From the NCBI RefSeq assembly GCF_042660085.1, contig NZ_JBHSTI010000058.1, forward strand, positions 1-32,000: a stretch of DNA of 32,000 bases, given 5' to 3'. The DNA comes from Longivirga aurantiaca (GTDB taxonomy: Bacteria > Actinomycetota > Actinomycetes > S36-B12 > CAIYMF01). Below, piece by piece: positions 1 through 32,000 of this stretch. Position numbers and translations under genes: made by a program. Every line of letters starts with the position of its first letter. Positions within the stretch are counted from its first letter, which is position 1. The notes below the pieces were generated by a model that saw only the letters and a program-made list of their open reading frames with translations, had not been told where the DNA came from and did not search any database.

Positions 1-1
1 G

Positions 2-1483
2 AGCACCGCCGATCTCGCCGCCGCCAGCCGTCTGCGCTCCACGTTCCTCGACGCCGGGTTCACCGCCGACGGGCTGCTCGCCGTCCTGGGCCCGAGCGCG
101 TACGCCGCCCTCGGGCGCGGCGAGCCCGTGCCTGCCCGGCGGATGCTCGCCGGCCGCAGCGGTGCCGACGTCGTGCTCGCGCACCTGTTCGTCCTCGGCG
201 ACGCCGTACCCCGCGAGGCCGTGGCACGGCACCTCCCGCTCGACGACCTCCTCGCCCTCGGGCTCGTCGGCGGGGGAGCCGAGCTCAGGGCAGCCGTGGA
301 CGTCCGGCCGTACGGCGAGCCCGACACCGACTGGTACGTCGTGAGCGACCACGGGCCGGACTCGAGCGGCCACACGGTGCCGGAGGTGGCGGTCGACCAC
401 GTGCTGGGCGTGGGCGGGGCGAGCCTGACCCTCGCGCGCATCACGCCGCGAGCGCAGGTCGACCGCGCCCTCGACCTCGGCACGGGCTGCGGCGTCCAGG
501 CCCTGCACCTCGGGCGGCATGCGCGCGAGATCGTCGCGACCGACCGCAACCGTCGGGCGCTGCGCCTCGCGGCGCTGTCGGCCGCGCTCTCCGGGCAGCA
601 GTGGGACCTGCGCGAGGGGTCGCTGTTCGAGCCGGTCGGCGGCGAGCAGTTCGACCTCGTGGTCTCCAACCCGCCGTTCGTGATCTCGCCCGGGCACCGC
701 TACACGTATCGCGACGCGGGCCTGCCCGCCGACGACCTCGGGCGGCTCCTGGTGCAGCAGGCGCCGTCGCACCTGCGCGACGGCGGCACCGCGGTGGTGC
801 TGGCCAACTGGCTGCATGTGCGCGGTGAGGACTGGCGCGAGCGCGTCGCCACCTGGGTCGAGGGCACCGGGTGCGACGCGTGGGTCGCCCAGCGCGAGGT
901 GCAGGACCCGGCCGAGTACGTCGGGCTCTGGCTGCGCGACGCGGGCGGCGGGGAGGACCGCGCCGAGCACGACCGCCGCTACGGCGAGTGGCTCGACGCG
1001 CTCGCGGACATGGCCGCCGAGGGCATCGGCTTCGGCTGGATCGTGCTGCTCAAGGGGGGCACGTACGGCGCGCAGGGCCCGCGGGTCGAGGACGTGGCGC
1101 ACGCGCCGCGCCTGCCCGACGGCGCCGAGGTGTCGGGCCTCGTGTCTGCGCGCGCGGCGTGGGCGGGCACCGACGCGTTCGCGCTGCTGGAGTCGACGCC
1201 GCGGCGCGTCGAGGGGCTGCGCCTCGTGGAGTCCGACGTGGCGGGGTACGACGGGCGGCTCGGCGCGACGCCGCCGCGGCTCTCGGTGCTGGACGGGTGG
1301 CGGCCCGAGGTCGTCCTCGACTCCGTAGGCGCGCACCTCGTCCGCACCTTCGACGGCGCCACGACCGTGACCGAGGCGGTCGACCGTGCCGCCGTGGTGT
1401 TCGACCTCGACGCCGACGACGTGCTGCCGGGTGCGCTCATCGCCGTACGCGGCCTGGTCGAGGAGGGCTTCCTCCGCCTGTAG
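2..1483 (+). CDS. Class I SAM-dependent methyltransferase (small-MTase / N5-glutamine-MTase-like catalytic domain); 5' end lies outside the window
   Basis: Listed ORF 128..1483 has DLGTGCGV (SAM-binding loop) and VVSNPPF (NPPF catalytic motif). The same frame stays open back to nt 2 (STADLAAASRLRSTFLDAGFTADGLLAVLGPSAYAALGRGEPVPARR, GC-rich third positions), so the GTG at 128 is probably internal. Confidence 0.8.
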   Translation, partial: STADLAAASRLRSTFLDAGFTADGLLAVLGPSAYAALGRGEPVPARRMLAGRSGADVVLAHLFVLGDAVPREAVARHLPLDDLLALGLVGGGAELRAAVDVRPYGEPDTDWYVVSDHGPDSSGHTVPEVAVDHVLGVGGASLTLARITPRAQVDRALDLGTGCGVQALHLGRHAREIVATDRNRRALRLAALSAALSGQQWDLREGSLFEPVGGEQFDLVVSNPPFVISPGHRYTYRDAGLPADDLGRLLVQQAPSHLRDGGTAVVLANWLHVRGEDWRERVATWVEGTGCDAWVAQREVQDPAEYVGLWLRDAGGGEDRAEHDRRYGEWLDALADMAAEGIGFGWIVLLKGGTYGAQGPRVEDVAHAPRLPDGAEVSGLVSARAAWAGTDAFALLESTPRRVEGLRLVESDVAGYDGRLGATPPRLSVLDGWRPEVVLDSVGAHLVRTFDGATTVTEAVDRAAVVFDLDADDVLPGALIAVRGLVEEGFLRL

Positions 1484-1498
1484 CCGCGGTGACGCGGC

Positions 1499-2017
1499 TC
1501 AGGCGCGGCGGGGCTTGGACGCCGTGGGCGCGTGCCCGTGCGCCACGATCTCCGCGGTCTGCGGCGCCGCCACCTCGAGCACCTTGCGCGCGATGCGTCC
1601 GAGCTGGTCGAGCTGCGTCGGGGTCAGCACGTCGACCACGAGCCGCCGGGCCTCGCGCACGTGCGCCGGCGCGCACTCCTTCATCTTCGCGCGGCCGGCG
1701 GGGGTCAGCACGGCCTCGACCGCGCGCGGATCGTCGTCGGCCTGACGGCGGACGACGAAGCCCTGCTTCTCCAGCCGACCTACGGCGTGCGAGAGCCGCG
1801 ACGGCGAGCCGCTCGCGAAGGCGGCGAGCGCGCTCATGCGGATGGCGTGGTCGGGGGCGTCGGACAGCCCGGCCATCACCTGGTACTCGAACGAGTTGAG
1901 CCCTGCGTCGCGCTTCAGCTGCGCGTCGATCGCGGCGGGCAGCGCCTCGAGCAGCACCGAGAGCGCGATCCACGAGCGCAGCTGCTCGGGGGTGAGCCAG
2001 GGGACGTCGTCAGCCAT
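1499..2017 (-). CDS. MarR family transcriptional regulator
   Basis: 172 aa. Winged-helix MarR pattern (FEYQVMAGLSDAPDHAIRMSALAAFASGSPSRLSHAVGRLEKQGFVVRRQADDDPRAVEAVLTPAGR). Divergent from the DoxX gene. Confidence 0.85.
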   Translation of the reverse strand: MADDVPWLTPEQLRSWIALSVLLEALPAAIDAQLKRDAGLNSFEYQVMAGLSDAPDHAIRMSALAAFASGSPSRLSHAVGRLEKQGFVVRRQADDDPRAVEAVLTPAGRAKMKECAPAHVREARRLVVDVLTPTQLDQLGRIARKVLEVAAPQTAEIVAHGHAPTASKPRRA

Positions 2018-2043
2018 GGGCGAAGGTTAGCGGAGAGTGATAC

Positions 2044-2092
2044 TTGAACATTCAACTCAAAGGGGTTACGGTGATTTCAGTTGAACATTCAA
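2044..2092. promoter_or_regulatory. Two copies of the 12-bp inverted-repeat box TTGAACATTCAA (2044-2055 and 2081-2092); candidate MarR operators in the divergent promoter region
   Basis: Read directly from the sequence: TTGAA-CA-TTCAA occurs twice, 37 bp apart, in the AT-rich 88-bp spacer between the MarR gene (start 2017, minus) and the DoxX gene (start 2106, plus). Confidence 0.5.
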
Positions 2093-2105
2093 TACAGGAG
2101 CTGAC

Positions 2106-2480
2106 ATGAACATCGCACTCTGGATCGTCGCCGGGATCGCTGCTGCGGCCTTCCTCGCCGCCGGCCTCATGAAGATCACCGGCAAGCGCGAGCAGCTGCT
2201 CGAGCGCATGGCCTGGGTCGCCGACTACTCGCAGACGCAGGTCAAGGTGATCGGCGTCGTCGAGGTGCTCGGCGCGCTCGGCCTGATCCTGCCGGCCGTC
2301 ACGGGCATCGCACCGATCCTGGTGCCGGTCGCGGCGACCGGTCTCGTCATCGTGATGGTGCTCGCGGCAGCCATGCACCTGCGCCGCGGCGACGGCTTCG
2401 CCGCAGTCGTCCCCAACATCGTGCTGGGCCTCATGGCCGCCTTCGTGGCCTGGGGCCGCTTCGGCGCCTACGCGTTCTGA
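2106..2480 (+). CDS. DoxX family membrane protein
   Basis: 124 aa, four predicted TM helices. The sequence is typical of DoxX-like proteins, and the gene sits in the usual divergent MarR-DoxX arrangement. Confidence 0.75.
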   Translation: MNIALWIVAGIAAAAFLAAGLMKITGKREQLLERMAWVADYSQTQVKVIGVVEVLGALGLILPAVTGIAPILVPVAATGLVIVMVLAAAMHLRRGDGFAAVVPNIVLGLMAAFVAWGRFGAYAF

Positions 2481-2491
2481 TCGCGACGGAC

Positions 2492-2533
2492 GCATGACGG
2501 AGGCCCCCGCCGAGGCGGGGGCCTCCGTCATGC
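2492..2533. terminator. Bidirectional intrinsic-terminator-like hairpin (19-bp perfect stem, 4-nt loop)
   Basis: GCATGACGGAGGCCCCCGC-cgag-GCGGGGGCCTCCGTCATGC lies between the convergent DoxX gene (stop 2480) and the GS-like gene (stop 2536). Confidence 0.6.
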
Positions 2534-2535
2534 GG

Positions 2536-3879
2536 CTACAGGTGGTAGGCGTACTCGCGGAACTCCCAGTCGGTGACGAACCGCGAGAAGCGCTCGACCT
2601 CGTTGCGCTTGTACGTCAGGAACGAGTTCACGAAGAACTCGCCGAGCACCTCGGCCAGCGCGGTGTCGGCCTCGAGCGCGTCGAGCGCCTCGGGCAGCGA
2701 CTGCGGCAGCATCGGTGCGCTCTCGGGGTCGTAGCCGTAGCCCTCGAGCGGCGCGGCGGGCTCGAGCGTGTCGCGCACGCCGAGGTAGATCGCCGCGCTG
2801 ACGGCGGCCATGGCGAGGTACGGGTTCGCCGTCGCGTCGCCGAGGCGCACCTCCATGCGGGCAGCACCCCCGCGCTCCGGCGGGATGCGGACCATCGCGC
2901 TGCGGTTGTCCAGGCCCCAGTCGATGAGCCAGGGGGCGAGGGTGTCGGGCCCGAACCGCTTGTACGAGTTGATGGTCGGGTTGAGGATCGCGGCGAGCGC
3001 CGGGGCGTGCGCGAGGACGCCGGCGATGGCGGCGCGACCGGTGGCCGAGAGACCGTCCACGCCGGCGGGGTCGCCGAACACGTTCGTGCCGTCGGCGTCG
3101 ACGAGCGAGATGTGCAGGTGGAAGCCGCTGCCGCCCTCCTCGTTGAACGGCTTCGCCATGAACGTCGCGAGCATGCCCTCGTGCCGAGCGATCTCCTGCA
3201 CAGCCGACTTCATGCGGAACGCGCGGTCCGCGGCGTCGAGCAGGTCGGAGTGGTTGAGGTTGATCTCGAACTGGCCGGGCGAGAACTCGTGGTTGGCCGC
3301 CGTCACCTGCAGCGAGGCGTCGCGCATGTTGCGCAGCATCGTGAGGAGCATGCCGCGGGGGTCGCCCTTGCGGCCGACGACGTACACGTTGCCGGGCTGG
3401 TCGGCGTACCGGCTCCAGCCCGTCGGGCTCGAGGAGTCGGGCTCGAGGAGGTAGAACTCGAGCTCCGGGCCGATCACCGCGCTGACGCCGAGCTCGCTCA
3501 GCTTGGCCGAGACGCGGCGGGCGACCTCGCGGGGCGACTCCTCGGCTGCGAGGCCGCCGAGGACGCTGGTGTCGGCGAGGCACCACGCGGCGCCCGGCTC
3601 CCACGGCAGGTTCGTGAGCGTGGTGAGGTCGGGGCGCGCGCTGATGTCGGGCAGGCCGCTCTCGATGCCGCCCTGCACCGGGACGACGTCGCCCATCGGG
3701 GTCGTGTGGTAGACCGCGCGGCAGAACGCGATGCCGTGGCCCATGACGCTCTGGAGCTCGTCGATGAGCACGTCGCGGCCGCGGTCGACACCGATGAGGT
3801 CCGGGTACGACACGCGGATCACGTCGATGCCCTTGGCGCGCAGGTCCTCGACCAGCGAGCTCACGTCAACCTGGTCCAT
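2536..3879 (-). CDS. Glutamine synthetase family protein (GlnA-like gamma-glutamyl-amine ligase class)
   Basis: Only the C-terminal 447 aa of listed ORF 2536..5082 look like a real protein. They begin MDQVDVSSLVEDLRAKGIDVIRVSYPDLIGV at the ATG ending at 3879. GS catalytic-domain motifs are present (NHEFSPGQFEINL, GSGFHLHISL, NSYKRF, DNRSAMVRIP). The upstream part of the ORF is antisense to the GATase and MarR genes. Confidence 0.85.
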   Translation of the reverse strand: MDQVDVSSLVEDLRAKGIDVIRVSYPDLIGVDRGRDVLIDELQSVMGHGIAFCRAVYHTTPMGDVVPVQGGIESGLPDISARPDLTTLTNLPWEPGAAWCLADTSVLGGLAAEESPREVARRVSAKLSELGVSAVIGPELEFYLLEPDSSSPTGWSRYADQPGNVYVVGRKGDPRGMLLTMLRNMRDASLQVTAANHEFSPGQFEINLNHSDLLDAADRAFRMKSAVQEIARHEGMLATFMAKPFNEEGGSGFHLHISLVDADGTNVFGDPAGVDGLSATGRAAIAGVLAHAPALAAILNPTINSYKRFGPDTLAPWLIDWGLDNRSAMVRIPPERGGAARMEVRLGDATANPYLAMAAVSAAIYLGVRDTLEPAAPLEGYGYDPESAPMLPQSLPEALDALEADTALAEVLGEFFVNSFLTYKRNEVERFSRFVTDWEFREYAYHL

Positions 3880-3914
3880 GCGGGGCTCTCCTGGTCTCGA
3901 GCGACGGGAACAGT

Positions 3915-3931
3915 CGTTCGGATGCGAACGA
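3915..3931. promoter_or_regulatory. Operator-like palindrome, site a1: CGTTCGGATGCGAACGA
   Basis: 7 of 8 palindromic pairs. Lies in the divergent spacer between the GS-like gene (start 3879) and the GATase gene (start 4049). Member of the six-site motif family. Confidence 0.5.
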
Positions 3932-4019
3932 TGGGGGAACGATAGTGGGAGCGATGCCCCGTGGGAAGAGGCTCGCGCAAACTCGCCCGCGCCCTTGCGG
4001 CACCGGGGGTCGGGCCATA

Positions 4020-4036
4020 TGTTCGGGCCCGAACGA
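4020..4036. promoter_or_regulatory. Operator-like palindrome, site a2: TGTTCGGGCCCGAACGA (core GTTCGGGCCCGAAC is a perfect 14-bp palindrome)
   Basis: Read directly from the sequence. It sits 13 nt upstream of the GTG at 4049 and overlaps the alternative ATG at 4019. Confidence 0.5.
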
Positions 4037-4048
4037 GAGGAGCCGCCC

Positions 4049-4762
4049 GTGCGCGCGCTGTTCATCCAGCAGGACCACGTCTCGCCCGTCGGGCCCGTGG
4101 GCGACCAGCTCGAGGCGCGCGGGTACGCCATCGAGGAGTTCGTCGTCGTCCCCGAGGACAGGTTCCACGAGCCCAATGTGGCAGCGGTGTTCCCGGACCC
4201 GCGCGACTTCGACGTGATCGTGCCGATGGGCGCCCCCTGGTCGGTGTACGACGAGCCCACGATCGGGGCCTGGATCCTCGAGGAGCTGACCTTCCTCCGG
4301 ACGGCGCACCAGGCGGGCGTGCCCGTGCTCGGCATCTGCTTCGGCGGCCAGGCGCTCGCGAGCGCGCTCGGCGGTGGCGTGGAGCGCGCGCCTGAGGCCG
4401 AGGTCGGCTGGTACGAGGTCGACAGCGCCGACCCGGCGCTGGTCGAGCCGGGGCCGTGGTTCCAGTGGCACCACGACCGGTGGATCTCGCCACCCGGATC
4501 GGAGGTCCTCGCGCGGACGCCGCGGGCCGAGCAGGCCTTCACCATCGGGCGCAGCATGGGCGTGCAGTTCCACCCCGAGCTCACGCCGTCCTCGCTCCAG
4601 GGGTGGTTCGACAACGGTGGGGCTGCGTACCTCGAGGCGCACGGCGAGGACGCCGACGCCCTCATGACGCGCACGGTGGCGACCGCGGCCGACGCGCAGG
4701 CCCGCAGCCGCCGGCTCGTGGACCGCTTCCTCGACCGGGTCGCCTCGCGGCCAGTGGGCTGA
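4049..4762 (+). CDS. Class I glutamine amidotransferase-like protein (GuaA/GATase1-type)
   Basis: Catalytic triad context VLGICFGGQALA (Cys) and GVQFHPE (His-Glu). The start is taken at GTG 4049, preceded by GAGAGGAG. An in-frame ATG at 4019 is possible. The listed ORF start at 3731 overlaps the GS-like gene and is rejected. Confidence 0.8.
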   Translation: MRALFIQQDHVSPVGPVGDQLEARGYAIEEFVVVPEDRFHEPNVAAVFPDPRDFDVIVPMGAPWSVYDEPTIGAWILEELTFLRTAHQAGVPVLGICFGGQALASALGGGVERAPEAEVGWYEVDSADPALVEPGPWFQWHHDRWISPPGSEVLARTPRAEQAFTIGRSMGVQFHPELTPSSLQGWFDNGGAAYLEAHGEDADALMTRTVATAADAQARSRRLVDRFLDRVASRPVG

Positions 4763-4768
4763 GCCGGG

Positions 4769-4797
4769 CGTGCGGACCCGAACGACTCTCGTAGACT
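4769..4797 (+). promoter_or_regulatory. Motif site b (CGTGCGGACCCGAACGA, 4769-4785) abutting a -10-like TAGACT (4792-4797), 7 nt before GTG 4805; candidate leaderless, autoregulated MarR promoter
   Basis: TAGACT fits the actinobacterial TANNNT -10 pattern. There is no Shine-Dalgarno sequence, and the 7-nt gap to the start codon is typical of leaderless transcripts. Confidence 0.4.
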
Positions 4798-4804
4798 CCG
4801 CTGC

Positions 4805-5479
4805 GTGGCTGCCGTGAGCTCGTCGGACAAGGCTGGGTCGCGGGCCGCCTCGGGCGCGCGCCGCGTCGCCGCGCACGTCGTCCACCCGGACGACTGCGAC
4901 CCGAGCACCTGCCCCTGCGACGACGCGGAGTGCTCGTTGAGCAAGTACGTGCGGGCCACGAATGCGGCGGCCGACCCCAGCCCCACCGGCGAGCACACGC
5001 TCGAGGCCACCGAGCAGGCGGTCGCCGAGCGGCTCAAGGGCCTCGAGGTCGACATGGGCGCGATGGCCGCCGTCTCGAACATCTACCGGGCCGCGAACGC
5101 CGTCCGCAACCACCTCGAGCGCACGGTGCTCGCCCCGCACGAGCTCACCTGGACCGGCTGGGTCGTGCTCTGGGTCGTGTGGATCTGGGGCGACATCGAG
5201 AGCCGGCACGTCGCCGCCGAGGCGGGCATCTCCAAGGGCACGCTGACCGGCGTCCAGAACACCCTCATCGCACGCGGGCTCGTGAAGCGGCGGGTGCACC
5301 CCGACGACGCGCGCCGCGTGCTGCTCTCGCTCTCGCCCAAGGGCCAGCGCCTGATGTCCGAGGTGTTCCCGAAGTTCAACGCCGAGGAGGCGTTCGTCTC
5401 GAGCCAGCTCGACGCCGCCGCCAAGCTCGCCATGGCCCGCTCCCTGCGCACCGTCGTCAAGCAGGCCGAGAACGCCTGA
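4805..5479 (+). CDS. MarR family transcriptional regulator with a roughly 60-aa N-terminal Cys/His-rich extension
   Basis: The C-terminal 150 aa are MarR-like (ESRHVAAEAGISKGTLTGVQNTLIARGLVKRRVHPDDARRVLLSLSPKGQRL). The N-terminal extension has near-uniform GC third positions, so it is very probably translated. Confidence 0.75.
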   Translation: MAAVSSSDKAGSRAASGARRVAAHVVHPDDCDPSTCPCDDAECSLSKYVRATNAAADPSPTGEHTLEATEQAVAERLKGLEVDMGAMAAVSNIYRAANAVRNHLERTVLAPHELTWTGWVVLWVVWIWGDIESRHVAAEAGISKGTLTGVQNTLIARGLVKRRVHPDDARRVLLSLSPKGQRLMSEVFPKFNAEEAFVSSQLDAAAKLAMARSLRTVVKQAENA

Positions 5480-5493
5480 CTCGCTCTGTGTGC

Positions 5494-5547
5494 GATGAAG
5501 GCGACCTTCATCCAATAGAGCCGAACAATTCCGGCCATCACGGCCGG
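5494..5547. terminator. Two small hairpins between convergent genes (GATGAAGG-cga-CCTTCATC and CCGGCC-atcac-GGCCGG)
   Basis: Read directly from the sequence, between the MarR stop (5479) and the PuuD-like stop (5551). Confidence 0.35.
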
Positions 5548-5550
5548 TGG

Positions 5551-6255
5551 TCAGCGGGCGGCGTCGACGAGGGCGCGGAAGAGGGCCAGCTGCGCGGGGT
5601 CGGTGCCGTACGTGTCCTCGGGGTGCCACTGGACGGCGAGGAACCAGCCCTTCGCGTCCGGGAGCACCGCACCCTCGACCGTGCCGTCGGCCGCGTGCGC
5701 CACGGGCACGAGGCCGTCTGCCAGGCGGCTGACCCGCTGGTGGTGGTAGCACGACGCAGCGACGGTCGGCCCGACGACGTCGGCGAGCACGCTGCCGGCG
5801 TCGACCGACACCTCGTGCACCACGTGCCGGTGCGGCTCGGCCATGTGCTGCTCGAGCTCGCCGCCGAGCGCGACGTTCACTACCTGCCATCCGCGGCAGA
5901 CCGCGAGCAGCGGCGTACCCGACTCGACCGCCCATCGCGCCACCGCGAGGTCGAAGGCGTCCTGCTCGACGTCGACGTCGTACACGTCGTCGCTCTGGAT
6001 CTCCTGCCCGTACGTCGACGGGTCGAGGTCGCCGCCGCCCGGGAGGAGCACGGCGTCCACGAACGACAGCCGCCGCGCGACGTCGTCCGCGCTCACCACG
6101 CCGTCCGGCGCCCAGGGGTGGATCGTCACGGGCTCGCCGCCGGCCAGCAGCACGGCCTCGGACAGCGCACGCGCGTTGGTGATCGCGCGGTGGCGGTGCG
6201 CGGACGCCGAGGACGAGAACCGAGCAGGGATCGCGACGATCGGTGTCCGCGACAT
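5551..6255 (-). CDS. Gamma-glutamyl-gamma-aminobutyrate hydrolase family protein (PuuD-like, peptidase C26 / GATase1 fold)
   Basis: LLAVCRGWQVVNVALGG (nucleophile Cys) and AVQWHPE. The start is chosen at the ATG ending at 6255 (MSRTPIVAIPARF) because GGAGG lies 9 nt upstream. The listed start at 6282 is an alternative. Confidence 0.8.
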   Translation of the reverse strand: MSRTPIVAIPARFSSSASAHRHRAITNARALSEAVLLAGGEPVTIHPWAPDGVVSADDVARRLSFVDAVLLPGGGDLDPSTYGQEIQSDDVYDVDVEQDAFDLAVARWAVESGTPLLAVCRGWQVVNVALGGELEQHMAEPHRHVVHEVSVDAGSVLADVVGPTVAASCYHHQRVSRLADGLVPVAHAADGTVEGAVLPDAKGWFLAVQWHPEDTYGTDPAQLALFRALVDAAR

Positions 6256-6283
6256 CTCTTGACGCCTCCGCAGCCGGGCCATA

Positions 6284-6300
6284 CGTTTGTGTCCGAACGA
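6284..6300. promoter_or_regulatory. Operator-like motif, site c: CGTTTGTGTCCGAACGA
   Basis: Lies in the 95-bp divergent spacer between the PuuD-like gene (start 6255) and the hpaE-like gene (start 6351). The right half is identical to the other sites and the left half is degenerate. Confidence 0.4.
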
Positions 6301-6350
6301 TAGCCCGGACCGGCTCGCTCGACCACCCCATCCTCGCGGAGGCCCGCTCC

Positions 6351-7823
6351 ATGACCAAGGCAGTCGTCGCCGGCGTCGAGATCGACACCCGGCACTGGAT
6401 CGGTGGCGAGCGCGTCGCGAGCGCGACGACGTTCGAGGACGTCTCGCCGCTCGACGGAACGGTCATCGCCGAGGTGAGCCGGGGAGGCCAGGCCGAGGTC
6501 GACGCCGCGGTCGCCGCGGCCAAGGCCGCGTTCCCCGCCTGGGCCGCGCTTCCGGTCGCGGAGCGCTCGGCCATCCTGCTGAAGGTCGCCGAGGGCATCG
6601 AGGCGCACATCGAGGACCTCGCGCAGGTCGAGACGCGCGACAACGGCTCGCTGCTGCGCTCGCACCGCCGCGGCGTCATGCCGCGCGTCGCGATGAACAT
6701 CCGCTTCTTCGCCGAGTACGCCATGACGGAGCTCGGCCACCCCGACTTCGACACCCGCGGCCACCGCAACCACGTGAGCTGGGACCCGGCCGGCGTCACC
6801 GCGATCGTCACCCCGTGGAACGCGCCGCTGATGCTCGCCACCTGGCGCATCGGCCCCGCGCTCGCGGCGGGCAACACCGTGGTGGCCAAGCCCCCGGAGT
6901 GGGCGCCGCTGACCGCGTCGCTCTTCGCCGACATCGCGCACGAGGCCGGGCTCCCCGCCGGCGTCTTCAACGTGGTGCAGGGGCTCGGTACGGAGGCAGG
7001 TGCGCCGCTCGTCGCGCATCCCGACGTACGCCGGGTCTGCTTCACCGGATCGGTGCCGACGTCGATCAAGATCGGCGAGTCGGCGGCGCGCAACGTGACG
7101 CCGGTGAGCTTCGAGCTCGGCGGCAAGTCGCCGCTGCTGGTCTTCGACGACGCCGACCTCGACCTCGCGGTCGATCTCGCGGTGGAGCAGTTCGACAACT
7201 CCGGCCAGGTCTGCCTCGCCGCCGTCCGCCTCCTCGTGCAGGACGGCATCTATGACGAGTTCCGCACGCGGTTCCTCGAGCGCGCTGCGCAGGTGACGCA
7301 GGGCGACAGCCGCGAGGAGTCGTCCGACATCGGTCCGCTGGTGAGCCGGACGCACTTCGAGCGCGTCGACGGCTTCGTGAAGCGCGCGGTCGCCGACGGC
7401 GCCCAGGTGATCCTCGGCGGCGAGCCGAACCACGAGCTCAACAATGCGACCGGCGGATTCTTCTACAAGCCGACGGTGTTCGAGGGCGTGGACAGCTCGA
7501 TGGAGATCACCTGCCAGGAGGTCTTCGGCCCGGTGCTGACGCTGCAGCGGTTCTCCACGGAGGAGGACGGAGTACGCATGGCCAACGACACCGAGTTCGG
7601 CCTCGCGGCCACGCTCGTGACGGGAAGCCAGGAGCGTGCCGAGCGAGTGTCGTCCCGGCTGCGGGCAGGCACGGTGTGGATCAACTGCTTCTTCGTCCGC
7701 GACCTCTCCGCCCCGTTCGGCGGCAGCGGCCGGTCGGGGATCGGTCGCGAGGGCGGCATCTGGTCGTTCGACTTCTACTGCGACGTCAAGAACTCCGTGT
7801 TCGCCCCGAAGGGATGGAACTGA
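6351..7823 (+). CDS. hpaE: NAD-dependent aldehyde dehydrogenase, 5-carboxymethyl-2-hydroxymuconate semialdehyde dehydrogenase-like
   Basis: 490 aa starting at MTKAVVAG, with GGAGG 9 nt upstream. ALDH motifs FELGGKSP and the catalytic Cys context GQVCLA are present. The C-terminus VRDLSAPFGGSGRSGIGREGGIWSFDFYCDVKNSVF resembles, from memory, E. coli HpaE. The gene lies immediately upstream of hpaD-like and hpaG-like genes. Confidence 0.8.
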   Translation: MTKAVVAGVEIDTRHWIGGERVASATTFEDVSPLDGTVIAEVSRGGQAEVDAAVAAAKAAFPAWAALPVAERSAILLKVAEGIEAHIEDLAQVETRDNGSLLRSHRRGVMPRVAMNIRFFAEYAMTELGHPDFDTRGHRNHVSWDPAGVTAIVTPWNAPLMLATWRIGPALAAGNTVVAKPPEWAPLTASLFADIAHEAGLPAGVFNVVQGLGTEAGAPLVAHPDVRRVCFTGSVPTSIKIGESAARNVTPVSFELGGKSPLLVFDDADLDLAVDLAVEQFDNSGQVCLAAVRLLVQDGIYDEFRTRFLERAAQVTQGDSREESSDIGPLVSRTHFERVDGFVKRAVADGAQVILGGEPNHELNNATGGFFYKPTVFEGVDSSMEITCQEVFGPVLTLQRFSTEEDGVRMANDTEFGLAATLVTGSQERAERVSSRLRAGTVWINCFFVRDLSAPFGGSGRSGIGREGGIWSFDFYCDVKNSVFAPKGWN

Positions 7824-7824
7824 C

Positions 7825-8718
7825 ATGGGTGAGGTTGTCGGAGCGGGGCTGCTGTCCCACGTGCCCACGATCATGGCTCCGCTCGAGGAGCGGCTCGCGC
7901 TCAACGGCGGCAAGGAGATCTCGCTCGTCCCCGCCCTGCACCGGCTGCGCGCGGAGAAGTTCGAGCAGCTCGACTACGACACCGTGATCGTCCTCGACTC
8001 GCACTGGTTCACCACGGTCGAGTTCATCGTGACCTCGCAGGACCTCCGCGCAGGCCTGTTCACGGCCGAGGAGCTCCCGCGCGGAATGTGCCGCATCCCG
8101 TACGAGTGGAAGGGCGACCGCGAGCTCGCCGAGGCGATCGCGGCCGAGGGCGAGCCGGCCGGCACCTGGATCACCGCGATCGACGACCCGTACCTCCCGC
8201 TGTACTACCCGTCGATCAACCTCTGGTCGTACCTCGGCAAGGGCATGGACAAGCAGTGGATCTCGATCTCGGTCTGCCAGACCGGTGAGACCGACGACTT
8301 CCTGCGCGTCGGGCGCGCCATCCGCGCCGCGATTGAGAAGACCGACCGCAAGGTGATCATCATCGCGACCGGCTCGATGTCGCACACGTTCTACAAGCTC
8401 AAGGAGCTGCGCAAGCACGAGAGCAGCGACCCGTCGCACATCATCACCCAGAAGGCGCGCGACATGGATCACGAGCGCCTCGAGTGGTTCTTCGAGGGCC
8501 GTCACGACCGCGTCCTCGAGACGATGCCGGAGTTCCTCGCCGTGCGCCCGGAGGGCATGTTCGCCCACTACCTCATGATGGCTGCGGCGCTCGGTGAGGA
8601 CGACTTCAGCGCACCCGGGGTCCAGTACGGCGACTACGAGAACGCCATCGGCACCAGCCAGGTCCACGTGTGGTTCGACCGGCCCGAGGCCGGCTGGACC
8701 GCGCCCCGAACCACCTGA
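7825..8718 (+). CDS. hpaD: LigB-type (class III) extradiol dioxygenase, 3,4-dihydroxyphenylacetate 2,3-dioxygenase-like
   Basis: 297 aa. The ATG is 1 nt after the hpaE-like stop. The N-terminus MGEVVGAGLLSHVPTIM...DTVIVLDSHW and the later ATGSMSH match the layout of HpaD/HpcB as I recall it. Confidence 0.75.
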   Translation: MGEVVGAGLLSHVPTIMAPLEERLALNGGKEISLVPALHRLRAEKFEQLDYDTVIVLDSHWFTTVEFIVTSQDLRAGLFTAEELPRGMCRIPYEWKGDRELAEAIAAEGEPAGTWITAIDDPYLPLYYPSINLWSYLGKGMDKQWISISVCQTGETDDFLRVGRAIRAAIEKTDRKVIIIATGSMSHTFYKLKELRKHESSDPSHIITQKARDMDHERLEWFFEGRHDRVLETMPEFLAVRPEGMFAHYLMMAAALGEDDFSAPGVQYGDYENAIGTSQVHVWFDRPEAGWTAPRTT

Positions 8719-8809
8719 CCGACGTACGACGCGACGGCGCCCTCACCGGGGGCGCCGTCCGTGCATCCCGACGCACCACCCGCGCTGCCTGAGAACCCTG
8801 GGAGAGAAC

Positions 8810-9685
8810 GTGACCGAGTACCGCCGGATCCTGCTCGAGGGCAGCGCCGTCCAGGTCGTGCGCCACGGCGACACGCTCGTCGCCGCCGACGGCCGCGAGG
8901 TGGGGGTCGAGGATGCGATCCACCTGCCGCCGTCGGAGCCGACGAAGATCATCGCGGTGCACCTGAACTACGACAGCCGCACGCAGGAGTTCATGACCAA
9001 GCTGCCGCCGGCGCCGACGTACTTCCACAAGCCGATCACGGCGATCAACAGCCACAAGGGCGCCGTCGTGCGGCCCGAGGGCTGCCGCTGGCTCAACTAC
9101 GAGGGCGAGATCGTCATCGTCATCGGGCGCACCTGCCGCAACGTGTCGCCGGCCGAGGCGGGCGACTACATCGCCGGCTACACCGTCGGCAACGACTACG
9201 GCCTGCACGACTTCCGCGACACCGACGCAGGCTCGATGCTGCGCGTGAAGGGGTCCGACACCCTCGCGCCGGTGGGCCCGGGCCTCGTCACCGACTGGGA
9301 CTTCCGCGGCAAGCAGATCCGCACCCTCGTCAACGGCGCCGTCGTCCAGGACGACACGACCGACGGCATGGAGTGGGACATGAACTACCTCGTCGCCGAC
9401 CTCGCCCGCACGATCACGCTCGTGCCCGGCGATCTCATCTACTCCGGTACGCCGGCCAACTCGCGACCGGTCGTCCCCGGCGACGTCGTCGAGGTGGAGG
9501 TGGAGGGCCTCGGGAGGCTCACGAACCACATCGTCACCGGCCCGACCCCGATCCGCACCGACGTCGGCGCGCAGCCGACCGAGAGCGAGGAGGTCGTCTC
9601 CACGGCCCTCGGCGGCGACTGGGAGTTCCGCGGCATCCGCACCCCGTCCAAGGACCTCTACCCGAGCACCGTCCAGGAGAAGTAG
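8810..9685 (+). CDS. hpaG: Fumarylacetoacetate hydrolase family protein (HpaG/HpcE-like isomerase/decarboxylase)
   Basis: 291 aa from GTG 8810, with GGGAGAG just upstream. FAH-fold signature KIIAVHLNY...NYEGEIVIVIGR...GYTVGNDYGLHDF...GDLIYSGTP. The part of listed ORF 8594 upstream of 8810 overlaps hpaD in another frame. Confidence 0.8.
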   Translation: MTEYRRILLEGSAVQVVRHGDTLVAADGREVGVEDAIHLPPSEPTKIIAVHLNYDSRTQEFMTKLPPAPTYFHKPITAINSHKGAVVRPEGCRWLNYEGEIVIVIGRTCRNVSPAEAGDYIAGYTVGNDYGLHDFRDTDAGSMLRVKGSDTLAPVGPGLVTDWDFRGKQIRTLVNGAVVQDDTTDGMEWDMNYLVADLARTITLVPGDLIYSGTPANSRPVVPGDVVEVEVEGLGRLTNHIVTGPTPIRTDVGAQPTESEEVVSTALGGDWEFRGIRTPSKDLYPSTVQEK

Positions 9686-9708
9686 CCCCCGCAGCCCGCT
9701 GAAGGACG

Positions 9709-9770
9709 CGAGTTACTGCCCAAATGCACGCTGAACGACGCCGCTCAACGAGCATTTGGGCAGTAACTCG
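9709..9770. repeat. Perfect 19-bp inverted repeat, CGAGTTACTGCCCAAATGC - 24 nt - GCATTTGGGCAGTAACTCG; hairpin, terminator or operator
   Basis: Read directly from the sequence. It is AT-rich for this genome and fills most of the 106-bp gap between the hpaG-like and LLM genes. The RBS and ATG of the LLM gene follow directly. Confidence 0.6.
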
Positions 9771-9791
9771 AGGAAGAAGGGGTAGGGCGGG

Positions 9792-10727
9792 ATGGCGGAC
9801 GTGCGGTGGCTCATGGTGCTCACCGAGAACGAGGCGATCCTCGACCCGCGCGACCTCGGGGCGCTGGTCGACCTCGCGGCGACCGCCGGGGCGAACGGCG
9901 TCGACGGCGTCCAGGTCTCCGAGCACGTCGTGCTCGGGCGCGACTCAGGTGCTGCAGGCGAGATGCACAACCCGCGCGACTACGCCGCGCCCGGCAACCA
10001 GTCGCCGACGTACCCCTGGCCCAGCAGCATCGTGCTCATGTCGGCCATCGCGCAGGCGACGTCCAGCCTGCGCCTGGTCGCCGGCGCGATCATCGCCCCG
10101 CTGCGCCACCCGCTGCTGCTGGCCAAGGAGCTCGGCACCCTCGACCTGCTCTCCGAGGGGCGCCTCGTCGTGCTGCCGACGGTGAGCTGGTCGAAGGACG
10201 AGTACGCCGCCCTCGGGGTGCCCTTCGCCGAGCGCGGCCGGATCCTCGACGAGCAGCTCGAGGTGCTCGCGAAGTCGTGGGGCCCGTTCCCGATCAGCCA
10301 CGACGGACCGCGGTTCCCGTTCACCGACGTCTGGCTGGAGCCGGGCGCCCACTCGTCGGCGGGCCCGCCGTTCTGGTTCGGCGGCCAGGGGATGCCGCCG
10401 CACGTCGTACGCCGCATCGCGCGCTACGGCAGCGGCCTCAACCCCTTCGGCCGTCTCACCGACGCCGACATGGCAGCGCTCGCGACGGGTATGCGCGAGG
10501 TCGGACGCGACATCGCCGAGCTCGAGCTCGTCGGCGGCATCCAGGGCGCGTTCACCGGGCCGGACGACGTCGCCGACGTCGACGTCGCGCTCGCCGACCT
10601 GCCCCGCCAGCTCGAGCAGGGCTTCACCACGATCTGCTTCAAGCCGTCGATGTTCGTCCGCAGCGTCGACGAGGTGCCTGCGCTCTGCCGCCACCTCGTC
10701 GCCGAGGGCGCCCGCCTCACGGCCTGA
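9792..10727 (+). CDS. LLM-class (luciferase-like) F420-dependent oxidoreductase
   Basis: 311 aa. Typical LLM/TIGR03619-like sequence (RLVAGAIIAPLRHPLLLAKELGTLDLLSEGRLVVLPTVSWSKDEY...FWFGG). Confidence 0.75.
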   Translation: MADVRWLMVLTENEAILDPRDLGALVDLAATAGANGVDGVQVSEHVVLGRDSGAAGEMHNPRDYAAPGNQSPTYPWPSSIVLMSAIAQATSSLRLVAGAIIAPLRHPLLLAKELGTLDLLSEGRLVVLPTVSWSKDEYAALGVPFAERGRILDEQLEVLAKSWGPFPISHDGPRFPFTDVWLEPGAHSSAGPPFWFGGQGMPPHVVRRIARYGSGLNPFGRLTDADMAALATGMREVGRDIAELELVGGIQGAFTGPDDVADVDVALADLPRQLEQGFTTICFKPSMFVRSVDEVPALCRHLVAEGARLTA

Positions 10728-10763
10728 CGGCGACGGTCGATCGGGGCGCGTGAGGCTCGCCGC

Positions 10764-13400
10764 TCAGCCGGTGTTCTGCAGCCCGGCGGCCGAAGCGTTC
10801 ACCGCGAGCAGGAGCACGCTGCGCCACGGCGTGCTCTCGCCGTCGGTCCGCACATGTGTCAGGGCGCGCAGCTCCAGCCGCGACAGAGCGTCGACGAAGG
10901 GCGCCCGAGCGGTCACGGTCGCGGCCAGGACCCGCTTGCGCTCCAGCAGCTCGGACTGCCCCATCACGTCGAGCACCAGGGAACGGGTGAGGTCCATCTC
11001 GGCCAGGATCTGCTCGGTGATGTCGCTGCGACCTCCGAGGCTGAGGAACAGCGAGGCGAGCATGCGGTTGCTCTTCGCCAGGCTCATCTCGGCGACGTCG
11101 AGCAGCGCGGCCATCAGCGGCCACTCACGGTAGGCGCGCTGCAGGAGCTCGATGTCCCCCACAGCCGACAGGCCCGACCCGATGCCGTACCAGCCCGGAA
11201 GGTTCGCCCGCGTCTGGCTCCAGGCGAAGACCCACGGGATGGCCCGCAGGTCCGACAGCGACCGACCGGACTCGGCGCCGCTGCGCCGCACGGGGCGGGA
11301 TCCGAGCCGCAGCTCGCCGATCTCCTCCAGCGGGCTGGCGTCGGCCAGGACGTCGGCGAAGCCGGGAGTCTCGACCAGCCGTCGGTACTCCTCGCGGGAC
11401 GCCCGCTCCACCGTGGCAGCGAGGTCGGCGTACCGCTGGGCGGCCGAGGCGTTGCGCTCGGCCACGGCGGCGGTGTCCGCCAGCAGCACCGCCGTCGTCA
11501 TCCGCTCGAGGTGGCGCTGGGCCACCGTCGTGTCCCCGTAGCGGGCGAAGATCACCTCGCCCTGCTCGGTGACCTTCAGCCGGCCGTCGACCGACCCCGG
11601 GGGCTGCGCCGTCACCGCGCGGTGGAGCGGCCCGCCGCCGCGTCCCAGCGAGCCGCCCCGACCGTGGAACAGCGTCAGCCCGACCGCATGGCGCCCTGCC
11701 CACGCCACCAGTCGGCTCTGCGCCTCGGACAGCGCGATCGTCGCCGCAGCAGGTCCGACATCCTTGGCGGAGTCGGAGTAGCCGAGCATGACCTCGACGG
11801 CTCGACCGGTGCCGGCGAGCCAGTCCTGGGTCGATCGGAGCGGCAGCCACCCGTCGAGGACCGCGGTGGCCCCGTGCAGGTCCTCACCGGTCTCGAACAG
11901 CGGGACGACGTCGAGCCGCAACGGACGGTCGCCCACCGCGAGCCGCGCCAGCGCGCGCACCGCGACCAGGTGCGCCGACGTCTGGCTGAACGAGACGACG
12001 TACCGGCCGCATGACCGCTGACCCCACCGGCTCTGCAGCCACTCCAGCACGCGCAGCGTGTCGAGCACCTCGGCCGCACGGTCCGAGCGGGCCACGACGC
12101 CCTCCGGCCAGCCGTCGGTGGCCAGCCCGTCGAGGAACGCCTCGTCGTCCGCCGCGGCCGCGGCGTCGTGCACGCCAGGCAGCTGGCCGATGAGCTCGAT
12201 GAGGGCCTCTCGGTGGATCGCCGAGTGCTGCCGCACCTCGAGCTCGGCCAGGTGGAAGCCGAACGTCTCCACGACCCAGATGACGTGCTGCAGCTCCCCG
12301 TTCGCGGCCCGCGCGGCACCCGCCTGCTGCAGCGACTCCTGCACGAGCCGCAGGTCGTCGAGCAGCTGCTCGGGGCCGGTGTAGGAGTGCTCGGTGAGGC
12401 CGGCGCGGGTGGCACGGATGCGCTCGGCCATGACGAGGAGCTTCTGACGGTGGGGCTCCCCAGGGCTGGCCAGCCGGATCTGCGACATGCGGTCGGGCAT
12501 GCCCACCGCGTCCCGTGCCAGCGACTCCTGCAGCGCCCGGGAGGGCGCGGTGTCCGACTCGTCCTCGGTCAGGGTGCGTCCCACGCGTTCCACCGCGTCG
12601 AGCAGGGCCGCGAGCGCGTGCTCCGCCTGCAGCGCCATCGCCTGACGGGTGACATCGGCGGTCACGTAGGGGTTGCCGTCGCGGTCGCCACCGACCCAGG
12701 ACCCGAACCGGACGAAGGCCGGGACCGGTGTCGGGATGGCGCCGCTGCGCTCGCCCACCAGCGCCACCTCCGTCGCGCGGTACAGCCGCGGAACGGCGCG
12801 GACGAGCGTCTGGTCGAACACCGTGAGGACCGTGCGGACCTCGTCCAACGGGCCGGGCCGTGTCGTGCGCAAGGAGGACGTCCGCTGCAGCGTCTCGATC
12901 TCCTCGAGCAGGCGACGTCGGGCCACCCATCGCTCGGCCGCACCCACGCGTGGGTCGTCGTGCCGTGCCAGCTGGTCCGCCACCCGCCGCACCGCCGTCG
13001 CGACTGCACGGCGTCGTGCCTCCGTCGGGTGGGCGGTGAGGACGGGGTGGATGCGCAGACGGCCCAGGACCTCCTGCGTGCCCTCCGCCGTCGCCGACAC
13101 GACGGCGGGCCACAGCTCGTCGCCGAAGTCGGCGTCAGGCGCCGCCGGCTGCTCGTGCTGGATGGCGCGGGCACGCTCGCGCTCGTCGGCCAGGTTGGAC
13201 AGGTGCAGGCGCACCGCGAGCGCGCGGGCGAGACTGCCGGAATCCTCCGGCCCGAGCGCGTCGATGGCGGTCTCCGCCGCCGCGGGGTCCGCGGTGATCT
13301 GCTCGAGAAGCAGGGCGATGTCCGCGGCGCCGGACTCGCGCAGGACCTGGTCGTGTAGCGTCGACAGCAGGTGCAGGTCGGCTGCCAGCAGCTCGGCCAC
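10764..13400 (-). CDS. ppc: Phosphoenolpyruvate carboxylase
   Basis: 878 aa. PEPC motifs VLTAHPTE and GYSDSAKD, the FHGRGGSLGRGGGP loop and the invariant C-terminal QNTG. GTG start with GGGAGG 6 nt upstream. Confidence 0.95.
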   Translation of the reverse strand: MAELLAADLHLLSTLHDQVLRESGAADIALLLEQITADPAAAETAIDALGPEDSGSLARALAVRLHLSNLADERERARAIQHEQPAAPDADFGDELWPAVVSATAEGTQEVLGRLRIHPVLTAHPTEARRRAVATAVRRVADQLARHDDPRVGAAERWVARRRLLEEIETLQRTSSLRTTRPGPLDEVRTVLTVFDQTLVRAVPRLYRATEVALVGERSGAIPTPVPAFVRFGSWVGGDRDGNPYVTADVTRQAMALQAEHALAALLDAVERVGRTLTEDESDTAPSRALQESLARDAVGMPDRMSQIRLASPGEPHRQKLLVMAERIRATRAGLTEHSYTGPEQLLDDLRLVQESLQQAGAARAANGELQHVIWVVETFGFHLAELEVRQHSAIHREALIELIGQLPGVHDAAAAADDEAFLDGLATDGWPEGVVARSDRAAEVLDTLRVLEWLQSRWGQRSCGRYVVSFSQTSAHLVAVRALARLAVGDRPLRLDVVPLFETGEDLHGATAVLDGWLPLRSTQDWLAGTGRAVEVMLGYSDSAKDVGPAAATIALSEAQSRLVAWAGRHAVGLTLFHGRGGSLGRGGGPLHRAVTAQPPGSVDGRLKVTEQGEVIFARYGDTTVAQRHLERMTTAVLLADTAAVAERNASAAQRYADLAATVERASREEYRRLVETPGFADVLADASPLEEIGELRLGSRPVRRSGAESGRSLSDLRAIPWVFAWSQTRANLPGWYGIGSGLSAVGDIELLQRAYREWPLMAALLDVAEMSLAKSNRMLASLFLSLGGRSDITEQILAEMDLTRSLVLDVMGQSELLERKRVLAATVTARAPFVDALSRLELRALTHVRTDGESTPWRSVLLLAVNASAAGLQNTG

Positions 13401-13504
13401 CTCGGTCCTCCCACGGTCCGGATCGAGCGAAGCAAGTTTCCGGTATCACCCTACGTGAGTCAGAGTCAGGGCATGGTCGTATCCGATGCCGTCGTGACGG
13501 ACGG

Positions 13505-13540
13505 CACGAGGCCCCGGACCGTGCGGTCCGGGGCCTCGTG
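13505..13540 (-). terminator. Intrinsic-terminator-like hairpin (16-bp perfect stem, 4-nt loop) downstream of the permease gene
   Basis: CACGAGGCCCCGGACC-gtgc-GGTCCGGGGCCTCGTG lies 14 nt beyond the permease stop (13554). Confidence 0.6.
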
Positions 13541-13553
13541 GGTGCGCTGGCGA

Positions 13554-15080
13554 TCAGCTGACGAGGTCGGCGATCGCGTCCTCGTTCTCGTCCGTCAGGC
13601 GGAGCTTGCCCACCAGCAGGCCGAGGGCGAACATCGCGAACGGCGTCAGCACGAGGATCCAGCCGGTGGCGTTGAGGCCCCACGGCGTCACGGTCGGGTC
13701 GACCCCCTCCGCGACCGTGCCCGCGAGCAGGCCGAAGCGCGAGGCCAGCAGCCACATGCCCACGGTCAGGCCGATGATCGAGAGCAGCGGAGCGATGACC
13801 GATGCCCACACCCCGACGTCTCCACGATGGCGGGAGAAGAACGCCACGACCGCGAGCGACACGAGGATCTCGACGAAGACGATGGCGAGCACCGCAAGGC
13901 CGGAGAACCAGTAGAAGAGGTTGAGGATCGGGTCGAGAGCAGCCACCCAGAAGATGACGATCACGACCAGGGAGATCACCGAGGTGACCAGGGTGCCGGC
14001 CCAGGGGGCGCCGCGGCCGTTCACACGGTCGAGCGAGGTCGGCAGAACACCGGAGCGGCCCATGGCGTAGAAGTAGCGCGCGGCGGAGTTCTGGAACGCC
14101 AGCAGGCCCGCGAACAGCGACGAGATGACCAGCCAGCTCATGAGGTCGACGATCCAGGTGCCGACGTACTGCTCGGCCACCGCGAACAGGACGCCTGCCG
14201 GATTGGCGAGCGGCACGCCCTCGACCGTGGAGAGCTCGACGGTCCGGTCGATCACGGTCGAGGCCCCGAGGCCGGTGACGACGGCGAACGCGGTGAAGCC
14301 GAACACGATGGTGATGGTGATGACCGCCAGGTACGTCGCCCGCGGCACCGTGCGGTGCGGGTCCTTGGCCTCCTCGCCGTAGATGGCGGTGGCCTCGAAG
14401 CCGATGTAGGAGGCGAAGGCGAAGGCGAGCGCGATGCCCGCGGTGCTCGCAAGCCCTCCGGCGAAGATGTTGGCCGGCGCGAACGAGGCGCCGAGGTCGA
14501 TGCCCTCGGGCTTGTCGGAGGAGAAGAAGACGGCGAAGCCGGTGACGACCAGCGACAGGAGCTCGAGGGACATCAGGACGCCGAGGAGCTTGGCACCGAC
14601 GTCGACCGAGAGTGCTGAGAGGCCGAGCACGAGGGCCCAGGCGATGAGCGTCCAGGCGTACCACGGCAGGTCGATGCCGAACTTCGCCTTCATCTCGCCT
14701 GACACCAGGCCGCCGAAGAACCCGAAGATCGCGAGCTGGACGGCGAGATATGCGACCAGCGACACGAACGCCGAGCCGACGCCGGGGATGATCCCGAGGC
14801 CCCGCCCGACGTAGGCGAAGAAGGCCCCGACGTTGGTCACGCGGCTCGCCATAGCGGCGTAGCCGACGCTGAACAGCAGCAGGACGAGGCCGACGACGAC
14901 GTAGGCGCCGGGGGCCGCGGCACCGTTGCCGAGGACGATGGCGACCGGGACGGCGCCGGTCATGCCGACGAGCGGTGCGGCTGCGGCGACGACGAAGAAC
15001 ACGATGCCGAGGACGCCGAGGCGTCCGTGGTGCAGCGCGGTCTCCGGGGTCTCCTGCGGCGGGGGCTGGAGCTGGGTCAT
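13554..15080 (-). CDS. APC superfamily amino acid/amine permease
   Basis: 508 aa, about 12 TM helices. The N-terminus GVLGIVFFVVAAAAPLVGMTG is typical of the APC family. GAGGAGAG RBS before the ATG. Confidence 0.9.
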   Translation of the reverse strand: MTQLQPPPQETPETALHHGRLGVLGIVFFVVAAAAPLVGMTGAVPVAIVLGNGAAAPGAYVVVGLVLLLFSVGYAAMASRVTNVGAFFAYVGRGLGIIPGVGSAFVSLVAYLAVQLAIFGFFGGLVSGEMKAKFGIDLPWYAWTLIAWALVLGLSALSVDVGAKLLGVLMSLELLSLVVTGFAVFFSSDKPEGIDLGASFAPANIFAGGLASTAGIALAFAFASYIGFEATAIYGEEAKDPHRTVPRATYLAVITITIVFGFTAFAVVTGLGASTVIDRTVELSTVEGVPLANPAGVLFAVAEQYVGTWIVDLMSWLVISSLFAGLLAFQNSAARYFYAMGRSGVLPTSLDRVNGRGAPWAGTLVTSVISLVVIVIFWVAALDPILNLFYWFSGLAVLAIVFVEILVSLAVVAFFSRHRGDVGVWASVIAPLLSIIGLTVGMWLLASRFGLLAGTVAEGVDPTVTPWGLNATGWILVLTPFAMFALGLLVGKLRLTDENEDAIADLVS

Positions 15081-15122
15081 GGCTCTCCTCGTGGCGCCGG
15101 GACTCGGCGAGGTCGGCGGATC

Positions 15123-15139
15123 CGTTCGGATCCGAATGA
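15123..15139. promoter_or_regulatory. Operator-like palindrome, site d: CGTTCGGATCCGAATGA (flanked by two CGGATCCG palindromes at 15117-15124 and 15127-15134)
   Basis: 43 to 59 nt upstream of the permease ATG (15080, minus). 15 of 17 positions match site a1. Confidence 0.5.
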
Positions 15140-15192
15140 CTGCGCAAGAGTGGCGCGTGCCACAGCCCGAGTCAAGGGTTTCGGGGCGATTT

Positions 15193-15216
15193 TGTCCGGG
15201 TGCGAACGACTCTCGT
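15193..15216. promoter_or_regulatory. Motif site e: TGTCCGGGTGCGAACGA, plus extension; the 14-mer CGAACGACTCTCGT is identical to 4779-4792
   Basis: Read directly from the sequence, in the 230-bp non-coding region upstream of the permease gene. Confidence 0.4.
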
Positions 15217-15310
15217 CAGCACGGGTGGGCAGAGTGCGCAATGCAGCCTGCGGCGACGTGCGGAGAGTGACCGAACGTGGTCAGTCGTGCGCGGAGCGGA
15301 ACCGGATGGC

Positions 15311-15637
15311 TCAGGTGCGGCGGGGCGCGTCTGCAGAGGCGAAGAGCGCGAGCAGCTCGCCGACCTCGTGGTCGGCCTCGGCCGGGTGCCGGAACCGCCC
15401 CGCCGGGTGCAGCTCGTAGGTGTTGCGGCGTCCGACCCGGGTGCGGGTCACGAAGCCGGCCTCCTCGAGGTCGCGCACGATCGCCTGGGCGGCGCGCTCG
15501 GTGATCTGGGCGGCGTCGGCGAGGTCGCGCAGCCGTGCGTCGGGGTCGCGCGCGATGAGCAGCAGGACGCGCGCGTGGTTGGTGAGCAGGGTCCAGGAGC
15601 GGGTCGGCGACTCGGAGGGCGGCTGCACGGCGCCCAT
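15311..15637 (-). CDS. Small winged-helix (ArsR/MarR-like) transcriptional regulator
   Basis: 108 aa from the ATG ending at 15637. HTH segment LRDLADAAQITERAAQAIVRDLEEAGFVTRTRVGRRNTYEL. The listed start at 15691 is a TTG inside the operator palindrome and is less likely. Confidence 0.7.
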   Translation of the reverse strand: MGAVQPPSESPTRSWTLLTNHARVLLLIARDPDARLRDLADAAQITERAAQAIVRDLEEAGFVTRTRVGRRNTYELHPAGRFRHPAEADHEVGELLALFASADAPRRT

Positions 15638-15676
15638 TGTGGTCCGTCCATGGGCCACGGCGGAACCGCGACTCGC

Positions 15677-15704
15677 TAGACAGGAAGTCAACTTCCTGTA
15701 TTAT
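15677..15704 (+). promoter_or_regulatory. Candidate dab promoter (-35 TAGACA 15677-15682, -10 TATTAT 15699-15704) with a perfect 9+2+9 palindrome ACAGGAAGT-CA-ACTTCCTGT (15680-15699) filling the spacer
   Basis: Read directly from the sequence. 16-nt spacer. The -10 ends 7 nt before ATG 15712 and there is no Shine-Dalgarno sequence, which suggests a leaderless mRNA repressed at the palindrome. Confidence 0.5.
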
Positions 15705-15711
15705 TCTTCGC

Positions 15712-18700
15712 ATGTCACCCCTGCGCGTCACGACGACGGCCCTCACCCTCACCGCGCTCGGTTCCGTGCTGCTGCTCGCGACCGTCCTGGTCAACGGCCC
15801 CGTGACGGCCGACCTGGGCGCGGTCGACGCCGGTCCGTTCGGCACCGCGACGGTCGGGCTCGGCCTGGACGCCGTGCGCGCGATGCTGCTGGTGCTCGTC
15901 ACCGGCGTCGGTGCGGTGGTGGCGGCGTACTCGCGGCGCAACCTCGCCGGACAGGCCCGGCTGGCCCGCTTCGCGGTGCTGCAGCTCGTGGTCGTGCTCG
16001 GTCTCGCCCTCGCCGTCAGTGCTGCGAGCCTGCCCCTGCTGGCCCTCGGCTGGATCGCCTCCGGTCTCGCGATGTCGGGGCTGGTCGAGCACGCGGGCGG
16101 CGACCGGGCACGCGCGGCGAGCCGCTGGGTCCGGCGCAGGCTGCTCGTCGGCGATCTCGCCCTCGTCGCCGCGGTGGTGGTGTCCGGTGCGTGGCTCGGC
16201 GTGCTCGACGTGGCGGCGCTCGGCGCGGCCGCAGGGACGGGCGCCGCTGCCGAGGTCGTGGCCGTGCTCGTCGTGCTCGCAGGTGCCGTGCGCAGCGCGC
16301 TGGTGCCCGCGCACCGCTGGCTCCCCGAGGTGGCCGAGGCGCCCTCGCCGGTGAGCGCCCTGCTGCACGCCGGCTTCGTCAACGGGATCGGCATCCTCGC
16401 CCTGCTCCTCTGGCCCCTGCTCTCGGTCAGCGGTGCGGCGCGCGGCCTGGCGTTCGCTCTCGGCCTCGCCACCGTCGTCATCGCGACCGCGCAGCTGCGC
16501 GTGCGCTCCGACGTCAAGGGCCGGCTCGCATCGTCGACCTCGGCGCAGATGGGCTACCTCGCCGTCACGCTCGGCCTCGGGCTGCCGGCGGCGGCGCTCA
16601 TCCACCTGCTCGGCCACGGCATGTGGAAGGCCGGGCTCTTCCTCGGCGCCGGCGGCGCGATCGAGCGGGCCCGGGCGGCCCGAGCCCCGCACGCGTCGCG
16701 CCGCGACCCGCGCGCCTGGCTCGCCGCCGCGCTCGGTGTGCTGGTCGTCCTTCTGGCGGCGGGCCTCCCGCTGGCCTGGGCCGAGCCGCTCCTCTCGATG
16801 CCGGCGTACCTGCTGCCCGTGGCGGTCGCGGCGCTGGCCGCGGCTGTCGCGGCCCGGGCCGCGGCGACCGGCCGGCGTGCCGGCAGCGTCGTCGTCGCCC
16901 TCGCTGCTGCGACCGGCTATGTGCTCGCGGTGCGGCTGGCCGACCATGCGCTCGCCGACGTGCTCGGCTGGAGCCCGCCGGCCTGGGGCGAGCCGGGCAC
17001 GGCGCTGCTCGCGGGCGCCGTGGCGGGCCTCCTGCTCGTGGGCGCCGTGGGCTGGCTGCTCGACGCGCGGCTGCGGCGGGGCGCCATGCCGGGCCTCGCC
17101 GCCCGGGTCGGTCGCTCGGTCCACGCCCCGGTCGCCGCCCTGCCGCGGATCGCGCTTCCCGCGCCCGTTCCGGGCAGCGGCCTGCCCGCACCGGAGCCCG
17201 CCCTGGTCGTCGAGGCCACCGTCACCGCCGCCGAGGTCGTGGCGCCGAGCTGGCCGCTGGCCGCGTTCGTGGCGAGCAACCCCCTCGCCGGGCTCGAGCA
17301 CCTGGACTTCGCCGACGCGGTCGACGCCGCTGCAGCCACCTGGGGTGCGCGCACCGAGATCGACGCTGCGCTGCTGCGGGCGTCCCTGGACGACGGCGTG
17401 CTCGACCCGGCTGCGCTCCAGCGCGTCGCCGCCACGGTGGCCCCGGGCCTCGACCTCCCGCTGCAGGGGTGCGTACGCGAGCGGTCGGCCCTCGTCGCCG
17501 CGGCGCTGCTCGCCGAGGAGCCCCCGCAGGACGACGTCGACTGGGTGCGGTCGGCCCTCGGTGCCCGGTCGTGGGGCCGGTCGCGCCGCCGGCTCGTGTC
17601 GTCGCCCGCCGAGGCGGCCGCGGACGGACGTCCCGAGCTGGTCGCCCTCGACTCACGCGGCCGCGACCTGGTCGCGACGTACGCCGCCCGCAGCTACGGC
17701 GCGGCGTCGTGGCCCTCGCCGTACCCCGGTGTCTGGGACGCCGTCCGCGGCGACGCCGCGCACCTCGACCGCCTGCTCCGCACGCGCGGCGCCGCCGGGT
17801 GGGTCGCCAGCATGCCGGTCGCACCGGCCGAGGCCGTGGCGGAGGCGCTGGCGCGGTGCGGCGTGCTCGCCGACGACGTCGTGCCCGCGCTGTCGCGGGT
17901 GCTCGCCCGCGACCCGGGCTGGGTCGCGCACCTCGCGTGGCGGCGCCGGGTCGGCCGTGCCGACGGCGTGGTCGAGCTGCTCGACCTGCTCGCCGCCCGC
18001 CTCGTCCTGGAGTCGCTGGTGGTGGCGGCCGCCGGCCCGCGGGCCGCGCTCGTGCGGGACGTCGAGGACGACCTCGCTCCGGTGGTGGCGATGCTGATCC
18101 GCGCATCCGGCGCGCCCCGGGACTCCGTCGCGCCGGCCGCGCTCGACGCGCTGCGCGAGATCGCGGTCGAGATGCTCGAGGAGGGCCTCGGGCTGCTGCG
18201 GCTGCGCGCGCTCGAGGAGTCGTACCGGCGTCCGCTCATCCAGCACCTCGCCGCGCGCGCCGAGGTGCTGGCCGGCGCACCCGTCGCCGGGCAGGCGGAT
18301 GCTCAGGTGGTCGCGTGCATCGACGTGCGGTCCGAGCGCCTGCGCCGCGCGCTCGAGGCGCGCGGTCCCTGGGAGACCCTCGGCGCGGCCGGCTTCTTCG
18401 GGCTGCCGCTGGCGCACTGCTCCGCCTCGGGTGCTCTCACCGAGCGGCTGCCCGCGCTGCTGCGTCCTGCGCACGTGGTCTCCGAGCCGCAGCGTGCGAC
18501 GCCGTGGGCCGAGTCGGTCCTGGGCGAGACGTCGGACGCTGTGCACGCGGTCGAGCTCGCGCCGGCGGCGCCGTTCGCGCTCGCCGAGGCGGCCGGCTGG
18601 GTGTCCGGCCCGTCCGCCCTCCTGCACACCGTCCTCCCCCGCCTGTGGGGCCAGGTCCGGCCGGGCGGGGAGTCGGTCCCTGAGGGCGTGCTCGACCTCG

Positions 18701-19845
18701 AGCAGGGATCCGGCGCGCCCGCGGGCTTCGGGCTCGACGAGCTCGTGGCGGCTGCGGCGGCGTTCCTGCGCACGACGGGGCTGCTCCACCCGGCCCCGGT
18801 GGTGCTGCTCCTCGGGCACGGCGGTCACGCGGCGAACAACCCGCACGTCGCGGCGTACGACTGCGGCGCCTGCGGCGGCTTCGCCGGCGACGTGAGCGCG
18901 CGGGCCATGGCCCAGGTGCTCAACGACCCTCGGGTGCGCGACGGCCTGCGGGCCCAGGGCATCGATCTGCCCGCCGCCACCTGGTTCGGCGCTGCGCTGC
19001 ACGACACGACCCGCGACCGGGTGAGCATGCTCGTCGACGTCCCGCCCGCGTGCGCGGACGTGGTCGCGAGGCTCCTCGACGACGTGGCGGGCGCGTGCGA
19101 CGCCGTGGCGGCGGAGAGGGCGCCGCTGCTGCCCGAGCGGCTGCCGGCCGACACCGCGCGGCTGCGCGGCGCGCTCGACTCGCGGGCCGTCGACTGGGCG
19201 CAGGTGCGGCCCGAGTGGGGCCTGGCCCGGAACGCCGCGATCGTGATCGGGCCCCGGAGCCTGACCGATGCGCTCGACCTCGACGGCCGGGTGTTCCTGC
19301 AGTCCTACCGTGCCGAGCTCGACGAGGACGGCTCGTCGCTCGACTTCCTCATGAGCGCGCCGCTCGTGGTGGCGCAGTGGATCTCGTCGCAGTACTGGTG
19401 CTCCACCGTGGACCCGCTGCGGTTCGGTGCCGGCGACAAGACCACCCACAACGTCCTGACGTCGGCGTCCGGCGAGCCCGCACCGCTGACGGCCGTCGTC
19501 ACCGGTGCCCGCGGCGACCTCCGCATCGGGCTGCCCTGGCAGGCCGTCTCGGCGAGCGCGCCGTCGGGCGGGCGGTGGACCGAGCGGCCGTTCCACGAGC
19601 CGCTGCGTCTGCTGGCGGTGATCCACGCGTCGACCAGCGCGGTCGAGGCGGTCCTGGCACGGCGGCCCGAGGTCGCCCGGCTGGTGCTGGGCGGGTGGGT
19701 GTCGCTCGTGGTCCTCGACCCCGCGACGGGTGCGGCCTGGCGACGCGATCCGGAGGCCGGCTGGGTGCCTGCCGAGCACGTCGTGGGCGGCCACGCCGTC
19801 CTCGATCGAGCAGGGGACGAGGTGCCGGGGTCGAACGTCGGGTGA
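15712..19845 (+). CDS. dabB-dabA: Fused DabB-DabA inorganic-carbon pump: N-terminal NuoL/Proton_antipo_M-like membrane module plus C-terminal DUF2309 (DabA, beta-carbonic-anhydrase-like) module
   Basis: 1377 codons in one frame with no stop. The N-terminal part has about 14 TM helices with HRWLPEVAEAPSPVSALLHAG, SSTSAQMGYL and HLLGHGMWKAGLFLGAG. The DabA part starts at SWPLAAFVASNPLAG and contains VVACIDVRSE, LLLGHGGHAANNPHVAAYDCGACGG, RPEWGLARNAAIVIG and VAQWISSQYW...GAGDKTTHN. The start is taken at ATG 15712 (MSPLRVTTT); the listed start at 15637 overlaps the divergent regulator. Confidence 0.85.
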   Translation: MSPLRVTTTALTLTALGSVLLLATVLVNGPVTADLGAVDAGPFGTATVGLGLDAVRAMLLVLVTGVGAVVAAYSRRNLAGQARLARFAVLQLVVVLGLALAVSAASLPLLALGWIASGLAMSGLVEHAGGDRARAASRWVRRRLLVGDLALVAAVVVSGAWLGVLDVAALGAAAGTGAAAEVVAVLVVLAGAVRSALVPAHRWLPEVAEAPSPVSALLHAGFVNGIGILALLLWPLLSVSGAARGLAFALGLATVVIATAQLRVRSDVKGRLASSTSAQMGYLAVTLGLGLPAAALIHLLGHGMWKAGLFLGAGGAIERARAARAPHASRRDPRAWLAAALGVLVVLLAAGLPLAWAEPLLSMPAYLLPVAVAALAAAVAARAAATGRRAGSVVVALAAATGYVLAVRLADHALADVLGWSPPAWGEPGTALLAGAVAGLLLVGAVGWLLDARLRRGAMPGLAARVGRSVHAPVAALPRIALPAPVPGSGLPAPEPALVVEATVTAAEVVAPSWPLAAFVASNPLAGLEHLDFADAVDAAAATWGARTEIDAALLRASLDDGVLDPAALQRVAATVAPGLDLPLQGCVRERSALVAAALLAEEPPQDDVDWVRSALGARSWGRSRRRLVSSPAEAAADGRPELVALDSRGRDLVATYAARSYGAASWPSPYPGVWDAVRGDAAHLDRLLRTRGAAGWVASMPVAPAEAVAEALARCGVLADDVVPALSRVLARDPGWVAHLAWRRRVGRADGVVELLDLLAARLVLESLVVAAAGPRAALVRDVEDDLAPVVAMLIRASGAPRDSVAPAALDALREIAVEMLEEGLGLLRLRALEESYRRPLIQHLAARAEVLAGAPVAGQADAQVVACIDVRSERLRRALEARGPWETLGAAGFFGLPLAHCSASGALTERLPALLRPAHVVSEPQRATPWAESVLGETSDAVHAVELAPAAPFALAEAAGWVSGPSALLHTVLPRLWGQVRPGGESVPEGVLDLEQGSGAPAGFGLDELVAAAAAFLRTTGLLHPAPVVLLLGHGGHAANNPHVAAYDCGACGGFAGDVSARAMAQVLNDPRVRDGLRAQGIDLPAATWFGAALHDTTRDRVSMLVDVPPACADVVARLLDDVAGACDAVAAERAPLLPERLPADTARLRGALDSRAVDWAQVRPEWGLARNAAIVIGPRSLTDALDLDGRVFLQSYRAELDEDGSSLDFLMSAPLVVAQWISSQYWCSTVDPLRFGAGDKTTHNVLTSASGEPAPLTAVVTGARGDLRIGLPWQAVSASAPSGGRWTERPFHEPLRLLAVIHASTSAVEAVLARRPEVARLVLGGWVSLVVLDPATGAAWRRDPEAGWVPAEHVVGGHAVLDRAGDEVPGSNVG

Positions 19846-19975
19846 GCCTGCGGCGCATCTCTCGGTCGGCTCACGGGCGGGGGTAACCCCCAGGAGGAGC
19901 GAGCCGGAGCCGATGGCGCGAGCGGGACGCCCTCCCGCACGCCCGGCTCCCGGAGGCTCTTCCTGCACGTCCGGG

Positions 19976-20611
19976 TCAGGCGGGGCGGTCGACCAGGTGC
20001 TCCTTGGCCCACACCGCGGCGCTGGTGCGGTCGCCGACCCCGAGCCGTGTGAAGACGTTCGTGAGATGCCCCTTCACGGTGCGCTCGCTGATGCCGAGCC
20101 GACGCGCGATCTGGCCGTTGGTGAGGCCGCGCACGACCAGGAGCAGCACGTCGCGCTCGCGCTCGGTGAGGTCGTCGGCCGGGGTGGTGGTGGGGGCCAT
20201 CCGTCGGTTGAGGGCCACGCGCGCGGCCTTCGGGTGCAGCGGCGACTCGCCACGTGCGGCCGCGCGGACGGCACCCACGATCTCGTCCGGCTCGGAGTCC
20301 TTGAGCATGTAGCCGACCGCGCCGGCGTCGAGCGCGTCGAGGATGCGCTCGGGGTCGGAGAACGACGTGAGCGCGACGACCGCGACGGTGTCGTCCATCG
20401 CGACGATCTCGGCCGTGGCGCTGGTGCCGTCGCGGCCGGGCATGGACAGGTCCATGAGCACCACGTGCGGCTGGTGCTCGCGCACGGCGTCCACGGCGTC
20501 GCCCGCGTTGCTCACCGCCGCGACCACGCGGATGTCGTCCTGGGTCTCGAGCATGAGCGCCACACCGTGCCGGAGCACGGGGTGGTCGTCGACGACCACG
20601 ACGTCGATCAC
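19976..20611 (-). CDS. LuxR/NarL-family response regulator
   Basis: 211 aa. The receiver domain is VIDVVVVDDHPVLRHG...VVLMDLSMPGRDG. The C-terminal HTH is LTERERDVLLLVVRGLTNGQIARRLGISERTVKGHLTNVF. The GTG start overlaps the kinase stop (GTGA at 20608-20611). Confidence 0.9.
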   Translation of the reverse strand: MIDVVVVDDHPVLRHGVALMLETQDDIRVVAAVSNAGDAVDAVREHQPHVVLMDLSMPGRDGTSATAEIVAMDDTVAVVALTSFSDPERILDALDAGAVGYMLKDSEPDEIVGAVRAAARGESPLHPKAARVALNRRMAPTTTPADDLTERERDVLLLVVRGLTNGQIARRLGISERTVKGHLTNVFTRLGVGDRTSAAVWAKEHLVDRPA

Positions 20612-21978
20612 AGGGGGATCCTCGCTGTGAGCTCGGTGCCCTCGTGGGGCGCCGTACGGACGGACAGGGTGCCGCGGACCTCGGCGAGCGAGTCCTCGAG
20701 CAGCGCGAGGCCGAGGTGCCCGGCGGGGGTGGCGGCCGAGGGATGAGCGGGGTCCTCGAGCGCGAATCCCTTGCCGTCGTCGGCCACGGTCAGCGTGACG
20801 GCATCGGCGCTCTGCACGATCGCGACCCGCACCCGCGTGGCCTCGGCGTGCTTGACGATGTTGCGCACCGACTCCTGCGCGACGCGGAACAGCGCGGTCT
20901 CGACGTCCTCCGGGAGGTTGGCCGCGCCATCGACGTCGAGCTCGACGTCGATCTCGCGGCTCGCGAGCTGCGCGGTGAGGTCGCTGAGCGCCGCGGCGAG
21001 CCCGGCACGGCGCAGGCCGGGCGGGTAGATCTCGACCAGGAGCGAGCGGAGCCCGCGCACGCCCTGGCGCAGCTCGGTCGCTGCGTTGCGCACGGTGCTC
21101 GCCGCCCAGCTCTGGTCGGCGGAGGTCAGCTGCTCCGAGCGCAGCTTGTCGGCGACGCCGGACAGCGCATAGCTCGATCCCGCGAGCGACTGCACGATGC
21201 CGTCGTGCAGGTGCGCGGCGATGCGCCGGCGCTCGGTCGTCGACGCGTCGAGCGCGTGCTGCAGCAGCCGCATCCGCTCGGCGCGCGCCCGGTCGAGGCT
21301 GCGCGCCAGCGACCACGCGACGGGGACGAGGACGAGCAGCAGCAGCACCATGCCGCCGATCGTGATGGGCGCGAACTCGCCGAGGACGTCGCCCTGACGG
21401 GCGTCGACCGCGGTGCGCGTCTGGTAGGTCTCGAACAGCAGCGTCTCGCCCGCCGGCGTCCACACCGGGAGGTAGACCTCGAGCAGCGGGCCGCTGCCGC
21501 CGTCGAAGCGGTTCTCCGGACGTTCGAGGTCGCTCGCCTCGGCGACCGCGACCCCGCCGGTGTCGATGACCTCGAGTTCCTCGTCGCCGAGGGCGTACTG
21601 CGAGCCGATGAGACGCGGCTCGTCCGACCACACGATGACGCCGTCGCGGTTCCAGATCTTCACGCGGACGACGTCAGCGCTCAGCATCCGCTCCTGCACC
21701 AGTGCCGCGAACTCGGCCTGGGCGACGGCGTCGCCGTCGATCAGCGCCTGGGTGAGCTCGGGCTGCACCAGCGCGGCGGCGAGGGTGATCGTGCGCTGGC
21801 GCGCGTCCTCGATCGCCTCCCGCTCGGCGGCGCGGCTCGCTGCGAACCACACACCGGCGGACACGAGCAGCAGGGCGACCACGCCCGCGGCGATGAAGCG
21901 GGTCATGGCCTGACGCACCACCGTCTGAGGGGGATCAGACGGTGGCGCGCCAGGGGCCGAGGTCGCTCGCTCGAGCAT
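20608..21978 (-). CDS. Sensor histidine kinase (HisKA_3/NarX-DesK type)
   Basis: Two TM segments flank a periplasmic domain. The H-box is ERRRIAAHLHDGIVQSL, followed by a HATPase_c region (VRNIVKHAEA...DDGKGF...GHLGL). The start is uncertain: 21978 (MLERATS, with GGAGG/GAGGTGG upstream) was chosen, and 22077 and 22188 are in-frame alternatives. Confidence 0.8.
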   Translation of the reverse strand: MLERATSAPGAPPSDPPQTVVRQAMTRFIAAGVVALLLVSAGVWFAASRAAEREAIEDARQRTITLAAALVQPELTQALIDGDAVAQAEFAALVQERMLSADVVRVKIWNRDGVIVWSDEPRLIGSQYALGDEELEVIDTGGVAVAEASDLERPENRFDGGSGPLLEVYLPVWTPAGETLLFETYQTRTAVDARQGDVLGEFAPITIGGMVLLLLVLVPVAWSLARSLDRARAERMRLLQHALDASTTERRRIAAHLHDGIVQSLAGSSYALSGVADKLRSEQLTSADQSWAASTVRNAATELRQGVRGLRSLLVEIYPPGLRRAGLAAALSDLTAQLASREIDVELDVDGAANLPEDVETALFRVAQESVRNIVKHAEATRVRVAIVQSADAVTLTVADDGKGFALEDPAHPSAATPAGHLGLALLEDSLAEVRGTLSVRTAPHEGTELTARIPL

Positions 21979-22345
21979 GTCCACCTCGTCGACCTCCGGA
22001 TCCCCCTGGGCCCAGGACCCACCGGAGGTCGGAGCCTCGCGGTGGGCGGGCTCGTCGGAGTGGGCGACGGAGGCCATGACGGTGGCCGACGTCGACGACG
22101 AACCCGGTGCCCAGGGCGTGAGGCGCCGACCGGCGGACCGGACGCGAGCACCCTGCGGCACCGCGGGTAGGGCCCACCAGCCGTCCATGAGTACCGGTAC
22201 CTCCCGCTCGGGTCGTCGGTGTTCGCCGCGTCGTGAGCAGACTGTGCGCCCTGCCGAGAGGTGGTTGAAGGGTCACCGACGGACCGTGCCCGAACCTTGG
22301 ACGAATCTGTGACGTCGCTCCGACGCTCGTTCGCTCTGACCGGTC

Positions 22346-22552
22346 GTGCCGCGCACTGTCCCCACGTCGGACGCAGCAGGTCCCCGGTACGTCTCGACGG
22401 GCCACCTGCCCGACGCAGCGGACATCGCCAGGCTCGTGGGCGATGCGTGCGCGGAGGCGCGCGATGTCCAGGACGGCACCGTCTCGCAGGTGTATCCGGC
22501 GCTGGCCCGCTCGCCCGCCGACCTCTGCGGCGTCTGCGTCGTGGGCGCGGCG
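22346..22552 (+). pseudogene. Probable 5' remnant of a glutaminase (glsA-like) gene
   Basis: ORF 22346..22645 begins ...YVSTGHLPDAADIARLVGDACAEARDVQDGTVSQVYPALARSPADLCGVCVVGA. This resembles, from memory, the N-terminal 60-65 aa of actinobacterial glutaminases (x-Y-I-P-x-L-A...P-x-L-F-G-x-x-V motif). The similarity then disappears, and the 3' end of the S8 gene follows at 22604. This assignment rests on recollection, not on a search. Confidence 0.35.
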
Positions 22553-22603
22553 TCGGTCAGACGAGCGACGAGAGGGCGAGCCGAGCGGACGTGCTGCTAC
22601 GCG

Positions 22604-24112
22604 TCACTTCGTGACGGTGGTGGTCGCCGTCCCGCCGTCCCATGAGGTGCCGGCCTTGACCACGCCCGTGACCGTGTACGTGACGCTGGTGACGTTGAGG
22701 CTCAGCGAGACCGACACGCTGCAGGAACCGGTCGAGCCGGTGGTGCAGGTGGCGGTGCCGGTCGCACCTCCCGATCGGGTCACCGTGACAGTGGCCCCGC
22801 TGACCGGCCCGCCGGTGGCCGTGTCCGTCACCGTGGTGGTGGCGGTGGCCGTCCACGACCTCTTGGCCAGCTTCTTGCTCCCACTGATCGATGCGGCGGT
22901 CGTGATCATGGGCGCAGGAGCGGGGGCGGTGAAGAGCAGGCGGTTGGGCGACCCGGTGCCCGGGGAGCCGACGACACCTGTGGTCGCCTGGCCGACGAGG
23001 GCGTCGCGCACCTGCGCCGGAGTGAGGTTCGGCGACTGCTGCAACAGCAGGGCGGCGGCACCTGCCACGTGCGGGGCAGCCATCGACGTTCCGCTCTTGC
23101 TCGTCGACCCCGTGTCGCTCGTGTACGACGCCGACACGATGCCGGCGAACAGCCCGTCGCCACCCGGCGCGAACAGGTCGAGGCAGGCGCCGTAGTTGGA
23201 GTAGTTCGCGCGCGCATCGCTCCTCGTCGTCGCGCCGACGGTGACCCCTTCTGCGACACGGGCGGGGGAGAAGGTTGCGCAGCCGTCGGTGTTGTCGTTG
23301 CCGGCCGCGAGCGTGTAGGTGACGCCCGCCGCGATGGAGGCGCGGACGGCGTCGTCGAGAGGCTGGCTCGGGTCGCCGCCCAGGCTCATGTTGGCCACCA
23401 TCGGTACGCCCGGGCTCGCCGTCTTCTGCGACGTGACCCAGTCAATGCCGGCGATCACTTGCGCGTCGGTGCCGTTGCCGGTGCAGTCGAGCACGCGAAC
23501 GGCCTTCAGGGTCACGGCCTTCGCGACCCCGAAGCTCGAGCCGCCCACCGTGCCGGCCACGTGCGTGCCGTGCCCCTGGCAGTCCGCAGCGCTACCGCCC
23601 GCCGTGATGGCGTCGTACCCCGTCGAGGCGCGACCACCGAACGTGGTGTGCGTGAAGCGGATGCCGGTGTCGAGCACGAACACCGTCACGCCCGCGCCCG
23701 TGGCGTCGTAGCGGTACGCCGAGTCCAGCGGCAGGGCGCGCTGGTCGATGCGGTCGAGTCCCCAGGACGGCGGGTTGGTCTGCGTGGTGTCGACATGCTT
23801 GCGGCCGTCGCGCGCGACGTAGGCGACCTGCGGTGAGCGCGCCAGCGCCGCGGCGGCGGCCGCGGACGCCGTGATCGAGAAGCCGCGCAGCGCATGCTGG
23901 TACACGAACCCCACCTGGCCGCCCACTCGGCGGGCCTGCTCGGCCGCGACATCGGGCACCTGGTAGCCCGCCACCCCGTTGAGGACGACGATCCAGGTCG
24001 ACGTGGGTGTGGCCGCCTGCGCCGGTGCCGCGAGACCCGTAGCCGCCAGGGCCCCGAGGGCCAGGCCGACGGTCGCCGTCAACGCTGTCGTGCCTCGTCC
24101 GAGCATGCTCAT
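22604..24112 (-). CDS. Secreted S8 (subtilisin/proteinase K-like) serine peptidase with an I9 propeptide and a Thr-rich C-terminal beta-domain
   Basis: Signal peptide MSMLGRGTTALTATVGLALGALAATGLAAPAQA. Catalytic triad contexts VFVLDTG (Asp), GHGTHVAG (His) and SGTSMAAPHVAG (Ser). GGAGAG RBS before the ATG ending at 24112. Confidence 0.9.
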   Translation of the reverse strand: MSMLGRGTTALTATVGLALGALAATGLAAPAQAATPTSTWIVVLNGVAGYQVPDVAAEQARRVGGQVGFVYQHALRGFSITASAAAAAALARSPQVAYVARDGRKHVDTTQTNPPSWGLDRIDQRALPLDSAYRYDATGAGVTVFVLDTGIRFTHTTFGGRASTGYDAITAGGSAADCQGHGTHVAGTVGGSSFGVAKAVTLKAVRVLDCTGNGTDAQVIAGIDWVTSQKTASPGVPMVANMSLGGDPSQPLDDAVRASIAAGVTYTLAAGNDNTDGCATFSPARVAEGVTVGATTRSDARANYSNYGACLDLFAPGGDGLFAGIVSASYTSDTGSTSKSGTSMAAPHVAGAAALLLQQSPNLTPAQVRDALVGQATTGVVGSPGTGSPNRLLFTAPAPAPMITTAASISGSKKLAKRSWTATATTTVTDTATGGPVSGATVTVTRSGGATGTATCTTGSTGSCSVSVSLSLNVTSVTYTVTGVVKAGTSWDGGTATTTVTK

Positions 24113-24303
24113 GGGTTCTCTCCGTCGCCTCGCGGGACCCGACCCCCGTCGGCCAGGGTAGGGCCCACCAGCGGCCACGACCAGGCTTCCACGGGCGGGC
24201 AGGGTGCCGCGGCGACGTCAGCGCGGTGGGCTGAGAGGACGTGGTGGCTCCACCCGATTCTGAGCGGGTGACGGGATCCGTCCCGCGTCCCCCTGCGGAG
24301 CGA

Positions 24304-24348
24304 CGAAGCCCTGTCCTGGCCGGCTTCGCCGGCGGGGACAGGGCTTCG
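24304..24348 (-). terminator. Strong hairpin (13-bp outer stem CGAAGCCCTGTCC/GGACAGGGCTTCG with an inner GCCGGC-ttc-GCCGGC stem)
   Basis: Read directly from the sequence. It lies downstream of the hypothetical/DUF1254-DUF1214 operon (stop 24601, minus) and upstream of the S8 gene. Confidence 0.5.
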
Positions 24349-24600
24349 AGCGGAGAAGTGACCGCGGACGTAGGGGTTCTGCGCGGCCTGGCGGCTCCCA
24401 GAGGCGGATCCGGCTGGACCGCGGACGTCCGTTCCAGAGGCCCGAATCGCTGCACGCTCTGGCAAAGCAACGTGTGGAAGGTGCGGCCCGCCCGTGTGGC
24501 TGCGAGGAGCGATGCAGGGGCTGCCCCTGGAGAGGTGACGTTGTCAGCGTCACGGCGTCACGGCGTCACGCCGCTCGGCGTCCAGCACGACCGCGGGTCG

Positions 24601-25566
24601 TCAGGCCGATTCGATCTCGGGGAACACCCAGCCGCCGTCGAGGACCTCGGGTCTGGGTCGGTAGAGGCGCACGGTGTAGTTCCAGCCGTCCATGATCCGC
24701 AGACAGTTGGGGCGCCCGTCGCCGCAGCCGCCGAAGTGCACGACGACGGAGCCGTCGTCCTCCACCTGCGCGGTGAACTGGTTCACGCTGCAGCCGCCTT
24801 CGTCGCTGGCCTCGAAGAAGCCGTCGGCGTTGTAGACGGAGAGGGACCAGAACGCGTCGACGGGCACGTCGCGGACCACGAGCCGGTACTCGCCGACGGG
24901 CAATCCGGGGTCGACGGTGAGGTAGTGGGCCTCGGTGTCGGGAAGGCCGCCCCACCCGATGGCTGTGCCGATGAGGTGCCGTACCGGGTCCACGTCGTCC
25001 TTGCGGCCGAACATGCCGGTCGCGCCGTCCACGGTCCGGCCCAGCGCGAGCAGTGCGGCCCGGACGCTGTCGAAGGAGGCCTGGTCGTAGCTCGGCATGG
25101 CGAGCGGCACACTGGACGCCGCGACCACGCTCAGCCCGTCCTGGACGGCGTTCGCGGAAGCCACGTCAGCGGCGTCGGCCGGGTCGGCCAGGACGCGCGC
25201 AACCAGGGTGACGTAGCGCGTGCCGTGGTCGGCCTGTTGGAGACGGTGCTGGCCGGCGTCGTGCAGCACCTGGTTGATGTAGTGGTCGGCGTTGACGACC
25301 GCGACGGACAGGTAGCGCCCGGAGCTGTCGGGGACGGTGACGGTGGCGCCGTCGGCGAGGTCGACGACGGCGAAGCTGTAGAGGGTGTCGCGGTTCATCC
25401 GGACGACGGTCTGCTGGTCCAGCGGCGTGGGGACCCGGACGTGGTGGAAGCGGTTGATGCCGCCACCGCCGGCCATCAGGTTGGTCATCATCCGGGCGGT
25501 CTCGGCCGCGACGAAGTTGTCGACGCTGACCTTGATCGCGGCGCCCGCTGGTGTGGTCACGACCAC
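24601..25566 (-). CDS. DUF1254/DUF1214 domain-containing protein
   Basis: 321 aa. The N-terminal half has the DUF1254-like [11 protein letters not shown] pattern. The C-terminal half is DUF1214-like (FWSLSVYN...[11 protein letters not shown]). The GTG start overlaps the upstream gene by 10 nt. Confidence 0.7.
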
Positions 25567-26219
25567 GGGTCGAAGCTGCCGACGCCGTCGATGAGGCCCT
25601 GGTACATGTTCGCCAGGTCATCCGGAACGATGTTGGCGACCCCGTCGGTGGTGATCGCGAAGTCGCGGTCCAGCGTCACGGTGCGGTAGGTCCAGCCCTC
25701 CGGGAGGTCGAGGCGGTCTCCGAGCGTGGCCAGCCCGTCCACGGTGAGGTCGGGTGACTTGGCGTTGGTGTAGGTCTGCATCACCCAGGTGACGTCGTCG
25801 GGTGAGCGCAGCAGGTGGACCTGGCGCCCGGCATTGAACTCCCAGACGTTGGTGCGGTGGATCTGCTGGGGCTGGTACGCAAGGGACGACTGGTCCCGGG
25901 TCGGGTCGAAGCCGGCTGGCATGTGCATCTTGGCGAGCAGGTTGAAGTCGACGCCGCCGAGGGTGGCCGGCTCCCCGACGATGTCGATGGTCAGCGCGTC
26001 CATCAGCCAGAAGCGGCGCGGGTTCTTCCACACCAGGTCGCACCCGTACTCGACGCGCAGCTTGTCGACGTCGATCGCGGCGAACGCCTCGTCCGGGCAC
26101 GGGCCTCGCCCTGTGGTGTTGTACACAAGAGCGTCGTAGCCACCGTCAGCCTCGGTGAGCAGGAAGATCTCACCCTGCGGATAGTCGTGCAGGCCCTCGA
26201 CGCGGATTGTCTCAGTCAT
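25557..26219 (-). CDS. Hypothetical protein (no family recognised)
   Basis: 220 aa with high GC3 and no signal peptide. Translationally coupled to the DUF1254/DUF1214 gene. Confidence 0.6.
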
Positions 26220-26413
26220 GCCTGAACGCTACGCCGCTCCGTGGAGGCGATGCGCGCTCACGTCACGATCCGAGCTCACCGCGATCTGCGCGTTGGGTGA
26301 CGTGAGGTGCGCGCCATTCCGACTGCTGCTGCGCAACGCGCCATGCGCAGTCGTAGTGTCCGTTCGGGACGTGCATCCCCGTCCGCAGCTGACCTGAGTG
26401 GAGGCGGTGAGCG

Positions 26414-28135
26414 ATGCCCGCGCGAAGCCCGCTGCTGCTCGCATCGCTGCGCGGCTACCGCCGGCCGTGGTTGACCGCGGACCTGCTGGCCGGGATGTCG
26501 GTGTGGGCCGTGCTCGTGCCCGAGTCGCTGGCCTACGCGACCATCGCGGGCGTACCCCCGGTCGTCGGCTTGTACGCCGCCGTGCCGGCGCTCGTGCTCT
26601 ACGCAGTGCTCGGGTCCTCCCGACACCTGGTCGTGGCGACCATGTCCGCCACCGCGGCCCTGTCCGCCAGTGTTGTCGCCGTCTATGCGCGCCCGGGCTC
26701 CGGGGACTACGTCGCGATCACGGCGATGCTGGCCATCGTCACGGGCGTGCTCGGCGTTGTCGCCGGGCTGTGCCGACTGGGGTTCCTCGCCACGTTCATC
26801 TCCGAGCCCGTGCTCCGGGGCTTCATCGTCGGTCTTGCGCTGACCATCATCGCCGGGCAGCTGCCCGCGCTGTTCGGAGTGCCCAAGGAGGCCGGCGACT
26901 TCTTCGAGCAGATGGCTGGCCTGCTAAGGCAGCTCGCCCACTCCAACGCCGCGACGCTCGGCGTCGGGCTCGTCAGCCTCGCAGTTGTGCTCGGCTGCCG
27001 GCTCTGGCTGCCACGGCTGCCCGGTTCGCTGATCGCGGTGCTGCTCGGCGTCGCCGCAGTGCCGCTGCTCGACCTCGTCGACCGCGGCGTGGCGATCGTC
27101 GGACCGATCCAGGCCGGTCTTCCCACCCTCGGAATCCCCAGCGGACACGGCCTGGCCGACTACCTCGGGCTGGTGTCGGCAGCCGCCGGCATCCTGCTCC
27201 TCGGCTTCGTCGAGGGCCTCGGACCCGCCAAGGCCTACGCCGCGCGGGAGGGCCTCGAGATCGACGCGAACCGCGAGCTGATCGGGGTGGGCGCGGCCAA
27301 CATCGGCGCCGGGATCACAGCGGGCATGGTCGTGAACGGCACACTGGCCAAGACCGCGGTCAACGTCAACGCCGGAGCCAAGAGCCAGGTCTCCGGACTC
27401 ACGGCCGCCTCGCTGACGATCATCACGCTGCTGTTCCTCACGGGCTTGTTCGAGAACCTGCCCGAGGCCACCCTCGCCGCCATCGTGATCGCCGCCGTCA
27501 TCGAGCTGGTGAACATCCCGGCGCTCGTCCGGCTCTACCGCGTCTGGACCGGGCATCTGGGCCGGATCTACGGCTGGGCCGCCCGCGCCGACTTCATCGC
27601 CGCCCTCGCCGCGCTGCTCGGCGTGCTCGTCTTCGACACGCTGCCGGGCCTGTTCATCGGCATCGTGGTCTCGATCCTGCTGCTGCTCTACCGCGCGTCA
27701 CGCCCGCAGGTGGCCACCCTTGCGAGCACCGCCACGACCGACGGCCGCGACCACATCTGGGTCGATGCCGCACGCCACCCCGACCTCCCCGTCCGCGACG
27801 ACGTCCTCGTCGTCCGCGTCGAGTCCGGGCTCTTCTTCGCCAATGCCGACAACGTCCGCACCGCCATCCGGGACCGCATCACGCCCACCACGACGGCTGT
27901 CGTCCTCGACGCCTCCACCACCCCGGCCATCGACGTGTCGGCCACCGAGATGCTCGCCCAGCTCGCCGGCGACCTGCGCCGCGACGGCATCGCACTGCTC
28001 ATCGCGCACGGGATCGGCCAGGTCCGCGACGTCCTGCGACGTGCTGGTGCCGAGCAGGACGTCCTTCAAGCCCTGTACGACACCGTCGACGAGGCCGTCG
28101 CCGCGGCACCCCCCGAGCGCGTCCCAGGCACGTAG
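26414..28135 (+). CDS. SulP family inorganic anion transporter with a C-terminal STAS domain
   Basis: 573 aa. The N-terminus DLLAGMSVWAVLVPESLAYATIAGVPPVVGLYAA is the SulP signature region. The C-terminal 130 aa are STAS-like. GGAGG 9 nt before the ATG. Confidence 0.9.
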   Translation: MPARSPLLLASLRGYRRPWLTADLLAGMSVWAVLVPESLAYATIAGVPPVVGLYAAVPALVLYAVLGSSRHLVVATMSATAALSASVVAVYARPGSGDYVAITAMLAIVTGVLGVVAGLCRLGFLATFISEPVLRGFIVGLALTIIAGQLPALFGVPKEAGDFFEQMAGLLRQLAHSNAATLGVGLVSLAVVLGCRLWLPRLPGSLIAVLLGVAAVPLLDLVDRGVAIVGPIQAGLPTLGIPSGHGLADYLGLVSAAAGILLLGFVEGLGPAKAYAAREGLEIDANRELIGVGAANIGAGITAGMVVNGTLAKTAVNVNAGAKSQVSGLTAASLTIITLLFLTGLFENLPEATLAAIVIAAVIELVNIPALVRLYRVWTGHLGRIYGWAARADFIAALAALLGVLVFDTLPGLFIGIVVSILLLLYRASRPQVATLASTATTDGRDHIWVDAARHPDLPVRDDVLVVRVESGLFFANADNVRTAIRDRITPTTTAVVLDASTTPAIDVSATEMLAQLAGDLRRDGIALLIAHGIGQVRDVLRRAGAEQDVLQALYDTVDEAVAAAPPERVPGT

Positions 28136-28400
28136 GACGACCGGGTGCCCGTCGACCGTCAGGTGCAGCGAGGCAGGGACTGTCTCCCGCCACGGTCGGC
28201 GGTCATGAGCTCGATGCTCGCAGGCTCGGACGACGGATCCGGGCCGTATCGCCAGCACCGAGCACGGAGACACTCGCGCGGGATTGCACCGGACGAGTGC
28301 GCGATCGGTGCCGTCGCCGCGGGTGAGGTTCGTGAGCCTTCCTGACGGAGGGCCCGCGACAACCGGACGTCCCCGACCCGGACGGGACGGGGCTTCGAGC

Positions 28401-28447
28401 GGAGCGGGTGACGGGAATCGAACCCGCACTGTCAGCTTGGGAAGCTG
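28401..28447 (-). other. 47-nt 3' fragment of tRNA-Gly(CCC), from the anticodon stem to the discriminator; an att core / junction of the integrated element, not a functional tRNA
   Basis: The minus strand reads CAGC-TTCCCAA-GCTG-ACAGT-GCGGG-TTCGATT-CCCGT-CACCCGC-T-CC. These are the anticodon arm (CCC), variable loop, T-arm and 3' acceptor strand. The 26 nt upstream (28448-28473) have no GCGGGTG acceptor strand or D-arm. Confidence 0.7.
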
Positions 28448-28504
28448 TAGGCAGGCTGGACTTGTAGGGTGCTGACCTGCAGTTATACACATCTGCGATC
28501 CTTG

Positions 28505-28524
28505 CGTGGGCTACACGTGGGCTA
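28505..28524 (+). repeat. Tandem 9-nt direct repeat CGTGGGCTA-ca-CGTGGGCTA between the att core and int; candidate integrase arm-type sites
   Basis: Read directly from the sequence, with an 11-bp period. Confidence 0.35.
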
Positions 28525-28569
28525 ACCTAAGGGCGAGTAGAGGTGCTCGTCAGACCCTGAGGGGGCGAG

Positions 28570-29775
28570 GTGGCGACAACGGCGGGGGCCGCCAAGCGGA
28601 AGAGATCGTCGGCCTTCGGGACGGTAGAGCAACTGCCGTCCGGGAGGTTCCGAGTCCGTTGGCAAGACGACAACGGACGTCGTGTCACCGCACCGCACAC
28701 CTTCGCGACCAAGTCGGACGCGCGGCGCTACCTCGCCACGGTGGAGGCCGATCGCATCCGCGGGACCCTCGGAGCCCGACGGCAGGTCAGCGAAAACTTG
28801 AGCACCTACGGGAGCGCCTGGATCGCACAGAGGCCGCAGATCAAAGACTCCACCCGCCACCAATACGACATCGACTTCCGGCTTCACATCGAGCCGTTGC
28901 TCGGCCAGCTTCGCCTCATCGAGATCGACGCGGAGGCTGTGCGCCGCTGGCACGCGGATGAGTCACTCAGGCTGCGGGAGGAACTGGCTGGATCGGGACG
29001 GTCCGGCGCGGCAACCGTCGCGCGTGCGTACCGGCTGCTCAGGTCCATCCTGCAGACGGCAGTCGACGACGAGATCCTCGGTCGAAACCCGTGCCGGATC
29101 TCAGGCGGCGGAGACGCCCGTTCGACGGAGCGGCCGGTCCTCTCCGCTGAGGAGATCGGGTGGTTGGCCGAAGCGGTGCCCGGGCGGTACCGAGCCTTCG
29201 TGCTCGTCGCTGGTTTCACCGGACTGCGCGCCGGCGAGATTGCGGCTTTGCGCATTGCCGACCTCAACCTGCGATCCGGCAAGGGGAGCGTCACGGTGAA
29301 TCGTCGCTTCTATCGCGTCGGAGGTGCCATCACCGTCGACACTCCCAAATCGCGGGTCGGTGCCCGCGTGGTTGCACTTCCGACCTTCGTCGCCACGGAG
29401 CTGCGTGCTCACCTCAATGCCTACAGGCCCAGCGCGGATGGTGCTGATCTGGTCTTTGTCACAGCCGGAGGCCGCGACGTCATCGACGGCTACTCCCAGG
29501 TGCTGCGCCGGGGCCTCAACCGAATCGGCCGCAGCGACGCGCGAGCGCACGACCTCCGTCATTCGGCGTTGACGTCCGCAGCCGAGCACGGGGCGACCCT
29601 GGCAACGCTGATGCAGATGGCCGGGCACTCGACGCCGGCGGCGGCGCAGCGGTACCAGCATGCGACGCTCGAGCACGCGCGTCGAGTGGCCGCGGCGATG
29701 GACAAATCGGCAGCGGGATTCGTCTCGCGTAGCGGGAGCAAGAGCAAGGCTTCAGGACCCGCCGACAGCACCTGA
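28570..29775 (+). CDS. int: Tyrosine-type site-specific integrase
   Basis: 401 aa. The N-terminal arm-binding/SAM-like region is FGTVEQLPSGRFRVRWQDDNGRR. The catalytic residue contexts are GLRAGEIAAL (Arg), AHDLRHSA (His-x-x-Arg) and GHSTPAAAQRYQH (His...Tyr). Confidence 0.9.
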   Translation: MATTAGAAKRKRSSAFGTVEQLPSGRFRVRWQDDNGRRVTAPHTFATKSDARRYLATVEADRIRGTLGARRQVSENLSTYGSAWIAQRPQIKDSTRHQYDIDFRLHIEPLLGQLRLIEIDAEAVRRWHADESLRLREELAGSGRSGAATVARAYRLLRSILQTAVDDEILGRNPCRISGGGDARSTERPVLSAEEIGWLAEAVPGRYRAFVLVAGFTGLRAGEIAALRIADLNLRSGKGSVTVNRRFYRVGGAITVDTPKSRVGARVVALPTFVATELRAHLNAYRPSADGADLVFVTAGGRDVIDGYSQVLRRGLNRIGRSDARAHDLRHSALTSAAEHGATLATLMQMAGHSTPAAAQRYQHATLEHARRVAAAMDKSAAGFVSRSGSKSKASGPADST

Positions 29776-29997
29776 TGGCTCGACAGTCCCCGCAGCGATG
29801 AAGGCGTCCAGATCTCTCCGGTCGATCCTGACGTACCTCCCGATCTTGTAGAACCGGATGCGACGCTCGGCGACGAGCCGTCGAACGAATCGCACCGGCG
29901 TGCCCAGTGCTAGCGCGGCTGTCTCGACGTCCAGAAGCGCGTCGGACGTCGTCGCATCACGCGCCCTGGTCTCCACGTTCGGCACGTCGCCTCCCAC
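29752..29997 (-). CDS. xis: Excisionase-family / MerR-like HTH DNA-binding protein
   Basis: LLDVETAALALGTPVRFVRRLVAERRIRFYKIGRYVRIDRRDLDAFI is the typical HTH_17 excisionase pattern. The start is uncertain: GTG at 29997, or GTG at 29985, which follows GGGAGG. The 3' end overlaps int convergently by 24 nt. Confidence 0.65.
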   Translation of the reverse strand: MGGDVPNVETRARDATTSDALLDVETAALALGTPVRFVRRLVAERRIRFYKIGRYVRIDRRDLDAFIAAGTVEPSGAVGGS

Positions 29998-30343
29998 TCA
30001 AGCGGTCTGCATCAAGATGCGCGGTCGAGTGACTCGAGCGGTGACCGACGTGTCCAGATAGCGAGCCTGGTCGACGAACTTACGGCGGTGCTTGCAGCGC
30101 GCGCCGAGGTTCCTAGCAATTCGGCGTTGCGCACGTGCACCCAGCTGCAGAGAACCGCGGTGGCCACCCACCCAACCTGCGGCCAATTCCCCGCAGGTGG
30201 GCGACGGGACCGACCGGCTGTGGCTCGACAGGAGCCCTCGCACATCTTCATGCGACGGCGTGTTGTCCCCAACCTCGTCCACCGCCGCTGGGTGCGCGCT
30301 CGCCGTAGGTGGACTCTTCCCGCTGGCCTAAAGGAGGCATCGC

Positions 30344-30727
30344 ATGACTGCACTGGATTCGTCGGCTCCAGTTCGGCTCTGGGGGGCTCTGGCGTCCAGC
30401 CTGACGGAGCTGTATCGCCGCACGTTGACCGCGTCGGCGATGCGGGACGACACCGAGGCCATCGTGGTGGCGATCGGCCTGCGGGAGGCGCTGGAACGCA
30501 TCGCCGACCTGACGGCGCCCGACCCAGGCTCGCCGCTTCCCGTGGCGACCTCCGGCGACTCGAGCCACGACGCGGGCAGGTGGGTGCGAGGCGGACGAGT
30601 GGCGATCACGGAGCTGCTCGCTGTCCCCGTCGTGCATGACGTCGCGCCGACGGACCTGCTTTTGCTGGCCCGGGTGGCGCACCTGCTAGGGCGGGCGGAG
30701 GACGTCCTGGCCGAGGCCGCGGCGTGA
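30344..30727 (+). CDS. Hypothetical protein (element cargo)
   Basis: 127 aa. Strong RBS AAAGGAGG 6 nt before the ATG. The stop overlaps the next start (GTGA). Confidence 0.55.
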   Translation: MTALDSSAPVRLWGALASSLTELYRRTLTASAMRDDTEAIVVAIGLREALERIADLTAPDPGSPLPVATSGDSSHDAGRWVRGGRVAITELLAVPVVHDVAPTDLLLLARVAHLLGRAEDVLAEAAA

Positions 30728-32000
30728 CAACCCCAGCTTCAGCGGGTGCCACCTACGGGGAGCTCATGCACGCTGCGACCCGGCATGTCGCGTGGGCGGC
30801 GATGACCGTGAGCACCGAACGCTTCTCCGACCGTGCCGCAGCGTTCAGCGCCCTCGACGCTCATCGCGCGGTGCTGGTGGCCGCGGGCGGGCATCTGCTG
30901 TTCCTGGCTGGCGGGCTGCACCGTGGCGAAGGGCTGGTGTCGGCGCCGGACCAGTCGGACCGGCCTGCGTTGGCGCTGGCCCGGGCACTGCAATCGCTGC
31001 AGGCCCGCGACGTGGCCGACCGAGATCAGGGCCGTGGCGGGCCGGCGCAGTCCTGGGTCGCTGCCGTGAAGGCATTGGGCGCGGCCCGGGACCTGGTCGC
31101 CACACACCGGGATGCCCGGGGCGCGGACCGCACCCCGGACGCTGGCGTCTTGGACGACGGCGCCGAACGCGCAGCCGGGTACCTGCTGGTCGCCGACCTC
31201 GTCGACACGGTCGCCGCTGCAGACCGTGACCTGGCGCTGCGCGCCGCCCAGGCCGGCATCGCATGGTCGAAGGTCGAACGCGCGATGCCCGGCCTGACCC
31301 GGGTGAGTGAGGCAGTGCGGGTGCTGCGCATGCAGGCCGCCTACCCCGCCTCGGGCGCTGCTCGCCTCGCCCGCCTCCCCTTGGCCCGGCCGGGCGTCAC
31401 CTCGCCCACGCCAGCCGGTGCGCTGCTGCAACGCACCGACCGGCTGCGTCTCGGGGCCTGGACGCTGGCGCGGCATCCGCGGCGCGCCAACGCTGCGGAC
31501 CTGGTCGAGTACGCCGCAGCAGCGGCCATCCTGCACACCCACCTCGCTGCGCACGCTTCCGCCCTGGAGGATCCCGCCCTGGCCGGGGCGTGGTCGCAGC
31601 AGCGCACGGCTTGGGTCGACCAGCACCGACTGCTCGCCAGGTTCACCAGCGGCACCCCCGCGACCCTGGGCTTGCGGGCCGACGTCGCGGCGCTGCCCGC
31701 CTCCGCGGCGATCGCCCTTCCTCTGACTCGTGACGCCGCCGGGATTCGCGCCTTCGGCGCGGCGCAGCTCAGCCCCGCGCTGATGCTGGAGCTATCCGCA
31801 GCCTGCACCGATCTCGCGGTCACGAACCAGACGACGCTGCGCGCCCTGCTCGATCGGGACGCTCTGTTCATTGATGCCCGCTACCTGACCGGCGACCAGG
31901 TCACCGACCACACCGACCTGATCGAGGCCAAGATGGCCGGGCGGTACGTCCCCGCCGCTGCAAGCGACTTGGCGCCCGCCCTCGCCGGCTACACATCGCT
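30724..32000 (+). CDS. Hypothetical Ala/Leu-rich protein, 3' end outside the window (not in the supplied ORF track)
   Basis: I translated this frame by hand. GTG 30724 is the first start codon after the in-frame TGA at 30637-30639. The frame then runs 425 codons to the window end without a stop (VTTPASAGATYGELMHAATRHVAWAAMTVSTERFSDRAAAF...). It is coupled to the upstream ORF by the GTGA overlap. Confidence 0.55.
   Translation, partial: MTTPASAGATYGELMHAATRHVAWAAMTVSTERFSDRAAAFSALDAHRAVLVAAGGHLLFLAGGLHRGEGLVSAPDQSDRPALALARALQSLQARDVADRDQGRGGPAQSWVAAVKALGAARDLVATHRDARGADRTPDAGVLDDGAERAAGYLLVADLVDTVAAADRDLALRAAQAGIAWSKVERAMPGLTRVSEAVRVLRMQAAYPASGAARLARLPLARPGVTSPTPAGALLQRTDRLRLGAWTLARHPRRANAADLVEYAAAAAILHTHLAAHASALEDPALAGAWSQQRTAWVDQHRLLARFTSGTPATLGLRADVAALPASAAIALPLTRDAAGIRAFGAAQLSPALMLELSAACTDLAVTNQTTLRALLDRDALFIDARYLTGDQVTDHTDLIEAKMAGRYVPAAASDLAPALAGYTS

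Follow-up and report, generated by a model that had tools for sequence, protein, structure and literature searches.

An actinobacterial gene set in Longivirga aurantiaca most likely for degradation of a tyramine- or dopamine-like amine through glutamate tagging and aromatic ring opening

The gene block at 2536-10727 of the stretch analysed here is one half of a widely conserved, uncharacterised actinobacterial gene set, and as judged from sequence this set most likely serves the degradation of a tyramine- or dopamine-like amine via glutamate tagging, oxidation and aromatic ring opening. The window (the whole stretch, 32,000 nucleotides) comprised positions 1 to 32,000 of contig NZ_JBHSTI010000058.1 from Longivirga aurantiaca (GCF_042660085.1). 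Within the block, a GS-like ligase is followed by a TdnT-type amidotransferase-like hydrolase (GAT), a MarR regulator, a PuuD-like C26 hydrolase, an ALDH-LigB-FAH operon and an F420-type LLM oxidoreductase (Table 1). Family profile matches recovered each gene that the initial annotation had named here, including the F420/LLM oxidoreductase, with exact outer coordinates; the MarR gene was absent from its text. No match of a window protein to an Hpa or Puu model reached the curated equivalog cut-off. Established for this set are its gene families, the conservation of catalytic residues, synteny, a coupled phyletic distribution and a shared operator, and no description of such a route was found in the open-access literature.

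Table 1. Features of the gene block and of the permease region, in window coordinates.
Feature	Position	Strand	Evidence
GS-like gamma-glutamyl-amine ligase, 447 aa	2536..3879	-	Gln-synt_C 343 bits
Operator palindrome CGTTCGGATGCGAACG, GS side of GS/GAT divergent region	3915..3930	.	strict 16-mer site
Operator TGTTCGGGCCCGAACG, overlaps GAT promoter-like block 3994-4039	4020..4035	.	repeat family D8, motif search
Class I amidotransferase-like hydrolase (GAT), TdnT/AtdA2 type, 237 aa	4049..4762	+	GATase 44 bits
Operator-like site CGTGCGGACCCGAACG, 1 mismatch, between GAT and MarR	4769..4784	.	motif search
MarR-family regulator, candidate regulon repressor	4805 or 4949 to 5479	+	MarR 37 bits
PuuD-like gamma-glutamyl hydrolase, Peptidase_C26, 234 aa, alternative start 6282	5551..6255	-	Peptidase_C26 156 bits
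Operator CGTTTGTGTCCGAACG, C26/ALDH divergent region, inside promoter-like block 6258-6303	6284..6299	.	motif search
Ring-fission semialdehyde dehydrogenase-like ALDH, 490 aa	6351..7823	+	Aldedh 528 bits
LigB-type (class III) extradiol dioxygenase, 297 aa	7825..8718	+	LigB 83 bits
FAA-hydrolase-family enzyme (FAH), HpaG-C-terminal-like, single domain, 291 aa	8810..9685	+	FAA_hydrolase 176 bits
Strong conserved hairpin between FAH and LLM	9709..9770	+	29-nt arms, 90% complementary
F420-dependent LLM-class oxidoreductase, 311 aa	9792..10727	+	Bac_luciferase 112 bits
APC-family permease, probable uptake component of regulon	13554..15080	-	AA_permease 79 bits, two operator-like sites upstream
Operator-like site CGTTCGGATCCGAATG, 43 nt upstream of permease start	15123..15138	.	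motif search
Second, weaker operator-like site upstream of permease, 2 mismatches	15193..15208	.	motif search

The palindrome cGTTyG-N4-CrAACg was found at the promoters of every unit, of the permease, and of a P450/reductase/ADC locus outside the window, on contig C3. The shared operator motif proposed in the initial annotation was borne out: GTTYG-N4-CGAAC occurred at 3916, 4021 and 6285 against 0.1 occurrences expected, with near-matches at 4769, 15123 and 15193. The strict 16-mer occurred just 5 times in the 3.67-Mb genome (0 for a reversed-pattern control), twice in the window and once each before the C3 P450, before a second P450 on contig C51 and before formate-THF ligase. In other genomes, 108 of 114 motif sites fell inside promoter windows of cluster genes, windows that make up 13% of the sequence, and a counterpart of the site between C26 and ALDH was conserved in many genera. 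The MarR protein, whose best NCBIfam model was HpaR (52 bits; cut-off 121), may repress all units through this palindrome.

Neighbour counts were taken over 80 LigB-anchored loci of varied gene order from many Actinomycetota, among them Rhodococcus rhodnii, Streptomyces spiroverticillatus, Kitasatospora, Embleya, Nocardioides and acI lineages. FAH was present in 75 of the 80, ALDH in 73, MarR in 55, GS in 50, P450 in 47, C26 in 46, GAT in 39, ADC in 35, FdR in 33, LLM in 29 and the APC permease in 26, with the motif upstream of the permease in 8 of those 26. Across 201 class-level genomes, LigB and GS orthologues each had 16 carriers, 15 of them common to both, and in both of the non-shared carriers the genes lay at contig ends. 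The adjacency of ligase and ring-cleavage genes is not due to chance. Synteny, near-coincident phyletic profiles and an operator common to other genera all agree with the proposal of the initial annotation that the gamma-glutamylation and ring-cleavage genes form one aromatic-amine pathway. A second ALDH, best matched by the PuuC model (506-560 bits), adjoined the PuuD-like hydrolase or lay close to it in the three relatives that we read for gene order, and second ALDHs of similar identity occurred in about nine of the 80 loci. A group II PLP decarboxylase was encoded in about 14-23 of the loci, and its best relative of solved structure is a DOPA decarboxylase; the presence of this gene in roughly a quarter of loci favours amines as the substrate. 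Close relatives had a true glutamate decarboxylase downstream of FAH.

The ligase scored below the cut-offs of the GlnA, GlnT and GGputSyn models, its PuuA-type match standing at about 268 bits (cut-off 650). Its metal, ATP and glutamate residues were retained, and its ammonium site was altered by small or hydrophobic replacements (D50C, S53P, Y179V, N264G, E327L). In the phylogenetic placement suggested by the initial annotation, the LigB-linked ligases formed a clade of their own (support 1.0), separate from the PuuA, IpuC, aniline AdoQ, GlnT and GlnA references. PuuA was the sole polyamine ligase among these references, and the window ligase does not group with it; as far as this tree reaches, the ligase is thus not placed with polyamine-specific enzymes, a placement that would have spoken against an aromatic pathway. 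GAT shares 33% identity with the amidotransferase-like protein encoded in the aniline dioxygenase cluster of Sphingobium YBL2, and its GICFG and HPE motifs are intact. The C26 hydrolase shares 27% identity with E. coli PuuD and has retained the nucleophile of the CRG motif as well as the histidine of WHPE. The nucleophilic Cys and the His are conserved in both hydrolases.

Three gamma-glutamylation routes are among the closest known systems. With the Puu pathway of E. coli (PuuA, PuuB, PuuC, PuuD, PuuR, PuuP) the set shares a GS-like ligase for activating the amine as its gamma-glutamyl amide, a terminal C26 hydrolase releasing glutamate, a PuuC-like ALDH adjoining in relatives, and a dedicated permease and repressor; it differs in having no PuuB oxidase, and the carbon skeleton would be broken down through hydroxylation by a P450 and opening of the aromatic ring instead of amine oxidation. 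In the aniline and 1-naphthylamine systems (AtdA1-A5, TdnQTA1A2B, NpaA1-A5) the aromatic amine is glutamylated and oxygenation takes place on the gamma-glutamyl amide (PMC11335346). Those systems likewise pair a GS-like ligase with a class I amidotransferase-like hydrolase, whereas here the oxygenase is a P450 and a meta-cleavage operon and a PuuD-type hydrolase belong to the same regulon. The Ipu pathway (Pseudomonas sp. KIE171; Paenarthrobacter aurescens TC1 plasmid pTC1) also combines a ligase, a P450 with ferredoxin reductase that acts on a masked amine, gamma-glutamyl hydrolases and an ALDH. Its substrates are small alkylamines, however, its cluster is without ring-cleavage dioxygenase, FAH or ADC-family enzyme, and IpuC is 36% identical to the window ligase.

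The ALDH-LigB-FAH operon has the composition of E. coli-type HpaD/HpcB, HpaE and HpaG meta-cleavage (a LigB Fe(II) dioxygenase, a semialdehyde dehydrogenase and an FAA-hydrolase-fold isomerase/decarboxylase-like protein), and its regulator is likewise MarR/HpaR-like. The ALDH scored 518 bits with HpaE, its best NCBIfam model (cut-off 638), 461 with 2-hydroxymuconic semialdehyde dehydrogenase and 349 with PuuC. The best model of the LigB protein was HpaD_Fe (129.5 bits; cut-off 316), its top solved structures were the homoprotocatechuate dioxygenase 8IQ8 (68 bits) and AmnB (49 bits), and H12, H60, H187 and E243 aligned with the matching His and Glu residues of 8IQ8. FAH matched HpaG-C-term out of the named Hpa models (194 bits; cut-off 276), a generic FAA-hydrolase model scoring higher, and it has one domain where HpaG has two. 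In contrast to the Hpa pathway, the operon is tied to gamma-glutamylation genes and a P450, an MppR-like ADC enzyme is linked in place of the HpaH/HpaI pair, and the substrate is probably an amide-bearing catechol and not an arylacetate. Downstream, the LLM protein scored 161 bits with TIGR03619 (cut-off 167), and an F420 CofH/FbiC gene is present in the same genome. The intervening hairpin (-50.9 kcal/mol, z = -7) had no match in Rfam; its outer arms were kept in two further sequences (G018 and G021), where the variable inner parts appeared self-complementary by eye.

As the initial annotation had noted, the window itself contains no oxygenase, hydratase or aldolase. The missing oxygenation and aldolase-type genes (P450, reductase, ADC) are found on another contig, C3, where they too follow this operator. 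The initial annotation had suggested inspecting flanking regions for oxygenase and hpaF/H/I genes; HpaI was not found in the L. aurantiaca genome, and HpaH matches were sub-cut-off and located elsewhere. A VanA-like Rieske protein was considered as hydroxylase and rejected because the canonical motifs are missing. The ADC-family enzyme is present in a single copy, and its best NCBIfam model is MppR. Family members scored 151-168 bits with MppR and 136-150 bits with 4ZBO/6EEJ, which are deposited as acetoacetate decarboxylase and which we take to be Sbi00515. The protein belongs to the MppR/Sbi00515 branch of the superfamily and is an orthologue of neither; the lysine of its conserved PK motif, presumably the Schiff-base lysine, aligns with MppR. 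Enzymes of this branch act on 2-oxo acids as aldolase-dehydratases. In Rhodococcus and Streptomyces the ADC gene comes first in the ALDH-LigB-FAH operon, where a hydratase-aldolase would be needed.

From these assignments we infer a substrate, an order of steps and all enzymatic activities. The amine would be imported by the APC permease and converted by the GS-like ligase, with ATP and glutamate, to its N-gamma-glutamyl amide, whose ring the C3-encoded P450 and reductase would hydroxylate to a catechol. The LigB-type dioxygenase would open this ring extradiol with the amine still masked, so that a free amine would not cyclise onto the ring-fission aldehyde. The HpaE-like ALDH would oxidise the semialdehyde, the HpaG-like FAH would isomerise and/or decarboxylate the product, and the MppR-like enzyme would act as hydratase-aldolase to give pyruvate and a gamma-glutamyl-omega-aminoaldehyde. 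Oxidation of the latter by an ALDH would allow the PuuD-like hydrolase to free glutamate together with an amino acid, which for a dopamine-type substrate would be GABA, while surplus gamma-glutamyl-arylamide may be hydrolysed by the TdnT-type protein as in aniline systems. Counting against this route, all Hpa and Puu scores stay below cut-off; the linked P450 is similar to CYP125/124/268 enzymes, and the members of that group with known structures hydroxylate aliphatic termini; the proposed steps make no use of the LLM oxidoreductase; the LigB protein also resembles 2-aminophenol dioxygenase; the genome is without orthologues of the linked group II PLP decarboxylase and of the PuuC-like second ALDH; and the Rhodococcus rhodnii locus has no hydrolase within 20 kb.

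The initial annotation had the pathway funnel into free homoprotocatechuate; in such a version the amide would be hydroxylated and deglutamylated and the amine converted to 3,4-dihydroxyphenylacetate for cleavage by true HpaD, HpaE and HpaG. The choice of best named models, HpaR for the MarR protein included, and the top LigB structure agree with this, but we consider it distinctly improbable: every Hpa score is below cut-off, no amine oxidase or aminotransferase yielding arylacetate recurs among neighbours in the 80 loci, HpaI was not found in the genome, and neither a PuuC-like/PuuD-like pair nor an ADC enzyme would be needed. Cleavage of the still-glutamylated catechol fits better, because in relatives a PuuC-like ALDH stands next to the PuuD-like hydrolase and ADC heads the operon, and we lean towards release of glutamate in Puu-like fashion after ring cleavage. 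If the substrate were instead an aromatic amino acid (tyrosine or L-DOPA), its alpha-amino group would be glutamylated, the ring opened, and gamma-glutamyl-glutamate cut by C26 to two glutamates. The amino acid/APC family of the permease, the lack of a linked decarboxylase in this genome and in most loci, and the glutamate decarboxylase after FAH in close relatives would suit such a substrate, and on paper the chemistry appears equally workable. The DOPA-decarboxylase-like enzyme linked elsewhere and, weakly, an altered ammonium site that offers no obvious carboxylate partner nevertheless make it unlikely.

An aniline- or aminophenol-type arylamine, whose gamma-glutamylanilide the P450 would hydroxylate before hydrolysis to 2-aminophenol and AmnB-like cleavage, draws on the resemblance of GAT, on the AmnB match, on Leu at ligase residue 327 as in the aniline ligase, and on the same logic in the aniline and 1-naphthylamine systems (PMC11335346). 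We regard it as quite doubtful: the ligase does not fall within the aniline clade, a two-component Rieske dioxygenase is absent, and the neighbours include neither a second LigB-family (AmnA-like) gene nor any recurrent deaminase-like family. The decarboxylase and PuuC/PuuD-like genes would also be left unexplained, and anilines are unlikely nutrients for the lake acI lineages that carry the set. The acI lineages are small-genome, nutrient-scavenging bacteria, and presence of the set in their lake MAGs also speaks against a biosynthetic cluster for a specialised metabolite, for instance from a ring-opened DOPA derivative. MppR-like ADC enzymes, P450s and DOPA-cleaving dioxygenases do occur in actinomycete biosynthetic clusters, and MppR is the best model here; yet no NRPS, PKS or other scaffold genes recurred among neighbours in the 80 loci, and permease, repressor, ALDH and FAH are typical of catabolism, which leaves biosynthesis very improbable. 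Least credible, and strongly disfavoured, is the chance meeting of a polyamine/ethanolamine gamma-glutamylation module with an unrelated aromatic meta-cleavage operon. The separate divergent transcription units and the eight GS-family paralogues of the genome would permit it, but carriers coincide, synteny persists in distant genera despite shuffled order, both halves share the operator and the ligase clade tracks LigB.

Our preferred reading, to which we give somewhat better than even chances, is that the window carries the central part of a regulon under MarR control, through which an arylethylamine such as tyramine or dopamine would be catabolised as its gamma-glutamyl amide.

The gamma-glutamylation and ring-cleavage halves of the cluster belong together. 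The block is conserved whole within the genus and in one further genus of its order, and we followed its genes through 80 loci anchored on LigB relatives in named assemblies (counts in the table). Gene order is shuffled across these loci, and among the carriers are Rhodococcus rhodnii, Streptomyces spiroverticillatus, Kitasatospora, Embleya, Nocardioides, Phosphoribacter and acI-type lake lineages. When 201 genomes drawn evenly from the class were searched, orthologues of LigB were found in 16 genomes and orthologues of the ligase clade in 16, with 15 common to both and 184 carrying neither, a coupling that is plain, though related genomes are not independent samples. In both exceptions the locus is at a contig end of a fragmented assembly.

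Features of the cluster and its putative regulon in the source genome. Unprefixed positions refer to the window, C-prefixed ones to other contigs of the genome; the last column counts occurrences among the 80 LigB-anchored loci, many of which are truncated.
Feature	Position	Strand	Family match (bits)	Specific model, bits (cut-off)	Loci of 80
GS-like ligase	2536-3879	-	Gln-synt_C 343	GGputSyn (PuuA, NF045547) 268 (650)	50
Class I amidotransferase-like protein (GAT)	4049-4762	+	GATase 44		39
MarR	4805 or 4949 to 5479	+	MarR 37	HpaR 52 (121)	55
Peptidase_C26 (C26)	5551-6255	-	156	PuuD (gamma-glutamyl-GABA hydrolase, NF008471) 60 (266)	46
ALDH	6351-7823	+	Aldedh 528	HpaE (CHMS dehydrogenase, TIGR02299) 518 (638)	73
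LigB-type dioxygenase	7825-8718	+	LigB (PF02900) 83	HpaD_Fe (TIGR02298) 129.5 (316)	
FAA-hydrolase-family protein (FAH), 291 aa	8810-9685	+	FAA_hydrolase 176	HpaG-C-term 194 (276)	75
F420-type LLM	9792-10727	+	Bac_luciferase 112		29
APC permease	13554-15080				26
Ferredoxin reductase	C3 1297-2517				33
Cytochrome P450	C3 2630-3892				47
PDR-type reductase	C3 ~3905-4869				
VanA-like Rieske-domain protein	C3 4875-5936 (L112:4875-5936)				
ADC-family gene, sole one in genome	C3 6135-6935				35
Operator, GS/GAT divergent region	3915 and 4020				
Operator, 5' of MarR	4769				
Operator, C26/ALDH divergent region	6284				
Operator, upstream of APC permease	15123 and 15193				
Operator, following promoter-like block	C3 2573				
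Strict site, before formate-tetrahydrofolate ligase	C8:1191138-1191153 (L114:7139-7154)				
Strict site, start of second P450	C51 (L115:2385-2400)				

Genes in the window, whose G+C content is about 72%, were called from third-position GC together with Pfam and NCBIfam, and these calls bore out both the gene list of the initial annotation and its outer coordinates of 2536-10727. Because all matches of the cluster proteins to specific functional models fell below the curated NCBI cut-offs, we regard the proteins as relatives, not orthologues, of the Hpa and Puu enzymes. The scores argue against LigB as HpaD (the Fe-type 3,4-dihydroxyphenylacetate 2,3-dioxygenase), against ALDH as an HpaE equivalog, and against C26 as a PuuD equivalog. 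HpaE is nevertheless the best family for ALDH, ahead of 2-hydroxymuconic semialdehyde dehydrogenase (461 bits) and PuuC (349 bits). FAH is not the bifunctional isomerase/decarboxylase HpaG/HpcE, having a single FAH domain where two are expected; it scores 160 bits against the full-length PRK15203 model (cut-off 811). C26 is 27% identical to PuuD, with Cys and His retained and a full Peptidase_C26 match. GAT is 33% identical to an amidotransferase-like protein of an aniline dioxygenase cluster, and its counterpart in aniline systems hydrolyses surplus gamma-glutamylanilide (PMC11335346). F420 biosynthesis is present in the genome that encodes this F420-type LLM protein.

In LigB, the histidines H12, H60 and H187 and the glutamate E243 each align with their counterparts in the solved homoprotocatechuate dioxygenase 8IQ8, its best solved homologue at only 68 bits. 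We take H12, H60 and E243 to be the 2-His-1-carboxylate Fe(II) ligands and H187 the catalytic His expected for the family; among 8 orthologues, neither H60 nor E243 varies. Judged by these residues, LigB is a predicted class III extradiol dioxygenase.

The ligase keeps all of the GS metal, ATP and glutamate residues (E129, E131, E212, E220, H269, H271, R321, R339, R344, E357 and R359), and its ammonium site is altered (D50C, S53P, Y179V, N264G and E327L). Residues C50 and G264 and hydrophobic residues at 179 and 327 are recurrent within the clade, while residue 53 is variable. With catalytic residues kept and ammonium-binding residues replaced, its sequence fits that of a GS-like gamma-glutamyl-amine ligase. 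The initial annotation had proposed placing the enzyme among the known GS-like clades. In a MAFFT and FastTree phylogeny, whose sequences did not include Streptomyces GlnA2-4 references, the LigB-linked ligases formed a single clade of their own (support 1.0), separate from PuuA (E. coli), IpuC (P. aurescens TC1), GlnT, GlnA, the aniline-system ligase AdoQ of Sphingobium YBL2 and the other GS-family paralogues of the source genome. The separate clade, together with the score against the PuuA model, rules out PuuA itself. In total the genome encodes eight GS-family proteins, which suggests several separate gamma-glutamylation pathways. Among the eight genes are two tandem pairs on contig C2, similar to a pair carried by a Rhodococcus pyridinivorans plasmid.

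A 24-nt stretch at the 3' end of the minus-strand ligase gene (2556-2579) is 96% identical to one in FAH (9285-9308). Both copies encode VTDW(E/D)FR, and FAH holds a further similar motif at 9603-9635; the similarity between the two genes is probably chance plus codon bias. Left of the ligase lies a divergent MarR/DoxX pair (1499-2480); its conservation is confined to the closest relatives (5 of the 80 loci), and it is probably outside the core gene set. Right of the cluster, a single open frame of 1402 aa (15637-19845) encodes both a DabA and a DabB-like (proton-antiporter) domain, and on that basis a fused transporter for inorganic carbon is predicted; a PEP carboxylase gene (10764-13400, minus strand) lies near it.

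The shared operator motif of the initial annotation proved to be real. The palindrome cGTTyG-N4-CrAACg is conserved across genera and reaches beyond the cluster, to the permease and to contigs C3 and C51. Across the 3.67 Mb of the genome the strict 16-mer occurs at only five sites, where a control pattern has none: two inside the window, one directly before the P450 on C3, one on C51 at the start of a further P450, and one 28 nt before a formate-tetrahydrofolate ligase gene on C8. Of 114 motif sites in the 80 loci of other genomes, 108 lie between -250 and +30 of cluster-gene starts, windows that make up 13% of the sequence there. Sites lie 5' of GS, GAT, ALDH/C26, P450, ADC and APC genes and never 5' of LigB, FAH or the ferredoxin reductase. 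With a MarR domain encoded in the window and a conserved palindrome at the promoters, MarR is a candidate repressor and the palindrome its putative operator. The formate-tetrahydrofolate ligase site may tie C1 handling (e.g. from demethylation) to the regulon, or may be chance. The C51 P450 (L115:1187-2404) shares about 33% identity with the cluster P450 and is oriented divergently to an ArsR-family regulator, and P450s of this type also recur in several related loci.

A consensus promoter and terminator scan was uninformative in this GC-rich genome. Between FAH and LLM, positions 9709-9770 form a strong predicted hairpin with 29-nt arms, a folding energy of -50.9 kcal/mol and z = -7. It has no U-tract, and an Rfam search of the window, hairpin included, gave no match. 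Two related genomes keep its outer arms, and there the inner parts, though variable, look self-complementary by eye, without a pair count. The hairpin may serve the LLM gene as an attenuator, or as an element for processing or stability.

The initial annotation had pointed to the flanking genome regions for an oxygenase and for hpaF, hpaH and hpaI. A candidate oxygenase was found on another contig, in the form of the P450 with its ferredoxin reductase behind the operator on C3. HpaI has no match in the genome (96% complete) and HpaH has sub-cut-off matches only, on contig C8 away from the cluster, which speaks against a complete Hpa meta-cleavage pathway. The C3 P450 shares 62% identity with its counterpart in the clusters of relatives, and in the closest relative the C3-type genes lie directly left of the MarR-DoxX-GS block. 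The ADC protein resembles MppR and Sbi00515. Its conserved PK motif has a lysine, presumably the Schiff-base lysine, that aligns with MppR; at only 136-150 bits, with MppR slightly higher, the protein is not a Sbi00515 orthologue. Its gene is the first of the ALDH-LigB-FAH operon in Rhodococcus and Streptomyces. The VanA-like Rieske-domain protein carries the motif CXH...CXXC, not CXH...CXXH, invariantly with its orthologues (L097:816-1883 and L079:1473-2516), and lacks the two histidines expected of the VanA-type mononuclear iron motif. With motifs this degenerate it was left out of the hydroxylases, and its role may be that of a redox partner, not an oxygenase.

The most likely route is an eight-step one, for which we infer the substrate, the step order and every activity from the observed families, residues, linkage and operator. 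An amine would be taken up, ligated to glutamate at the expense of ATP, and hydroxylated on the ring by the P450 to a catechol. The still-masked catechol would then undergo extradiol cleavage, ALDH would oxidise the semialdehyde, and FAH would isomerise and/or decarboxylate the product. The ADC-type enzyme would act as hydratase-aldolase, giving pyruvate and a gamma-glutamyl-aminoaldehyde, which would be oxidised and then hydrolysed by C26 to glutamate and an amino acid. If the side chain is 2-(gamma-glutamylamino)ethyl, then homoprotocatechuate chemistry predicts gamma-glutamyl-4-aminobutanal, and this compound, a PuuC substrate, would explain the PuuC/PuuD-like pair seen in relatives. There a second ALDH has PuuC as its best model (506-560 bits), and it stands beside or near the PuuD-like gene in the 3 relatives whose gene order was read. 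Free DOPA-type ring-fission products cyclise, and masking of the amine would also block this. Somewhat speculatively, gamma-glutamyl may be more than an activation tag and serve as a protecting group through ring cleavage, so that tyramine- or dopamine-type amines are mineralised without an amine oxidase by a complete, undescribed route. We consider this version possible though rather unlikely. It would have the MppR-like ADC-family enzyme replace the HpaH/HpaI hydratase and aldolase, would join the Puu pathway at gamma-glutamyl-4-aminobutanal and pass by gamma-glutamyl-GABA to glutamate and GABA, and would be used by acI-lineage lake Actinobacteria and soil actinomycetes.

Several points weigh against the eight-step route. 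The P450 is similar to the CYP125/124/268 group, in which the solved enzymes hydroxylate aliphatic termini; LLM has no place among the steps; and the source genome has no orthologue of the PuuC-like ALDH or of the widespread linked decarboxylase. The latter, a group II PLP enzyme in about a quarter of the 80 loci to which NCBIfam gives no family, has DOPA decarboxylase as its best solved relative, which is no more than suggestive of an aromatic amino acid decarboxylase. In close relatives the linked decarboxylase is not of that type, being a true glutamate decarboxylase (641 bits, cut-off 380). In the genus relative G022 (L014:12926-14392) and in locus L030, FAH is followed by an alpha/beta hydrolase, MarR, this glutamate decarboxylase and an HIBADH-type dehydrogenase, which may be a link to glutamate/GABA handling. 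The substrate may instead be Tyr or DOPA themselves, or anilines or aminophenols. An aniline dioxygenase system (AtdA1-A5/TdnQTA1A2B) is contradicted by the separation of the ligase from AdoQ and by the lack of an alpha/beta Rieske dioxygenase in the window and among recurrent neighbours. The AmnBA 2-aminophenol 1,6-dioxygenase pathway finds a likeness in the alignment of LigB with AmnB, at 49 bits; against it, each cluster has a single LigB-family gene, and a general recurrence count among the neighbours, not a name-based search, gave neither a further LigB-family group nor a deaminase-like one. As in Ipu/Pip-type pathways, ligase, P450, reductase and gamma-glutamyl hydrolase go together as one unit: they are co-localised in 47 of the 80 loci, and in the source genome the P450 and ferredoxin reductase on C3 stand behind the cluster operator. 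The cluster ligase falls outside the IpuC clade.

The gene set joins gamma-glutamyl amine pathways of the Puu, Ipu and aniline types with meta-cleavage, and we found it described in no open-access paper. To our knowledge, the known routes for biogenic aromatic amines begin with an amine oxidase or transaminase, and neither an amine oxidase nor an aminotransferase is recurrent among the neighbours of the 80 loci. If the eight-step route is correct, it would be an undescribed form of bacterial consumption of these amines, in which one regulon unites three known elements: masking by gamma-glutamyl, oxidation of the masked amine by a P450, and meta-cleavage. The route would also give a physiological role to the whole GS-like ligase clade, to the LigB dioxygenase clade and to the MppR-like ADC-family enzyme. 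Cultured carriers of the gene set exist, among them Rhodococcus rhodnii NRRL B-16535, Streptomyces spiroverticillatus JCM 4609, Embleya sp. NBC_00896 and Kitasatospora sp. NPDC096077. Since carriers include acI-type and related lake lineages as well as soil actinomycetes, the route would bear on their use of dissolved organic nitrogen.

Follow-up and report, generated by a model that had tools for sequence, protein, structure and literature searches.

A natural DabB-DabA fusion in Longivirga aurantiaca, probably a single-subunit vectorial carbonic anhydrase, with a conserved divergent regulator

Natural and engineered single-chain forms of DAB-type inorganic carbon pumps have been described in several reports. 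A natural DabA:DabB fusion in Acidimicrobium ferrooxidans was cited as a topology argument (Desmarais et al. 2018, bioRxiv 10.1101/476713), and a recent preprint on DAB1 mentions that fusion of the two domains sometimes occurs (2026, 10.64898/2026.05.01.722082). The natural single-subunit A. ferrooxidans complex is also cited, from Schmid et al. 2021, in the cryo-EM study of DAB2, in which the wild-type complex could not be kept intact and an engineered DabB2-DabA2 fusion copying the natural form was used (PDB 9rd0/9rd8/9rd9); this fusion complemented carbonic anhydrase (CA)-deficient E. coli like wild type (Lo et al., Nat Commun 2026, PMC13144422). Because the engineered chain, with the same order of modules as the protein described below, complements CA-free E. 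coli, a fusion of this kind can, in principle, function. A natural one-subunit complex was reportedly among those found by Schmid and colleagues to rescue CA-deficient E. coli.

The window analyzed in the present study, a 32,000-nucleotide stretch of the Longivirga aurantiaca genome, carries a gene of this kind, dabBA (Table 1). As a preliminary description of this DNA had proposed, a single uninterrupted frame, with an ATG start and its sole stop at the end, was confirmed to encode a DabB-like channel followed by a variable linker and, after it, an entire DabA module whose zinc site is intact. Both expected Pfam domains were recovered above their cut-offs in this frame, namely Proton_antipo_M (PF00361; aa 105-324, E 4e-27, 95.6 bits against 21.5) and DabA (PF10070; aa 505-1330, profile positions 3-747 of 747, E 1.7e-182, 609 bits against 25), and a sub-threshold match to Proton_antipo_N was observed at aa 46-87. 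The frame is open upstream as far as 15637, the extra 25 codons are hydrophilic, and homologues begin at the same Met (MSPLR, MSSLR, or MTSLR). The product is 100% identical to an NCBI L. aurantiaca protein named "putative inorganic carbon transporter subunit DabA".

Table 1. Positions of dabBA and associated features in the window
Feature	Position	Strand	Basis
dabBA, probable fused DAB/DAC-type vectorial carbonic anhydrase (1377 aa plus stop)	15712..19845	+	Single ORF; both Pfam domains in one frame
DabB-like membrane module, aa 1-455	15712..17076	+	PF00361; NuoL/DabB2 alignments; AlphaFold2 helix list
Junction, aa 456-513	17077..17250	+	Homologue alignment; AlphaFold2 model
DabA module, aa 514-1330 by Pfam, fold running to about aa 1352	17251..19701	+	PF10070; 9rd0_A; AlphaFold2
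Zinc ligands Cys869 and Asp871 (C-I-D), equivalent to DabA2 C351 and D353	18316..18324	+	9rd0_A alignment
Zinc ligands His1036 (nt 18817-18819) and Cys1051 (nt 18862-18864), equivalent to DabA2 H524 and C539, plus Cys1054	18817..18873	+	9rd0_A alignment
Helix hairpin, aa 932-974, counterpart of the DabA2 "finger"/"elbow" inserting into DabB	18505..18633	+	Alignment and model
Divergent small winged-helix regulator, 109 aa, MarR_2/ArsR-like	15311..15640	-	PF12802, E 3e-8
Sigma-70-like promoter, TAGACA, 16-nt spacer, TATTAT	15677..15704	+	Motif scan
Candidate operator, perfect palindrome (9+9 bp), ACAGGAAGT-ca-ACTTCCTGT, occupying the promoter spacer	15680..15699	.	Sequence read

The motifs and the linker that the preliminary description had placed in this frame were all found there. 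In the membrane module these are HRWLPEVAEAPSPVSALLHAG (aa 201-221), SSTSAQMGYL (aa 274-283), and HLLGHGMWKAGLFLGAG (aa 298-314). The proposed count of about 14 transmembrane (TM) helices also held, as an AlphaFold2 model of aa 1-560 (pLDDT 89.3) contains 14, with Arg-rich loops on alternate sides and every loop obeying the positive-inside rule; both termini of the module are predicted to be cytoplasmic. In alignments with NuoL models, aa 6 pairs with model position 34, and aa 35-424 align to residues 72-467 of the DabB2 chain 9rd0_B. These 14 helices would thus be equivalent to TM2-TM15 of DabB2/NuoL, with TM1 apparently absent. The channel residues D148 (DabB2 D185), R194 (K235), H219 (H260), and H298/H302/K306 are conserved in alignments including fused homologues, among which the NuoL-type H/H/K proton-relay residues are invariant, and I115 occupies the position of DabB2 I151. 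With arginine in place of the TM7 lysine found in NuoL and DabB2, and without TM1, this channel departs in its details from the one whose structure is solved.

Within the junction are an Arg-rich exit into the cytoplasm, a short amphipathic helix (aa 460-470), a Pro/Ala-rich stretch, PRIALPAPVPGSGLPAPEPA (aa 478-497, nt 17143-17202), and helix 1 of the DabA N-terminal domain (aa 496-510). Its composition is variable and rich in Ala, Arg, Val, and Pro. Among 116 fused homologues it ranges from 48 to 108 aa (median 60), and alignment columns at aa 471-497 average 13% identity, compared with 73% at aa 514-530. In a longer AlphaFold2 model covering aa 167-1352, including junction and hairpin (pLDDT 92.2, pTM 0.91), the junction has a pLDDT of 84-97 and therefore is not simply disordered.

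The DabA module, which starts with WPLAAFVASNPLAG (aa 514-527), consists of an N-terminal domain and two beta-CA-like domains, and aa 828-1362 align to the solved DabA2 chain 9rd0_A (E 3.6e-78). The zinc-site candidates named in the preliminary description lie in CIDVRSE (aa 869-875, nt 18316-18336), GHGGH (aa 1035-1039), and DCGACGG (aa 1050-1056, nt 18859-18879). The 9rd0_A alignment settles two ambiguities left by that description and identifies C869, D871, H1036, and C1051 as the ligands; H1039 is not a ligand, and C1054 is a family-invariant residue. C869 and D871 are invariant in 116/116 fused homologues, and His1036, Cys1051, and Cys1054 are likewise invariant. The two hairpin helices are modelled at aa 932-949 and 953-974 (model residues 766-783 and 787-808), and Glu959 (nt 18586-18588) corresponds to DabA2 E444, with FTFVESAG pairing with FALAEAAG; this position is Glu in 113 of the 116 fused homologues and Asp in the other 3.

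The preliminary description had implied that a single-chain DAB is unusual and uncharacterized, and this claim of novelty fails, as natural DabB-DabA fusions are common in actinobacteria and already in the literature. Both modules were found in one chain in 47 of the 150 closest DabA representatives, and a chain with both domains was also recovered in at least 115 additional 90%-identity clusters (35-68% identity) drawn from NCBI, JGI, ENA, and Logan assemblies; at least 116 fused clusters were aligned. Among the sources are isolate genomes, complete or nearly so, of Nocardioides, Micromonospora, Phycicoccus, and Isoptericola. The dabBA product falls in a Sporichthyales/Nanopelagicales clade. 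A Fitch count on a neighbor-joining tree requires at least 15 changes of state, and the DabA module of a fused Byssovorax protein most closely resembles split DabAs (46-55% identity) rather than those of the fused clade from actinobacteria. On these comparisons, the DabB-DabA fusion evidently arose repeatedly. The order dabB then dabA is seen in most of 79 genome loci, and in six split loci the two genes share one frame with a lone stop codon between them. Because dabB and dabA normally abut in that order, often in the same frame, fusion would be the product of a trivial event.

In addition, the winged-helix gene directly precedes fused dabBA, in divergent orientation, in eight other loci (L080, L081, L082, L001, L051, L024, L002, and L087), and the same placement is observed at five split dabB-dabA loci (L013, L010, L015, L031, and L025). 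Its product reached no curated NCBIfam model, and its identity is 80-85% where that of DabBA is only about 60-67%. The promoter, the only promoter-like match within 15500-20100, fits at 10/12 positions, compared with 0.0 such matches expected in shuffled sequences. Its -10 element ends 7 nt before the dabBA ATG, and therefore the mRNA is probably leaderless; this spacing is kept in L080, L081, L082, L001, L051, and L024. Moreover, the palindrome arms co-vary, reading ACACGAATA-tt-TATTCGTGT in L082 and ACACGAA...TTCGTGT in L080. The divergent protein, bound to this candidate operator, probably represses dabBA. Downstream, dabBA is followed by a response regulator gene. The points added by the present study are the repeated origin of the fusion, the predicted absence of TM1, and the conserved divergent regulator with its palindromic candidate operator in a probably leaderless promoter.

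Several properties of characterized DAB complexes bear on function. The DAB2 structures defined the zinc site, the finger motif, E444, the K235/D185 ion pair, and I151, E444A/Q eliminates activity, and DAB2 does not rescue a Na+-transporter-deficient strain and is fully active without sodium (Lo et al. 2026, PMC13144422). H260A in H. neapolitanus DabB abolishes CAFree rescue in air (DAB1 preprint, 10.64898/2026.05.01.722082), and uptake is CCCP-sensitive (Desmarais et al., bioRxiv 10.1101/476713). Herein, we propose with good confidence that the dabBA product belongs to the DAB/DAC/MpsAB family as one of its natural single-subunit forms, working as a carbonic anhydrase that is coupled to energy and runs one way ("vectorial"). 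The reading frame, its domains, the conserved residues, the predicted fold and topology, the frequency of the fusion, and the conserved gene neighborhood were established directly, and from these and the known systems we infer its activity, coupling ion, physiological role, and regulation. By analogy with H. neapolitanus DAB2, CO2 diffusing into the cell would be converted to bicarbonate at the deeply buried zinc site of the cytoplasmic DabA module, and cation flow, most likely of H+, through the NuoL-like module (D148/R194, H219, H298, H302, and K306) would gate turnover, with the DabA hairpin and its E959 completing the channel. Gated in this way, the reaction would run only towards bicarbonate, which would accumulate. 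The variable tether of about 60 residues would run from the last TM helix straight into the DabA N-terminal domain. The fusion would fix a 1:1 stoichiometry and prevent dissociation with the mechanism unchanged. Like MpsAB in Staphylococcus, the pump probably feeds bicarbonate to carboxylases at air-level CO2. This role may be anaplerotic, considering that L. aurantiaca, a freshwater actinobacterium, is presumably an aerobic heterotroph and that a PEP carboxylase gene lies 2.3 kb from dabBA; this gene is missing from the syntenic loci L080 and L081.

A different function, that of a Na+-coupled bicarbonate transporter as in the original MpsAB model, seems unlikely. MpsAB was proposed to be a Na+/HCO3- symporter and rescues a Na+-transporter-deficient strain (discussed in Lo et al. 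2026, PMC13144422), and the TM7 substitution together with the missing TM1 means that the channel is not identical to that of DabB2. However, the full beta-CA-like zinc site and the finger Glu are invariant, which points to chemistry on CO2 rather than transport alone, and the invariant proton-relay residues also count against a sodium transporter. Isotope-disequilibrium work on several complexes by Schmid and colleagues is likewise said to have identified CO2 as the substrate.

It might also be asked whether the single chain is real or persists in the cell. The possibility that loss of a stop codon, or an indel, joined adjacent dabB and dabA genes in this draft genome deserves mention, as the exact protein is known as one sequence, on a 48.7-kb contig, and split relatives often carry a lone in-frame stop, so that one base error could mimic a fusion. 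Nevertheless, the closest relatives (56-68% identity, 1359-1425 aa), from independent JGI, ENA, NCBI, and Logan assemblies, are all single chains with an equivalent junction, the fused clade has no DabA start region, the continuous junction is confidently modelled, and a third-position GC bias of 0.93 spans the whole frame. Conservation across these assemblies effectively refutes such an artefact, including the frameshift that the preliminary description had wished to exclude, and we regard it as extremely improbable. Little more credence can be given to a working complex of two chains, produced by an internal start or by linker cleavage. The junction shows little conservation, is Pro/Ala-rich, and contains an in-frame GTG at V510, 2 nt downstream of GAGG; however, a typical ribosome-binding site would need a wider gap than this, no ATG occurs within the junction, the modelled junction is packed rather than floppy, and the engineered fusion was purified and solved uncleaved (Lo et al. 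2026, PMC13144422).

The single-subunit vectorial carbonic anhydrase proposed here can be compared with each of the known systems. The three-subunit DAB1 (DabABC, Thermocrinis albus cryo-EM, 10.64898/2026.05.01.722082) shares the DabA-DabB core and the elbow/finger insertion but requires the small membrane protein DabC, whereas no DabC gene was found among the genes adjoining dabBA. As in the engineered H. neapolitanus Dab2 fusion, the C-terminus of B is joined to the N-terminus of A, with the zinc ligands C, D, H, and C, the finger Glu, the D/K(R) ion pair, and Ile at the NuoL-E144 position. In that protein two genes were joined directly and artificially, whereas dabBA has a natural junction that is variable and spans about 60 aa; the 15 TM helices and TM7 Lys of DabB2 contrast with 14 helices without TM1 and an Arg here, and the N-terminal domain of the DabA module aligns weakly with DabA2. 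The A. ferrooxidans DAC/DAB also has DabB-like and DabA domains in one polypeptide of an actinobacterial genome, with DabA cytoplasmic by topology, but belongs to Acidimicrobiia rather than Actinomycetes/Sporichthyales. The two-gene systems DAB2, MpsAB, and Tcr_0853-0854 consist of the same two Pfam families in the dabB-then-dabA order; however, their subunits are separate, dissociable polypeptides, whereas in dabBA the two modules are covalently linked.

The gene dabBA encodes both halves of a DAB pump in one unbroken frame, the DabB-like membrane module first and the DabA module second, and this arrangement is kept in its relatives. The preliminary description had reported a single uninterrupted frame containing both modules, and this reading stands, since the two expected domains were recovered with Pfam: Proton_antipo_M (PF00361) at aa 105-324 (E 4e-27; 95.6 bits, cut-off 21.5) and DabA (PF10070/DUF2309) at aa 505-1330 (E 1.7e-182; 609.1 bits, cut-off 25), the latter spanning profile positions 3-747 of 747. 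The motifs and positions quoted there were all correct when the sequence was read again. A sequencing or assembly artefact is excluded by the occurrence of the same architecture in independent NCBI, JGI, ENA and Logan assemblies, and the third-position GC content, at 0.93, is high along the entire frame. The product is identical to an NCBI entry of Longivirga aurantiaca (Actinomycetota, Sporichthyales) annotated as "putative inorganic carbon transporter subunit DabA". Based on PF10070, PF00361, the zinc ligands, the hairpin glutamate and the channel residues, the protein is assigned from its sequence to the DAB/DAC/MpsAB CO2-hydrating bicarbonate pumps, and within these pumps it belongs to the single-subunit (fused) DAB subclass.

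The membrane part was also compared with subunits of complex I and of Mrp antiporters. Among the NCBIfam models, this part is closest to the NuoL type, and a Foldseek search against the PDB (to April 2026, without the DAB2 structure 9rd0) returned NuoL/ND5 chains only, with query-normalised TM-scores of 0.11-0.17. However, the NCBIfam scores are well under the equivalog cut-offs: the best NuoL model reached 178.6 bits (cut-off 380) and the Mrp models no more than 82 bits (cut-offs above 900), such that an identity as complex I NuoL or as Mrp antiporter subunit A was rejected. The nearest relative of solved structure is DabB2 of the Halothiobacillus neapolitanus pump (chain 9rd0_B, E 1.2e-33), which outranks all complex I NuoL/ND5 chains, and no nuo or mrp genes were observed among the dabBA neighbours in the window.

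The structure was modelled using AlphaFold2 in two parts, aa 1-560 and aa 167-1352, with the truncated window sequence placed first in alignments of 116 fused homologues. The model of aa 1-560 (pLDDT 89.3, pTM 0.89) contains 14 TM helices, compared with 15 in DabB2 (Lo et al., PMC13144422), and TM1 is therefore missing from the modelled module. The alignment offsets, with aa 6 at NuoL model position 34 and aa 35 at DabB2 residue 72, identify the first helix as the equivalent of TM2 in NuoL and DabB2; this helix is followed by a periplasmic beta-hairpin of the NuoL type at aa 31-52. Arg-rich loops (aa 75-86, 126-143, 263-271, 318-334, 387-389 and 453-468) alternate with acidic or neutral loops, which argues for an N-in, C-in topology with the DabA module in the cytoplasm. 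Several channel residues are retained: D148 aligns with DabB2 D185, I115 occupies the position of DabB2 I151, where Ile replaces NuoL E144, the His-His-Lys relay of TM11 (H298, H302 and K306) is present, and H219 aligns with DabB H260, which is essential (DAB1 preprint, 10.64898/2026.05.01.722082). The TM7 lysine position (NuoL K229, DabB2 K235) is taken by R194 (nt 16291-16293), and Arg is found here in 115 of the 116 fused homologues and also in split actinobacterial DabBs. Elsewhere, most proteobacterial DabBs have Lys at this position, and Gln occurs at the Legionella and Chlamydiales loci, at one planctomycete locus and at one gammaproteobacterial locus.

The junction between the modules (aa 456-513) has a high content of Ala, Arg, Val and Pro and varies in length from 48 to 108 aa across the 116 homologues, with a column identity of 13% over aa 471-497; its pLDDT is still 84-97 within the model of aa 167-1352. 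Internal initiation of a separate DabA was also considered; the junction contains no ATG, and its sole GTG was rejected as a start because of poor Shine-Dalgarno spacing.

The DabA module matches the solved DabA2 chain (9rd0_A) with an E of 3.6e-78, and the model of aa 167-1352 reached a pLDDT of 92.2 and a pTM of 0.91. The zinc ligands C869, D871, H1036 and C1051, arranged as in beta-carbonic anhydrases (Cys-x-Asp...His...Cys), align with DabA2 C351, D353, H524 and C539, and all four are invariant in the 116 fused homologues. A helix hairpin at aa 932-974, the counterpart of the "finger" or "elbow", is present in the predicted structure, and E959 aligns with the finger-motif glutamate of DabA2, E444, a residue that completes the path of the protons in the known pump; Glu is found here in 113 of the 116 sequences. 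By analogy with its characterised relatives, the dabBA protein would act as a one-way CO2 hydratase gated by the proton motive force and would trap CO2 as cytoplasmic bicarbonate, and the covalent fusion would fix the stoichiometry at 1:1 and prevent dissociation.

The fused arrangement is not rare. A word-indexed protein search with the dabBA product revealed 191 significant proteins, and the best 120 of these, with the entry of the query itself and one protein with PF10070 only (P0084) set aside, carry PF00361 and PF10070 in a single chain of approximately 1130-1480 aa. The alignment of 116 consists of the query and 115 of these chains, drawn from NCBI, JGI, ENA and Logan assemblies, and the sources of the fused chains include Nanopelagicales MAGs, Terrabacter, Isoptericola, Nocardioides, Phycicoccus, Nostocoides, Humibacillus, Aquipuribacter and Micromonospora. 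A survey of split and fused relatives had been proposed in the preliminary description, and an exhaustive HMMER scan that took only the DabA module as its query identified 1495 representatives (50%-identity clusters, E ≤ 1e-30), with both modules in one chain in 47 of the best 150. Among 79 loci from species-representative genomes of many phyla, the majority are split, with dabB followed by dabA, and five are single-frame fusions, from two Nanopelagicales, Nocardioides zeae, an Actinomycetales MAG and the myxobacterium Byssovorax.

The evidence from these sequences points to repeated origins of the fusion, often probably through loss of a single stop codon, which is a trivial route. At six split loci (L003, L012, L020, L033, L047 and L070), a single stop codon is all that separates dabB from dabA, which share one frame, and thus one point mutation would be enough for fusion; at other split loci, a few bases belong to both genes. 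When 111 full-length DabA modules were placed in a neighbour-joining tree, the window protein fell inside a big clade that is almost entirely fused, and 11 more fused sequences were dispersed among split ones. Fitch parsimony required a minimum of 15 changes between the fused and split states on this rough tree, and errors in gene calling may account for some of these changes. For the fused Byssovorax protein, the DabA module shares 46-55% identity with split DabAs from Longimicrobiales, Sphingomonadales and Myxococcales, and the best-segment identity of the whole protein to the window protein is just 34%. Separately, a fused DabB-DabA of 1290 aa (P0061), 41% identical, was observed in the fungus Hyaloraphidium curvatum (JAIVFI010000018.1, locus L088, 8001-12068). 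The gene span exceeds the coding length, implying introns, and the neighbours are eukaryotic-looking (zf-MYND, and acetate kinase and phosphotransacetylase genes with introns); horizontal transfer of the fused gene to a fungus seems a better explanation than contamination.

The preliminary description had assumed that the characterised DAB and Mps pumps consist of two separate proteins. Schmid and colleagues reportedly tried, in 2021, complexes of one, two and three subunits in carbonic-anhydrase-deficient E. coli. A natural DabA:DabB fusion was mentioned for Acidimicrobium ferrooxidans by Desmarais et al. (bioRxiv 10.1101/476713). Wild-type DAB2 could not be held intact (Lo et al., bioRxiv 10.64898/2026.03.13.711513; Nat Commun 2026, PMC13144422), and an engineered fusion modelled on a natural one complemented carbonic-anhydrase-deficient E. 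coli as well as the wild type did and was solved at 2.6-3.2 Å (PMC13144422; reference 16 therein is Schmid et al. 2021, J Bacteriol 203:e0037721). With these publications, the two-protein premise, together with the proposed structure prediction of the fusion and single-gene complementation, has largely been overtaken. The architecture seen in the window is genuine and looks functional, but examples of it are common and have already been annotated, described and exploited experimentally; the fusion as such is not new, and dabBA is an unstudied addition to a known architecture.

The part that may be new is the control of dabBA, for which a regulator and a candidate operator were observed immediately upstream (see table). 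The promoter ends 7 nt before the dabBA ATG, which suggests that the mRNA is leaderless, and the arms of the palindrome co-vary among related loci.

Features of the window around dabBA
Feature	Position (nt)	Strand	Remarks
PEP carboxylase	10764-13400	minus	2.3 kb upstream of dabBA
Winged-helix regulator, MarR_2/ArsR-like, 109 aa	15311-15640	minus	divergent from dabBA; conserved neighbour
Sigma-70-like promoter, TAGACA-16-TATTAT	15677-15704	+	sole such match in 4.6 kb; shuffles expect 0.0
Palindrome, perfect 9+9 bp	15680-15699		fills promoter spacer; candidate operator
dabBA	15712-19845	+	1377 codons; ATG start; lone stop at end
SulP/STAS transporter	26414-28135	+	6.5 kb downstream; just under sulP subfamily cut-off
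Phage-type integrase	28570-29775	+	GC about 0.68 versus 0.72-0.80 elsewhere

An orthologue of the regulator occupies the same position beside fused dabBA at eight other loci and adjoins split dabB-dabA at five (Actinoplanes, Cryobacterium, a Mycobacteriaceae MAG, Schlesneria and a Bdellovibrionales MAG). The divergent pairing thus extends beyond Actinomycetota, Schlesneria being a planctomycete MAG, and the regulator is 80-85% identical where the pump is approximately 60-67% identical. The regulator family comprises at least 1709 clusters, and dab loci are not its sole setting. A purely DAB-specific family was rejected, as more distant members adjoin genes for TerC (L085 and L089), a response regulator (L084) or a beta-carbonic anhydrase. 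In Micromonospora (GCA_003957645.1, L083, 5019-6342), a relative 69% identical to the regulator is divergent from a beta-carbonic-anhydrase (Pro_CA) gene. These neighbourhoods suggest that the family may control inorganic-carbon genes in some lineages without being specific to them. The stronger reading, that the winged-helix protein is a dedicated and undescribed repressor of inorganic-carbon acquisition genes that senses inorganic carbon (or pH), is considered unlikely.

Among the other neighbours, PEP carboxylase consumes bicarbonate, and in two Castellaniella genomes its gene directly adjoins dabA (L036 and L042, about 13530-16360). However, the syntenic loci L080 and L081 have no such gene at the corresponding position, and the window copy thus appears to have been inserted between the luciferase-like and permease genes; the linkage is suggestive only and does not qualify as part of a conserved operon. 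The SulP/STAS transporter scores far under the BicA equivalog cut-off and therefore provides no evidence for bicarbonate transport. Further neighbours include an amino-acid permease, a GerE-type response regulator with a HisKA_3 kinase, and a subtilase. No carbonic anhydrase or RuBisCO genes were observed in the Pfam-scanned ORFs of the window (a few short ORFs and part of 28-32 kb excepted), and no tRNA genes were found in the whole window; the integrase stretch may be the edge of an integrated element. At a locus of Micromonospora siamensis (LT607751.1, L086, 5370-10577), fused DabBA is divergent from a beta-carbonic-anhydrase gene and is followed by a P-II family gene whose start codon overlaps the DabBA stop codon. 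A DUF6671 gene adjoins fused DabBA both there and in Isoptericola (L087).

Single-gene DAB pumps are attractive parts for the engineering of CO2-concentrating mechanisms and, since the two-gene complex does not stay together, are also of use in structural studies, and the idea is already in use in the engineered fusion of the DAB2 cryo-EM structure. The window adds a natural example from a mesophilic freshwater actinobacterium, with the details of a 14-TM channel module, a variable tether of approximately 60 residues, a repeated origin of the fusion and a conserved regulator-operator pair, the last being the most novel thread remaining; the understanding of the DAB family is left unchanged. 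Other family members, and also the engineered fusion, have been shown to accumulate inorganic carbon in an energy-coupled manner and to let carbonic-anhydrase-free E. coli grow in air, and Na+ has been proposed as the coupling ion of MpsAB (discussed in Lo et al., PMC13144422). Nothing suggests that the mechanism of dabBA is different from that of the known DABs. In comparison with DabB2, the membrane module differs in carrying Arg at the TM7 lysine position and in starting without TM1.
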